Shown: positions 1 to 33,811 of the stretch, one piece after another | Layout: each line of letters begins with the position of its first letter | How positions within the stretch are numbered: the stretch's first letter is position 1 | The notes under the pieces: model-generated | What the model was told of the DNA's origin: nothing | Databases searched by the model: none | The model's input: the letters and a program-made list of their open reading frames with translations, nothing else | Position numbers and translations under genes: made by a program | Source: Eubacteriales bacterium | Lineage (GTDB): Bacteria; Bacillota; Clostridia; Oscillospirales; CAG-272 | NCBI GenBank assembly: GCA_045547015.1 | Contig: JAZQDY010000066.1 | Coordinates: forward strand, 1 to 33,811 | Direction: 5' to 3' | Length of the DNA: 33,811 nucleotides

Positions 1-154
1 ACAGCTGATTTAATCTGTCCCCGCTGCGGGTATAAGAGGAAACGCCCGATAACACACGCAATATCCGGAAGCAATCATACAAAACACCTATAAGTCCGCC
101 GTTAAAAACAGCCCACAAAAAGGCAATGAACTGCTGATTCTGTTCGATGCCCAT
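1..154 (-). CDS. yabQ: spore cortex biosynthesis protein YabQ, N-terminal part (gene runs off the left edge)
   Basis: Not in the ORF track because it is truncated. The reverse complement reads ATG(152-154) MGIEQNQQFIAFLWAVFNGGLIGVLYDCFRILRVLSG..., with a hydrophobic N-terminus and a YDxFR motif that I associate with YabQ. It starts 2 nt after the yabP stop, matching the conserved yabP-yabQ pair (family and synteny from memory). Confidence 0.6.
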   Translation of the reverse strand, partial: MGIEQNQQFIAFLWAVFNGGLIGVLYDCFRILRVLSGVSSYTRSGDRLNQL

Positions 155-156
155 AG

Positions 157-444
157 TTACTGCTTCGGGCGACGCGCAAACAGCCCGCCGCCTCTTGAAG
201 AGGACTTTACTGCCTTTTCATAATAGAAAATGCCGGTAATCTTGCCGTCAATAGAGATTTTTCCGCTTTCCACAGAAAAACTTTCTATCCGCAGATTCTC
301 ACCCTCAATGGCGATTGCTCCGCTTTCACAAAGCAGGTCAATACCCGTTTCCTGAAAACTTTCTACTTCCGAAACACCGGTTAACTCAGCGTGTTTTTGA
401 TCCTGAATTGTTACGCTGTGACCACCGCTTCCGCCACCGTTCAT
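157..444 (-). CDS. yabP: sporulation protein YabP
   Basis: 95-aa ORF. The segment ...LTGVSEVESFQETGIDLLCESGAIAIEGENLRIESFSVESGKISIDGKITGIFYY fits the YabP beta-repeat pattern. It lies between an S4-domain gene and yabQ, as in Bacillus and Clostridia. SD GGGGAGG lies 7 nt upstream of the ATG. Confidence 0.85.
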   Translation of the reverse strand: MNGGGSGGHSVTIQDQKHAELTGVSEVESFQETGIDLLCESGAIAIEGENLRIESFSVESGKISIDGKITGIFYYEKAVKSSSRGGGLFARRPKQ

Positions 445-503
445 GCACGTACCTCCCCATTGATCTGGTTCAGTATATGCGCTTAAAGCAGAAATTATAC
501 CAG

Positions 504-749
504 TCAGCCAGGTAAAACCTCGTAAAGAGAAGATACATCCGCCTTCGCGATATGCTCACGCACATCAAGAACGCGCACCTTCATTGTTCTCTCACCGAAA
601 GTAATTTCGATAATGTCGCCTACTTTCACGTCATAAGATGCTTTTGCACGCTTTCCGTTCACACAGACATGCTCCGTATCGCAGGCATCATTGGCAACGG
701 TGCGCCGCTTGATTATACGCGACACTTTTAAAAATTTATCCAGTCTCAT
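504..749 (-). CDS. yabO: S4-domain RNA-binding protein (YabO/Hsp15/RqcP type)
   Basis: 81 aa. MRLDKFLKVSRIIKRRTVA...VCVNGKRAKASYDVKVGDIIEI is the classic S4 fold signature. Its position upstream of yabP matches known synteny. Confidence 0.85.
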   Translation of the reverse strand: MRLDKFLKVSRIIKRRTVANDACDTEHVCVNGKRAKASYDVKVGDIIEITFGERTMKVRVLDVREHIAKADVSSLYEVLPG

Positions 750-764
750 TCGCTTCGTCTCCGT

Positions 765-800
765 GTTGCAAACAGCTCCAGTGGAACACCGGAGCTGTCA
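765..800 (-). terminator. hairpin downstream of hup (weak or partial intrinsic terminator)
   Basis: On the minus strand, ACAGCTCC (complement of 791-798) pairs with GGAGCTGT (complement of 772-779), an 8-bp stem with an 11-nt loop. It is followed only by TTGC, so the U-tract is poor. Confidence 0.4.
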
Positions 801-824
801 GCACACAAATTATAAGAGAACAAA

Positions 825-1100
825 TTATTTGTTGACCTTATCCTTCAGAGCCTTGCCGGCAGAGAAAGCGGGATGCTTTGCTGCGGGAATCACGATTTCC
901 TCACCGGTTGCGGGGTTGCGACCGTTTCTCTCGCCTCTTTCCTTTACTTCAAAGGTACCGAAACCGGCGATCTGAACTTTTTCGCCATCTGCCAGTGCGT
1001 TCTCAACAGCAGCAAGAACAGCGGCAACAGCAGCCTCGGCCTCTTTCTTCTTCAGGCCTGCCTCACGGGCAACTACTTCAATCAACTGAGTCTTATTCAT
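825..1100 (-). CDS. hup: HU family DNA-binding protein
   Basis: [11 protein letters not shown]...[44 protein letters not shown] is an unmistakable HU/IHF arm motif. I use the ATG at 1098-1100 (AAAGGA upstream) rather than the track's TTG at 1109. Confidence 0.95.
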
Positions 1101-1184
1101 GGTATACAATTCCTTTCTTATTTCGCATCTAAGCGATAATATGCGTCAATACTCTGGACGCAAATAATTTATAAAACCGAGAAT

Positions 1185-1213
1185 ATTATAACATTTTATG
1201 CAGAAAGAATCAA
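1185..1213 (-). promoter_or_regulatory. sigma-A type promoter for hup
   Basis: Minus strand reads TTGATT (1208-1213), a 17-nt spacer, then TATAAT (1185-1190), about 85 nt upstream of the hup start. Confidence 0.55.
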
Positions 1214-1249
1214 GTGTTTTCTCTGTTTTTTCTTAAATTTACGCAAATT

Positions 1250-2044
1250 TTAGCGCGAAAAATAGGCAATTTGCGCGATTTTTCGGAGTTCCTCCGCAGA
1301 TGCGTTCAAAAGGGTCCCCTTTTTCGCCTCAAATTCGGTCAATATCTTTGTAAAACGGTCATTTCTCTTTGTAAGAGATTCTTCTGCATCACAGCCGAAA
1401 AGCTGTGCCGCAGCCGCCGTAAGGAATGCAGTCTCCCCGCTCAGCGCCCGAACATCTGCCTCTCTTCCCTCTTTCATAGCACAGGCAAGTTCTGCCGCTG
1501 TTTTTGAAATCTCATCTGCCAGCATTTCCGTATCCGGAATGATGCCTGCCTTCCCCGCCTTTTTCGAAAGTTTCTGTGCACGCATAAGCGCAGGCAAAGA
1601 GGGCGGGACAGAAGTAAGCGATCCCGCAAGACCGATCCGCTGTTTTTCCTCTGTTTTGATTTTTTCCCAGTTAGTCAACACCTCATCCGAAGTCTCGGCT
1701 TCCACATCGGCAAAAATATGCGGATGACGGCGGATCAATTTTTCCGTAATATCGTGCACTACGTCATCCATGGAAAAGCTGTTGTTTTCTTCTGCTATCC
1801 GCGCATGAAATACAACCTGCAGAAGAACATCTCCCAGTTCCTCCTGAAGCAGTGTCTGATCTTTCGTATCAATCGCTTCGATCACTTCGTAGGTTTCCTC
1901 GATAAAATTGGCACGGATACTTTCATGTGTCTGTTCCCGATCCCAGGGACAGCCACCTGGCGCGCGTAAAAGCTCCATCACCTTGATAAGAGAAGCAAAA
2001 TCATGTCTTTCTTCACTCAGCAATTGTTTCGCAGTCTCGTTCAT
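1250..2044 (-). CDS. mazG: nucleoside triphosphate pyrophosphohydrolase MazG
   Basis: Tandem MazG motifs are present (IEETYEVIEAI..., ELGDVLLQVVFHARIA). The start is moved to the second ATG (MNETAKQ) because AAAGGA sits 8 nt upstream of it and directly abuts the first ATG. Confidence 0.88.
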   Translation of the reverse strand: MNETAKQLLSEERHDFASLIKVMELLRAPGGCPWDREQTHESIRANFIEETYEVIEAIDTKDQTLLQEELGDVLLQVVFHARIAEENNSFSMDDVVHDITEKLIRRHPHIFADVEAETSDEVLTNWEKIKTEEKQRIGLAGSLTSVPPSLPALMRAQKLSKKAGKAGIIPDTEMLADEISKTAAELACAMKEGREADVRALSGETAFLTAAAAQLFGCDAEESLTKRNDRFTKILTEFEAKKGTLLNASAEELRKIAQIAYFSR

Positions 2045-2086
2045 TTTAAACATCCTTTCGAAAAATCCAGTAAAAGCACAAAGGAT

Positions 2087-3775
2087 TTATGCTCTTACAA
2101 GCTTCAATTTTGTCAGTACAGAGAGAATCTTCTCACCCTTGGGCAAAAGACGGATATCGTCTGCTGTAATAGCACGGATGGCAAAAACAAGTATCGCATA
2201 TACAACAACGGCCGCAAAGATTGCCAAAAGCGTAGCGATCGTACCACCGATATACAGAAAATCCGTGCACAGCACATGAGTGCCCAGTGCTGCCCCCGCG
2301 CACAAAACCGCCGCAGCCAGCGGACGAAGAAAAACGCGGTTCACAGACGGTGTCTCTCCCGTCTTCTTCGCTACGAAATACAGATTCATAGCGGCAGCGG
2401 TCAGGTAGCAAAGGAACGTACTGATCGGCGTGGCGTACATACCGATTGTGCGTATCAAAATATAGTTGGACACCAATTTCACAACCGCCCCTGCCAGCAT
2501 AGAATACAGCGGCATCCGTTCGTATCCGCAGGACTGCAGAATAGCGTTGGTAACGGATAAAACGCAAATGAAGAAGGAGGCAGGTGCCAGAAGGGAGAGA
2601 AGCGGCCACGCCATTTCCACAGATTCCGCCGGGAACAAAAGGGCGAGAATCGGTTTTGAAAGTGCCGACATACCCAGTGCGCACGGTAGTCCGATCAGCA
2701 CAGACACACGAAGTGAGGATTCCATGATACGGTTTGCGCGCACCGTATCCTTTGAACTGCGCGCCATGGTTAAAATCGGAATAATCGAGTACGAGATGGG
2801 ATAGATAAGATAGGGGGGCAAATTAAACATGGTGACAGCCAGCGTAGTATAATTGCCGTACACTCTCGTTGCCTCTTCTGCCGACATCCCGATTTCCTGC
2901 AGGCCCGTAGAGACGAGCGCCGCATCTATCAGATTTGTGATACTCATAACAGAGGAACTGAGGGTAATGGGAATCGCAATTACAGCGATCCGTTTCAGTA
3001 TGGATGCGGTGGAAGCAGTATAATCCGAAGCGGGGTTTCCTTCCAGAATCTGCGTATTATACTGTTCTTCTTTTGTGCGGAAAGTAATCTTTGCAAAGAA
3101 CAAAAATACCATGCCCAGTGCAGCACCGATGGTAAGGCCGGCAGCGGCGTAAGCGGCAACGATATGTATACCATATCCCTGCCCTTTGGCATACAGTGCA
3201 AAGAACACACCGAGGAACAGCTTCGAGAGGACTTCCGTCAGCTGAGAAACAGAGGTGGGAAGCATCTGCTGATAGCTCTGGAAATAGCCGCGATATGCAC
3301 TGGAAATACTGATAAAAAAGATGGTGGGAGCTACCGCGAGAATGCAGTAGTACGCCTGATCCACCCGAAGAATCTTAGAAGAATACAGTCTTGCGCCGAA
3401 AAGCATAATCAGCATGCTCAAAAGGCCCACAGCAAAAAAAAGACCCATGGCAATGCGGAAAATCCGTTTTGCCTGCTTGAACTGTCCTTTTGAACGGCTG
3501 TCAGAGAGCATCGTTGCCAATGCAACGGGCAATCCGTTGGTGGCAATCATAAAAAAGCAGGTGTAAAGCGTGTATGCCTGCGAATAATAACCCATGCCCT
3601 CGTCTCCGACGAAACGGCTCATGGGAATCTTAAAGAGCATACCGATCACTTTGATAATCAGATTGGAAATAGTCAGGACAAGCACGCCGGAGAAGAACAG
3701 ATTGGTGGTGCTCTTCACTTTCGGTGCCTTTGTATGGGGCTTATTTGTTTTCAAAGTTTTCTCCTTCCAACTCAA
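2087..3775 (-). CDS. MOP/MurJ-superfamily polysaccharide-biosynthesis flippase (SpoVB/YabM-like)
   Basis: 562 aa and highly hydrophobic, with many predicted TM segments. It occupies the yabM position upstream of mazG-yabO-yabP-yabQ, as in Bacillus (synteny from memory). Confidence 0.75.
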   Translation of the reverse strand: MSWKEKTLKTNKPHTKAPKVKSTTNLFFSGVLVLTISNLIIKVIGMLFKIPMSRFVGDEGMGYYSQAYTLYTCFFMIATNGLPVALATMLSDSRSKGQFKQAKRIFRIAMGLFFAVGLLSMLIMLFGARLYSSKILRVDQAYYCILAVAPTIFFISISSAYRGYFQSYQQMLPTSVSQLTEVLSKLFLGVFFALYAKGQGYGIHIVAAYAAAGLTIGAALGMVFLFFAKITFRTKEEQYNTQILEGNPASDYTASTASILKRIAVIAIPITLSSSVMSITNLIDAALVSTGLQEIGMSAEEATRVYGNYTTLAVTMFNLPPYLIYPISYSIIPILTMARSSKDTVRANRIMESSLRVSVLIGLPCALGMSALSKPILALLFPAESVEMAWPLLSLLAPASFFICVLSVTNAILQSCGYERMPLYSMLAGAVVKLVSNYILIRTIGMYATPISTFLCYLTAAAMNLYFVAKKTGETPSVNRVFLRPLAAAVLCAGAALGTHVLCTDFLYIGGTIATLLAIFAAVVVYAILVFAIRAITADDIRLLPKGEKILSVLTKLKLVRA

Positions 3776-3782
3776 GAGCGTA

Positions 3783-4685
3783 TCAGCCTAAAAACTCATG
3801 ATAAAGCGATTCCGCAGGCAAAAAATCCGCGGGAATTTCACTGCCTTCCACAGCATAAAACTTATCTCTGAAAGCCATGGCGGATGTAAAATGCGGACTG
3901 TCCACCGGAACACTGCAAAGAAGCGGGATCAGTGCCGGTGCAATAATAAACGGATCATACGGCATAAGTGAATTTATGCAGTAATCGCACTTTCCGATAT
4001 ACGGATAAATGTTGGCCTCTTCATTGGCACGGACCCCCTGCCAGATATGAAACGTGAATTCCGGCGAAGCGGATCGGAAGCGATAATCCCGCACCACACG
4101 GCGCGCCAGACGAATCTCCTCCGGAGAAAATACCGTTCCGTTTACAGACAGAGACTCCGTCACCGAAATCACGACGCTCTTTGTGGAATATCCTTTCAGC
4201 AGTGCGGTCACCTCGGGATATACCGCCTGGATTCCTTCAAAAATCAAGATATCGTCTTCCGTATGCACGTACGGCTCACCCACAAGACGGGAACCGGTAA
4301 CAAAATCAAACCGCGGAAGCGGCGTACTCTGACCGTGCAGCATTCTGTCGATACACTCCGCGAAATATGCAAGGTCAATGGCATCCACCGTATCAAAATC
4401 CACGGTATCACCTACCCGTTTGAGCGCGTCGTGTTCTTTGAAAAAATCGTCGATTGACAACATCACCGCACGTTTTCCAGCGGCAGCGATCGCGCTCGTC
4501 AATTTCTTAGCCATCGTTGTCTTTCCCGAACAGGTGGGGCCGGACAGTGCGATGCACTCAACATGATCCGCCGTCACAAGCTGCCTTGATACAGCTTCCA
4601 AACGATTCTCAAAATCCGCTTCACATCCGGCAATAAACTCCCTCGCTTCTGCTTCATTTTTGAACTTTCGGTTTACGGTAATCAT
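3783..4685 (-). CDS. P-loop nucleoside/uridine kinase family protein
   Basis: Walker A motif LSGPTCSGKTT, followed by a LSIDDFF-type segment as in uridine kinase/PRK-family proteins. Substrate is not assignable from sequence. Confidence 0.6.
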   Translation of the reverse strand: MITVNRKFKNEAEAREFIAGCEADFENRLEAVSRQLVTADHVECIALSGPTCSGKTTMAKKLTSAIAAAGKRAVMLSIDDFFKEHDALKRVGDTVDFDTVDAIDLAYFAECIDRMLHGQSTPLPRFDFVTGSRLVGEPYVHTEDDILIFEGIQAVYPEVTALLKGYSTKSVVISVTESLSVNGTVFSPEEIRLARRVVRDYRFRSASPEFTFHIWQGVRANEEANIYPYIGKCDYCINSLMPYDPFIIAPALIPLLCSVPVDSPHFTSAMAFRDKFYAVEGSEIPADFLPAESLYHEFLG

Positions 4686-4722
4686 ACGCTAAAATTCCCC
4701 CCTGACGTACACTGACAAATAA

Positions 4723-6228
4723 TCAGAAAAACTCGCTGTAAAACGCAGCGGCTGCGTCCCGGAACTGAACTGCCCGCTGTATTCCCGCCTCGTCCGCGTA
4801 ATCTTTTAGATATTCATATGGATATTTTGCTTCAAATATGCGTTCGATACGGCAATTTCCTGCTGCATCCATGGGAGATACGAATTTCGTGACGGCAGAA
4901 GCACCGGCGGCAAAAATACTGTGCACTTCCTCCATCATGTATACGTTATACAGCCCTTCCGCACCGGGAAGCGCATAGCCCACGTTTTCCAGATTGCCCA
5001 CCGTATTCTTCTGCCGATACATATAATAGGGCAGATAGCCGTCGCGAAGCAAGGTGTTTTGCGAATAGGCAACGGCGGCGGCGGCAGTTGTTCCCTCTCT
5101 GTCGTATACAGAAGCGTTTTCCTGCCGGATTTCCGCCGATTTTTTCACAGTAAAGGTATGCACCGTAATATTATCGGGACGCAAAGCCAAAATTCTGTCC
5201 ACAGTGGAGGAGAAGCTCGCCGCACTCTCTCCGGGAAGGCCGGCAATCAGATCCACGTTGATGTGTTTTATACCTATACCGCGTGCCGTTTCGTAGGCGT
5301 GGAAAAACTGTTCCGCCGTATGCCGACGGCCCACGGAGGCGAGAATATCATCGTTCAGCGTCTGCGGATTGACACTGATACGGGTGACCCCGTATTCTTT
5401 GGCAATCTGCAATTTTTCCTGCGTAATGGTATCCGGTCTCCCCGCTTCCAGCGTAAATTCGGAAAGGACATGTACATCCGTTTCGCCGGCAACCGTTTCC
5501 AGAAGAAAGCGCAGCTGGTCGGGTGTCAGCACGGTAGGCGTGCCGCCGCCGATATATACGGTGGAAACCGTTCTGCCGAGAGAGCGGATCGTTTCAAAAA
5601 CAGTATGGATGTTTTTAGCAAGAGCCTGCAGATATTCCGGAATCAGATCCAGCAGTTTTTTGGACGTATAGGAAACGAATGAACAGTACGCACACCGGGT
5701 AGGACAGAACGGGATAGCAATGTATACGCTGCACTGCTGAGCAAGCGCCGGTGTAATCAAACGTTGTTCTGCGGCGGCAACTGATACCGCCAGTTTTGCT
5801 TTTACAGGATCCGCCAGATAATGTTCCGTTATCCATGCGGCGGCGCCGTCCGGATCATAACCATAGCGAAACAGTTCTGATGCAATTTTGGCAGGACGGA
5901 CGCCCGTAAGCACGCCCCAGGGGGGACGAACCCCGGTCAAGGCGGAAGCCGCTTCAAAGAATGCGCATCCGGCAGCGATTTGCCGGGCACGGGCGCTGTC
6001 TATACCCGGCTCGATAGCACAGCGGCTATCCCGGATCTCTTTTTTTCCGTGCAGTTCCAAAACGGTCTGCGCAAAAGCAGCGTGCCCCTCTTCCCGCACA
6101 ACAAAATGCGCCCGGGGCACGTCATCGGCTGGCTGTTCCCCTTCCGGAAATTTTACACCGGGAAAAAAGCTCATGCAAAGAGTCTGGGCATAATACGGCT
6201 TCAAATTGCCGTCAATCGTCAGAATCAT
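4723..6228 (-). CDS. hemZ: radical SAM coproporphyrinogen-dehydrogenase-like protein (HemZ/HemN family)
   Basis: CxxxCxxC cluster motif IPFCPTRCAYCSF, followed by the VYIGGGTPT glycine-rich SAM motif. About 500 aa, like the clostridial HemZ subgroup. The start overlaps the dtd stop by 4 nt. Confidence 0.75.
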   Translation of the reverse strand: MILTIDGNLKPYYAQTLCMSFFPGVKFPEGEQPADDVPRAHFVVREEGHAAFAQTVLELHGKKEIRDSRCAIEPGIDSARARQIAAGCAFFEAASALTGVRPPWGVLTGVRPAKIASELFRYGYDPDGAAAWITEHYLADPVKAKLAVSVAAAEQRLITPALAQQCSVYIAIPFCPTRCAYCSFVSYTSKKLLDLIPEYLQALAKNIHTVFETIRSLGRTVSTVYIGGGTPTVLTPDQLRFLLETVAGETDVHVLSEFTLEAGRPDTITQEKLQIAKEYGVTRISVNPQTLNDDILASVGRRHTAEQFFHAYETARGIGIKHINVDLIAGLPGESAASFSSTVDRILALRPDNITVHTFTVKKSAEIRQENASVYDREGTTAAAAVAYSQNTLLRDGYLPYYMYRQKNTVGNLENVGYALPGAEGLYNVYMMEEVHSIFAAGASAVTKFVSPMDAAGNCRIERIFEAKYPYEYLKDYADEAGIQRAVQFRDAAAAFYSEFF

Positions 6229-6719
6229 ACGGTCTCCTCTGCCTTTTTCGGATGCGCCTGCTTTTTGGGCAATTTCAAAATGTCGGAATCCATGTGAATA
6301 GTAATCGGTCCGTCATTTACAAGAGCCACTTGCATATCGGCACCAAACGTACCGCGTGCAACATGCGGAATTGTTCTTCCGATGTAATCACAAAAATAAT
6401 CAAAGAGAGGGCTTGCCGTTTCGGGACGAGCCGATGCCGTAAAGTCGGGACGGTTCCCTCTCCGGCAGGAGGCAAGCAAAGTAAAGTTAGGCACGACGAG
6501 CAGCTCTCCCCCGATATCCGTAAGAGACAGATTCATTTTTTCATCCGCATCCTCAAAGATGCGGAGTTTAGCGATTTTATCAGCCAGAATTTCGGCGTCG
6601 TGCGCACCGTCTCCTTCCGCGACGCCAAGAAGAACGAGAAATCCTTTTCCGCATGCACCGGTCACCTGACCTTCAATCGTTACGCTTGCGTGCTGGACAC
6701 GCTGAATAATTGCAATCAT
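6225..6719 (-). CDS. dtd: D-aminoacyl-tRNA deacylase
   Basis: MIAIIQRVQHASVTIEG...GKGFLVLLGV...FGADMQVALVNDGPITI are the Dtd signature blocks. It lies directly downstream of relA, as in Bacillus. It carries about 15 extra C-terminal residues. Confidence 0.92.
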   Translation of the reverse strand: MIAIIQRVQHASVTIEGQVTGACGKGFLVLLGVAEGDGAHDAEILADKIAKLRIFEDADEKMNLSLTDIGGELLVVPNFTLLASCRRGNRPDFTASARPETASPLFDYFCDYIGRTIPHVARGTFGADMQVALVNDGPITIHMDSDILKLPKKQAHPKKAEETV

Positions 6720-6728
6720 ATGTCCTCC

Positions 6729-8969
6729 TTAGCCAATGGCACGGGTTACAGACTCAATATTCCGAATGGAACGGAGTTTTGAAAGAATGGAGTTGAAATG
6801 CTCTGTATTCTTGCAGCCGACCGTTAAATGAATGAGAATCACGCTTGCGGAGCGCTTTTGCGTATTGATAGACAGAAGCGAAACTTTCATCTCCGCCAGC
6901 GCTGTAGTGATCTCCGCCAAAAGCGAAATGTGATTCTCCGCCTCCACCACAATGCCGGACTCAAACATGGCGCGATTGTCATCTTCAGCAGAAAGATCCC
7001 ATTCCGCACGCTTCCATCGCGCGCGGTTCTCTTCGTTCTGCATACTGATGATTACGTTGGGACAATCACGCTTGTGAACGGAAACACCGAATCCTTTCGT
7101 TACAAAACCGATTACATCATCACCCGGCAAAGGATTACAGCACTTGGCAAATTTCACAGCGCAGCCGATTTCCCCGTCGATGATAATTCCGCCGGTGCGG
7201 GCGTGACGATGCTCCACCGTCTTGACCTGTTCGGGCTGGGTGGGCATTTCGGGTTCAATATCCGTCAGTTGTTTCACATACCTGTCAAATTCATCACGCA
7301 GCTTTGCGGCGATCTTGCTGACAGCCAGGCCGCCGTAGCCGATGGCATTATACAGATCGTCCAGATCCTGCATACCTACACGGCGTGCCACGGCAAGGGC
7401 AATTTCCCCCTTTTGCGTATCAGTGAGCTGGCGTCCGAAGCGGGTAATCTCCCGGAGCACGTCCGCCTTGCCCATAGCGATATTTTCCGTCCGCTTTTCC
7501 TTTTTGAACCACTGACGAATTTTACTTCGCGCTTCACTGGTGTGAACGATTTTCAGCCAGTCACGGCTGGGTCCCTTGGATGTGGATGACGTGAGAATTT
7601 CTACAATATCACCGGTATGAGGCTCCTTATCAATGGGGGTAATCATACCGTTGACCTTGGCTCCCACCATCTTATTGCCAACGCCGGAATGGATAGCATA
7701 GGCAAAATCGATAAGCGTAGCCCCCTGCGGGAGAGAAATTACGTCGCCCTTGGGCGTGAATACAAACGTCTCGTCGTGAAACAGATCAATCTTGAGAGCG
7801 TGCATGAACTCGTCCGGGTCTGCGGCGGAATTCTCCGTATCAATCAGACGGGATATCCAGGAAAGCTTCTGATCGATATCTGCTTTGGAATTCTGTCCGG
7901 TTTTATATTTCCAGTGTGCAGCGATACCGTATTCCGCTATATGATGCATATCCCAGGTACGGATCTGCACTTCAAAGGGGATACCGGCGCTTCCGATTAC
8001 AGTCGTATGCAGTGACTGGTACATATTGGGTTTCGGAGTGGAAATATAGTCTTTGAACCGTCCTGGAACACTTTTAAACAGTTCATGGATAACGCCCAGT
8101 GCCGTGTAGCATTCAAGCTCTGTATCCACAATGATTCTGAGAGCGTAGAAGTCGTATATTTCATCAAAACTCTTGTTCTGATTGAACATCTTCCGATAAA
8201 TACTGTATACGGTTTTGACGCGCTCTTCCAGCGTAAAATGAATATTATACTCCTGAAGTTTTTCGGAAATATACGAGCGGATTCCTTCAAGGAAGTCCCG
8301 GTTCTGTCCGTATTTCTGTTCAATATCCGTATTCACTTCCGCATATCCGATAGGATCCAGATAACTGAGAGCCAGATTCTCCAGTTCCTGCTTGATGCGC
8401 TGCATACCGAGGCGATGCGCCAGCGGTGCATATACGTTCATTGTCTCAAGCGCCGTTGTACGCTGTTTGCGCTCTTTTTTGGCGGACAGTGTGCGCATAT
8501 TGTGAAGTCGGTCGCAAAGTTTGATAAAAATTACGCGGATATCCTTGGACATGGCGAGAAGCATTTTACGGATATTCTCCATATGAGCTTCTTCTTTATC
8601 CTCGATATTGATGTTCTCCATTTTGGTAAGACCGTCCACAAGCATGGCCACATCTTCCCCGAAATAGGAACGGATCAGACCCAGATTGGTTTTATCGGGG
8701 CAATCCTCCACCGTATCGTGCAGAAAGGCCGCACAAACGGAATCCGTATCAAGACCAAGAGACGCGACAATTTCCGCCACAGCGATCGGATGAGAAATAT
8801 ACGGATCTCCGCTGTTGCGGAACTGTCCCTCGTGAAGCTTCGCCGCATACTGAAAAGAATTCTGGATTTTTTCCAGATCGTAGTTCTTTCCGCTCTGACG
8901 AAGCATTTCCAGCAGTCGTTCAATGTTGTCCGAGGCAGTGTTGCCCGGAGTCATGGTTTCTTCTGACAT
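6729..8969 (-). CDS. relA: bifunctional (p)ppGpp synthetase/hydrolase (RelA/SpoT homologue)
   Basis: HD hydrolase motif FLHDTVEDC, synthetase block YQSLHTTVIG...EVQIRT, then TGS- and ACT-like C-terminal regions. I use the ATG at 8967-8969 (AGGAAGTG 6 nt upstream) instead of the track's GTG at 8978. Confidence 0.95.
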   Translation of the reverse strand: MSEETMTPGNTASDNIERLLEMLRQSGKNYDLEKIQNSFQYAAKLHEGQFRNSGDPYISHPIAVAEIVASLGLDTDSVCAAFLHDTVEDCPDKTNLGLIRSYFGEDVAMLVDGLTKMENINIEDKEEAHMENIRKMLLAMSKDIRVIFIKLCDRLHNMRTLSAKKERKQRTTALETMNVYAPLAHRLGMQRIKQELENLALSYLDPIGYAEVNTDIEQKYGQNRDFLEGIRSYISEKLQEYNIHFTLEERVKTVYSIYRKMFNQNKSFDEIYDFYALRIIVDTELECYTALGVIHELFKSVPGRFKDYISTPKPNMYQSLHTTVIGSAGIPFEVQIRTWDMHHIAEYGIAAHWKYKTGQNSKADIDQKLSWISRLIDTENSAADPDEFMHALKIDLFHDETFVFTPKGDVISLPQGATLIDFAYAIHSGVGNKMVGAKVNGMITPIDKEPHTGDIVEILTSSTSKGPSRDWLKIVHTSEARSKIRQWFKKEKRTENIAMGKADVLREITRFGRQLTDTQKGEIALAVARRVGMQDLDDLYNAIGYGGLAVSKIAAKLRDEFDRYVKQLTDIEPEMPTQPEQVKTVEHRHARTGGIIIDGEIGCAVKFAKCCNPLPGDDVIGFVTKGFGVSVHKRDCPNVIISMQNEENRARWKRAEWDLSAEDDNRAMFESGIVVEAENHISLLAEITTALAEMKVSLLSINTQKRSASVILIHLTVGCKNTEHFNSILSKLRSIRNIESVTRAIG

Positions 8970-9021
8970 TATTATCACTTCCTATGGTAACTCACTGTAT
9001 CAAAAAACGCCACGGGGAGAC

Positions 9022-11232
9022 TTATCCCCGTTCGCCGGCAGCGGAACGAAGCCACCGGAGAAGTTCCGATTTATCAAGACTTGTTTTTTCCTGTATGTAC
9101 ACATACTGAAAAGCATAGATTTCGCGGACCGGATCCATTTCGTTCACCTGAAAAAGCCGCAGTTCTTCAAAAACGCGCAGAATAATCTTTAATTTCCCGT
9201 AAGGAACAGGCGTGCCCAATGTACGAAGCAAATGAGAAAGTGCCCGGATACTGAACACCTCATGTCCCAGATACAGCTCTTTCTTCAGGGTGTTATAAAC
9301 AGTTCCGCACAATGCGCGGTCCGGTAAAATATCCAGCACATCTGCCGGGTCAGGTGCACTTCCCTCTCTGTACGCATCATCTACCCGCTTATACTGGGCC
9401 GCTTCCTTTTCCTCAAACTGACGGGTTTCATCGGACAGTCGGAATTCTTTCAAAATAAACTGCAGTGATTTCTTGCCTTGAAACGCATTCACATCCAGAT
9501 TGTACAATACATCCACTGTATCGCCGGGATATACGTCTATATCCTGCAGTCCGTGACGGAAATACATAGCCGTCACGTCGATTCCGTCCTTGGTCAACTT
9601 GAAACGGATATGCTTACCTGCACCTACCGCCGTTATATCAGAAACAGTCATAGGGAACGTAGCAAAAAGCGGCACGGTGTTTCCAACGCCGTATGGCTCC
9701 AGTGCATAGAGTTCTTCCGCCTGCCGCATTGTCAGATCCGAGGCGGTAAGCTCACAGTCCACCTCTACGGCAGGTTGGGGAATACCGTCAGCAAAATGTG
9801 CACGGGCATATTCGTTCAGCCGCTCACAGAAAACAGGAAGATTCTCCCGCCGCACCGTAAGACCTGCCGCCAATTCATGGCCGCCGAATTTTTCCAGAAC
9901 GTCCGAACAGGATGCAAGCGCATCCACCAGATTCATGCCCTTAATACTGCGGCCGGAACCTTTTCCCGCATCATTGGGAGAAGGCACATGTTCTTCGCTG
10001 TCCTTATCAAAGGAAATTAAAATGGAAGGACAGCCGTACTTTTCTGTAATCCGGGAAGAAACAATCCCGATAATACCGTGATGCCAATGTTCGTCTGCGA
10101 GAACGATCACAGGATCCTTTGAAAACTCGTGTTCTGCGTCAATACGGGCGTACGCCGCCTCCACGATTTTATTTTCTTCATTGTCCCGTTCCCGGTTGAT
10201 ATCACACAGCTTATATGCCAGATGATTGGCTTTCTCCGGATCTGTTTCCAAAAAAAGCTGTACGGCAATAGACGCATCCCGGATGCGCCCGGCCGCATTG
10301 ATGCGCGGCGCCACGGTAAAGCCGATCAGTGAAGACGTCACACGGCGCGGCGACTTACTTTTCGAATCGTTGGCGGCGGCATCCAGAAGGGCACGCACCC
10401 CTTCGCGCGGGGATCGCTCGATCAGCTGAAGCCCCAGCGCCACGATCAGCCGATTCTCATCCCGGACCGGCATTACATCCGCCACCGTTCCGATGGCAAC
10501 AAGATCCGCACATTCCATAGCAACGGTACGCACACAGTCACCAAGGGATTTCTCCGGATGCAGACAAGATTCCATAGCGCAGAGCAATTTGAACACAACA
10601 CCTACGCCGGCAAGTTCCTTGAAAGGATACTCGTCGTCCGGTCTGTGCGGATTCACAACGGCAGCCGCCGCAGGCAGATCGCCGTGGCATTCGTGGTGAT
10701 CCGTAATTACCAGTGTAATGCCGAGTTTTTCAGCCAGAAGTGCTTCCCTCTGTGCGGTAATGCCCGTATCAACCGTAATAATCGTCCGCACGCCGTCATC
10801 TGCCAGTTTTTGCACAGACGTCTCCGACATGCCGTAGCCTTCTCCCGTTCTGCAGGGAATATAGTACGTCACGTCAGCCCCCAAACGGGAAAGAAACGTA
10901 TACAGTATGCTGACAGAAGTTACCCCGTCCACATCGTAATCACCGAAAACGGCAATCTTGTCGTTCTTTTCCACAGAAGCAATGACAGTCTCTGCTGCGG
11001 CACGCATATCCTGCATAAGAAAAGGATCGTGAAACAGTTCTTCCCGCTTTGCAAGAAATGCATCCGCCCCTTGCGGCGTCCTGCAGCCGCGATTCACCAG
11101 CAGCTGTGCCGTGGGATACGCAAGCGACAGAGAATCCGCAATAGCGCGCACTGCATCACTATTTTGTATATCGTCAGCGGTGGCTCGTATGAACCACTCT
11201 TTTTCCGCGTATTTATTCTGGTTAAAAGACAT
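9022..11232 (-). CDS. recJ: single-stranded-DNA-specific exonuclease RecJ
   Basis: DHH-family motifs are present: FGDYDVDGVTS, TVDTGI, VITDHHECH, and DHHA1-type GGHELAAG. Confidence 0.92.
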   Translation of the reverse strand: MSFNQNKYAEKEWFIRATADDIQNSDAVRAIADSLSLAYPTAQLLVNRGCRTPQGADAFLAKREELFHDPFLMQDMRAAAETVIASVEKNDKIAVFGDYDVDGVTSVSILYTFLSRLGADVTYYIPCRTGEGYGMSETSVQKLADDGVRTIITVDTGITAQREALLAEKLGITLVITDHHECHGDLPAAAAVVNPHRPDDEYPFKELAGVGVVFKLLCAMESCLHPEKSLGDCVRTVAMECADLVAIGTVADVMPVRDENRLIVALGLQLIERSPREGVRALLDAAANDSKSKSPRRVTSSLIGFTVAPRINAAGRIRDASIAVQLFLETDPEKANHLAYKLCDINRERDNEENKIVEAAYARIDAEHEFSKDPVIVLADEHWHHGIIGIVSSRITEKYGCPSILISFDKDSEEHVPSPNDAGKGSGRSIKGMNLVDALASCSDVLEKFGGHELAAGLTVRRENLPVFCERLNEYARAHFADGIPQPAVEVDCELTASDLTMRQAEELYALEPYGVGNTVPLFATFPMTVSDITAVGAGKHIRFKLTKDGIDVTAMYFRHGLQDIDVYPGDTVDVLYNLDVNAFQGKKSLQFILKEFRLSDETRQFEEKEAAQYKRVDDAYREGSAPDPADVLDILPDRALCGTVYNTLKKELYLGHEVFSIRALSHLLRTLGTPVPYGKLKIILRVFEELRLFQVNEMDPVREIYAFQYVYIQEKTSLDKSELLRWLRSAAGERG

Positions 11233-11234
11233 AT

Positions 11235-11699
11235 TTACTCATCCATTTCACTACTTTCACAACGATTCACAGTAACAATTCGAACACGAGGTGTCTTGGT
11301 TCGATTGATTCGATCCACTATCAGTGCCGGTACAAAAGCGATAATAAAGCCGACAAGGGCGCATACAGCAGGCGCATATGGGAAAGAGAAAATACGCTGA
11401 CCGATCAGATAAAACAATACAGTTCCGAATATAGGCGCGAGAAAAACAAGCGCAGCATAAAGAAGCACCGTTTCAGAATCCGTTTCGATTTCAACGTCAT
11501 CACCGGCTTTGGCACCGATGCTGTTGTCCGCATCGGCAATCATTTCACGGGCGCTGCCCAGCATCAGACTGCAGGCACAGGATTTTCCCTCGGAGCGGGC
11601 TGCACATCCTTCGCACATAGCGGAGCGAAGAACGCGGACACGGGCGATCTCAGCAGAATCGCCCGTCGTTTCTATAACTGTTGCCTTTTGGCGCATCAC
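11235..11699 (-). CDS. RseC/MucC (SoxR-reducing system) family protein
   Basis: 154 aa. An N-terminal beta region carries a Cys cluster (CEGCAARSEGKSCAC), followed by two TM helices, which is the architecture I associate with the RseC family. Its start overlaps the upstream stop by 4 nt. Confidence 0.65.
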   Translation of the reverse strand: MMRQKATVIETTGDSAEIARVRVLRSAMCEGCAARSEGKSCACSLMLGSAREMIADADNSIGAKAGDDVEIETDSETVLLYAALVFLAPIFGTVLFYLIGQRIFSFPYAPAVCALVGFIIAFVPALIVDRINRTKTPRVRIVTVNRCESSEMDE

Positions 11700-13318
11700 A
11701 TTTCCTCCGAATGACTGAGATGAGAATAACGTGCCATAATTGCCTGTGCCACGCGGATACCGTCTACTGCCGCACTCATAATACCGCCGGCGTAACCGGC
11801 GCCCTCACCGCACGGATAGATGCGGTCATAGCCGAGTGCCAGGAGTGTACCATCCCTGCGAAGAATCCGCACCGGAGCTGAGGTACGGGTTTCCACCCCG
11901 GTCATGGGAACATCTGCAGCATCAAAACCGCGGATTTTTTTGCCAAAAGCAGGAAGTCCCGCCTCCAGCATCGAAGTCACGAACGGCGGCAGAATTTTAT
12001 GAAAATCCGTCATTACAACATCACCGCCGCGGTAGCTGGGCAGAATACGCGCCGGCACTGTTCCCTGCTTTCCATGCAGAAAATCGCCTACCGTCTGACA
12101 AGGGGCAGCGTAGGTCCTGCCGCCTGCCGCAAAAGCAGCCTGTTCCAGCGCGCGCTGGAATTCTATCGCCCGGAGCGGGTCCGCGCCGTAATCGGCAGGA
12201 TGCACAGATACAGCAAGCGCCGCATTAGCATTACGTCCATCACGGGCACGGCAGCTCATGCCGTTGGTTACCACGCCGCCTACCTCCGAGGCAGCAGCAA
12301 CTACTTCTCCCCCGGGGCACATGCAGAAAGAATACACGCCGCGCTCCCCGCTTCGAAGAGAGAGGGCGTAATCTGCATGCGCCAGACCGTATTGACCGAC
12401 AAGAGATCCATACATAGCTTCGTCAATCTCCGCCTGCAGATGCTCAATACGCACGCCTACAGAAAACGGCTTTGCTTCCACAGAAAAGCCTGATGTAAGA
12501 AGCTCCGCATAGAGATCCCGTGCACTGTGTCCGGCGGCAAGCACCAATGCACCGAAAGGGATTCGTTCCTGTCCTACGTAAAGGTGATCGGAAGAAATGC
12601 GTTCCGCACAGGCGTTGTACAAAATCTCTCCGCCCAGCGAACGGATACGGGCATCGGCCCGCTGTATCACATCGCGGAGAATATCTGTGCCGATATGGGG
12701 CTTTGCACGCCAGAGAATATCTTCCGGCGCTCCCAGCGCCACCAGCTGTTCCAACACGTAGCCGCATCGTTCATCACTGATACGCGTAGTAAGTTTTCCG
12801 TCGGAAAACGTACCTGCCCCGCCGGCACCAAACTGAATATTTGTACCCGGATCAAGATCACCGCCGCTGGAAAAAGTGTTCACCGCACGGATTCTCTCTG
12901 CAATGGATCCGCCGCGCTCCAAAACAAGCGGACGAAAACCGTGTTCGGCCAAAAGCAGCGCAGCGAAAATGCCGGCAGGTCCAAACCCGATGATTACCGG
13001 ACGTGCCTGCATAGGTTCACTGCCGTGAGGGACAAAAAGCGGTACACGGTCACTGAACTTGATTCCCAGTTTCTTAAGATACGTCTCGTCTGCCGGGCGG
13101 AGGCACTCTGCTTCCGCATAAACGGAGCATACGAAGGTTATATTTTCACGTCTTCTGGCATCAATGGATTTCCGGTGCATTTCAAGCCGCTCCGGATCAC
13201 CGAATACTTTCGATTTTCTGAGGATCCGCCGCGCCGCATCAAAAGCAGCCGCATCTGGCTCTGCAACTGGAATACGGATGTTTTCAATCAGCAGACGGCG
13301 CGTTGTCGTTTTCATCAA
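11696..13318 (-). CDS. FAD-dependent protein (COG2509-type uncharacterised dehydrogenase)
   Basis: Dinucleotide-binding motif VIIGFGPAGIFAALLLAEHGFRPLVLERG. Length of about 540 aa and the C-terminal GEGAGYAGGI motif are typical of this family (from memory). Confidence 0.75.
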   Translation of the reverse strand: MMKTTTRRLLIENIRIPVAEPDAAAFDAARRILRKSKVFGDPERLEMHRKSIDARRRENITFVCSVYAEAECLRPADETYLKKLGIKFSDRVPLFVPHGSEPMQARPVIIGFGPAGIFAALLLAEHGFRPLVLERGGSIAERIRAVNTFSSGGDLDPGTNIQFGAGGAGTFSDGKLTTRISDERCGYVLEQLVALGAPEDILWRAKPHIGTDILRDVIQRADARIRSLGGEILYNACAERISSDHLYVGQERIPFGALVLAAGHSARDLYAELLTSGFSVEAKPFSVGVRIEHLQAEIDEAMYGSLVGQYGLAHADYALSLRSGERGVYSFCMCPGGEVVAAASEVGGVVTNGMSCRARDGRNANAALAVSVHPADYGADPLRAIEFQRALEQAAFAAGGRTYAAPCQTVGDFLHGKQGTVPARILPSYRGGDVVMTDFHKILPPFVTSMLEAGLPAFGKKIRGFDAADVPMTGVETRTSAPVRILRRDGTLLALGYDRIYPCGEGAGYAGGIMSAAVDGIRVAQAIMARYSHLSHSEEM

Positions 13319-14586
13319 TTCAATCTCACCTGCACCTGATATTCGCCGACCTCATATACGTTTCTTGCACTTGCGGAATCGATATAAATGGAAGCAGTTT
13401 TCGTAATCACGCCGGATGTATCCGCAGAATACCCGCTCAGATCCACAACGGCAGTGATATCCGAGGTTTTCAGCCACGCCAGCTGTTCCAGTGCACCGCG
13501 CACCATAACTGTAAGCGAGGGCGTGAGTATCTCATAATCAATGCCCACAGCACCGGTAACATCCAGATCCGTCACGGTATAAAACTTCGTGTACGTATTT
13601 ACATGGGTCACATTGACAACAGCACTTTCCGTACCGTCCATCACCTCGATGCCATCGGGAAGATTCAGCATTACCTGCTGAGTGATATTGCCGATAATCA
13701 TTTTCTCATCCAATACGGTGATTTCAAAAGATTCCATTCCATGAAGGACTGCGGGATCCCCGCGAAACGTCAACTGCAGCGGATCAATGGTTATCTTCAC
13801 CGTATCGTCACTGTAGTATCCGTGTTTATATCCAACGGAAAGCGGAAGTGTTTTCGTAGTATACACGGGGATATCTACCGTAACCTCCGTACGTGCCAGA
13901 CGAAGATAGGGATTTGTAATCTGGTTTCCGTTTTTATCCATCAGCACAAGCTGTCCGGATGCCTTCATGGCAGAAGTTACATTGCCCAATGCCAGAGAAA
14001 CCTCCGCATATGCCACATCTTCCAAAGCAGTTTTCGGGCCGGTAACAATAACTGTATCGTATTCAGGCTTAAGTTCTCCCATTTGCAGCTGGCTTTCTAT
14101 AGTAAACGCCGTAAGTTTTGCACGGATTTCCGTAACAACACTGGATTTTTCATCCACATACACCTGCACCGTATTCTGTGAAAGTGCCTCCATGGAAACG
14201 CCGGAAGGAAGCTTCACATCCACAGCCACGGAATGCATGCCCGGTGTATTAATCTGGGAAAGATCCGCCGAAACCGAAAAATCGTCCGCTGATAATTTGT
14301 CGATCAAACTCTTTTGTCCGATAATAGTGATATCAACCGTTGCACCGTAACCGCTGTAAACAGAGAGGCCCTGTTCTCCTTCAAGAATAGCTGTATTGGA
14401 AAGGGAAACGTCAACGGAATGAAATGTTTCCGTATATTCGGGACTGTCCACCTGCATAACGTAAAACCAAATGACAAACGCTATCAAAAGACAGAGAATC
14501 TTTGCCGTCCAATCCCCGGAACGGCGGGGCGAGGCGGTTTGCGTCTGTGCATCCAGTACGGTGGCATTTTTCTTTTCACTGTTCAC
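13315..14586 (-). CDS. cdaR: YbbR-domain protein CdaR (regulator of diadenylate cyclase)
   Basis: One N-terminal TM helix (ILCLLIAFVIWFYV) followed by repeated beta-rich YbbR-like modules. It lies immediately downstream of cdaA. GGGAGGGA sits 6 nt before the GTG at 14584-14586; the track's ATG at 14607 has no SD. Confidence 0.8.
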   Translation of the reverse strand: MNSEKKNATVLDAQTQTASPRRSGDWTAKILCLLIAFVIWFYVMQVDSPEYTETFHSVDVSLSNTAILEGEQGLSVYSGYGATVDITIIGQKSLIDKLSADDFSVSADLSQINTPGMHSVAVDVKLPSGVSMEALSQNTVQVYVDEKSSVVTEIRAKLTAFTIESQLQMGELKPEYDTVIVTGPKTALEDVAYAEVSLALGNVTSAMKASGQLVLMDKNGNQITNPYLRLARTEVTVDIPVYTTKTLPLSVGYKHGYYSDDTVKITIDPLQLTFRGDPAVLHGMESFEITVLDEKMIIGNITQQVMLNLPDGIEVMDGTESAVVNVTHVNTYTKFYTVTDLDVTGAVGIDYEILTPSLTVMVRGALEQLAWLKTSDITAVVDLSGYSADTSGVITKTASIYIDSASARNVYEVGEYQVQVRLN

Positions 14587-15523
14587 TGTTCGTCCCTCCC
14601 ATCTCATTGTTTGCGGCAGTCACATTGCCATCCTCGGAAGATGTCTGCTTTTCCTCAGCGGATTTGCCGCGTCCAGTCCTCCCCTTCTTGAAGCGGCTGA
14701 CTGCTTTTACCATGTGTGACTCGCTCTCCGGGATCAGATATGACTGCAGTTCTGTTTTCAAGGATTTCGCCTGGAATCCCCGTTTCAGAATACCGTCCCG
14801 TGCCACGGAAATCACACCCGTTTCCTCAGATACAACAACGACAAGCGCATCACTGTTCTCACTCATGCCGATAGCGGCACGGTGACGGGTGCCCAAGTCC
14901 TGGGTAATATCGGATTTGGCAGACAGGGGCAAAAGACATCCTGCAGCATACAGTCTGCCGTCGCGGACGATAACAGCACCGTCGTGAAGAGGCGATTTAT
15001 CAAAAAATATGTTCTTAATCAAAAAAGAGGAAGGATCTGCGTTGATAACCGTGCCGGTCAGGATAAGATCACCAAGTTTAGTGGTACCTTCCATAACAAT
15101 CAGGGCACCGGTGTGTTTTGCAGACATATCGGAAACAGCAGTGCAGACAGCATCAATCAAAGCTTGTGCAGCGGCATCACTTTTCTGCTCAGAAATACTG
15201 CGAAAACCGCGCAATGATTCTCCGCCCATTTTTTCCAGTGCGGAACGAAGCTCCGGCTGGAATACGATAACCAGGGCAATCAGACCGACCTGGAACACAT
15301 TCGTCAGAATATATTGGAGCGCGTGCATCTCCAAAAGATCGCTGAGAATCAAAAACAGAATAATGAAAGCAACGCCGAGGGCCAGTTTTCCTGCCCGTCG
15401 ATCCCGTATGAATTTATAAACACAGTACAGGAGAAATGCAACACAAATGATATCCACGACATCAAGAAAAGATATGCGAATCCGTGAAAAGCTGCCCAAA
15501 GCGTCTGTCAACCAACTCGGCAC
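14576..15523 (-). CDS. cdaA: diadenylate cyclase CdaA
   Basis: Three N-terminal TM helices, then DAC-domain motifs PLHDGAVIV and GTRHRAAIGMSE. GTG start with GGGGGA 8 nt upstream. It has a C-terminal Lys/Gly/Ser-rich tail of about 40 aa. Confidence 0.9.
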   Translation of the reverse strand: MPSWLTDALGSFSRIRISFLDVVDIICVAFLLYCVYKFIRDRRAGKLALGVAFIILFLILSDLLEMHALQYILTNVFQVGLIALVIVFQPELRSALEKMGGESLRGFRSISEQKSDAAAQALIDAVCTAVSDMSAKHTGALIVMEGTTKLGDLILTGTVINADPSSFLIKNIFFDKSPLHDGAVIVRDGRLYAAGCLLPLSAKSDITQDLGTRHRAAIGMSENSDALVVVVSEETGVISVARDGILKRGFQAKSLKTELQSYLIPESESHMVKAVSRFKKGRTGRGKSAEEKQTSSEDGNVTAANNEMGGTNSEQ

Positions 15524-15559
15524 GATTGAAGTCCCCCATCATAAATGTATTCAGTATAT

Positions 15560-15588
15560 ATTTTATCACATTCCCACGACTTTTTCAA
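15560..15588 (-). promoter_or_regulatory. sigma-A type promoter for cdaA
   Basis: Minus strand reads TTGAAA (15583-15588), a 17-nt spacer, then TGaTAAAAT, an extended -10 (TAAAAT at 15560-15565). Confidence 0.5.
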
Positions 15589-15765
15589 ACCTTATTTTTG
15601 TGATTTTTATAAATTTTCTCGAAAATCACGGCTTTTTTCAATAGTTTCACAAAAGAGCGGAAAGAATAGACAACCGGGAACAATATTGTTACACATATTC
15701 CGCCGGTTTCAGCATACATTAATCGCAGCAAAAACCGCAATTTCACACCAAAGGACGTACCGTAA

Positions 15766-16947
15766 ATGAAAAACAGATCCATGCCGTTCAAGGCGGCGTT
15801 ATCATTGATTCTTGCCGCAGCCGCCCTTATGGGCGTGGCTGATTACTGCATAGAAGACACACTCTCCTTACGCATAGAAGATACCTTGCCTGCCTCCTCG
15901 CTGATCCGGGTGGAAGCGGCAGACACAGTTCTTGCCGCTTCCACCGTCTCCAAACACACGCATGTTGCCAAATTATTCGGCGTTTTGCCGCTGAAAGAAA
16001 TCACTGTACGCCGATACGGAGATATTTCCCTGTGCCCGGGCGGCATGGCATTCGGCGCAAAAATGTTCACAGATGGGCTAATCGTGGTAGGCTTTTCCAA
16101 TGTTGACTGCACTGGTGCCTCTCAGCAGCCGGCATACGATGCCGGCATACGCATGCATGACGTCATTCTGAAAATCAACAACACAGTTGTTACCTCCGCG
16201 CTTCACATGTCCGAAATCGTCAGCAGTTCAAACGGAGCTCCTCTGGAATTCACCGTACGGCGCGGCAAAGAAGAGCTTCTCTGCACGGTTGTCCCCTCCT
16301 TTTCTGAAAGTGAACAGACATATAAAAGCGGTCTGTGGGTGCGGGATAATACGGCAGGCATCGGGACGATTACGTTCATCGATCCGGATACGGGCGCTTT
16401 TGCCGGACTTGGCCACGGCATCTGCGACGGTGAAACAGGTGCTCTGCTCCCGTTATCCCGGGGAATGATTGCCCGTGTATCCATCAGCGGCGTACAGAAA
16501 GGTGCAGGCGGTGCTCCAGGCGAGTTGATGGGGTATTTCGCCTCCGGAAAAATCGGCACTCTTTTGGGCAATACGACAGCGGGTGTATACGGAATTCTTA
16601 CTGAACTGCCGGAGGGTGTATCGCAAAGTACAGCGATTCCCATTGCCCTGAAAGATGAAATTACCGACGGCAAAGCACAGCTATACTGCACACTGGATGA
16701 AACGGGCGTACACAGTTACGAGGTTTCGATACGAAAAATCCGGAACGCCGCCGATCATAAGTGCATGGAGATCACCGTAACGGATCCCGCACTTATCGAA
16801 AAAACAGGCGGTATCGTCCAAGGGATGTCGGGCAGTCCGCTCATTCAAAATGGCAGGCTGATCGGTGCCGTGACGCACGTTCTCATTTCCGATCCAACGA
16901 AAGGATACGGAATTTTTATCGAAAATATGCTGGATATGGCGGAGTGA
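15766..16947 (+). CDS. spoIVB: SpoIVB peptidase (S55 signalling serine protease)
   Basis: N-terminal membrane anchor, a PDZ-like segment (GIRMHDVILKINNTVV), a catalytic His context (FAGLGHGICD) and a Ser context (VQGMSGSPLIQNGRLIGAVTHVL). Confidence 0.9.
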   Translation: MKNRSMPFKAALSLILAAAALMGVADYCIEDTLSLRIEDTLPASSLIRVEAADTVLAASTVSKHTHVAKLFGVLPLKEITVRRYGDISLCPGGMAFGAKMFTDGLIVVGFSNVDCTGASQQPAYDAGIRMHDVILKINNTVVTSALHMSEIVSSSNGAPLEFTVRRGKEELLCTVVPSFSESEQTYKSGLWVRDNTAGIGTITFIDPDTGAFAGLGHGICDGETGALLPLSRGMIARVSISGVQKGAGGAPGELMGYFASGKIGTLLGNTTAGVYGILTELPEGVSQSTAIPIALKDEITDGKAQLYCTLDETGVHSYEVSIRKIRNAADHKCMEITVTDPALIEKTGGIVQGMSGSPLIQNGRLIGAVTHVLISDPTKGYGIFIENMLDMAE

Positions 16948-16953
16948 AAATGG

Positions 16954-16982
16954 AAGCCGAGGCGGTGCGCCTCGGCTTTTTC
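16954..16982 (+). terminator. intrinsic terminator after spoIVB
   Basis: GCCGAGGCG-gtg-CGCCTCGGC (16956-16976) is a 9-bp perfect stem with a 3-nt loop, followed by TTTTT. Confidence 0.8.
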
Positions 16983-17052
16983 CTGTCACGCATACATAGT
17001 GGTCGCTCAAAATTTCTGTCCCAAATACGCACATTTTTGTCCCCGTTATTTC

Positions 17053-17081
17053 TTGACATAGGAGGCGGCATGTATTACAAT
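17053..17081 (+). promoter_or_regulatory. sigma-A type promoter for the aldolase gene
   Basis: TTGACA (17053-17058), a 17-nt spacer, then TACAAT (17076-17081), 20 nt upstream of the ATG at 17101. Confidence 0.6.
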
Positions 17082-17100
17082 ATACGTTGAGGTGATAAAA

Positions 17101-17871
17101 ATGTTGAAAGACCGTGTTAAGAATAAGGAAAAGCTGATCGGTATGTACGTACAGCTGGCAGATATCAGCATTGCACGAATCGCAGGTCTTGCAGGATACG
17201 ATTTTGTATGGGTAGATCTGGAGCACACGTATATGTCCCTTGAAACCCTCCAAGGACACGTAACCGCCCTTCGCGGCACCGGTACGCCGGTTATCGTACG
17301 CGTTCCCCAGAATGATCTGACGTTTACAAAAAAAGTACTGGAAATCGGCGTGGACGGCATTATTTTTCCCATGATCCGTACCGCGGAAGAAGCGGATAAA
17401 GCCATTCGTTCCACACTGTATCCTCCTTACGGCGATCGGGGATTCGGCCCCATGAATGCCATTGATTTCGGGATGAAAAACGTAAAGGAATACATCGACA
17501 ATACAAAGGACGAGCTGTGCCGCTTCATTCAGATCGAGCATAAAGACGCTATCGAAAATCTGGATGTGATTATGGAAAACGAATACATTGACGGCTACAT
17601 CTTCGGGCCTAACGATCTCTCCGGCTCCTACAATATGCTGGGACGGCCCTTTGAGGATAAGATCACCGCGATCATGAAAGAAACCATCGACCGCCTGCAT
17701 GCCAACGGCAAATATACCGCCATCGCCTCCGGCGGATGCACGGAGGAAGTGATCCGCCACTGGAGCAGCTTCGACGTAGAAATGCTTTCTGCCGGCGCAG
17801 ATTTTGAATTTATCCGGGACGGCGCCATCCGGAACCGCATGAATCTGGAAAAGATTCACAAAAACAAATAA
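17101..17871 (+). CDS. HpcH/HpaI family aldolase
   Basis: GMYVQLADISIARIAGLAGYDFVWVDLEHT...PVIVRVP...LEIGVDGIIFPMIRTAEEA...YPPYGDRGFGP matches the HpcH/HpaI (2,4-dihydroxyhept-2-enedioate aldolase-like) blocks. I use the ATG at 17101 (GAGGTG 6 nt upstream) rather than the track's GTG at 17092. Confidence 0.85.
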   Translation: MLKDRVKNKEKLIGMYVQLADISIARIAGLAGYDFVWVDLEHTYMSLETLQGHVTALRGTGTPVIVRVPQNDLTFTKKVLEIGVDGIIFPMIRTAEEADKAIRSTLYPPYGDRGFGPMNAIDFGMKNVKEYIDNTKDELCRFIQIEHKDAIENLDVIMENEYIDGYIFGPNDLSGSYNMLGRPFEDKITAIMKETIDRLHANGKYTAIASGGCTEEVIRHWSSFDVEMLSAGADFEFIRDGAIRNRMNLEKIHKNK

Positions 17872-17875
17872 TTCT

Positions 17876-17904
17876 AAAAGCCGCAGTTCAAGTGCGGCTT
17901 TTTC
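17876..17904 (+). terminator. intrinsic terminator after the aldolase gene
   Basis: AGCCGCA-gttcaag-TGCGGCT stem with flanking A:T pairs, followed by TTTTT (17899-17903). Confidence 0.75.
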
Positions 17905-18016
17905 TATTCTTCACTGCATTTGGAAATATGATACACGCTCTCTGCTGTATAAGCGCCGCTTGCCTCTGTCAATACTGTCTGTATCAACCTTCAAAAGTAA
18001 GGACTGAAATACGGAC

Positions 18017-18790
18017 ATGTACTACAACAAAGTAGAAATATGCGGCGTAAACACAGCCAAACTTGCCACCCTCACAAGCGATGAAAAGCGGGAGCTTCTC
18101 CTGCGATGCAAGGCAGGTGATACGGAAGCCAGGCAAAAACTGATCGACGGTAATCTCAGGCTGGTTCTCAGCATCATTCAGCGATTCACCAACCGCAGAG
18201 AGAATCTGGATGACCTGTTTCAGGTAGGCTGCATCGGGCTTATCAAAGCCGTGGATAATTTCAACACAGAACTGGACGTAAAATTCTCCACGTACGCTGT
18301 TCCGATGATTATAGGCGAAGTGCGCCGCTATCTCAGGGACAACAACACAATCCGCGTCAGCCGTTCCATAAGAGATCTGGCGTACCGTGCGCTGCAGATG
18401 CGTGAGCAGCTGTCCCGCACGGCATCCACAGAACCCACTCTTGCGCAAATTGCCAAAGAGCTTGGGGAGAAGGAAGAAGCAGTACACCAGGCCATTGAGG
18501 CGATAGTAGAGCCGGTATCCCTGTATGAACCCATATATAACGACGGGGGCGATTCCATTTACGTAATCGATCAGATCAGCGATACCACCTCCACAGACGA
18601 AGCATGGCTGGAAAATATCGCACTGAAGGAAGCCATGAAAAAACTCACCGACCGGGAAAAGAAAATCATACAAATGCGTTTTTATAAAGGAAAAACGCAA
18701 ATGGAGATCGCTGAGGAGATCGGTATTTCCCAGGCACAGGTATCACGGCTCGAAAAAGGGGCGCTGGAGCATATCCGCAAGCAGATGTAG
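18017..18790 (+). CDS. sigG: sporulation sigma factor SigG
   Basis: The N-terminus MYYNKVEICGVNTAKL..., and the segments GNLRLVLSIIQRFTNRRENLDDLFQVGCIGLIKAVDNF and VKFSTYAVPMIIGEVRRYLRDNNTIRVSRS, are near-identical to B. subtilis SigG as I remember it. Confidence 0.92.
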   Translation: MYYNKVEICGVNTAKLATLTSDEKRELLLRCKAGDTEARQKLIDGNLRLVLSIIQRFTNRRENLDDLFQVGCIGLIKAVDNFNTELDVKFSTYAVPMIIGEVRRYLRDNNTIRVSRSIRDLAYRALQMREQLSRTASTEPTLAQIAKELGEKEEAVHQAIEAIVEPVSLYEPIYNDGGDSIYVIDQISDTTSTDEAWLENIALKEAMKKLTDREKKIIQMRFYKGKTQMEIAEEIGISQAQVSRLEKGALEHIRKQM

Positions 18791-18791
18791 T

Positions 18792-18825
18792 AAAAAACGG
18801 TGGACAATCGATCCACCGTTTTTTA
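18792..18825. terminator. bidirectional intrinsic terminator between sigG and the convergent 1332-aa gene
   Basis: AAAAA-ACGGTGGA-caatcga-TCCACCGT-TTTTT is an 8-bp stem with an A-tract on the left and a T-tract on the right. It lies between two convergent stop codons (18790 and 18837). Confidence 0.8.
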
Positions 18826-18836
18826 TGCTGTTACTG

Positions 18837-21800
18837 TTATTTACCTGTTTTTTTTCGGTCGTTGACAAGCATGCCGATAAGTATTGCACACAAAATGATC
18901 GCGTTGGTGGCAAACGGTCCCCAGGAGCGTGTAATGATTCCGTAGGCGCTCCAAAGACAAACGTTAATCAGACTCCACGCTCTATACATTTTGCCGTTCT
19001 CCTGGGAAATGGAAGCAACGTACGGAATGGCCGTAAGAATCGGCAAAATAACAACCCAGGAGTGATTAAATATCAGATTGGCTGAAACGCTGGACAGGAC
19101 AAACAGGACGAGCAGCCATTTGGGAATTTTCTTGTTTTTCACACAGAAAAAGAAATTGATGACTGCCATGATGGCCCCGAGTCCGCAGGAAATGCCGCCG
19201 CTTACGTTGTCCACGACCACATAACTCAACGTCATGAAAAAGTTGGACAGAAACGCAAGCACCAGAATGAGATGCATATTACGTCCCTTGAACAGCATGG
19301 AAAGCGCTATACACAAGAGAGACAGTGCACTGAGAACAAAGGAAATAATCTGCATACGGTCCGAAAAACCGGGCTTATCATTTTCCTGTCCATCATCGGG
19401 AATGTCTGTAATTTCACCGGTCATATCCGCTGTCGCCGCGGGGGCGGCCGTTTCGGTAGTTTCCGGTGCGTCGGAAACCGCCGGCTCCTCTGGCATGGTT
19501 TTCAGAAGAGAGATGGTATCCACTACCGTAATCTTATCGCTGTCGTTTGTTCCCAGATTATAGGTTGTGAGCTTCAGCTCGCTTTCAGAAACGTCAATAG
19601 GGGTCAGATTTCTCGTAGCCGCCGTGCCGGTAACTGCCGCATAGATATTTTCGAACTGCACTTTATTCACCTGAGAACCGGAGCTGGTAGCACCGGTAAC
19701 GTACAGAATTCCATCGGGCGCGATGGCCTTCACAGGCTTTGAGGAGGTCTTCAAATCCGTATGTACCGTACCTGTGGCATCCTTCCAGCTTATGAATTTC
19801 GGCTCCATTGTGCCGTCCTCGTAAATGTAGGAACCGCTTTCGTACGGCGTAATGATCGAAGCATCGATATAATTGCCGCTTTCATCCATGGCAGGCTTCA
19901 GGATATGGGTACGTGTATAGGAATGATCGTGACCGGAAAGAACCAGATCCACGCCGTTTTCATAAAGGATGGGCAGCAGATACTCTCTTATATTGGTATA
20001 CGCATACTGCTCCGTTCTGTTATAAATACCGGTGGACTCGTTTACCGTATAGTTGCCGTGATAACTGGAGCCAAAAGGCGAATGATGATACAAAGCAATG
20101 GTCCAGTCAAAGGTCTGATCCTTCGTTTCCTCCATCACTCGTGCGATGAAAGCGCCGTGCTCCTCCGCCGCCGCTTTATCCTTAGCCCTGGCTGCTTCCG
20201 CGCCGGAGTTGTCCTTGAACGTATTCGTGTTCAGAACGATAAAGAGCACAGAATTATAAGTAAAGTAATAGTCAGCGCTGTGCAGATAAGAGCCGGCGCT
20301 GGTTTCATAACTCGCGCCGTAGTACGTACCATCCGGTTTCGTCAGCATATTGGGCAGATTTACGTGGAAAGGATAGATGGCATACGGCTGGTTGTCATGG
20401 TTACCGAGTGTGGTTACCGTAGGAAGAGAAAGCAATTCCTCGTGGTTGGAATACGCATCCCACTGCAATTCATGACCCTGGTAATTCTGCAGATATGTAT
20501 TGAGCTGATCGCCGGCAGACATGAGAAAATCCACCCCGTCAAACTCAGGGGCACTCATCAACTGGGAAAGGGTTCGGCCCCAGGCCTCGCCGTCCCCGGA
20601 AATGCACTCCCAGTTCTTAGAGGAATCCCCGCCGTATCCGCGTCCGATCTGGGGATCACCGGCAAAAGCAAACGTAAACGAATCAGAACCGCCTGTGGTA
20701 ATCGTATGAATCTCTCCAAGGTCCGTTCCATTGGCAAGCTGATAGCAGTATTCCGTATCCGGTTCAAGGTTTGCAATGGTTGCCTTGTTGGCAAAGTAAC
20801 TTTCTTTTTTCGACTCCGTTCTTTCGGCGGTCACCTGAGTGGCACCTGCCGGGAACGCACCGCCGTTCATATCGGACTTTTTTGCGTATGTAACTGTACC
20901 GTCCGCCTCGGAGACGGAATACCAGGTGAAGTTCAGTTCAGATTCATCCGCACCGAGCTGCAAAACGATATTTGTATGTTTTGGCGGCTGGGTAAACTCC
21001 ACAAGCGTCGTTGCTGCTTTTTCTGCACCGGCGGCGTGAATCTTTACAACAATATCCTGGGTTTCCGGGTCAAACTGCGCCGGATCGTATGCCAGTTTCG
21101 TAAAAGGAGCATCCTGCTGATCCACCAGCAAAAGCGTGTGTGCGGACTCAATGTAACTGGGAATTTTGTCCGGCGATACTGTATACGGCACAGTATACAT
21201 CATAACCGTGAAGGTGCCCTCACCGTCCGCAGGAAACATATCTTCGGTAACTTCCACGTACGCTGTTTCACCAATCACCGTACCGGCATCGGTCGCAACA
21301 AGATCGCGCAGCTCTGCGGCAGGCGCATATGGCAGCGGTGTTGTAAGATTGCGCCAGAACATGGCTTTCACACTTTTTGCGTTCTGGTAAGTGGAAAGGA
21401 ACGGCAATATATCGTATTCGGCAAAAGCAAGGGCGTTATGGGCATTCACGTACAGCGCCTTCTGACTGCCCACAAGACGGCCGATCATTTTCCCGTCCGC
21501 GTCGTAGGCAGCCAGCATAGGCGTAACTGCTCCACCTGCAGACGAGTCCGCAGCCATCTGGATCTTTATGGGATCGGCAACACTGGTAGTCAAGGAGAAA
21601 TTGTCAAGCTGGAAATGAATCTTCTGTCTTTCTTCCCCGACATCGTAGGATTTATCATGAAAAACAAGGCAGAGCAAATTATTCCGGCTGGTTCCCCATG
21701 TGTTGACGCGCTTGAAATCCAGGCTCTTTTCGGCACCGCTTTCATCGCGCACCGTACCCACAGCCGTATCGCCGCCGGGCTCATTGGTGATCTCGATGTG

Positions 21801-22835
21801 ATACCATTTTCCGCTTTCAAACTGGTCTGTTGAAAACTCAAATCCTTTTTTGCCTCGTTCCGTGGCGAGATTATTATCGTCATAGACAGAAAGATGTACT
21901 GTTTCCTTGGTCGTTCCGTACACCTTATAAAAATCAAACGATACCGTATATCCCTGCGGCAGTTTCGGCACATTAAAACCAGTGGAGTAGACAGCTCCGG
22001 TTGGATTCCGGCGAGCGGTATTTTCCGTTTTGTCTGAAGCAAGGACACTCCAGTCCATGGCGGAATAATCAACATCCAGCACCGTATTTCCACTGCCGTC
22101 TGCGGCAGATTTTACTGATACAGGAACACCGTAGGTAGTGTATCCCTCTGAAAGCGTGGGGGTCTTCTCTTCGTAATCTTCACGGAAAAGTTCTTTCTCA
22201 TGCGCCGCATCCAGTTTTTCAGGAACAAGCACGTTCACAGCCGGCACAGCAGATACGGCAAACAGATCATCCAGAAGATACGTACCTTCTGCAGAGCCGA
22301 TACCGGTGATGCGGACAGCATTTTTGTATACAGTTTGCGATCCGGCAGTATACAGAACAGCCGTCTCCATCCACTGCTTTCTCACCGGATTGTAAAGCTG
22401 AGCTGCGGAGGAACCGTTCTTCAGCACACATGTAAATGCACCGTCCGTGCCTACGGCAAAATTCTCAGGCAAAAGGAACACAGCGCTGTTTCCGGCATCA
22501 TCGTACAACGCAATCTCAAGCTGGCTGCCGGCAAAACGTTTCTCCGCTTCAAAAATAACGGCAGAGGAATCACCGAGGCGAAACACGGATGTGGAATAGA
22601 CAACGCTTGCGCCGCCGGGCACGGACAGCTTACCGTCTCCGCTGACGGCAGTAACGGAAATATTGCCGCTGCTATCCGCAGGCGAAGGGTTTAGGATATC
22701 GAAGTCAATACTCAGTTCAACACCGCCGCGGACTGCCGCCGTACCACCGTTTGCCAATACAGCCGGCACACACAGGGGGATGAGCAGACACAGTGTCAGG
22801 AAGAGCGACGCATAACGAGATAATTTCATAGTCAT
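18837..22835 (-). CDS. secreted multidomain metallophosphoesterase (purple-acid-phosphatase-like) fused to a C-terminal YgjV-family membrane domain
   Basis: Signal peptide MTMKLSRYASLFLTLCLLIPLCVPAVLANG. About 590 aa follow that I cannot place. Next is an FN3-like PAP N-domain (ELNFTWYS...TEYCYQL). Five metallophosphoesterase blocks occur in canonical order: FAGDPQIG, SAGDQLN, LGNHDN, LYHHSPF, SGHDHSYTR. A Pro/Thr/Glu/Ala linker spans aa 1113-1160. Aa 1161-1325 (nt 18861-19355) are multi-TM with the YgjV-like layout (...LPILTAIPYVASI..K..R.....W..Y...). SD AAGGGAG lies 6 nt upstream. Confidence 0.85.
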   Translation of the reverse strand: MTMKLSRYASLFLTLCLLIPLCVPAVLANGGTAAVRGGVELSIDFDILNPSPADSSGNISVTAVSGDGKLSVPGGASVVYSTSVFRLGDSSAVIFEAEKRFAGSQLEIALYDDAGNSAVFLLPENFAVGTDGAFTCVLKNGSSAAQLYNPVRKQWMETAVLYTAGSQTVYKNAVRITGIGSAEGTYLLDDLFAVSAVPAVNVLVPEKLDAAHEKELFREDYEEKTPTLSEGYTTYGVPVSVKSAADGSGNTVLDVDYSAMDWSVLASDKTENTARRNPTGAVYSTGFNVPKLPQGYTVSFDFYKVYGTTKETVHLSVYDDNNLATERGKKGFEFSTDQFESGKWYHIEITNEPGGDTAVGTVRDESGAEKSLDFKRVNTWGTSRNNLLCLVFHDKSYDVGEERQKIHFQLDNFSLTTSVADPIKIQMAADSSAGGAVTPMLAAYDADGKMIGRLVGSQKALYVNAHNALAFAEYDILPFLSTYQNAKSVKAMFWRNLTTPLPYAPAAELRDLVATDAGTVIGETAYVEVTEDMFPADGEGTFTVMMYTVPYTVSPDKIPSYIESAHTLLLVDQQDAPFTKLAYDPAQFDPETQDIVVKIHAAGAEKAATTLVEFTQPPKHTNIVLQLGADESELNFTWYSVSEADGTVTYAKKSDMNGGAFPAGATQVTAERTESKKESYFANKATIANLEPDTEYCYQLANGTDLGEIHTITTGGSDSFTFAFAGDPQIGRGYGGDSSKNWECISGDGEAWGRTLSQLMSAPEFDGVDFLMSAGDQLNTYLQNYQGHELQWDAYSNHEELLSLPTVTTLGNHDNQPYAIYPFHVNLPNMLTKPDGTYYGASYETSAGSYLHSADYYFTYNSVLFIVLNTNTFKDNSGAEAARAKDKAAAEEHGAFIARVMEETKDQTFDWTIALYHHSPFGSSYHGNYTVNESTGIYNRTEQYAYTNIREYLLPILYENGVDLVLSGHDHSYTRTHILKPAMDESGNYIDASIITPYESGSYIYEDGTMEPKFISWKDATGTVHTDLKTSSKPVKAIAPDGILYVTGATSSGSQVNKVQFENIYAAVTGTAATRNLTPIDVSESELKLTTYNLGTNDSDKITVVDTISLLKTMPEEPAVSDAPETTETAAPAATADMTGEITDIPDDGQENDKPGFSDRMQIISFVLSALSLLCIALSMLFKGRNMHLILVLAFLSNFFMTLSYVVVDNVSGGISCGLGAIMAVINFFFCVKNKKIPKWLLVLFVLSSVSANLIFNHSWVVILPILTAIPYVASISQENGKMYRAWSLINVCLWSAYGIITRSWGPFATNAIILCAILIGMLVNDRKKTGK

Positions 22836-22856
22836 CAGTAACTCCCTTACAATTCG

Positions 22857-23933
22857 TTACTTTAAAATATTAAGGAAACGCGCCACTTCTTTGCCGATCT
22901 TTTCCGCCATCCGGAGAAAACCAATGTCCGTTGGATGGACGCCGTCTACCAGTTCGCAGCCAGTATAGCAGTCGGAAAAGTACTCTTTTCCATCAATAAA
23001 AACAACGTTCCGGTCCCCTGCCGCCTTGGCGCGCTCTACCGTATCTTTCACGATCCGGCGGCGTTCTTCATTGTCAGCGGATCCGGTGTAATCAGGCCGG
23101 GAAGCGCAGATAATCGGCAGGTCCGGCTGTTTATCCCGAATGATGCGGAACATTCTTTCGTGCGTCTTTCGGAGAAACTCCGGGTCCGGCGCGTTATGAT
23201 CGTAATCGTATACGAACACGCTCATGTGGAGGGCAGCGATATATTCGGCGACTGCATCCTCTGCCTTTGCGTTTCCGTTGAAGCCAAGATTCAAGAAATC
23301 ACAATCCAGCATTCGGGAAATAATTGCCTCATACGTATTTCCGGGGCGGGACGCACAGCCGCCGTGGGTAATGGAAGAACCGTAATACACCACCGGCTTT
23401 TCATACGTATATGGGCGCGGCGGCTCCACCACCGCATCCGCGTCCAAATACAGATACAGCCTGGACACTTCGCTGAACAAGGGGAAATTCAAAGTCAGCT
23501 CCCGCATCTTTTTTTCCGGAAACGTATACTCGGACTCAAAACCGTTTTCAATAGTGTACGGCGGGATAAACGTATGGGCATACATTTCCCTGCCGTTTTC
23601 CCTGTTATAGAGGTCAAATCCTGCGCATCCGGTAAGCGCATCGTGTGAGTATTTCCATATACACGGCATCTCCGCGTGAATGGCAATATAAGAAGAATCG
23701 GTTCTGAATCTGAGCCGTGCACCGGTTGTGTTGGCGTGCAGCCAGTGCACGTTTCTGCTGACAGCCAGTGCAGCATCCTCAGGCATACGGCGGAATTTGT
23801 CATCCGGCGCATCCGTTGGCGGAATAATACCGTGCAGTTGAAAAGGGGCTTTCCGCACGTCATACACGGTCACGTTCTCCCGGCTGATCTTACACTCCAC
23901 TTTCAGATTCGGATCAATTTGAGAAATGTCCAT
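22857..23933 (-). CDS. SGNH/GDSL hydrolase with GxDLY-type N-terminal domain (copy 1), no signal peptide
   Basis: GFDLY motif in the N-domain. SGNH blocks are VVYYGSSITHGG (nucleophile Ser), LGFNGNAKAE (block III Asn) and VDGVHPTD (Asp/His). About 50% identical by eye to the 27532-28578 product. Confidence 0.85.
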   Translation of the reverse strand: MDISQIDPNLKVECKISRENVTVYDVRKAPFQLHGIIPPTDAPDDKFRRMPEDAALAVSRNVHWLHANTTGARLRFRTDSSYIAIHAEMPCIWKYSHDALTGCAGFDLYNRENGREMYAHTFIPPYTIENGFESEYTFPEKKMRELTLNFPLFSEVSRLYLYLDADAVVEPPRPYTYEKPVVYYGSSITHGGCASRPGNTYEAIISRMLDCDFLNLGFNGNAKAEDAVAEYIAALHMSVFVYDYDHNAPDPEFLRKTHERMFRIIRDKQPDLPIICASRPDYTGSADNEERRRIVKDTVERAKAAGDRNVVFIDGKEYFSDCYTGCELVDGVHPTDIGFLRMAEKIGKEVARFLNILK

Positions 23934-23946
23934 GGATCATTCTCCC

Positions 23947-24822
23947 TCAAAGAATCTTCTCACCGTCAAAGAGAATCACACCGGTACCGGAACCCATTTT
24001 TCCGCCGGCTTTCAGATATTCTATGTAGTTTCGTCTGAGGCGGGTATCCGTGGGTGCCTTATCCAGCGTTTCGGGTCCCTCGTATACCATATTGAAGATC
24101 CGCCAGAAATCACTGCCGGTCTCCCTCTCCTTGGTGCTGACAATATCAAAAAGAGCAGCGAATTTCCGCGTATTGGATCCTTCCGGATACATCACGATGG
24201 TAGGCGGATACAGAAGCCAGGAATAGCACACGATCTTCAGAATACCGTCTTTCAAACTGTCCTTATTGAACTCATACAGTTTTTTGAAAGAATCCATGAC
24301 AGATTCCGGCGTCAAAGGTCCGCTGGACGGAATATGGCAGCTGAAACAGGCATCGCCATTTTTCAGAATTCCTTTATAGTCTTCGCCGCCCCACGTATGC
24401 TTATCGAACTGCAGACGACCGAAAGGCATACGCTCGCAGGTATAGAACATTTTAAACCAGTCCACGAACGTGCCCCAAATGCCGTATACGTCGTGGCACT
24501 CGATCAGCTTATATTTCAGATCTGTCACAGACTCCCAATACATATGCTCCGGGAGGTTTTTCTGTTTATAGATATAGTACAGCGATTTTGTACACAGAAT
24601 CCAGAAAACCATATCGGAAGTGTATCGGTGCACGCCGGATTCCTTCGAAACGTTTTCAAGAATCGGAACAAATGAGTTGTCCGTTCCGCAGTACATAGCG
24701 TCCATGGCTTCGTAAATGCCGGTCAGTGCTTTTGGGGACGACAGGATCTTCCGGTAGGCCGCCTCCAAACAATCCGCAGCTTCTTCGGGAAATCCTGTTT
24801 TTTCACAAAAATCTCTTACCAT
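23947..24822 (-). CDS. acyltransferase-like protein (GNAT-like C-terminal domain / DUF5596-type N-domain), copy 1
   Basis: 291 aa from the ATG at 24820-24822, with AGGAGG 6 nt upstream; the track's TTG at 24840 is unlikely. It is about 70% identical by eye to the 26610-27488 product. The family assignment rests on my recollection of the 'acyltransferase domain-containing protein' family (CHIPSSGPLTPESV..., ...GTGVILFDG) and needs an HMM check. Confidence 0.7.
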   Translation of the reverse strand: MVRDFCEKTGFPEEAADCLEAAYRKILSSPKALTGIYEAMDAMYCGTDNSFVPILENVSKESGVHRYTSDMVFWILCTKSLYYIYKQKNLPEHMYWESVTDLKYKLIECHDVYGIWGTFVDWFKMFYTCERMPFGRLQFDKHTWGGEDYKGILKNGDACFSCHIPSSGPLTPESVMDSFKKLYEFNKDSLKDGILKIVCYSWLLYPPTIVMYPEGSNTRKFAALFDIVSTKERETGSDFWRIFNMVYEGPETLDKAPTDTRLRRNYIEYLKAGGKMGSGTGVILFDGEKIL

Positions 24823-24878
24823 ACTGAACCTCCTGTTCAATCCGCGTTACTTGGCAGAATTGAAAATTCATACTTTTA

Positions 24879-24906
24879 ATTATATCACTATTTTTCATGG
24901 TGTCAA
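24879..24906 (-). promoter_or_regulatory. near-consensus sigma-A promoter for the AT1-SGNH1-phosphoesterase operon
   Basis: Minus strand reads TTGACA (24901-24906), a 16-nt spacer, then TGaTATAAT, an extended -10 (TATAAT at 24879-24884), about 57 nt upstream of the ATG at 24822. Confidence 0.65.
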
Positions 24907-24917
24907 TAAATTTCAGC

Positions 24918-24938
24918 AAAAAAAGCACAGCCGCAGAG
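24918..24938 (-). terminator. 3' arm plus U-tract of a terminator that has been split by the cassette
   Basis: AAAAAAA-GCACAGCC (24918-24932) is the exact complement of GGCTGTGC-TTTT at 26578-26589. The two arms are 1.6 kb apart and are rejoined if the cassette and one GCCGCAGAG copy are removed. Confidence 0.7.
24930..24938. repeat. target-site duplication, left copy (GCCGCAGAG)
   Basis: An identical 9-mer in direct orientation lies at 26570-26578. Both copies directly abut the outer ends of the inverted repeats. Confidence 0.8.
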
Positions 24939-24975
24939 CAATGTCATTTAGATAAGGCTGTAGAAGTTTAGATAA
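24939..24975. repeat. left terminal inverted repeat
   Basis: CAATGTCATTTAGATAAGGCTGTAGAAGTTTAGATAA. It contains two TTTAGATAA sub-repeats spaced 20 nt apart. Confidence 0.85.
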
Positions 24976-25037
24976 GGGTAAATCCATAAACATATCCCAT
25001 TTCTGCTAAGAATACCGTTTAGTAAAGTATTTCAATT

Positions 25038-25095
25038 ATAAAAAAGACGGGAATACCCATATCACCACAGTAGTTGCGGTGGCATGGATGTTCCC
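25038..25095 (-). terminator. intrinsic terminator inside the cassette, about 190 nt past the regulator's stop codon
   Basis: Minus strand shows a long imperfect stem, GGGAAcAtCCATgcCACCgC-aacta-cTGtGGTGatATGGgTaTTCCC, followed by GTCTTTTTT. Confidence 0.6.
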
Positions 25096-25282
25096 TCTTT
25101 GTTTCAGTGGTTATTTATTTTTCTGAAAACATTACTTTTTAGAGCGTGATCTTGTAAGAAATGATGCCCTTACATTTTTTCTCATTTTGAAAATATAAAA
25201 GTTTTATCATTACGTATATTACTTTAATTATAAAATTGCGAACGATGTGTTTAGATATGGCAATACCGCTGTGGTATTACGA

Positions 25283-26347
25283 TTATTCAAATAAAGCTTT
25301 AAAATCTTCGTAATCACGGATGAAATCAAATACGTCCCTCTTGCTCATTTCCTTGATATTATCGAGATGCGTTCCTTCTGAATGATACCACTCTCTTGAA
25401 TCGATGGTAATGTGATCAAACAACGGCGCTGTATACCTATACTCACCGAGTGCGATTGAATCAATCAAATCGTACTCTTTCACATGATATATTGCTTCTT
25501 TCAAGAATTTTATTGCTGATTCAGCGTTTCCTTCGGATGCCGCAATTTCAGCTTTTCTGAATTTGATGTGACTCATCAAGTGGTGATATTCGCAGTAATT
25601 CCCGTCTGGAATCATTGCTTTAATGATACTTTCTGCGGCTGTACAGGTATCCTTGTTATCTCCAATATTGCTCCAGAGCAGCACATGGATAAGAGCTCCG
25701 AAATGTTTTTCAAGATACTTCTGTTTATGACAGATTTGTTCATCACCATCAAGACAACTAACAAGCAATCCTTCTTTCTCTGTCGGATCTATTTTTGTTT
25801 CGGGGAATAAATCCAAATAACGTCTTGCTTCCTTTTTGTCTCCTTTTCCACAGAAACAGCCAACAATGTACCAAATAGCCCGCGCTTTTATTTCGTCATC
25901 ATCTGTATTTCCGATTACCCTATCAAATATCTTTATGACTCGTTCTCGTACCTCTTCAAACTCTTCTCCATTAGGTAATGTCGCTATAGCTAAGTTCCAA
26001 GTATCTATAGCATAACAAGTCAGCCACTTCATATCAGACGGGTATTCATGGGTGGCAGTTTCTGCGATCAGTAAACATGCCTCCGGGTAGTTTGTTTTTG
26101 CTGCTTCATCGTACAATCTTTCAAGTTCTTCCAGTCGGGTGTCAGATTCTTTTGCTCCCAGCAGTTCATCCGTAGATACGCCTAATGCTTTTGAAAGCGG
26201 AACAATCAGCGCAAGATCAGGCATTGTCAGACCACACTCCCATTTGCTGACCGACTTATAGGTAACACCGAGATATTCTGCCAGTTTCTCCTGTGTGAGA
26301 TCATTCTTCTTCCGCAGTTCCTTGATTCTTAGTCCAATATTCTTCAT
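25283..26347 (-). CDS. XRE-family HTH regulator with an about 290-aa helical, TPR-like C-terminal domain (RNPP-like architecture)
   Basis: The N-terminus IKELRKKNDLTQEKLAEYLGVTYKSVSKWECGLTMPDLALIVPLSKALGVSTDELLG is a canonical HTH_3/XRE domain. The remainder is helix-rich with repeated hydrophobic/acidic periodicity. SD AAGGAGAA is present. Codon usage is AT-rich, unlike the neighbours. Confidence 0.88.
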   Translation of the reverse strand: MKNIGLRIKELRKKNDLTQEKLAEYLGVTYKSVSKWECGLTMPDLALIVPLSKALGVSTDELLGAKESDTRLEELERLYDEAAKTNYPEACLLIAETATHEYPSDMKWLTCYAIDTWNLAIATLPNGEEFEEVRERVIKIFDRVIGNTDDDEIKARAIWYIVGCFCGKGDKKEARRYLDLFPETKIDPTEKEGLLVSCLDGDEQICHKQKYLEKHFGALIHVLLWSNIGDNKDTCTAAESIIKAMIPDGNYCEYHHLMSHIKFRKAEIAASEGNAESAIKFLKEAIYHVKEYDLIDSIALGEYRYTAPLFDHITIDSREWYHSEGTHLDNIKEMSKRDVFDFIRDYEDFKALFE

Positions 26348-26394
26348 ATGTTTTCTCCTTTTTCAAAAGTAAGCCGTGCACCGCTTCTGTATAT

Positions 26395-26423
26395 AGTATA
26401 ACATAATAACAATACACTCACAA
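26395..26423 (-). promoter_or_regulatory. candidate promoter of the cassette regulator
   Basis: Minus strand reads TTGTGA (26418-26423), a 17-nt spacer, then TATACT (26395-26400), 48 nt upstream of the ATG. Confidence 0.4.
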
Positions 26424-26440
26424 CACCATCTTCGCCGAGT

Positions 26441-26465
26441 CGAACTCTCGCAATGGGAGAGTTCG
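26441..26465. repeat. 9-bp perfect inverted repeat (CGAACTCTC-N7-GAGAGTTCG) upstream of the regulator promoter
   Basis: Read directly from the sequence. It could be an operator or an RNA hairpin; the function is not determinable here. Confidence 0.5.
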
Positions 26466-26532
26466 CTTTCTTGCCGTATAAAAAAGACCCCTCGATTGCT
26501 TTTAACAACAGAGGAATCTTTCGCGTTAGGTT

Positions 26533-26569
26533 TTATCTAAACTTTTACCGCTTTATCTAAATGACATTG
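26533..26569. repeat. right terminal inverted repeat
   Basis: The reverse complement reads CAATGTCATTTAGATAAAGCGGTAAAAGTTTAGATAA, matching the left TIR at 34/37 with the outer 17 nt identical. Confidence 0.85.
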
Positions 26570-26578
26570 GCCGCAGAG
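26570..26578. repeat. target-site duplication, right copy (GCCGCAGAG)
   Basis: Direct repeat of 24930-24938. Confidence 0.8.
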
Positions 26579-26590
26579 GCTGTGCTTTTG
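26570..26590 (-). terminator. 5' arm of the split terminator downstream of AT2
   Basis: GGCTGTGCTTTT lies 19 nt after the AT2 stop, counted on the plus strand. See 24918-24938 for the partner arm. Confidence 0.7.
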
Positions 26591-26609
26591 CCATTTTCAG
26601 TCCACATGG

Positions 26610-27488
26610 TCAGAGTATTTTTTCTCCGTCAAACAGGATTACCCCCGTACCGCTGCCCATCTTATTACCCGCCTTCAGATACGCCGCATAGTTCCGTCTC
26701 AGGCGTGTATCCAAAGGCACACGGTCCAGCGTTTCCGGCCCTTCGTACATCGTATTAAAGATCCGCCAAAAATCCACGGAGGTGGAGCGCTCTTGCATAC
26801 CGATTATATCGAAAAGCTCATAAAATTTCCGGGTGTTGGAACCCTCCGGGTATAACTCAATGGTGGGAGGATACAAAAGTCCGGTAGTAGTCACGATTTT
26901 CAGAATACCGTCCGCAAGGCTGTCCTTATGGTATTCGTACAGTTTTCCGATAGAATCCATGACAGATTCCGGTGTCAGCGGTCCGCTGGACGGAATATGG
27001 CAGTAAAAGTACGTATCGCCTTTTTTCAGAATGCCGCGATAATCTTCCCCGTCCCACGCACGCAGATCGTACTGCAGCCGACCGAACGTCATACGATCAC
27101 AGGTAAAAAAGCGGTCGAACCACTGGGTAAAAACACCCCAGATCCCGTACACGGAATAACACTCCATCAGCTTGTATTTGAGATCCATCATGGCATCCCA
27201 GTACAGATGCTCCGGGATATTCTTCTGCTTATAAATATAGTACAGCGGTTTGGCACAGTGAATCCAGAACACCAGATCGGAAGTGTATCTGTGCACGCCG
27301 GATTTTTTTGATACGGTCTCAAGGCTCTCCGCAACGGACGGGCGTGGTTGAGCGGAATACACCTTATCCATCGCTTCATAGATCTCGTGCACAGCCGAAG
27401 GGGACTGCAGAATCTTTCTGTACGCCGTCTCAAGGCACACTACGGCCTCTTCGGGGAAGCCGAGTTTTTCACAAAAATCCTTTACCAT
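26610..27488 (-). CDS. acyltransferase-like protein (same family as 23947-24822), copy 2
   Basis: 292 aa, MVKDFCEKLGFPEEA...KMGSGTGVILFDGEKIL. GGAG lies 7 nt upstream of the ATG. It is a paralogue of copy 1. Confidence 0.7.
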   Translation of the reverse strand: MVKDFCEKLGFPEEAVVCLETAYRKILQSPSAVHEIYEAMDKVYSAQPRPSVAESLETVSKKSGVHRYTSDLVFWIHCAKPLYYIYKQKNIPEHLYWDAMMDLKYKLMECYSVYGIWGVFTQWFDRFFTCDRMTFGRLQYDLRAWDGEDYRGILKKGDTYFYCHIPSSGPLTPESVMDSIGKLYEYHKDSLADGILKIVTTTGLLYPPTIELYPEGSNTRKFYELFDIIGMQERSTSVDFWRIFNTMYEGPETLDRVPLDTRLRRNYAAYLKAGNKMGSGTGVILFDGEKIL

Positions 27489-27531
27489 ACGTCAACTCCA
27501 ATTGAAAACGCGATGGTTTGCGTCGCTTATT

Positions 27532-28578
27532 TTAATCCAGAATATCCTTCATGACATTCTCCAGAGCTGCCGCCATGGAGGCAAATCCGTAATCGGTAGG
27601 ATGACAGCCGTCCACCGTACCCTCATTGCCGCACAATGCCATAAGTGCCGGTCCATCCAGGAAGTATACGTTTTTATCTCCGGCGGCAAGTGCGTTCTTA
27701 TAGGTCGTTTCCACACAGCGGCGGCGGTCCACTTCCGGTTCAAGCAAATAAATCTTCGGTCGGCTCATCATAATGACCGGTATGTCCGGATGCTTGGCGC
27801 GCACGGCTTTAAACAGCTTTTCATGGGTCGCCCAAAGATGCTCGGGCGTGGGTGCGTTGTGATCGTAATCCAGCACAAACATGGACATATCAAGACCGCT
27901 GAGATACTCAATCATGGTATCTTCTGCTCTGGCATTTCCGGAAAAGCCAAGATTTATATAATCCATATTGAAACGTCTCTCCAGAACGCTCTGATAACTT
28001 CTGCCGGGACGGGAGGCGCAGCCGCCCTGGGTGATGGAAGAACCATAGTATACCACCGGTTTTTCGTTTCTGTACGGTTTGGCAGCCTGTACCACGGCAT
28101 CCTCCTGGAGACCGATATATACCGCGTTCACATCACTGTAAAGGGGGAGATTAATAGTAATTTCGCGAAGCTGCTTTGAGGGCAGCGGAACTTCCCCGTC
28201 AAATCCTTCAGTGATAGAAAAAGGAGGAATAAATGTCTTCACAAACACGCCGTCCGCATACAGATCAAATCCGATGGAGCCGGTGAGTGCAAAATGCGAC
28301 ATTTTACCCAGTGCTTCTTTCATTTCTGCGTGAATAACCACATAAGGGCTGTCCGTCACAAAGCGGATACGGCCGCCGGCCGTATTGGCGTGAAGCCGCC
28401 AGACGCCGTCGCTGACGGATTTGGCAACGGATTCCGGCATACGGCGGTATTTACCGTCCTCCCAGTACACGCCGTGAATGGAAAACGGTGCTTTCTGCGG
28501 ATCGTAGAACCGCATATCCTCCCGCTGAACTGTAGTTGGCACGGCAAAGTTCTTGTCAATGCTTGCGATGTCAGACAT
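27532..28578 (-). CDS. SGNH/GDSL hydrolase with GxDLY-type N-terminal domain (copy 2), no signal peptide
   Basis: GFDLY motif, VVYYGSSITQGG, LGFSGNARAE, VDGCHPTD. I use the ATG at 28576-28578 (GGAGG 8 nt upstream) rather than the track start at 28605. Confidence 0.85.
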   Translation of the reverse strand: MSDIASIDKNFAVPTTVQREDMRFYDPQKAPFSIHGVYWEDGKYRRMPESVAKSVSDGVWRLHANTAGGRIRFVTDSPYVVIHAEMKEALGKMSHFALTGSIGFDLYADGVFVKTFIPPFSITEGFDGEVPLPSKQLREITINLPLYSDVNAVYIGLQEDAVVQAAKPYRNEKPVVYYGSSITQGGCASRPGRSYQSVLERRFNMDYINLGFSGNARAEDTMIEYLSGLDMSMFVLDYDHNAPTPEHLWATHEKLFKAVRAKHPDIPVIMMSRPKIYLLEPEVDRRRCVETTYKNALAAGDKNVYFLDGPALMALCGNEGTVDGCHPTDYGFASMAAALENVMKDILD

Positions 28579-28608
28579 TTTTTCTTCCTCCGATATAAAT
28601 ATCATTGT

Positions 28609-29157
28609 TTATTTTATTTCACCGGCAGACACCTCGGTCTGCTCTTTTTTGTTCCGTTTCCAATCGTAGCGAAGCATGGCAATGAGAAGTGACGAAATGC
28701 CCATCAGATCACCCAGACAGGAAGCATACGCACGACATGAAAAATTGTAAATAAACCAGAACGGACCGCCAAGAATACAGACACGGCGTATGTTCTTTTC
28801 CTTCGTCAGCCAAAGCCCGCAGGTCTGAAAGAGCACCGCGGCAATGGGAAACAGACTGAACACGTTTTCGTATACCGTAAGTCCCGCCGCCACAATGAAC
28901 GAATTCACCGCAATCAGGATAGGAATACGATACTTTTTTACAAAAGGCGTTTCCTTCTTTCCGGCAACAAAGGTAGAAATCATAGCAGAAAAATCCATGA
29001 CCGCCCCTTCAAAGGCGAACAGTAATACGTACTGCAGAATAAACAGTGCTCTTGCCGTCATATTAACCGCGATAATTCTGCCCCTCGTTTTTTGCTGGTA
29101 TCCTAAAAGAAGAACAACGATACCGACGATTCCGACGATTTGACCGAGTGTTTCCAT
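28609..29157 (-). CDS. YgjV-family inner-membrane protein (stand-alone)
   Basis: Multi-TM protein. ...FPIAAVLFQTCGLWLTKEKNIRRVCILGGPFWFIYNF... parallels E. coli YgjV (LPVIGT...K....R......W.IHNF) as I remember it. The start is set to METLGQ (29155-29157) because a good promoter (29204-29232) lies inside the track's longer N-terminal extension. Confidence 0.7.
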   Translation of the reverse strand: METLGQIVGIVGIVVLLLGYQQKTRGRIIAVNMTARALFILQYVLLFAFEGAVMDFSAMISTFVAGKKETPFVKKYRIPILIAVNSFIVAAGLTVYENVFSLFPIAAVLFQTCGLWLTKEKNIRRVCILGGPFWFIYNFSCRAYASCLGDLMGISSLLIAMLRYDWKRNKKEQTEVSAGEIK

Positions 29158-29203
29158 AAACCCTACCAGAATTCCATAGTGATAAAAACATACGTGATGC
29201 TTG

Positions 29204-29232
29204 ATTATATCACAGAATCCGCCTTTATGCAA
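29204..29232 (-). promoter_or_regulatory. sigma-A promoter for the ygjV-like/SGNH2/AT2 operon
   Basis: Minus strand reads TTGCAT (29227-29232), a 17-nt spacer, then TGaTATAAT, an extended -10 (TATAAT at 29204-29209). Confidence 0.6.
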
Positions 29233-29294
29233 GTGCAATTTCCAATTTCATCTATGGATATCTAAGTTCCCGTTTATCCGTTGAACGAATACTG

Positions 29295-29323
29295 TTGACA
29301 ACGTGCAGCGGTGCTGATATAAT
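29295..29323 (+). promoter_or_regulatory. consensus sigma-A promoter for the GH20b-domain gene
   Basis: TTGACA (29295-29300), a 17-nt spacer, then TGaTATAAT (TATAAT at 29318-29323). Both hexamers are perfect. SD GAGGT lies 6 nt before the ATG at 29371. Confidence 0.7.
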
Positions 29324-29370
29324 TAGGCATATAAGGTAAACTTATCATCCTGAAACAATGAGGTAAAACG

Positions 29371-31605
29371 ATGGAAAAACTGAATATTATCCCTACACCG
29401 CAGTATGTTTCCGCTCGCCGTACAGAAGGCGTATCTCCTCTTTTACGAATTCGGACGGTGTACTTTTCCGCTGAACTTGCAGCACAAGCCGGGGAGGGAC
29501 TGAAATTTTTACCTCTGTATGGACGTGCCACTGCCGCAGACGCAGATCTTGTAATCACAACGGTTCCGGACGATGCCGCTGTTTTTCCGGTCTCCGTTGA
29601 TGAGGCCTGGTTTTCACCCGTCAATGCCCGGGAACAGGGGTACATCCTCAAAGGATTTTCCGACGGACGGATTCTACTGTACGCCCGTGAGCCCCTGGGC
29701 ATTATGTACGGTATTGCGACGCTTCTGCAAATTCCGGCAATTGAAAACGAATTTGAAATCAAGGATTTCCCCGATTTTCGTTACCGGGGCAACAAATGGC
29801 TCATCTGGAACGAGACGGAGATCTGGTCCTACGATTTCGGCGACGGCGTGGATGCGTTCCGGGAACGGATCCTACGAAAACTGGATCTGTGCCTGAAATA
29901 CAAAATCAACATGATTTTCTTTGACGGCTGGGGTGCTGATATCAACCGCACGCCTCACTACAAGGATCTGATGCGCACGTGCAACGCCGAAGCACGCAAA
30001 CGCGGGATTCATCTGGTATTCGGAGCGTATACCATGGGCTACGGACTGGCCTCCTACAATTTCGGCAAGCATTTCGGCAAAGTCTACAAAAACCGCAGAA
30101 ACTATCCCGATGGCGATACGTACGAATGTCTTGGCACGTTCATACACGATAAAGACCAAAACGGCGGTATACCGTTTGTTACCGGGCGGGAATTCGGAAC
30201 GTGCATTTCCAATGAAGCGCTGATGGACGACAAGCTGGACGAGCTTTGTACCTTCGTAAAGGAAGTGCAGCCGGGGGCTCTCTACCTCCACAATATGGAT
30301 TCTCATCTGATCGATCAGCGGCTGTGGCTGGCACGCTGCGACAGCTGCCGCAAAAAATGGCCCAACGATGAGGTGCTCGCCGAGGACGGCATGGCAGGTG
30401 CGTTTGCCTTTTTCTTCGATAGGCTGAACGGTGCTTTGCAAAGCGTCACCGCCGAGGGATATGATGCAGCCCGGGATCTGCTGATTTTCAACGTATCCCC
30501 GGGATATATGTGGTACGTGATTACAGATGAAGAGGTGCGGGATGCCAACGCCTTCTGGGAAGCGGTACAGAAATACACAAAGATAAAAAACAATGTGTTC
30601 CCCATGTTCCGCGAAATGTACACCAACATGGATGACGATCGGCTCAGAATCCGGGACATAGTGGCAAAATCCTGGCAGGGTGAGCAAGGCTTCGGCATCA
30701 TCAATTTCAGCGGCGGTGACGGATTTTACACGGACAAGCTGTTCTTTATTTCCTCCGTATTCAATTACATGTTCAAAGGCGCCGATGCACTGATTACCTG
30801 CTGCGGCAATGCGTTCCAGGAGCCGCTTCAGGTATTCAACGCTGAGTACATGTGGAACTGCGAAAACAGCGATTTTTACAATATCTCGGACGTACCCACA
30901 GACTACGATGCCTTTCTTCAGCTGTACCACGACTGCCGGGATACGAAAATCCGTCCCCCGGAAATCTACAAAGACGGCGGTATGCTGGATATTATCTGCG
31001 AAAAGCTGTACGGCGATCACGGGGCCGTGATGACAAAAATTTTCAAGCTGTGCGGCAAAAAGGAAGAGTGTGTGGTTCCCTACCCCTGCAGCAAGGAAAC
31101 GTACACCGCCGGCAACGACGTGTTGATCAAATTCCGTTGGGACAACGAACTTCCCCGGGAGGAAATCGATAGGCTGATCGCTTCTTTCAGCGAAATGCGG
31201 CATCTCAATGAGACGGCCCTTCAGCTTATTGAGAACGAAAAGGCTGAAAACGCAGACGTCCATTCGTTCTATGAAATGCTTTCGCTCAATCAGCCGCTGG
31301 TTGTGATGTGGCATGAATATCTGCAGTTCTATAAAGAAGCGGATGCTCTTCTGAAAGACGGAATCGGTGATAAAGAATCACTGCTTCAGTGGGTACAGGC
31401 AGGTAAAGAACGCGCAGCGGAAGCAATGCGGGATCACAAAAAAAGCAGTTTCCAATTTGCCGATGCCATGGAGGGGGCACTCGCCAAGCGGGAAGCCCTG
31501 CTTGAGGTTCTCGAATACAATCACGAACTGATTCTCCGCAGTCTCAACACAGGAAAGCGGATCCCTGATGATCGGAAGATCCTCACAAAGAACGCCTGGT
31601 GGTAA
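29371..31605 (+). CDS. glycoside-hydrolase-like protein with a GH20b/GH84-type N-terminal domain (hexosaminidase-family or DUF4838-like); no signal peptide
   Basis: The N-terminus IIPTPQYV...EQGYILKGF...GIMYGIATLLQI...IKDFPDFRYRG is the pattern of the zincin-like domain that precedes GH20/GH84 catalytic barrels. I could not find the catalytic motif by eye. It contains a CDSC pair (LARCDSCRKKW). Confidence 0.55.
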   Translation: MEKLNIIPTPQYVSARRTEGVSPLLRIRTVYFSAELAAQAGEGLKFLPLYGRATAADADLVITTVPDDAAVFPVSVDEAWFSPVNAREQGYILKGFSDGRILLYAREPLGIMYGIATLLQIPAIENEFEIKDFPDFRYRGNKWLIWNETEIWSYDFGDGVDAFRERILRKLDLCLKYKINMIFFDGWGADINRTPHYKDLMRTCNAEARKRGIHLVFGAYTMGYGLASYNFGKHFGKVYKNRRNYPDGDTYECLGTFIHDKDQNGGIPFVTGREFGTCISNEALMDDKLDELCTFVKEVQPGALYLHNMDSHLIDQRLWLARCDSCRKKWPNDEVLAEDGMAGAFAFFFDRLNGALQSVTAEGYDAARDLLIFNVSPGYMWYVITDEEVRDANAFWEAVQKYTKIKNNVFPMFREMYTNMDDDRLRIRDIVAKSWQGEQGFGIINFSGGDGFYTDKLFFISSVFNYMFKGADALITCCGNAFQEPLQVFNAEYMWNCENSDFYNISDVPTDYDAFLQLYHDCRDTKIRPPEIYKDGGMLDIICEKLYGDHGAVMTKIFKLCGKKEECVVPYPCSKETYTAGNDVLIKFRWDNELPREEIDRLIASFSEMRHLNETALQLIENEKAENADVHSFYEMLSLNQPLVVMWHEYLQFYKEADALLKDGIGDKESLLQWVQAGKERAAEAMRDHKKSSFQFADAMEGALAKREALLEVLEYNHELILRSLNTGKRIPDDRKILTKNAWW

Positions 31606-31619
31606 AACGGTTCCAGAAA

Positions 31620-31655
31620 AAGGAGGTGCTGCATTTGCAAATGCAGCCCCTCCTT
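31620..31655. repeat. 36-bp near-perfect palindrome / long hairpin just after the stop codon
   Basis: AAGGAGGtGCTGCATTTGCAAATGCAGCcCCTCCTT has one mismatch in 18 pairs. A T-tract is present only in the minus-strand reading (TTTTTCTGG). Confidence 0.7.
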
Positions 31656-31764
31656 GCACTTACCCATGCCCGATACGGCGGTCATTTTTTGCCCGTTTCG
31701 GGCAAAAGGAACTCTCACAGCATATTCCTGCGGGATTTCAAATTCTTGCGTCTCTGCCGCAAAA

Positions 31765-31803
31765 ATTCGGGGCTGTCACATCTAAATGCGACAGCCCTTT
31801 TAA
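31765..31803. terminator. bidirectional intrinsic terminator between the glycosidase-like gene and the MBL gene
   Basis: AAAAATTCG-GGGCTGTC...GACAGCCC-TTTT is an 8-bp stem (31770-31777 with 31790-31797), lying 7 nt from the MBL stop codon. Confidence 0.7.
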
Positions 31804-31806
31804 CGT

Positions 31807-32562
31807 TTAAGCGTTCTTTTCTTCTTCAATGATTTTAAGCATATTCGCCGTACAGCCGGTAAGGAAATCATGCCAGATTTTTTCATCAAAAAACAGATTC
31901 TCGCCCGTTTTCATAAGATGCGCCGCTTTTTCCTCCGTTCGGTTGTTCCATACGTGATTGCCGATAAACACATCCACGCGTTCTTTCTGTAATCGTTCTA
32001 CCGAAGCGAGATAGTCGTCTACGCAGCCGTCGTATTCGTAGTTACCGCGGGAAAGCGTGTTTGTTCCAGCACCGCCGAACATACCGACTCGATACGTTTT
32101 TTCATTATCCACCGTATCAAAAAACAGCGACACGGTACCCTTCGTATGACCGGGTGTTTCCATAAAGTGAACCGTTGTATTGCCGAGAGTCAGCGTATCC
32201 CCGTCGTGAATTATAATGTCCGGCTCACAATACCGTTTTACATTTTCCGCGTCCTCGCACCCGATGAGATTCTTCGCACCAGTCAGTTTCGCCAAGGCAC
32301 CGCTTGCCTCGGCATGATCCCAGTGCCAATGGGTATTGATGATATACTTCACATTTTCCGGGCGAAATCCGAGTTTATAGATTGAATTAATCAGAAGATG
32401 CAGACCGTCCATATAGCCCGTATCGATGAGAATCAAACCGTCCCCGGTATCGATCAAGTGGCTGGAAGCGGGACGCATGCCTACGAAATACACGTTCCCG
32501 GCAATTCTGAAAGGCTCTATCGCCTCGTTCAAAAAGGCAAGCAGTTCTTCCCTGTTCTTCAC
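31807..32562 (-). CDS. MBL-fold metallo-hydrolase
   Basis: HxHxDH motif (NTHWHWDHAEA) preceded by SSHLIDTGDGLILIDTG. The start is trimmed to the GTG at 32560-32562 (GAGGGA 9 nt upstream), because the track's longer ORF reads through the tRNA-Lys gene and its terminator. Confidence 0.8.
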   Translation of the reverse strand: MKNREELLAFLNEAIEPFRIAGNVYFVGMRPASSHLIDTGDGLILIDTGYMDGLHLLINSIYKLGFRPENVKYIINTHWHWDHAEASGALAKLTGAKNLIGCEDAENVKRYCEPDIIIHDGDTLTLGNTTVHFMETPGHTKGTVSLFFDTVDNEKTYRVGMFGGAGTNTLSRGNYEYDGCVDDYLASVERLQKERVDVFIGNHVWNNRTEEKAAHLMKTGENLFFDEKIWHDFLTGCTANMLKIIEEEKNA

Positions 32563-32597
32563 AAAAATGTGTCCCTCTCTATCCGTTCCCGAAATTT

Positions 32598-32630
32598 TAA
32601 AACAAAAGGCCCTGTCAAACGACAGGGTCT
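32598..32630 (-). terminator. intrinsic terminator after tRNA-Lys
   Basis: Minus strand reads CCCTGTC-gttt-GACAGGG followed by CCTTTTGTTTT. Confidence 0.7.
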
Positions 32631-32636
32631 TTTGCG

Positions 32637-32712
32637 TGGTGCTCCATCGGAGATTCGAACTCCGGACACCTTGATTAAAAGTCAAGTGCTCTACCGTCTG
32701 AGCTAATGGGGC
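32637..32712 (-). tRNA. tRNA-Lys (anticodon UUU), CCA encoded
   Basis: Reverse complement: GCCCCAT-TA-GCTC-AGACGGTA-GAGC-A-CTTGA-CTTTTAA-TCAAG-GTGTC-CGGAG-TTCGAAT-CTCCG-ATGGAGC-A-CCA. It folds by hand into a standard 76-nt cloverleaf. The anticodon loop is CU-UUU-AA. Position 3:70 is a C-A mismatch. Confidence 0.9.
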
Positions 32713-32729
32713 ATCCAAAACGCCTATAT

Positions 32730-32758
32730 ATAATAGCACAAAAACCTGTGCGTGTCAA
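32730..32758 (-). promoter_or_regulatory. sigma-A promoter for tRNA-Lys
   Basis: Minus strand reads TTGACA (32753-32758), a 17-nt spacer, then TATTAT (32730-32735), 18 nt upstream of the mature 5' end. Confidence 0.65.
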
Positions 32759-32774
32759 GTGTTTTTTGCAGATT

Positions 32775-32810
32775 TTTTGAAAAACTCCCCCGGATTTTCC
32801 GAGGGAGTTT
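32775..32810 (-). terminator. intrinsic terminator after glnS
   Basis: Minus strand reads AACTCCCtCGG-aaaat-CCGgGGGAGTT followed by TTTTC. Confidence 0.7.
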
Positions 32811-32821
32811 CAAAACGTACG

Positions 32822-33811
32822 TTACTGCGGTTTATAGCTGTCCTTCAGACTTACGGAACGGTTGAACACCAGATGATCGGGCGTACAGTCACGGCTGTCC
32901 GGACAGAAATAGCCCAGACGCATAAACTGATAGGATGCCGGTGCTTTGGCATTGCGGAGAGATGCCTCCACTTTACATCCTGTGAGCACCTCCAGGGAAG
33001 CAGGATTCAGGCAAGCCATAAAGTCCTTTCCTGCCGCATCCGGATCGGCATCGCTGAACAGGTTATCGTACTGCCGCACTTCGGCTTCCGCACAGTTTTC
33101 CGCATCCACCCAGTGAATAGTCGCGCCCTTGACCTTGCGGCCGTCGGCAGGATCACCGCCCCGGGAATCGGGATCGTAGGTAGCCAGCACCTCGGTGATA
33201 TTCCCCTCGTCATCCTTAACGAATCCGGTACAGGTAATCACATACGCGCCCTTCAGACGGCACTCCGGTCCCTCCGGATACAGCCGCTTATATTTCGGCA
33301 CAGGCTCGGGAAGGAAGTCGTCCGCTTCGATCCACAGATTCCGGGAGAACGTAATCTCACGGGTACCGGCTGCCGGATCGTTGGGATTGTTTTCCACCTC
33401 AAAGACCTCACTCTTTCCTTCGGGATAGTTGGTGATCGTCAGTTTGATGGGTTTGAGCACTGCCATAACGCGCTGTGCAGTCTCGTTCAGATCCTCCCGG
33501 AGGCAGTATTCCAAAAAACCATACTCAATGGTATTGGGGCTCTTGGCAACGCCTACGCGGTCGCAGAAATTGCGGATGGCGCGGGGCGTATAGCCGCGGC
33601 GGCGCAGACCGCAGAGAGTGGGCATACGGGGATCGTCCCAGCCGGAGACGTAACCGTTCTCCACGAGGGCACGGAGTTTGCGCTTAGAAAGAACCGTATG
33701 ATCGATGCCGAGACGGGCAAACTCGATCTGCCGGGGATGGTGCGGTACGGAAACATTCTCCACCACCCAGTTATACAGCGGTCTGTGATTCTCAAATTCC
33801 AGCGAGCAGAG
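32822..33811 (-). CDS. glnS: glutamine--tRNA ligase, C-terminal two-thirds (5' end beyond the right edge)
   Basis: The frame stays open to the window edge: ...LCSLEFENHRPLYNWVVEN...RLGIDHTVLSKRKLRALVENGYVSGWDDPRMPTLCGLRRRGYTPRAIRNFC... These are hallmark GlnRS blocks, including the KMSKS-equivalent VLSKRKL. Confidence 0.92.
   Translation of the reverse strand, partial: LCSLEFENHRPLYNWVVENVSVPHHPRQIEFARLGIDHTVLSKRKLRALVENGYVSGWDDPRMPTLCGLRRRGYTPRAIRNFCDRVGVAKSPNTIEYGFLEYCLREDLNETAQRVMAVLKPIKLTITNYPEGKSEVFEVENNPNDPAAGTREITFSRNLWIEADDFLPEPVPKYKRLYPEGPECRLKGAYVITCTGFVKDDEGNITEVLATYDPDSRGGDPADGRKVKGATIHWVDAENCAEAEVRQYDNLFSDADPDAAGKDFMACLNPASLEVLTGCKVEASLRNAKAPASYQFMRLGYFCPDSRDCTPDHLVFNRSVSLKDSYKPQ

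What the first reader, a model, noticed from the sequence alone, without database searches (positions are those of the whole stretch)
18837..29232. Recurrent three-gene set (YgjV membrane module + cytoplasmic SGNH esterase + acyltransferase-like protein) present twice, side by side, in permuted order
Operon 2 (29157 down to 26610) reads ygjV-like, SGNH2, AT2. Operon 1 (24822 down to 18837) reads AT1, SGNH1, then a phosphoesterase whose C-terminal 165 aa are again YgjV-like. The gene content is therefore mirror-symmetric around the cassette even though every gene is on the same strand, which a simple tandem duplication would not produce.

Intergenic gaps are 13-43 nt with SD sequences, which suggests co-translation within each operon. 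The esterases, the AT-like proteins and the divergent GH20b-domain protein lack signal peptides. Only the phosphoesterase ectodomain is exported.

Inference: this is a conserved functional module. One possible scheme is extracellular dephosphorylation, import through the YgjV-type domain, then intracellular de-acylation, acyl transfer or glycoside cleavage of an acetylated sugar or nucleoside-like substrate. I know of no described pathway linking these three families, and the substrate guess is speculative.
Basis: partly seen in the sequence, partly recalled or inferred. Interest (0 to 1): 0.7.

Follow-up and report, generated by a model that had tools for sequence, protein, structure and literature searches.

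The report
Twin transporter–esterase–acyltransferase operons, lineage-specific
Two neighbouring operons in an uncultured gut Clostridia genome each combine a YgjV membrane module, an SGNH esterase and a Dbv8-like N-acyltransferase, but this trio was put together piecemeal in one lineage and is not a widely conserved module, although weaker pairwise links between the families do recur elsewhere.

Summary
HMMs confirm all six assignments, the permuted same-strand order and the 13-43 nt gaps. Each operon has its own promoter and terminator.

The two sets are not copies of one block:
- AT1 and AT2 are recent paralogues (72% identity).
- SGNH1 and SGNH2 are old, non-sister paralogues (51%).
- The two YgjV modules belong to different subfamilies (18%).

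Syntenic relatives carry ygjV-SGNH alone, or AT-phosphatase alone, in the same tRNA-Lys/glnS-to-sigma slot. This points to stepwise assembly. The phosphatase's single-helix anchor was replaced by a 7-helix YgjV domain, a fusion seen only in this lineage among 1.84 billion representative proteins.

The full trio occurs only in the window's own lineage. It is absent from the other 79 AT-anchored genome loci and from 80 SGNH-anchored metagenome loci. Pairwise links do recur: ygjV-SGNH in 2 of 6 contexts, ygjV-AT once, and three YgjV-GNAT fusion clusters. AT also neighbours GH89/GH123, and SGNH neighbours GH20.

The most likely function is uptake and cytoplasmic de-decoration of an acylated or phosphorylated amino-sugar compound. 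This is inferred, not shown.

The "cassette" between the operons is a transposase-less mobile insertion cassette with IS4-type ends, inserted in a terminator loop. The GH20b label for the 744-aa protein is sub-threshold.

The parts
18837..22835 (-). PAP::YgjV fusion, 1332 aa. In order: signal peptide, ~600-aa unassigned N-terminal region, purple-acid-phosphatase-like metallophosphoesterase, low-complexity linker, then a 7-helix YgjV domain (residues ~1160-1327, nt 18837-19343).
   Evidence: Pfam. Metal-ligand motifs GD(726), GD(775), GNHD(811) and GHDH(968). Hydrophobic segments at 5-31 and 1160-1327. Orthologues in L001/L006 (50-52% identity) end in a single TM anchor instead.
18792..18824 (-). 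Intrinsic terminator of operon 1 (AAAAAACGGTGGA-tcgattg-TCCACCGTTTTTT).
   Evidence: Read directly from the sequence.
22857..23933 (-). SGNH1: cytoplasmic GxDLY + Lipase_GDSL_3 esterase or acyltransferase, 358 aa.
   Evidence: Pfam. 51% identity to SGNH2. Branches outside the SGNH2 clade, with 0 of 100 bootstraps for a SGNH1+SGNH2 clade. GSSIT and DGxHPTD blocks intact.
23947..24822 (-). AT1: NAT_N + GNAT_C (DUF5596) acyl-CoA N-acyltransferase-like protein, 291 aa.
   Evidence: Pfam. 72% identity to AT2. The family profile hits Dbv8/tcp24 at E 2e-19, with the HIP..GPL motif conserved.
24879..24906 (-). Promoter of operon 1: TTGACA-16-TATAAT with TG. Conserved in L002.
24939..26569 (.). Mobile insertion cassette. 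It has 17-bp perfect terminal inverted repeats (CAATGTCATTTAGATAA) and a 9-bp target duplication (GCCGCAGAG, at 24930-24938 and 26570-26578). It carries an HTH_3 gene (25283-26347, minus strand) and no transposase. It splits the terminator hairpin of operon 2.
   Evidence: Absent from L002/L005. Sequence. TIR search. The same TIRs bound an IS with a DDE_Tnp_1 transposase in L181 and a 93.7%-identical copy in L182.
26610..27488 (-). AT2: NAT_N + GNAT_C acyltransferase-like protein, 292 aa.
   Evidence: Pfam. Homologues.
27532..28578 (-). SGNH2: GxDLY + Lipase_GDSL_3, 348 aa from ATG 28578.
   Evidence: Pfam. 75% identity to the syntenic L174 SGNH and ~62% to a very large clade.
28609..29157 (-). 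Stand-alone YgjV, 182 aa, 7 predicted helices, positive-inside loops implying N-out/C-in.
   Evidence: Pfam 90.7 bits. AF2 model with pLDDT 90.5. Loop charges. Weak SemiSWEET profile hit, E 0.0066.
29204..29232 (-). Putative promoter of operon 2: TTGCAT-17-TATAAT with an extended -10 TG.
   Evidence: Read directly. It falls below the scan tool's -35 threshold, so it is an inference.
29371..31605 (+). Divergently transcribed 744-aa cytoplasmic protein of unassigned family. It has a weak GH20b-like N-terminus and an I-x-D-x-P-x-F-x-x-RG junction motif. Its perfect promoter lies at 29295-29323.
   Evidence: It co-occurs only with the full cluster, in L002/L003/L005.

Best explanation
This is a lineage-specific accessory islet in the variable slot between tRNA-Lys/glnS and a sporulation sigma-factor gene of an uncultured gut Clostridia (Eubacteriales) bacterium. 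It holds two independent operons, ygjV-SGNH2-AT2 and AT1-SGNH1-PAP::YgjV, plus a divergent 744-aa gene.

The twin sets were assembled stepwise, not by copying a three-gene block:
1. A ygjV-SGNH pair (as in relative L174) and an AT-phosphatase pair (as in relatives L001/L006/L007) came to share the slot.
2. AT was duplicated in tandem.
3. A distantly related SGNH gene was added.
4. The phosphatase's single-helix anchor was replaced by a YgjV domain from a different subfamily.

Proposed mechanism (inferred):
- The surface-tethered purple-acid-type phosphatase dephosphorylates an extracellular phosphorylated amino-sugar or glycan fragment next to the N-out, 7-helix, SWEET-like YgjV pore, which takes it up.
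- In the cytoplasm the SGNH esterases strip O-acyl groups.
- The Dbv8-like acyl-CoA N-acyltransferases N-acylate a free hexosamine amine. This traps the compound and makes it a substrate for an exo-hexosaminidase-type enzyme, possibly the 744-aa protein.

Shown: the families, operon structure, evolutionary history, topology logic, and recurrence of pairwise links. Inferred: the substrate class, the direction of transport, and all enzymology.
For: Families.

Two transcription units, also present in relatives.

Unequal paralogue divergence:
- AT 72%.
- SGNH 51% and not sister, 0 of 100 bootstraps.
- YgjV 18%.
- AT1 and AT2 are each 55-58% identical to the L001/L006 AT.

Contents of the syntenic slot:
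- L174 holds ygjV(pseudogene)-SGNH (75% to SGNH2) only.
- L001/L006/L007 hold AT-PAP only, and that PAP ends in a single TM anchor.
- L002-L005 hold the full set.

Fusion uniqueness: of 272 YgjV-domain relatives among 1.84 billion representatives, the only PAP fusion listed among the best 150 hits is the window's own cluster.

The N-out/C-in topology of E. coli YgjV (PMC4604451) and the positive-inside loops fit fusion behind an exported ectodomain.

Independent links between the families:
- L178-180: Metallophos x2 + GxDLY-SGNH + SDR + MBL + ygjV in one same-strand run.
- L043: ygjV overlapping AT, followed by an arylamine N-acetyltransferase.
- YgjV-GNAT fusion proteins P0367, P0401 and the P0350/P0446 cluster.
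- A PIG-L de-N-acetylase gene directly upstream of ygjV in L171/172.

Amino-sugar theme:
- AT next to NAGLU/GH89 (L038, L053) and to GH123 twice.
- SGNH next to GH20 three times.
- L029 holds AT, ROK kinase, SGNH, GH20C and ABC permeases.

Rough enrichment (my arithmetic): SGNH density in AT flanks outside the lineage is about 2 per 1.08 Mb. That predicts about 0.12 in the ~67 kb around six independent ygjV2-type genes. Two were observed, giving a Poisson P of about 0.007.
Against: - The full trio is confined to one lineage. YgjV appears in 0 of 80 SGNH-anchored loci and in only 1 of the 79 non-lineage AT-anchored loci, even with a broad YgjV HMM.
- Partners of AT and of SGNH are very heterogeneous.
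- Three of six ygjV2-type contexts show no related enzymes.
- PAP orthologues work with a plain TM anchor, so the YgjV domain may be only an anchor.
- The L178-type metallophosphoesterases are cytoplasmic and not PAP-like.
- Foldseek gave no significant SWEET/PnuC match for the confident YgjV model, and the SemiSWEET profile hit is weak (E 0.0066).
- No member of Lipase_GDSL_3 has a known activity (PMC9487903).
- The 744-aa protein is unassigned.
- The samples are small, and gene calls in the loci were heuristic.
Confidence: 0.4

Rival explanations
1. Hot-spot accumulation without functional coupling. The slot next to tRNA-Lys is a variable region that collects unrelated accessory genes. The repeated families reflect chance plus a local AT duplication. 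The YgjV domain on the phosphatase is only a replacement membrane anchor.
For: - The slot content differs in every related lineage.
- Two further strain-specific indels and a mobile cassette lie in the same region.
- The trio is absent elsewhere.
- Neighbours of AT and of SGNH are heterogeneous.
- PAP orthologues use a single TM helix.
Against: - The same three rare families were recruited twice from non-sister lineages into tightly spaced, SD-linked operons.
- ygjV-SGNH recurs in L174 and L178-180.
- ygjV-AT recurs in L043.
- YgjV-GNAT fusions exist.
- The rough Poisson P for ygjV-SGNH is about 0.007.
Confidence: 0.27
2. Biosynthetic or cell-envelope decoration system working outward. SGNH proteins act as O-acyltransferases (as SsfX3 does) and the AT proteins as N-acyltransferases (as Dbv8/Orf11* do). 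Together they build an acylated amino-sugar compound that YgjV exports and that the surface phosphatase matures.
For: - The characterised relatives of both enzyme families are biosynthetic acyltransferases: SsfX3 (PDB 3skv) and Dbv8/tcp24.
- SWEET-like carriers are uniporters and are in principle bidirectional (established knowledge).
Against: - The islet holds no glycosyltransferase, NRPS/PKS, sugar-nucleotide or lipid-carrier genes.
- In other genomes the neighbours of AT and SGNH are catabolic: GH89, GH123, GH20, ROK kinase, ABC importers, PfkB, aldolase.
Confidence: 0.13
3. An ancient duplication of a complete three-gene block, followed by rearrangement and very unequal divergence.
For: The same three families occur twice side by side. 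Membrane proteins can diverge quickly.
Against: - SGNH2 is closer to hundreds of orthologues in other taxa (61-75%) than to SGNH1 (51%), with 0 of 100 bootstraps for a shared clade.
- The YgjV modules are 18% identical and fall in separate subfamilies, each with its own stand-alone relatives.
- Syntenic relatives carry half-sets that cut across the supposed block.
- The gene order is permuted.
Confidence: 0.05

Closest known systems
Dbv8 / Orf11* (tcp24) N-acyltransferases of A40926 and teicoplanin biosynthesis (PDB 4mfz, 4mfj, 4q36)
   Same: Same two-domain architecture (NAT_N + GNAT_C). The profile hits at E 2e-19 over ~210 residues. The LGRLQY and H-I/V-P-x-x-G-P-L motifs are conserved. By analogy, AT1 and AT2 would be acyl-CoA-dependent N-acylating enzymes acting on a hexosamine amine.
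   Different: AT1/AT2 come from Clostridia, and the locus has no glycopeptide cluster. The acceptor and acyl donor are unknown. Identity is low. In other genomes the neighbours are glycoside hydrolases and housekeeping genes.
SsfX3 (PDB 3skv) and the uncharacterised 4lhs protein: GxDLY + Lipase_GDSL_3 SGNH family
   Same: Same two-domain architecture: an N-terminal beta-sandwich-type GxDLY domain plus an SGNH domain. Profile E-values are 8.5e-54 to 4lhs and 4e-9 to SsfX3. The catalytic Ser/Gly/Asn/Asp-His blocks are invariant.
   Different: SsfX3 is a polyketide O-acyltransferase. No activity is known for the bulk of the family (PMC9487903). Here the proteins are cytoplasmic and lie in operons with a transporter.
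Ecto-phosphatase plus small-solute carrier salvage, e.g. Haemophilus NadN / e(P4) with PnuC (recalled from the literature, not tested here)
   Same: The logic of dephosphorylating outside, then taking up the neutral product through a small 7-helix carrier, with cytoplasmic modification trapping it.
   Different: In that system the enzymes and carrier are separate proteins, the substrate is NAD/NMN, and trapping is by phosphorylation. Here the phosphatase is fused to the carrier-like domain, the substrate is unknown, and any trapping would be by acylation. YgjV membership of the PnuC/SWEET fold class is not established.
Lysosomal heparan sulfate pathway logic: HGSNAT then NAGLU (recalled from the literature)
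   Same: N-acetylation of a terminal glucosamine is needed before an exo-alpha-N-acetylglucosaminidase can act. AT homologues sit directly upstream of GH89 (NAGLU) genes in L038 and L053.
   Different: HGSNAT is an unrelated transmembrane enzyme. The window has no GH89 gene, only an unassigned 744-aa protein.
MIC231-type mobile insertion cassettes with IS231/IS4-family ends (recalled from the literature)
   Same: The element between the operons has IS-type terminal inverted repeats and a target duplication. It carries a passenger gene and no transposase. A transposase-encoding IS with identical ends exists elsewhere.
   Different: It comes from a different host group and the passenger is an HTH_3 regulator-like protein. 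Mobilisation in trans has not been shown.

Membership tests
Imp-YgjV (PF10688) | HMM score above the Pfam gathering threshold | tested here: met
   The stand-alone gene scores 90.7 bits and the PAP C-terminal domain 37.8/44.3 bits, against a cut-off of 23.5.
Imp-YgjV (PF10688) | N-out/C-in multi-helix inner-membrane topology, as determined for E. coli YgjV | tested here: met
   Seven helices in the AF2 model (pLDDT 90.5). K/R-rich loops alternate on one side. Experimental topology of E. coli YgjV: PMC4604451. For the window proteins this is prediction only.
SWEET / SemiSWEET / PnuC-type carriers | Triple-helix-bundle repeat fold, detectable by sequence profile or structure comparison | tested here: inconclusive
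   The profile hits SemiSWEET 5uhs at E 0.0066 over 46 residues only. Foldseek of the confident model against the PDB gave no hit with E below 0.5.
GxDLY + Lipase_GDSL_3 SGNH hydrolases | Both Pfam domains above threshold, and the SGNH catalytic blocks present | tested here: met
   Scores are 121-127 bits and 74-93 bits. GSSIT, G, GN and DxxH positions are invariant in a 25-sequence alignment that includes both paralogues.
GxDLY + Lipase_GDSL_3 SGNH hydrolases | Esterase rather than acyltransferase activity, and substrate identity | not testable with these tools
   No characterised activity exists for the family apart from SsfX3.
Dbv8/Orf11*-type N-acyltransferases (NAT_N + GNAT_C, DUF5596) | Both Pfam domains above threshold, and significant similarity to the solved enzymes | tested here: met
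   Pfam scores are 56-73 and 80-105 bits. The PDB profile search gives E 2e-19 to 2e-15.
Dbv8/Orf11*-type N-acyltransferases (NAT_N + GNAT_C, DUF5596) | Conserved His of the H-I/V-P motif. I recall it as the general base of Orf11*; that role was not verified here. | tested here: met
   H164 is invariant in 36 sequences and aligns with the LHIPE / LHVPE motif of Dbv8/tcp24.
Purple-acid-phosphatase-like metallophosphoesterases | Pur_ac_phosph_N + Metallophos domains, and the metal-ligand motifs (GD, GDxx, GNH[DE], GHxH) | tested here: met
   Pfam scores are 50 and 44 bits. Motifs lie at residues 726, 775, 811 and 968. The internal His motif was not individually checked.
GH20 beta-N-acetylhexosaminidases (744-aa protein) | Glyco_hydro_20b and Glyco_hydro_20 catalytic-domain HMMs above threshold | tested here: not met
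   GH20b reaches 16.6 bits against a cut-off of 26.1, and there is no catalytic-domain hit. The NCBIfam GlcNAcase hit is 18 bits against a cut-off of 1000. BLASTP against a true GH20C gives E 0.45. There is no PDB sequence hit, and the AF2 model is unusable (pLDDT 37.8).
   The trio occurs only in L002-L005, the window's own lineage. It is absent from the other 79 AT-anchored loci (1.1 Mb of flanks in the set of 80) and from 80 SGNH-anchored loci (0.58 Mb of flanks), also when a broad YgjV HMM is used.
Pairwise neighbourhood links | ygjV with SGNH, ygjV with an acetyl- or acyltransferase, or AT with PAP, in independent genomes | tested here: met
   ygjV-SGNH in L174 and L178-180. ygjV-AT-NAT in L043. 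YgjV-GNAT fusions. AT-PAP in L001/L006/L007. Numbers are small; the rough P for ygjV-SGNH is about 0.007.
Mobile insertion cassette with IS4-family ends | Terminal inverted repeats shared with a transposase-bearing IS, a target-site duplication, no transposase, and an empty site in relatives | tested here: met

The most novel reading that the evidence does not exclude
YgjV proteins are small SWEET-like importers of amine-bearing sugars. Their uptake is coupled to cytoplasmic acyl transfer, so the imported compound is trapped by N-acylation. This would explain the YgjV-GNAT fusions, the ygjV-AT operons, and the unique phosphatase::YgjV fusion here, which adds an outside dephosphorylation step. 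The window would then give a first testable function for three orphan families at once: Imp-YgjV, Lipase_GDSL_3/GxDLY, and DUF5596 outside the actinomycetes.
Probability: 0.2. Interest if true: 0.65.

Novelty: new variant of a known kind. Interest (0 to 1): 0.4.

Why it matters
Imp-YgjV, the Lipase_GDSL_3/GxDLY esterases and the DUF5596 acyltransferases have no assigned physiological role in gut Firmicutes. This locus, together with the YgjV-GNAT fusions and ygjV-SGNH operons found from it, gives concrete hypotheses that can be tested with cloned genes. These are a carrier for an amino-sugar-type compound, enzymes that remove or add acyl groups so exo-glycosidases can act, and a rare enzyme-carrier fusion. 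If the hypotheses are right, they would add a missing uptake and de-decoration step to host-glycan or cell-wall amino-sugar salvage in gut Clostridia. If they are wrong, the locus is simply a variable islet and of little general interest.

Tried and rejected
- **Block duplication.** Rejected on paralogue identities and the SGNH NJ tree.
- **744-aa protein.**
  - Pfam at E up to 10, NCBIfam, PDB phmmer and BLASTP against a GH20C neighbour gave nothing significant.
  - Single-sequence AF2 gave pLDDT 37.8, so no fold search was run.
- **YgjV fold class.** Foldseek of the confident YgjV model against the PDB gave no significant hit, so the SWEET-like assignment rests on a weak profile hit only.
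- **Riboswitch clue to the substrate.** The Rfam gathering scan found only tRNA-Lys.
- **Literature.** 'YgjV' gave nine papers, none functional apart from the topology study. 'GxDLY' gave none. DUF5596 and the Pfam accessions gave only general SGNH papers. Dbv8/Orf11 papers are not in the searchable library.
- **Contexts of YgjV1-type relatives.** The contigs were about 1 kb and mostly uninformative.
- **The cassette in plasmids.** There was no blastn match.
- **A first bootstrap script** timed out and was rerun with a faster distance routine.
- **The HTH gene as a dedicated regulator of the cluster.** Rejected because it is cargo of a mobile element, is absent from the closest relatives, and is present at 93.7% identity in an unrelated contig.

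Full report
**1. What is in the sequence**

Seven minus-strand genes lie between 18837 and 29157. One plus-strand gene lies at 29371-31605.

- The 1332-aa protein has Pur_ac_phosph_N (E 4.5e-13), Metallophos (3.8e-11) and a C-terminal Imp-YgjV domain (2.1e-9; 2.2e-11 when scanned alone).
- The 358-aa and 357-aa proteins have GxDLY + Lipase_GDSL_3.
- The ~291-aa proteins have NAT_N + GNAT_C.
- The small membrane protein is Imp-YgjV (1.2e-25).
- The gene between the two sets is an HTH_3 protein.
- The 744-aa protein has no Pfam hit at normal thresholds. Its only hits are a sub-threshold Glyco_hydro_20b match (E 0.014) and an NCBIfam GlcNAcase fragment (18 bits against a cut-off of 1000).

The order is ygjV-SGNH2-AT2 | AT1-SGNH1-PAP::YgjV. 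The intergenic gaps are 30, 43, 13 and 21 nt, each with a Shine-Dalgarno sequence. Only the phosphatase has a signal-like N-terminus. It also has a block of hydrophobic helices at residues 1160-1327.

**2. Transcription units and the 'cassette'**

Close relatives (L002-L005, 84-95% protein identity) carry the same genes. In them AT2 and AT1 are only 147 nt apart. That spacer holds an intrinsic terminator (AAAAGCACAG...CTGTGCTTTTTTT) followed by a perfect TTGACA-16-TATAAT promoter. The same promoter lies at 24906-24879 in the window. A strong terminator follows the phosphatase gene, and an extended -10 promoter precedes ygjV.

Window 24931-26579 has no counterpart in L002/L005. The sequence shows the following:
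- Perfect 17-bp inverted repeats (CAATGTCATTTAGATAA) at 24939-24955 and 26553-26569. Two matches were found against 0.01 expected.
- A 9-bp direct duplication (GCCGCAGAG) on either side.
- An insertion point in the loop of the AT2 terminator.

The same ends bound a 93.7%-identical copy in another contig (L182). They also bound a 1679-bp element in L181 whose single ORF is a DDE_Tnp_1 (IS4-type) transposase. That element too sits inside a terminator-like hairpin, with a 10-bp duplication.

The window element has no transposase. It is a mobile insertion cassette carrying an HTH gene, not a regulator that belongs to the cluster.

**3. The two sets are not copies of one block**

- AT1 and AT2 are 72% identical. 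Each is 55-58% identical to the nearest outgroup AT in L001/L006. They are therefore a lineage-specific duplication.
- SGNH1 and SGNH2 are only 51% identical.
  - SGNH2 is 75% identical to the SGNH of L174 and about 62% identical to a very large clade.
  - In an NJ tree SGNH2 is sister to L174 inside that clade. SGNH1 branches outside it. A SGNH1+SGNH2 clade was recovered in 0 of 100 bootstraps.
- The two YgjV modules show no BLAST similarity and are 17-18% identical when aligned.
  - Each has its own stand-alone relatives: 52 clusters for YgjV2, and 272 representatives for the PAP-borne type.

**4. How the islet was assembled**

The flanks are housekeeping genes. On one side lie cdaA, ybbR, spoIVB, an HpcH/HpaI aldolase and a sigma factor. 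On the other lie tRNA-Lys and glnS.

The same slot differs between relatives:
- L174 holds a ygjV with a stop codon and a frameshift, plus an SGNH.
- L001/L006/L007 hold an AT plus a 1059-1070-aa phosphatase.

That phosphatase is 50-52% identical to the window protein over the ectodomain. It ends in a repeat linker and a single hydrophobic helix followed by KRKK. In the window lineage this anchor is replaced by a 7-helix YgjV domain.

A full HMMER pass over 1.84 billion representative proteins found 272 relatives of that domain. Among the best 150 listed, the only PAP fusion is the window's own cluster (P0293, 3 members). The rest are proteins of about 170-180 aa, apart from three YgjV-GNAT fusions.

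The mirror-like order is most simply explained as a ygjV-SGNH unit and an AT-PAP unit brought together. A tandem AT duplication, a further SGNH gene and the fusion were then added.

**5. Is the trio a conserved module? No**

*Anchored on AT* (80 species-representative genome loci, 1.1 Mb of flanks):
- An SGNH lies within 10 kb in L005 (the window's own lineage), L029 and L080.
- A YgjV lies within 10 kb in L005 and L043.
- A PAP-type phosphatase occurs in L005-L007.
- 133 putative operon partners from the non-lineage loci with such partners fall into 127 Pfam families. The commonest, DUF711, appears six times.

*Anchored on SGNH* (80 metagenome loci, 0.58 Mb of flanks, 33 of them with at least 8 kb):
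- No AT, YgjV or PAP was found.
- 89 partners fall into 107 families.

A broader YgjV HMM built from 114 representatives changes nothing.

**6. Pairwise links do recur**

Six independent ygjV2-type contexts outside the lineage were examined. Two have a GxDLY-SGNH in the same gene run:
- L174.
- L178-180, where two metallophosphoesterases, SGNH (57% to SGNH2), an SDR, an MBL-fold protein and ygjV are co-oriented.

Taking the SGNH density in AT flanks as background gives about 0.12 expected against 2 observed. The rough Poisson P is about 0.007 (my arithmetic).

Further links:
- Homologues of the L178-type phosphoesterase lie near SGNH in L092, L099 and L116.
- In L043 a ygjV of the PAP-borne type overlaps the start of an AT. 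An arylamine N-acetyltransferase follows.
- Three representative clusters fuse YgjV to a C-terminal GNAT domain.
- In L171/172 a PIG-L (GlcNAc de-N-acetylase family) gene directly precedes ygjV.

Other ygjV contexts are sugar-related: GH2 genes in L086, and an aldolase plus PfkB kinase in L175. Two contexts (L085 and L088) are uninformative.

**7. What the enzymes resemble**

*AT.* The AT profile hits the solved N-acyltransferases Dbv8 and tcp24/Orf11* (E 2e-19 to 2e-15). The LGRLQY and H-I/V-P..GPL motifs are conserved, and the His is invariant in 36 homologues. From my own knowledge, those enzymes N-acylate a glucosamine with acyl-CoA.

*SGNH.* The SGNH profile hits the uncharacterised 4lhs (8.5e-54), SsfX3 (4e-9) and 6hfz (5e-8). 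A 2022 review lists Lipase_GDSL_3 among the SGNH families without a known activity (PMC9487903).

*YgjV.*
- The YgjV profile weakly hits SemiSWEET (E 0.0066).
- The AF2 model is confident (pLDDT 90.5) and has seven helices.
- Foldseek found no significant PDB match.
- E. coli YgjV is N-out/C-in by experiment (PMC4604451). The K/R-rich loops of both window modules fit that topology. This makes fusion behind an exported ectodomain topologically sound.

*Genomic context in other genomes.*
- AT genes sit next to GH89/NAGLU (L038, L053) and GH123.
- SGNH genes sit next to GH20 three times.
- L029 combines AT, a ROK kinase, SGNH, GH20C and ABC permeases.

**8. Most likely mechanism, and its status**

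These points favour an uptake and de-decoration route for an acylated and/or phosphorylated amino-sugar compound:
1. The tethered phosphatase acts outside the cell.
2. YgjV takes the product up.
3. SGNH removes O-acyl groups.
4. AT N-acylates a free amine, so that a hexosaminidase-type enzyme can act, or so that the compound is trapped.

Everything about substrate, direction of transport and catalysis is inference. I put this at about 0.4.

The main rival is that the slot merely collects accessory genes and the YgjV domain is only an anchor (about 0.27). An outward-working biosynthetic role (about 0.13) and an ancient block duplication (about 0.05) are less likely. The remainder is unassigned.

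**9. Verdict**

The claim of a conserved three-family module fails its own test.

What remains of interest:
- The same three poorly understood families were recruited twice, independently, in one lineage.
- The phosphatase::YgjV fusion is unique.
- YgjV-acetyltransferase fusions elsewhere act as Rosetta-stone links.

This is a new variant of a familiar kind of accessory sugar-utilisation locus. Interest is moderate (0.4).

Limits of this analysis:
- Few independent ygjV contexts were available.
- Gene calling in the fetched loci was heuristic.
- Only the best 80 loci per scan were kept.
- The tree is NJ only.
- No homologue-based model of the 744-aa protein could be made.

Noticed in passing
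window 24930-26578: The HTH 'cassette' is a 1631-bp transposase-less mobile insertion cassette. It has perfect 17-bp inverted repeats and a 9-bp target duplication. A 93.7%-identical copy lies in L182 (2386-4027). An IS with identical ends and a DDE_Tnp_1 transposase lies in L181 (5056-6734).
   Followed up: yes
window 24918-24938 and 26570-26590; L181 5035-5055 and 6735-6760: Both the window cassette and the L181 IS sit in the loop of an intrinsic-terminator-like hairpin. This suggests a target preference for terminator loops. In the window the insertion splits the terminator of the ygjV-SGNH2-AT2 operon, so read-through into the cassette is possible.
   Followed up: partly
window ~25075-25098 (minus strand), inside the cassette: A tiny ORF encoding MPPQLLW has a strong Shine-Dalgarno sequence (AAGAGGGA). 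It is followed by a terminator-like hairpin and lies downstream of the HTH gene. It could be a signalling or leader peptide.
   Followed up: no
window 31610-32598; tRNA-Lys at 32637-32712 (minus strand): A second stretch of about 1 kb is absent from L002/L005. It holds a metallo-beta-lactamase-fold ORF right next to tRNA-Lys(UUU). The long ORF 31807-32739 runs into the tRNA gene, so its 5' part is spurious.
   Followed up: partly
P0367, P0401, and the P0350/P0446 cluster (L173 808-2109): Proteins of 432-434 aa fuse an N-terminal YgjV domain to a C-terminal GNAT acetyltransferase domain. They are rare, with 1-3 members per cluster.
   Followed up: partly
L178 1-5525 (also L179, L180): A co-oriented gene run holds His_Phos_1/Metallophos, Metallophos, GxDLY-SGNH, SDR, an MBL-fold protein and ygjV. 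A divergent GH2 gene and an AraC regulator lie beside it. This is an independent phosphoesterase-SGNH-YgjV combination without any AT.
   Followed up: partly
L174 5243-7174: In the syntenic slot of a relative, ygjV carries an in-frame stop and a frameshift (a pseudogene or an assembly error). The adjacent SGNH, 75% identical to SGNH2, is intact.
   Followed up: partly
L171/L172 1-1230; L169 1-1037: Genes of the PAP-borne YgjV subtype are directly preceded by a PIG-L family (GlcNAc de-N-acetylase-type) gene in L171/L172, and by a GFO/IDH/MocA oxidoreductase in L169.
   Followed up: partly
L038 7764-9842, L053 10751-12829, L029 9971-20827: AT homologues lie directly upstream of GH89 (NAGLU) genes in L038 and L053. 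L029 combines AT, a ROK kinase, SGNH, GH20C and ABC permeases. This recalls the 'N-acetylate, then cleave' logic of heparan sulfate breakdown.
   Followed up: partly
L018 8804-10575: Another genome also has two AT (DUF5596) genes in tandem, so tandem duplication of this gene is not unique to the window lineage.
   Followed up: no
window 28004-28063 against L002 12449-12508: A 60-nt stretch of SGNH2 is 90% identical to SGNH1 of the relative, far above the gene-wide level. It may be a conserved active-site block or a small gene-conversion tract.
   Followed up: no
window 27489-27531 (minus strand): A small GC-rich hairpin followed by TTTT lies in the 43-nt SGNH2-AT2 spacer. It could act as a partial terminator or attenuator within operon 2.
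   Followed up: no

Follow-up and report, generated by a model that had tools for sequence, protein, structure and literature searches.

A secreted purple acid phosphatase-type metallophosphoesterase fused to a YgjV-family membrane domain in an uncultured gut Clostridia lineage

In an uncultured bacterium of the gut Clostridia (Eubacteriales), a single gene joins a secreted phosphoesterase of the purple acid phosphatase (PAP) type to a complete membrane domain of the YgjV family. The gene fusion is confirmed as genuine, and it is lineage-restricted and very rare. The fused domain is a bona fide YgjV-family member under strong purifying selection, and a coupling of enzyme and transporter within the one chain is plausible, although our preference for it is tentative.

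Results

Structure of the fusion gene

The window analyzed here is the whole 33,811-nucleotide stretch of contig JAZQDY010000066.1 (assembly GCA_045547015.1). The fusion ORF occupies positions 18837-22835 of the minus strand and encodes 1332 aa, comprising a signal peptide, a beta-rich region, a PAP-like metallophosphoesterase, a linker and a seven-helix (7-TM) YgjV-family domain. An earlier note, made from the DNA letters, had described one unbroken frame of 1332 codons running from a signal peptide through about 590 unassigned residues to a phosphoesterase, a linker and a multi-TM domain. Translation gave 1332 codons with one stop, at the end, and the domain order was borne out by Pfam, sequence features and hydropathy, with the Pur_ac_phosph_N, Metallophos and Imp-YgjV matches all exceeding the Pfam thresholds. 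A Shine-Dalgarno sequence (AGGGAG) lies 6 nt 5' of the ATG.

The signal peptide (residues 1-28; 22752..22835, minus strand) has typical features, i.e., K4/R7, a hydrophobic core and VLA followed by N, with cleavage probably after VLA; at 45% identity to that of its orthologue, it is the least conserved structured part of the protein. The N-terminal ectodomain region (residues 29-620; 20976..22751, minus strand) is predicted to be mostly beta-strand. A Pfam search with E relaxed to 1 still gave no match to it, its AF2 model reaches a pLDDT of only 34.5, and its dN/dS is 0.07-0.15. Residues ~200 to 620 are also found in unfused orthologues of the enzyme (alignment to L004 and L005, see below), and residues 29 to ~200 were seen only in the window and in L001. 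The acidic Pro/Thr/Glu/Ala linker of ~48 residues (residues 1113-1160) was correctly placed before at 19356-19499 of the minus strand, as was the membrane domain, which starts at M1161 and runs from position 19355 downwards. The linker is the fastest-evolving segment (pN 0.37).

The fusion is genuine

In the independent assembly GCA_045544955.1, the orthologue is likewise 1332 aa long, with the same architecture and 79% identity. The linkers of the two genomes are only 30% identical and are separated by 6 gap columns, yet the indels are in frame and the frame stays open, which shows the fusion to be real. One could alternatively suppose that an error in sequencing or assembly ran two genes together, or that they are joined in the annotation only, with translation of the membrane protein starting on its own at M1161. 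Both fusion sequences do come from metagenome assemblies, and the first residue of free-standing homologues aligns with M1161, which places the junction exactly at their start codon. However, the long frame recurs in two independent assemblies, a linker differing at 70% of its positions has kept its frame through several indels, and none of its 48 codons is a stop. Furthermore, no Shine-Dalgarno sequence was found before the internal ATG, whereas the fusion start has a strong one, and the enzyme minus this domain would be without the anchor that is present in all its orthologues. An artefact of this kind is hardly credible. In an exhaustive search of 1.84 billion representatives, the fusion architecture was not found outside this lineage.

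A PAP-type ectoenzyme

The catalytic module (residues 621-1112; 19500..20975, minus strand) consists of Pur_ac_phosph_N (residues 622-714; 50 bits, cutoff 30), Metallophos (residues 722-973; 44.2 bits, cutoff 21.5) and a conserved C-terminal extension. The first domain had been labeled FN3-like, but the Pfam match identifies it as the PAP N-terminal domain instead. The five metallophosphoesterase blocks listed in the earlier note were all found (G726-D-P-Q-I-G, G775-D-Q-L-N, G811-N-H-D-N, H917-H918 and G968-H-D-H; block residues D727, D776, N779, N812, H813, H917, H969 and H971), and all are invariant across four orthologues.

The pair of Pur_ac_phosph_N and Metallophos is common to the ectodomain and to plant and mammalian PAPs. 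In a profile search against the PDB, the module matches purple acid phosphatases, the kidney-bean and sweet-potato enzymes among them, at E about 1e-7 and with very low identity. The metal ligands are kept at six of seven positions (D727, D776, N812, H917, H969 and H971), whereas the Tyr ligand of true PAPs, which binds Fe(III) and is the source of their color, corresponds to an invariant Asn (N779, in GDQLN). The fusion also differs from PAPs in its large extra N-terminal region and its C-terminal extension. Judged by these motifs, the ectoenzyme is a secreted metallophosphoesterase of the PAP type with an intact two-metal site, the Tyr ligand having changed to Asn.

A complete YgjV-family domain

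The membrane domain (residues 1161-1332; 18840..19355, minus strand) matches Imp-YgjV (PF10688) at residues 1169-1323 (37.8 bits, cutoff 23.5), and its 172 aa align end to end with free members of the family, whose prototype is E. coli YgjV (b3090). Hydropathy and an AF2 model (pLDDT 91, pTM 0.85) both give seven helices. No solved structure was matched at the sequence level. When the model was compared with PnuC/SWEET-like folds, as had been suggested, Foldseek ranked PnuC best (4qtn; probability 1.00, TM 0.58, E only 0.11), followed by SemiSWEETs and a SWEET; PnuC/PnuT and SWEET/SemiSWEET proteins (3+1+3 helix fold) have a small 7-TM facilitator-type architecture like that of the fused domain. 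The ectodomain had been expected to face outward, and this agrees with the predicted N-out/C-in topology, with the concentration of positive charges in the predicted inside loops, and with the experimental N-out/C-in topology of E. coli YgjV (PMC4604451). Other members of the family were found free-standing, at ~170-190 aa, or with a C-terminal cytoplasmic GNAT domain, whereas an ectodomain of ~1,160 aa ahead of the domain occurs only in this fusion. No substrate has been demonstrated for any YgjV-family protein.

Between the two genomes, no other part of the protein is as well conserved as the fused domain (91% identity). Its dN/dS of 0.093 compares with 0.081 for the free YgjV and 0.073 for the catalytic domain, and the domain lies within the range of free members both in subfamily identity and in the count of violated conserved positions. 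Polar or conserved positions retained are R1285, N1291, W1295, Y1298, N1198, Y1205 and G1213, and the R/N/W/Y of the TM6 signature are present. In line with the earlier note, the C-terminal helices are, by sequence and by fold, not a generic anchor. They form a full-length, strongly constrained YgjV-family domain whose model is nearest PnuC. Because a multi-pass domain must stay foldable, such constraint is not by itself proof of transport.

The domain occupies an ancestral anchor position

The closest unfused orthologues of the enzyme (L004 and L005) are in two other genomes, where synteny is kept (NAT, enzyme, sigma factor). These enzymes end in (DPVVPGT)n, a single TM helix and KRKK, and there is no YgjV gene within 10 kb of the NAT-enzyme pair. 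Distant homologues, 61 in number, have C-terminal LPXTG signals or cell-wall-binding repeats, and none of the 61 loci has a YgjV, NAT or SGNH gene. It follows from these C-terminal ends that the YgjV domain fills an ancestral anchor slot, and the order of events is shown: the single anchor came first and the YgjV domain later. The layout of the fusion, i.e., signal peptide, catalytic ectodomain, low-complexity stalk and C-terminal retention module, is that of Gram-positive surface-anchored ecto-phosphoesterases, including L004, L005 and distant homologues (L017, L018, L076 and others). Where these have a TM tail, LPXTG or cell-wall-binding repeats, the fusion has a complete, conserved 7-TM domain of a transporter family.

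The main rival to enzyme-transporter coupling is therefore that the enzyme took on the YgjV-type domain in place of its former membrane anchor, with no relevant transport left and with selection keeping only the domain's folding and insertion. Such a replacement would suit a family in which C-terminal anchors are freely swapped and in which orthologues have a linker and single TM helix where the domain now sits, the NAT and enzyme pair of L004 and L005 doing without a nearby YgjV. It would also account for changes within the domain. The TM6 motif W1295-S-A-Y-G1299 (18939..18953, minus strand) departs from the family consensus W-x-x-[Y/H]-[D/N] at its best-conserved polar position, [D/N], which among the sampled family members is Gly in both fused copies only; two more subfamily-conserved polar residues are altered (Y1245F and H1311N). 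Restriction of the architecture to one lineage among the 1.84 billion representatives is, moreover, what an accidental read-through fusion would give. Against this, the constraint across the seven helices equals that on the free YgjV and the catalytic domain, subfamily conservation is not outlying, and nearly all family-wide intramembrane polar positions are kept (R1285, N1291, W1295 and N1198). A 7-TM anchor is also costlier than the single helix it replaced, and two observations given below, a second YgjV-family gene in a paralogous NAT/SGNH unit and independent YgjV::GNAT fusions, tie the family to acyltransferases. On balance, we consider a role as anchor only less likely than coupling, but still to be taken seriously. 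The earlier assertion of a functional link rather than a mere anchor accordingly stands in part: the domain is strongly constrained, but its position was ancestrally an anchor slot.

Neighboring genes and the sister unit

The fusion gene is closely packed with two others on the minus strand. NAT_A (23947..24822) is a cytoplasmic N-acyltransferase (NAT_N + GNAT_C by Pfam) without a signal peptide, and SGNH_A (22857..23933) is a cytoplasmic GxDLY + SGNH (Lipase_GDSL_3) hydrolase with the Ser (GSS) and D-x-x-H present. Upstream of NAT_A is a sigma-70-type promoter match (24879..24906, minus strand; TTGACA, 16 nt spacer, TG, TATAAT) that fits the consensus at 12/12 positions plus the extended TG and is probably the start of a NAT_A / SGNH_A / fusion transcription unit. 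Beyond the other end, a stem-loop (ACGGTGGA / TCCACCGT; 18792..18824) flanked by A and T runs lies between the fusion ORF and a convergent sigma-factor gene, and is a probable bidirectional terminator. From this arrangement we infer that the three genes are co-transcribed. The fused domain is the sole candidate transporter in the unit, and NAT adjoins the ectoenzyme in four genomes.

A sister unit in the window, also on the minus strand, begins with a free-standing YgjV-family protein of 182 aa (28609..29157; Imp-YgjV, 90.7 bits), followed by SGNH_B (27532..28605) and NAT_B (26610..27488), Pfam-assigned paralogues of SGNH_A and NAT_A. The fused domain had been credited with the same layout as this free YgjV, and both indeed match Imp-YgjV, but they share no BLASTP similarity (E = 23) and are related at the profile level only (hhalign probability 97.7%, about 16% identity), whereas the NAT pair is 72% and the SGNH pair 51% identical. 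To call the sister gene the unfused version was therefore wrong in detail; it is a distant paralogue from a different subfamily, with a 90% identical orthologue in L001. Both NAT/SGNH units of the genome thus carry a YgjV-family member. Near four relatives of the free YgjV that were sampled, neither SGNH nor NAT was found, and the association is therefore limited to a single lineage.

Functional context

Elsewhere, YgjV-family genes occur with GFO_IDH pairs; with GH20, GH2 and a Metallophos gene; with GH4 and AP_endonuc_2; with GH2s; with an aldolase plus a PfkB kinase; and, in E. coli, as uxaCA-ygjV. Single-chain YgjV::GNAT fusions also occur. Together with the adjacent NAT genes, these carbohydrate-gene contexts and fusions favor a facilitator that works with cytoplasmic trapping of its substrate.

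In Haemophilus, NMN/NAD is dephosphorylated in the periplasm and the product is then taken up by PnuC. The analogy with PnuC drawn in the earlier note is reasonable, since Pnu transporters are facilitators that rely on cytoplasmic trapping, a logic shown for PnuT (PMC5749112). The systems differ in that separate proteins act there and one chain here, that trapping there is by phosphorylation and is proposed here to be by acylation, and that nucleotide/vitamin genes are absent from the fusion cluster.

The opposite direction was also considered, in which NAT and SGNH make or modify an acylated envelope precursor or small molecule in the cytoplasm, the YgjV-type domain releases it, and the tethered phosphoesterase acts on it outside. 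Both NAT proteins have the two Pfam domains of the glycopeptide N-acyltransferases Tcp24 (Orf11*) and Dbv8 and match their solved structures (PDB 4q36/4mfz for NAT_A) at E 3e-8 to 1e-7, although the similarity is distant and there is no glycopeptide cluster here. Tcp24/Dbv8 N-acylate a glucosamine amine from acyl-CoA. These enzymes and the acyltransferase SsfX3, a PDB relative of the SGNH protein (3skv, 2e-6), are tailoring acyltransferases of natural-product pathways, and we take them to be the closest characterized relatives of the NAT and SGNH proteins. The fusion of a cytoplasmic GNAT to YgjV is as compatible with export of an acetylated product as with trapping. SWEETs are facilitators without intrinsic direction, and the same is true of PnuC-type transporters (PMC5749112 for Pnu). 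However, the cluster has no other biosynthetic genes, the contexts of the family are catabolic (glycoside hydrolases, sugar kinases, aldolases, uxaCA), and the SGNH proteins are far nearer an uncharacterized hydrolase-type structure (4lhs, 1e-32) than SsfX3. Secreted PAP-like enzymes, too, are typically scavengers. Export is, in our estimation, improbable.

Discussion

The reading we prefer, enzyme-transporter coupling, can be set out as follows. A Pro-rich linker and one C-terminal TM helix ancestrally kept the enzyme on the outside of the cytoplasmic membrane. In the lineage of this window, a complete YgjV-family gene then took the place of the tail anchor and the stop codon, with its own start codon as the joint. 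The enzyme now hangs by its linker from a 7-TM domain with a predicted PnuC/SWEET fold and N-out/C-in topology. This domain may be more than an anchor and still a facilitator, importing the dephosphorylated product that its own ectodomain releases; this would most likely be a solute resembling a sugar or an amino sugar. Once inside, the product could be de-esterified by SGNH and N-acylated by NAT, and so be trapped in the cell much as PnuC/PnuT substrates are by phosphorylation. Tethering would make the product locally more concentrated where it enters a low-affinity uniporter. If the coupling is true, a surface phosphatase of this bacterium would pass its product directly to an import channel in the same chain.

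The fusion gene and its counterpart in a second genome

The open reading frame at 18837-22835 on the minus strand runs for 1332 codons without interruption, and the coordinates that the earlier note had assigned to its parts proved accurate when the translation was checked against Pfam. The protein begins with a typical signal peptide and contains a Pur_ac_phosph_N domain (residues 622-714, 50 bits) and a Metallophos domain (residues 722-973, 44 bits), both above the gathering score, an acidic Pro/Thr/Glu/Ala linker (residues 1113-1160) and an Imp-YgjV domain (PF10688; residues 1169-1323), whose score of 37.8 bits exceeds the cutoff of 23.5 and whose match spans model positions 7-153 of 159; the hydropathy profile displays seven hydrophobic segments within residues 1161-1332. 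Residues 29-620 gave no Pfam match, even at E = 1, and the AF2 model of these N-terminal 592 aa, which was built from two sequences only, has a pLDDT of 34.5; the region is predicted to be mostly beta-strand. No match was obtained when PDB sequences were searched with the whole fusion protein. A Shine-Dalgarno motif (AGGGAG) is located 6 nt 5' of the ATG, and the 3' end carries a stem-loop followed by a T-run, common to the convergent sigma-factor gene at 18017-18790(+).

One other protein of this kind, P0002, was recovered in the full-length search. It also has 1332 aa, is 79% identical with the same three Pfam domains, and is encoded in an independent MAG (GCA_045544955.1, "Eubacteriales bacterium") in the same gene order as in the window. 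Identity between the two proteins is 45% in the signal peptide, 75-79% in the N-terminal region, 87% in the Metallophos domain, 30% in the linker (with six gap columns) and 91% in the membrane domain. The linker has a pN of 0.37 between the two genomes, i.e., its divergence is nearly saturated, and the frame is still open. An open frame across such a linker makes it very unlikely that two genes were merged by error, and the pattern is that of a translated, unconstrained tether. A Shine-Dalgarno motif was also sought 5' of the internal Met1161 and none was seen, thus a separate translation start at M1161 is unlikely. An artefact, whether through merged genes or separate translation, is hardly credible on these grounds, and the gene fusion is a real one, both rare and conserved.

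The flanking Firmicute genes are syntenic with L001, the locus of P0002, which places the cluster on the chromosome and not on an obvious mobile element; a tblastn search of plasmids with the membrane domain gave no match. Positions 1-17000 of the window hold housekeeping and sporulation genes, including RelA/SpoT, RecJ, CdaA-YbbR (c-di-AMP), SpoIVB peptidase and an FAD-dependent protein. A tRNA-Lys gene (anticodon TTT) was observed at 32637-32712(-), between a GlnRS gene fragment and a gene of the metallo-beta-lactamase fold, and it is overlapped by the 310-aa ORF at 31807-32739, so the true start of the latter gene must be further downstream.

Catalytic module

The order of a Pur_ac_phosph_N domain and a Metallophos domain with five metallophosphoesterase blocks (GDPQIG, GDQLN, GNHDN, HH and GHDH) is that of purple acid phosphatases (PAPs), and the five blocks are invariant among four orthologues. 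A nine-sequence profile searched against the PDB found the plant purple acid phosphatases 1xzw, 4dhl and 1kbp (E ~1e-7), as well as lupin diphosphonucleotide phosphatase and mammalian TRAP; with the PAP module as a single sequence, no PDB match was found. In PAPs, the Tyr ligand of the GDxxY block forms the tyrosinate-Fe(III) chromophore. Six of the seven metal-ligand positions of PAPs are kept in the fusion, whereas the Tyr of GDLSY in the sweet-potato enzyme corresponds to Asn779 of GDQLN, and this Asn is invariant in nine homologues. Since the Tyr ligand position is an invariant Asn, the catalytic module is PAP-like, but not a true purple enzyme.

Unfused orthologues and the anchor position

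A genome scan anchored on the N-acyltransferase (NAT) gene yielded three further loci, and a metagenome scan was anchored on the ectoenzyme. At L004 (a sheep-colon Clostridia MAG) and L005, a syntenic block of GlnRS, NAT, enzyme and sigma factor includes an ectoenzyme orthologue, with ~50% identity overall and a phmmer value of 3e-232 for the catalytic module. These orthologues, of 1063-1070 aa, have no counterpart to the N-terminal 170-200 residues of the fusion, and at the C-terminus a (DPVVPGT)n stalk is followed by a single TM helix and KRKK. No YgjV or SGNH hydrolase gene was found within 10 kb at either locus. The extra ~170-200 aa at residues 29 to ~200 (22236-22751(-)) are predicted to be beta-rich and are present in the window and L001 proteins, with no counterpart in L004 and L005, so the lineage acquiring the YgjV domain gained an N-terminal module too.

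Homologues of the catalytic module with ~30% identity were found in 61 metagenome loci. Their C-termini are mostly cell-wall-binding repeats, with LPXTG-type sorting signals at L017, L018 and L076, and no YgjV, NAT or SGNH gene lies near the enzyme homologue in the 61 loci. The varied ends of orthologues and homologues show that surface-retention modules are interchangeable at the C-terminus of these enzymes. The fusion matches tail- or sortase-anchored ectoenzymes in its signal peptide, ectodomain and stalk, but has a seven-TM domain where they have a dedicated retention signal (a TM helix with a basic tail, or LPXTG). In the window's lineage, a whole ygjV-type gene took the place of a single-helix anchor.

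The membrane domain

When 1.84 billion representatives were searched exhaustively with phmmer, residues 1151-1332 had 282 matches, among which P0002 is the only protein besides that of the window to carry the YgjV domain as the C-terminus of a 1332-aa chain. Most of the other matches listed stand alone, with ~170-180 aa, and begin at the residue aligned to M1161, thus the fusion junction falls exactly at the ancestral start codon. The fused domain departs from the usual form of the YgjV family, which is free-standing with ~170-190 aa. Three longer proteins are among the matches listed: P0083 (433 aa) and P0111 (434 aa), in which an N-terminal YgjV domain and a C-terminal cytoplasmic GNAT acetyltransferase domain form one chain (L083:614-1918), and P0066 (323 aa), whose C-terminal extension has no Pfam match.

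That the C-terminal helices belong to YgjV, as the earlier note had it, is borne out by the PF10688 score above gathering and by an hhalign probability of 97.7% against the free-type subfamily (E 2.5e-12, 174 aligned columns, 16% identity). Alignments of the membrane domain contain no conserved stretch of 7-10 columns, and its profile found no solved structure among PDB sequences. The AF2 model, from a 30-sequence alignment, has seven helices (pLDDT 91, pTM 0.85), and among PDB structures Foldseek ranks the vitamin B3 transporter PnuC (4qtn_C) first, with a probability of 1.00 and a query-normalised TM of 0.58, but an E of 0.11. SemiSWEETs and a SWEET rank after PnuC, the SemiSWEETs covering one three-helix bundle with a probability of 0.6-0.9; PF10688 itself presumably belongs to Pfam's MtN3-like clan. 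Lys and Arg are gathered in loops 1, 3 and 5 and in the C-tail (KGR, KNKKIPK, K..R and RKKTGK), and the linker is acidic, from which an N-out/C-in orientation is predicted, as an external ectodomain requires. The same orientation was found experimentally for E. coli YgjV (PMC4604451), in agreement with a predicted ectodomain outside the cell. Family matches, fold and topology together indicate that the C-terminal helices are more than a generic hydrophobic tail and make up a whole member of a family with a transporter fold.

Constraint on the fused domain was measured in two ways. Between the two genomes, the membrane domain has a dN/dS of 0.093, the catalytic domain 0.073, the free YgjV in the sister unit 0.081 and the whole fusion 0.109. 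Against 33 free-standing members of its subfamily, the fused domain is not an outlier: its mean identity is 0.34 versus a median of 0.36, and it breaks 5 of the 20 positions conserved at ≥80%, versus a mean of 2.5 (sd 2.3). Neither comparison revealed relaxed constraint after fusion. In a comparison with 175 family members, the fused domain keeps R1285, N1291, W1295, Y1298, N1198, Y1205, G1213, P1238, Q1278 and D1326. The TM6 signature R...W-x-x-[Y/H]-[D/N] is incomplete, its last position being G1299 in both fused copies; this position is D or N in 108 of 123 fused-domain matches and in 51 of 52 free-YgjV matches, and E. coli YgjV has Asn there. Other changes at subfamily-conserved polar residues are Y1245F and H1311N. 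By the helix limits of the model, G1299 would be placed towards the outside in TM6, close to the helix end that faces the ectodomain.

The loss of a signature residue in the fused copies, together with the takeover of the anchor position in the comparative data, makes a YgjV domain that serves as an anchor only a serious rival to the reading of an enzyme coupled to its importer, if on balance the less likely of the two.

Gene cluster and contexts of YgjV relatives

The cluster comprises six genes, all on the minus strand. NAT_A (23947-24822), SGNH_A (22857-23933) and the fusion (18837-22835) form a unit with spacings of 13 and 21 nt and a perfect-consensus promoter match 5' of NAT_A. The sister unit consists of the free YgjV (28609-29157), SGNH_B (27532-28605) and NAT_B (26610-27488). 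Identity between units is 72% for the NAT pair and 51% for the SGNH pair. The earlier note took the sister operon to hold the unfused version of the fusion, and this did not hold: BLASTP detects no similarity between the fused domain and the free YgjV, whose kinship is apparent only at profile level (16% identity), so they belong to different subfamilies. A recent duplication of the free YgjV is thus ruled out as the source of the fused domain, and a simple duplication story is weakened; two distinct family members each came to adjoin a NAT/SGNH pair.

The NAT proteins match the structures of Tcp24 and Dbv8, which carry out acyl-CoA-dependent N-acylation of the glucosamine amine of glycopeptides. 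For the SGNH proteins, the best PDB match is the uncharacterised 4lhs (1e-32), with the acyltransferase SsfX3 matched weakly. Signal peptides are absent from both NAT and SGNH proteins. NCBIfam gave no name for any cluster protein, and Rfam found no riboswitch or leader that would name a ligand. Between the two units of the window lies an XRE-type HTH (HTH_3) regulator gene (354 aa, 25283-26347(-)), which is missing from the otherwise syntenic L001, where the NAT genes are ~150 nt apart. Divergent from the free YgjV, and at the same position in L001, is a gene for a conserved 744-aa protein (29371-31605(+)) with a perfect-consensus sigma-70 promoter match at 29295-29323; resemblance of its N-terminus to GH20b is faint and below threshold (E 0.014), and no PDB relative was found by sequence.

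No functional study of the YgjV family was found in the literature. In the fused-type subfamily, two Gfo/Idh/MocA oxidoreductase genes lie directly upstream in two cases, one with GalT, GalK and a ROK regulator, and the other with SLH proteins, an aldo-keto reductase and a solute-binding protein; a further context has GH4 and a sugar-phosphate isomerase-type gene. At L007:2029-4921 (also L008 and L009), the free-standing fused-type member P0006 lies 14 nt 3' of a 272-aa Metallophos gene, whose product is cytoplasmic and without a signal peptide, with a GH20 hexosaminidase downstream and GH2 near. Adjacency of Metallophos and YgjV as separate genes does therefore occur, the enzyme there being cytoplasmic. 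Contexts of free-type relatives include several GH2 genes, and an aldolase with a PfkB kinase, while two were uninformative; no SGNH or NAT gene was found near the free-type relatives sampled. In E. coli K-12 (L082:5194-8742; NC_000913.3 3241193-3244741), ygjV lies directly 3' of uxaC-uxaA on the same strand, beside exuT, and uxaC-uxaA serve hexuronate catabolism. Apparently, no use has been made so far of this carbohydrate context around the prototype of the family.

Fusions of YgjV to GNAT in other organisms tie the family to N-acetyltransferases independently of the window; the contig of one of them is only 2.8 kb, and its context is uninformative. In another Clostridia MAG (L006:500-3077), genes for a GDPD glycerophosphodiester phosphodiesterase and for a serine hydrolase of the beta-lactamase type precede that of a NAT homologue (50% identity), another trio of phosphodiesterase, esterase and N-acyltransferase, drawn from different families.

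Possible functions and significance

Two-step uptake, in which an ecto-phosphatase is followed by a PnuC-type importer, is known, e.g., from NadN/e(P4) with PnuC. The most economical reading of YgjV proteins is that they are small facilitators of sugar- or amino-sugar-like solutes, with uptake driven by cytoplasmic modification, given the PnuC/SWEET-like fold, the YgjV::GNAT fusions, the NAT neighbours and the carbohydrate contexts. In Pnu transporters, uptake is driven by phosphorylation (PMC5749112). For the fusion, the most attractive reading is that the ectoenzyme is tied to an importer for its own product, which we rate as somewhat short of an even chance. The tethered phosphoesterase would pass its product straight to its own PnuC/SWEET-fold uniporter, and cytoplasmic N-acylation would then trap the imported solute. 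Close gene packing, the consensus promoter match and the NAT and GNAT links support such two-step uptake and trapping indirectly. The fuller proposal, a single-chain "dephosphorylate-and-import" machine with its solute trapped by N-acylation, and a YgjV family of acylation-trapped sugar or amino-sugar facilitators, is possible with less confidence. An export or modification system working in the opposite direction is improbable, and less likely than these; the probability left over belongs to mechanisms not considered.

The component families are known and the architecture is new, its main value being a handle on the uncharacterised YgjV family, which is widespread among bacterial membrane proteins and present in E. 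coli K-12. Together with the YgjV::GNAT fusions and the carbohydrate genes that recur in YgjV neighbourhoods, the fusion provides "Rosetta-stone" clues to a testable hypothesis, i.e., that YgjV is a PnuC/SWEET-type facilitator whose substrate a phosphoesterase may make outside and acylation may trap inside. With a single-chain machine, the PnuC/SWEET fold would have its first described fusion of an enzyme to a transporter; together with the YgjV::GNAT fusions, such a machine would give a first functional assignment for this widespread family, the E. coli y-gene included. If the coupling fails, a whole transporter domain would have been co-opted as a membrane anchor, a caution for function prediction from domain fusions; if it holds, the fusion would show, in compact form, how a gut anaerobe combines ectoenzyme and uniporter in a single polypeptide.

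Follow-up and report, generated by a model that had tools for sequence, protein, structure and literature searches.

The window analyzed here, which is the whole stretch of 33,811 nt of DNA, contains a cassette of 1,631 bp (24939-26569) located between two minus-strand, acyltransferase-like genes, 26610-27488 and 23947-24840. The cassette is bounded by terminal inverted repeats (TIRs) of 37 nt, one at the end downstream from the cargo gene (24939-24975, plus strand) and the other at the end upstream of it (26533-26569, minus strand), which are complementary at 34 of 37 positions (92%). The outer 17 nt, CAATGTCATTTAGATAA, are identical at both ends and have exactly two occurrences in the window, inverted relative to each other, while the chance expectation is 0.11. 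Each TIR contains two boxes (TTTAGATAA; spacing 20 nt), which are located at 24947-24955 (box 1) and 24967-24975 (box 2) in the left TIR, and at 26553-26561 (box 1) and 26533-26541 (box 2) in the right one. The repeat analysis also identified a perfect 9-bp target-site duplication, GCCGCAGAG, the copies of which (24930-24938 and 26570-26578) directly flank both cassette ends in direct orientation. The extent of the TIR match, the identical outer 17 nt and the direct duplication had been reported in a preliminary description of this DNA, and recomputation gave the same values. On the other hand, the contrast in G+C content, given there as 28%-35% inside versus about 55% outside, was overstated, because the measured values were 38% within the cassette (31%-45% per 300-nt window) and 46%-52% in the flanks.

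The sole real open reading frame of the cassette (25283-26347, minus strand) encodes a 354-amino-acid (aa) regulator with an XRE-type helix-turn-helix (HTH) domain (HTH_3, E = 4e-15) and TPR-like helical repeats, which is an RNPP-like architecture. The AlphaFold model of this protein (pLDDT 93) is all-helical, with an HTH and a TPR array, and has no nuclease-like fold. Hence, the earlier claims that the only open reading frame above 60 aa is that of an XRE/TPR regulator, and that the cassette lacks a transposase, were both upheld. The best Foldseek matches were ComR, PlcR, PrgX, and Rgg2, and the RNPP regulators (ComR, PlcR, PrgX, Rgg) share with the cargo the order of an N-terminal XRE HTH followed by a TPR-like helical array; however, the TM-scores were low (0.2-0.35), and the cognate peptide gene was not found in the cassette. 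The candidates in the window for a small signaling-peptide gene, which would be expected of RNPP systems, were broken by indels in relatives in every frame. An exact-protein look-up of the cargo and both flanking genes returned no record, and the genomic contexts of these genes were obtained via their homologs.

The cargo gene has a promoter-like site, TTGTGA-17-TATACT with TG (26395-26423, minus strand), recognized by its consensus match. On its 3′ side there is a conserved noncoding module (24976-25282, minus strand), which together with the adjoining repeat is 344 nt long. This 344-nt module is better conserved than the cargo gene, because it is 99.4% identical to that of the cassette copy L127 described below, and still 78.6% identical to that of the locus L005, the cargo protein of which is 37% identical. 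No conserved small open reading frame was found in the module 24976-25282, and a search of Rfam with window positions 24500-27000 returned no family even at E <= 1. A long terminator hairpin with a T-run (25043-25100, minus strand; -30.3 kcal/mol, z = -5.2), located 3′ of the cargo, is conserved across cassettes. Additionally, 26 nt beyond the cargo stop codon there is a vestigial inner end, CGATGTG-TTTAGATATGGC (25243-25261, plus strand), which matches the TIR at 16 of 20 positions, has the orientation of the left outer end, and contains a core, ATATCTAAAC, that is invariant in five cassettes. Another terminator hairpin (26482-26522, minus strand; -20.4 kcal/mol, z = -2.4) faces inward just inside the upstream end. 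Other XRE cassettes have this feature too, and so do all four groups of related insertion sequences (IS), inside their left end. This hairpin would keep transcription of the host gene with the split terminator from reading into the cassette.

The removal of the cassette together with one 9-mer rebuilt the hairpin AAAAAAAGCACAGCC-GCAGA-GGCTGTGCTTTT, which has a folding energy of -21.4 kcal/mol and the duplication on its loop, and which reads as a minus-strand terminator with the T-run on that strand. In the minus-strand sense, its upstream half (26570-26593, minus strand) consists of an A-tract and the 5′ stem arm GCACAGCC, followed by the loop copy, while its downstream half (24918-24938, minus strand) includes one copy of the duplication, the 3′ stem arm GGCTGTGC and a T-tract. 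The rebuilt hairpin is located about 20 nt past the stop codon of the gene 26610-27488, and the duplication is 23 nt upstream of the -35 hexamer of the promoter TTGACA-16-TATAAT (24906-24879; 12/12), which, by its consensus match, serves the gene 23947-24840. The hairpin with its GCAGA loop and its placement between the stop codon of the upstream gene and the next promoter agree with the preliminary description, where the term "upstream" has to be read as the right-hand side in window coordinates, as both flanking genes are encoded by the minus strand. These data show that the intrinsic terminator serving the upstream acyltransferase-like gene was cut for the insertion, with the cut centered on its loop. 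Promoter-proximal targeting of the TnGBS/ISLre2 type likewise yields a 9-bp duplication, but this explanation was dropped, because the duplication here is as far as 23 nt upstream of the -35 hexamer, and because the insertion sites share a hairpin with A/T arms and no promoter.

An uninterrupted hairpin, AAAAGCACAGTC-TTTCGG-GACTGTGCTTTTTTT, was found at the orthologous spot between the two acyltransferase-like genes in three relatives, at least two of them syntenic (L086, L087, and L142), where one stem pair is changed relative to the window in a compensatory manner. A cassette that is 93.6% identical over its full length was present at a second, unrelated site in another metagenome (L127), where it has its own 10-bp duplication and is likewise inserted in a terminator loop, on a hairpin different from that in the window. 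Thus, both the empty site and the further copies, for which the preliminary description had proposed to look, were found, the latter including also L001 and about 20 related cassettes in other genomes. A native regulator at this locus, flanked by fossil or coincidental repeats and without recent mobility, would agree with the single cassette copy in the 33.8-kb window. This possibility is refuted by the empty sites in relatives and by the 93.6% identical copy at another site, and the perfect duplication and the G+C content below that of the flanks also argue against it, which makes it next to impossible.

The genes found between these ends in the approximately 20 further cassettes are of the XRE-TPR, AraC, sigma-70-like (r2/r4) or tandem GNAT type, and none of these cassettes has a transposase. 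Among the cassettes, the duplication is 9 bp long in six cases, of which three are exact and three decayed, and 10 bp long in three, and a MITE form of 161 bp was also found (L011). The cassettes came mostly from ruminant-gut MAGs, and most of the sampled IS copies from pig or human gut assemblies. Comparison of the whole cassette by blastn with plasmid and phage collections gave one chance 33-nt match in plasmids and zero in phages, while of the 61 matches in a viral scan with the 17-mer, which were mostly due to chance, the genuine ones were limited to L001, L028, and two partial copies of the IS.

The terminal 18-21 nt of the cassette, including the terminal 18 nt of the left TIR, CAATGTCATTTAGATAAG, are the ends of an abundant gut-Clostridia IS of the IS4 family (L028, P0201-type). 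The IS of this parent type are 1.66-1.68 kb long and encode a 435-440-aa DDE transposase with the YREK motif. The L028 element (1,679 bp) contains a 467-aa open reading frame with YxxRxxxExxxxxxK, present as YAKRWGIETSFRELK, which fits the Y(2)R(3)E(6)K motif of the IS4 family; it matched the NCBIfam model transpos_IS4_1 (NF033592) with 179 bits, against a cutoff of 115, and the Pfam family DDE_Tnp_1 (7e-25). Three more IS groups, the transposases of which are 65%-71% identical to that of L028, have the same ends, and so the search for the cassette ends around a transposase gene, also proposed in the preliminary description, led to IS4-family DDE enzymes. The transposase clade comprises 6,714 proteins (E <= 1e-20), and neither the window nor 236 kb from cassette-bearing contigs encodes a member of it.

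The consensus of the IS ends, (C/T)AATGTCATTTAGATAAG, starts with C or T, continues with AATG at positions 2-5, and has ATA at positions 14-16, while the published consensus for the IS4 subgroup is -AATR--------WTW---- with a relaxed first base, and this subgroup has strong specificity in the target arms (PMC2266710). The IS duplications were 10 bp long in 10 of 11 unique sites; together with the 9-10 bp of the cassettes, they overlap the direct-repeat range of IS4Sa (8-10 bp), that of the IS4 subgroup being 10-13 bp (PMC2266710). The ends of E. coli IS4 (insG), the prototype of the IS4 subgroup, are like those of the cassette at 13 of 19 positions (TAATGCCGATCAGTTAAGG vs. CAATGTCATTTAGATAAGG), with the first base relaxed in both, but its duplications are 11-12 bp long and its transposase InsG is 21% identical to that of the L028 clade (E = 6e-13) in a pairwise comparison. 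The TIRs are short, with a 5′-NA start, and the duplication is close to one helical turn in length, as expected of the IS4 family. On these grounds, we assign the cassette ends to the IS4 family, and they fit the IS4 subgroup. Whereas each sampled IS end has a single TTTAGATAA box, two are present at either end in this cassette lineage; the cognate IS proper may be a relative from outside the sampled set. The difference between 9-bp and 10-bp duplications is within the IS4-family variation, yet it could reflect a slightly different enzyme.

An XRE-HTH protein of similar size is encoded by most cassettes of the family, which could suggest an autonomous element with the XRE-TPR protein as a recombinase of a novel kind. 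However, the same ends enclose AraC, sigma-70-like or GNAT genes in other cassettes and a genuine IS4 DDE transposase in the IS, while cargo homologs at 69%, 56%, and 40% identity are found without these ends. As the all-helical HTH and TPR model, closest to ComR, PlcR, PrgX, and Rgg2, has no nuclease-like fold either, the cargo was rejected as a transposase, and an autonomous element of this kind is extremely improbable.

It could also be considered that the element was moved by another hairpin-targeting system, such as an IS1182/IS1272-like, IS200/IS605 or IS110-type enzyme. IS1397/ISKpn1 (IS3 family) and IS110-type elements insert into REP/PU palindromes, which are, like the sites described here, extragenic hairpin-forming targets serving as safe havens; however, they are specific repeats (REPs) and not generic terminators, and the chemistry and ends of these elements are different. 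To our knowledge, IS200/IS605 and IS110 elements have neither TIRs nor duplications. The element IS1272/TnSha1 (IS1182 family, staphylococci) also goes for terminator hairpins, is not very specific for their primary sequence, and has a passenger gene, sh-fabI, but it cuts the stem, deletes part of the hairpin and leaves no duplication, its transposase belongs to another family, and TnSha1 retains its transposase (PMC4923244). The IS1182/IS1272-type insertion signature was not observed in our set, where the duplications are perfect, 9-10 bp long, and loop-centered. The TIRs, these duplications and the IS4 transposase on identical ends leave a mover from any of these other systems barely credible.

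To characterize the site preference of the IS4-family clade, the rebuilt empty sites (n = 19) were compared with controls. Their mean minimum free energy (MFE) was -16.0 kcal/mol versus -6.6 kcal/mol (p = 3e-8), and the duplication was centered on a hairpin loop in 13 of 19 sites versus 3.2% of controls (p = 8e-16). Hence, the preference for hairpin loops, raised as a possibility in the preliminary description, is statistically strong across the family. In 70 unique flanks, T made up 61%-83% at outward positions 16-20, and the flank consensus was A-tract-N20-T-tract. These conserved target arms, the A- and T-tracts 16-20 nt outward of each end, are also present at E. coli IS4 sites, where an A-tract and a T-tract, separated by about 17-20 nt, likewise have the duplication centered between them. 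The site statistics indicate that the clade selects symmetric targets, composed of an A-tract, about 5 nt, the 9-10-bp duplication, about 5 nt, and a T-tract, and in these genomes such sites are mostly bidirectional-looking terminator hairpins.

The target consensus of IS4 is AAA-N20-TTT. Of five distinct E. coli IS4 sites, three are terminator loops and the remaining two fit AAA-N19/20-TTT. Because E. coli IS4 does likewise at three of five sites, terminator-loop targeting characterizes the IS4 subgroup, and it is less novel than the preliminary description implied. A literature search for the AAA-N20-TTT consensus and for IS4 elements that target terminators returned no open paper. The transposase could recognize the DNA structure, either a cruciform or a single-stranded hairpin at the terminator, instead of the A/T arms. 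A centered hairpin was present at 7 of 11 arm-bearing insertion sites versus 12% of 127 arm-matched background sites (Fisher p = 2e-4), five hairpin sites lacked one strict arm, and the stem and loop had no primary-sequence consensus, which is consistent with this explanation. On the other hand, arm-bearing sites without a hairpin were also used (L009, L021, L025; E. coli K-12 IS4 copy, L123), and selection on natural insertions, which favors terminators over coding AAA-N20-TTT sites, could produce such an excess. Moreover, the staggered, symmetric duplication fits the double-strand attack on B-DNA by IS4-family enzymes (PMC2266710). Recognition of structure is thus a possible, albeit doubtful, basis of the site choice.

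Taken together, these data suggest, with a probability of about 90%, that the window region 24939-26569 is a mobile insertion cassette (MIC), a non-autonomous derivative of the gut-Clostridia IS4-family clade. It has the TIRs of a known IS, a passenger gene in place of the transposase, a parent-like duplication and evidence of mobility; the IS ends, the cargo without a transposase, the empty sites and the second site all support the reading as a non-autonomous MIC-type element already proposed in the preliminary description. The cassette has kept the IS ends, (C/T)AATGTCATTTAGATAAG, with a self-contained regulator gene replacing the transposase, and this gene has its own predicted promoter and terminators on both sides. 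The 435-440-aa DDE transposase provided in trans by a resident IS of the clade would bind the cassette ends, excise the cassette and join it to a 9-bp staggered cut, the repair of which would give the GCCGCAGAG duplication. Mobilization in trans and cut-and-paste chemistry are proposed here by analogy to the family members IS231A, Tn5, and Tn10. Because the cassette and the IS carry an inward-facing terminator inside the entry end, the insertion would replace the terminator that it splits, and therefore it would be near-neutral for the neighboring genes. A more speculative and rather improbable scenario is that a lineage with extra transposase-binding boxes, two per end and an inner end-like site, and with the constrained 344-nt module might out-compete the parent IS for a cis-preferring transposase, and serve as a dedicated shuttle by which self-insulated genes for transcription factors (XRE-TPR, AraC, sigma factors) are delivered to gut-Clostridia terminator loops, with the transposase reading hairpin or cruciform geometry and not sequence.

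A close known parallel exists in the Bacillus cereus group, with its MIC231/IS231 mobile insertion cassettes (Chen et al. 1999; De Palmenaer et al. 2004, cited in PMC2266710). Both have IS4-family ends, passenger gene(s) without a transposase, a size near that of the parent IS, target duplications, and a markedly target-specific parent IS, and for both mobilization in trans by the cognate IS transposase has been proposed. In contrast to the -AATR--------WTW---- ends here, IS231 ends are CAT-------AA--TAA---, and the duplications of MIC231 are 10-12 bp rather than 9-10 bp long. The cassette described here also differs in its gut Clostridia hosts, in its two end-boxes per end and vestigial inner end, and in the cargo of its family, which is mostly transcription factors, while MIC231 carries resistance or metabolic genes. 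According to a 2008 review, such modularity had not been observed in other IS4 subgroups (PMC2266710).

These findings do not overturn the current understanding of transposition, but provide a new example of a known element type. An abundant clade of the IS4 subgroup has been shown quantitatively to hit terminator loops precisely, like E. coli IS4, which is of relevance for terminator-directed insertion tools, and split terminators around AT-rich inserts could be used in annotation as marks of these elements. The tolerance of the elements is consistent with their sites being safe havens, to which they supply replacement terminators. With these cassettes, a diversified MIC family is documented beyond the Bacillus IS231 group, its hosts being uncultured gut Clostridia, and because its cargo consists mostly of transcription factors, the family would be a route for horizontal rewiring of regulation.

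At both ends of the cassette (24939-26569) a 37-nt inverted repeat was found, in which 24939-24975 pairs with 26533-26569 with 92% complementarity (34/37); the outer 17-mer occurs twice in the window, both times at the cassette ends, versus 0.11 occurrences expected by chance. Direct copies of GCCGCAGAG adjoin both ends, and taking out the cassette with one 9-mer rebuilds AAAAAAAGCACAGCC-GCAGA-GGCTGTGCTTTT, a hairpin of -21.4 kcal/mol with the duplication on its loop. The ends, the 9-mers, and the rebuilt hairpin are thus all as in the preliminary description of a cassette with terminal inverted repeats and a 9-bp duplication in a terminator loop. A T-run lies 3′ of the split hairpin on the minus strand, which is the strand of all neighbouring genes. 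One of these, an NAT_N/GNAT_C acyltransferase-like gene (26610-27488, minus strand), has its stop about 20 nt before the hairpin, which in turn is located 23 nt before the perfect TTGACA-16-TATAAT promoter of a paralogous acyltransferase-like gene (23947-24840, minus strand). The G+C content is 38% within the cassette versus 46-52% outside, hence it is lower inside, as described, but by a smaller margin than was stated. The window is core chromosome and includes RelA/SpoT, RecJ, and SpoIVB. A two-gene unit of a GxDLY/SGNH esterase and an NAT_N/GNAT_C acyltransferase-like protein is tandemly duplicated here (22857-24840 and 26610-28605), with 72% identity between the acyltransferase paralogs, and the cassette lies exactly between the two units.

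Syntenic contigs, namely L086 and L087 from JGI metagenomes and L142 from the NCBI MAG GCA_045544955.1, carry P0001, which at 89% identity is the flanking protein's closest homolog. On these contigs, which also keep the tandem esterase-acyltransferase duplication, the acyltransferase paralogs are 147 bp apart, and the intergenic sequence is ...TGAAAATGGCAAAAGCACAGTC-TTTCGG-GACTGTGCTTTTTTTATGAAATCATTGACA..., which is collinear with both hairpin halves of the window. Hence, the uninterrupted site anticipated between the two acyltransferase-like genes exists in all three. One stem pair is changed compensatorily between the window and the relatives (T·A versus C·G), a change that speaks for selection on the hairpin as a terminator. 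Given the empty orthologous sites, the sequence comparison indicates that the cassette is an insertion.

Ends with the two-box pattern were detected by a scan, either singly or as pairs, in 22 species-level genomes and on two metagenome contigs, and nearly all of the end-bearing genomes were Clostridia MAGs from ruminant or animal gut. The scan also found the same cassette on the IMG/VR contig L001, while contig L127 was reached separately, via a cargo homolog. The L127 cassette is 93.6% identical to that of the window across 1,631/1,642 bp, and is inserted at an unrelated site, where its 10-bp duplication TCTCCCCGAG is positioned on the hairpin AAAAAGATCACTC-TCCCC-GAGTGGTCTTTTT. The copy in L001 has no duplication, and because its left flank is that of L127 but its right flank differs, this lack is attributed to a chimera or a rearrangement. 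Seven more complete elements of 1.63-1.80 kb have the same ends, and a MITE-like form of 161 bp (L011:7517-7677) is made up of little more than the two ends and their boxes, with A/T arms on both flanks and no clean duplication. Further copies were thus found in L127 and, as related complete elements, in other genomes, and on this comparative evidence the cassette is judged to be mobile. Duplication-less IS or cassette copies were also seen in L096, L097, L101, L103-L107, L116, L117, and L119; as in L001, the two flanks trace to different insertion sites, intact in other contigs, which suggests assembly chimeras across repeats or inter-copy recombination. The full two-box pattern matched once in a Desulfurella sp. 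MAG (L016:59-95, near the contig start), far outside Clostridia, in Campylobacterota, a match that may reflect a genuine element, contamination, or chance.

When the scan was relaxed to the 17-mer, it found an autonomous insertion sequence (IS) of 1,679 bp, L028, which has ends CAATGTCATTTAGATAAGGAC, a 10-bp duplication GGATAACACC, and a 467-aa ORF containing YAKRWGIETSFRELK. Its protein matched DDE_Tnp_1 (7e-25) and the NCBIfam model transpos_IS4_1 (179 bits, cutoff 115), and 6,714 related proteins were found at E <= 1e-20, mostly on contigs of about 1.7 kb, as explained by repeat collapse in assembly. Three further IS groups, P0172, P0180, and P0201, are 65-71% identical to L028 and 1,658-1,680 bp long, and their thirty insertion contexts all have the ends (C/T)AATGTCATTTAGATAAG. 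Such ends conform to the IS4-subgroup consensus as published, '-AATR--------WTW----', with the first base relaxed (PMC2266710), and do not match the IS231 consensus from the same source. The E. coli IS4 ends match those of the clade at 13/19 positions, and its transposase is distant (21% identity, E = 6e-13). The same ends flank an IS4-family DDE transposase in L028 and the three IS groups. The mobile-insertion-cassette reading holds, and the cassette is a mobile insertion cassette of the IS4 family.

The duplications were 10 bp in 10/11 and 9 bp in 1/11 of the unique intact IS sites. Among cassettes, three had exact and three had decayed 9-bp duplications, and three had 10-bp duplications. 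The 19 unique empty sites that were rebuilt (8 cassettes and 11 ISs) were compared with 3,000 random 44-mers from the same loci. The mean MFE of the 44-nt window was -16.0 kcal/mol at insertion sites and -6.6 (sd 4.1) kcal/mol in controls (p = 3e-8), while a centred hairpin, defined as lying within 2 nt, with >=5 contiguous pairs and <= -9 kcal/mol, was present in 13/19 sites versus 3.2% of controls (p = 8e-16), in line with the proposed preference for hairpin loops. T was found at outward positions 16-20 on both sides in 61-83% of 70 unique flanks, so that the empty-site consensus is an A-tract, 5 nt, the 10-bp duplication, 5 nt, and a T-tract, or AAAAA-N20-TTTTT. Among arm-bearing insertion sites, 7/11 had centred hairpins versus 12% of 127 background arm sites (p = 2e-4), an excess that could come partly from selection against intragenic insertions; arm-bearing sites without a hairpin were also used (L009, L021, L025). 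At GCCCCCCTTCAATCCCCC, a C-rich site without a hairpin next to MobC/relaxase genes, the IS was seen in both orientations on different contigs (L092/L093 versus L094/L098) with the same 10-bp duplication, which means that this position was hit twice independently or that an inversion took place.

IS4 itself reportedly was assigned an AAA-N20-TTT preference in the 1980s. In the K-12 copy, the duplication is 12 bp long and lies within cgAAA-N20-TTTgt. When four further independent E. coli insertions were added to it, three of the four were located in loops of A/T-flanked terminator hairpins (L122, L124, and L125; after glgP, after bamE, and on an O157 plasmid) with 11-12-bp duplications, and the fourth was intragenic, in AAAAA-N19-TTT. 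IS4 is present in 2,687/5,426 complete E. coli genomes, at up to 32 places per genome. The terminator-loop sites in E. coli indicate that loop targeting is a subgroup trait and not new to the window cassette; hence it is real, but inherited from an IS4-subgroup parent. IS1272/TnSha1, from a different family, also inserts at terminator hairpins, but with deletions and without a duplication (PMC4923244).

The related elements contain single genes of four types, which are XRE-HTH + TPR regulators (several only distantly related to one another), AraC-family regulators (L022, L007), sigma-70 r2/r4 proteins (L008; L014 and L015 hold C-terminal fragments), and a tandem GNAT acetyltransferase (L021), with no transposase among them. 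Homologs of the window cargo at 69%, 56%, and 40% identity are in ordinary chromosomal contexts without cassette ends, so that the window regulator is regarded as a captured host-type gene. On at least 23 contigs (L129-L138), the 56%-identical homolog has TnpV and DUF6809 genes as neighbours, and it may belong to a different mobile element. An AlphaFold model of the cargo (44 sequences, pLDDT 93) was all-helical, and its best PDB matches were the RNPP receptors ComR, PlcR, PrgX, and Rgg2, with E-values from 2.6e-5 upward and TM-scores of just 0.2-0.35; the cargo thus has an architecture in common with these receptors, which does not prove membership. An identical box-containing 13-mer, TTTTTAGATATGC, lies within the ORFs of L022 (element position 1009) and L023 (867), whose cargo is unrelated (AraC versus XRE-TPR); the chance expectation is about 0.12-0.14 internal boxes per element.

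No clade transposase was found in the window or in 236 kb of cassette-bearing contigs. One box was present in 10/10 sampled IS ends, while the cassette lineage has two. Although the scan picked out elements with two boxes at one or both ends, the second box was present on 8/9 unselected partner ends. Therefore, the exact cognate IS may be unsampled, or box 2 may be a cassette innovation. A 344-nt non-coding module downstream of the cargo (24939-25282) is more conserved than the cargo itself, with 99.4% identity to L127 (cargo 92%) and 78.6% nucleotide identity to L005 (cargo proteins 37%). Neither an Rfam match nor a conserved ORF was found in it.

On the cargo (minus) strand, the cassette starts with one end and its boxes 1 and 2 (26569-26533), followed by a terminator hairpin that faces inward (26522-26482, -20.4 kcal/mol), a promoter-like site with a TG extension (26423-26395), the cargo gene (26347-25283), an inner end-like sequence (25261-25243; 16/20 positions match the terminal repeat), a conserved A/T-rich stretch, a long terminator (25100-25043, -30.3 kcal/mol, z = -5.2), and boxes 2 and 1 with the other end (24975-24939). 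The inner end-like sequence, with which the module begins, is vestigial, and inverted ends would likewise delimit a short form (25243-26569). In 4/4 autonomous IS groups (L088, which is L028, L091, L102, and L111), the region between the left end and the transposase gene also holds, about 25-70 nt in, a terminator-like hairpin followed by a T-run. This hairpin would block read-in and substitute for the host terminator split by the IS. Host transcription in the window enters the cassette at the end with the read-in terminator, and we infer that the cassette and the ISs replace the terminator split by their own insertion. Such terminator replacement would fit the tolerance of these elements in intergenic safe havens. 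Follow-up is warranted for the picture at the family level, the additional end-boxes, and the conserved non-coding module.
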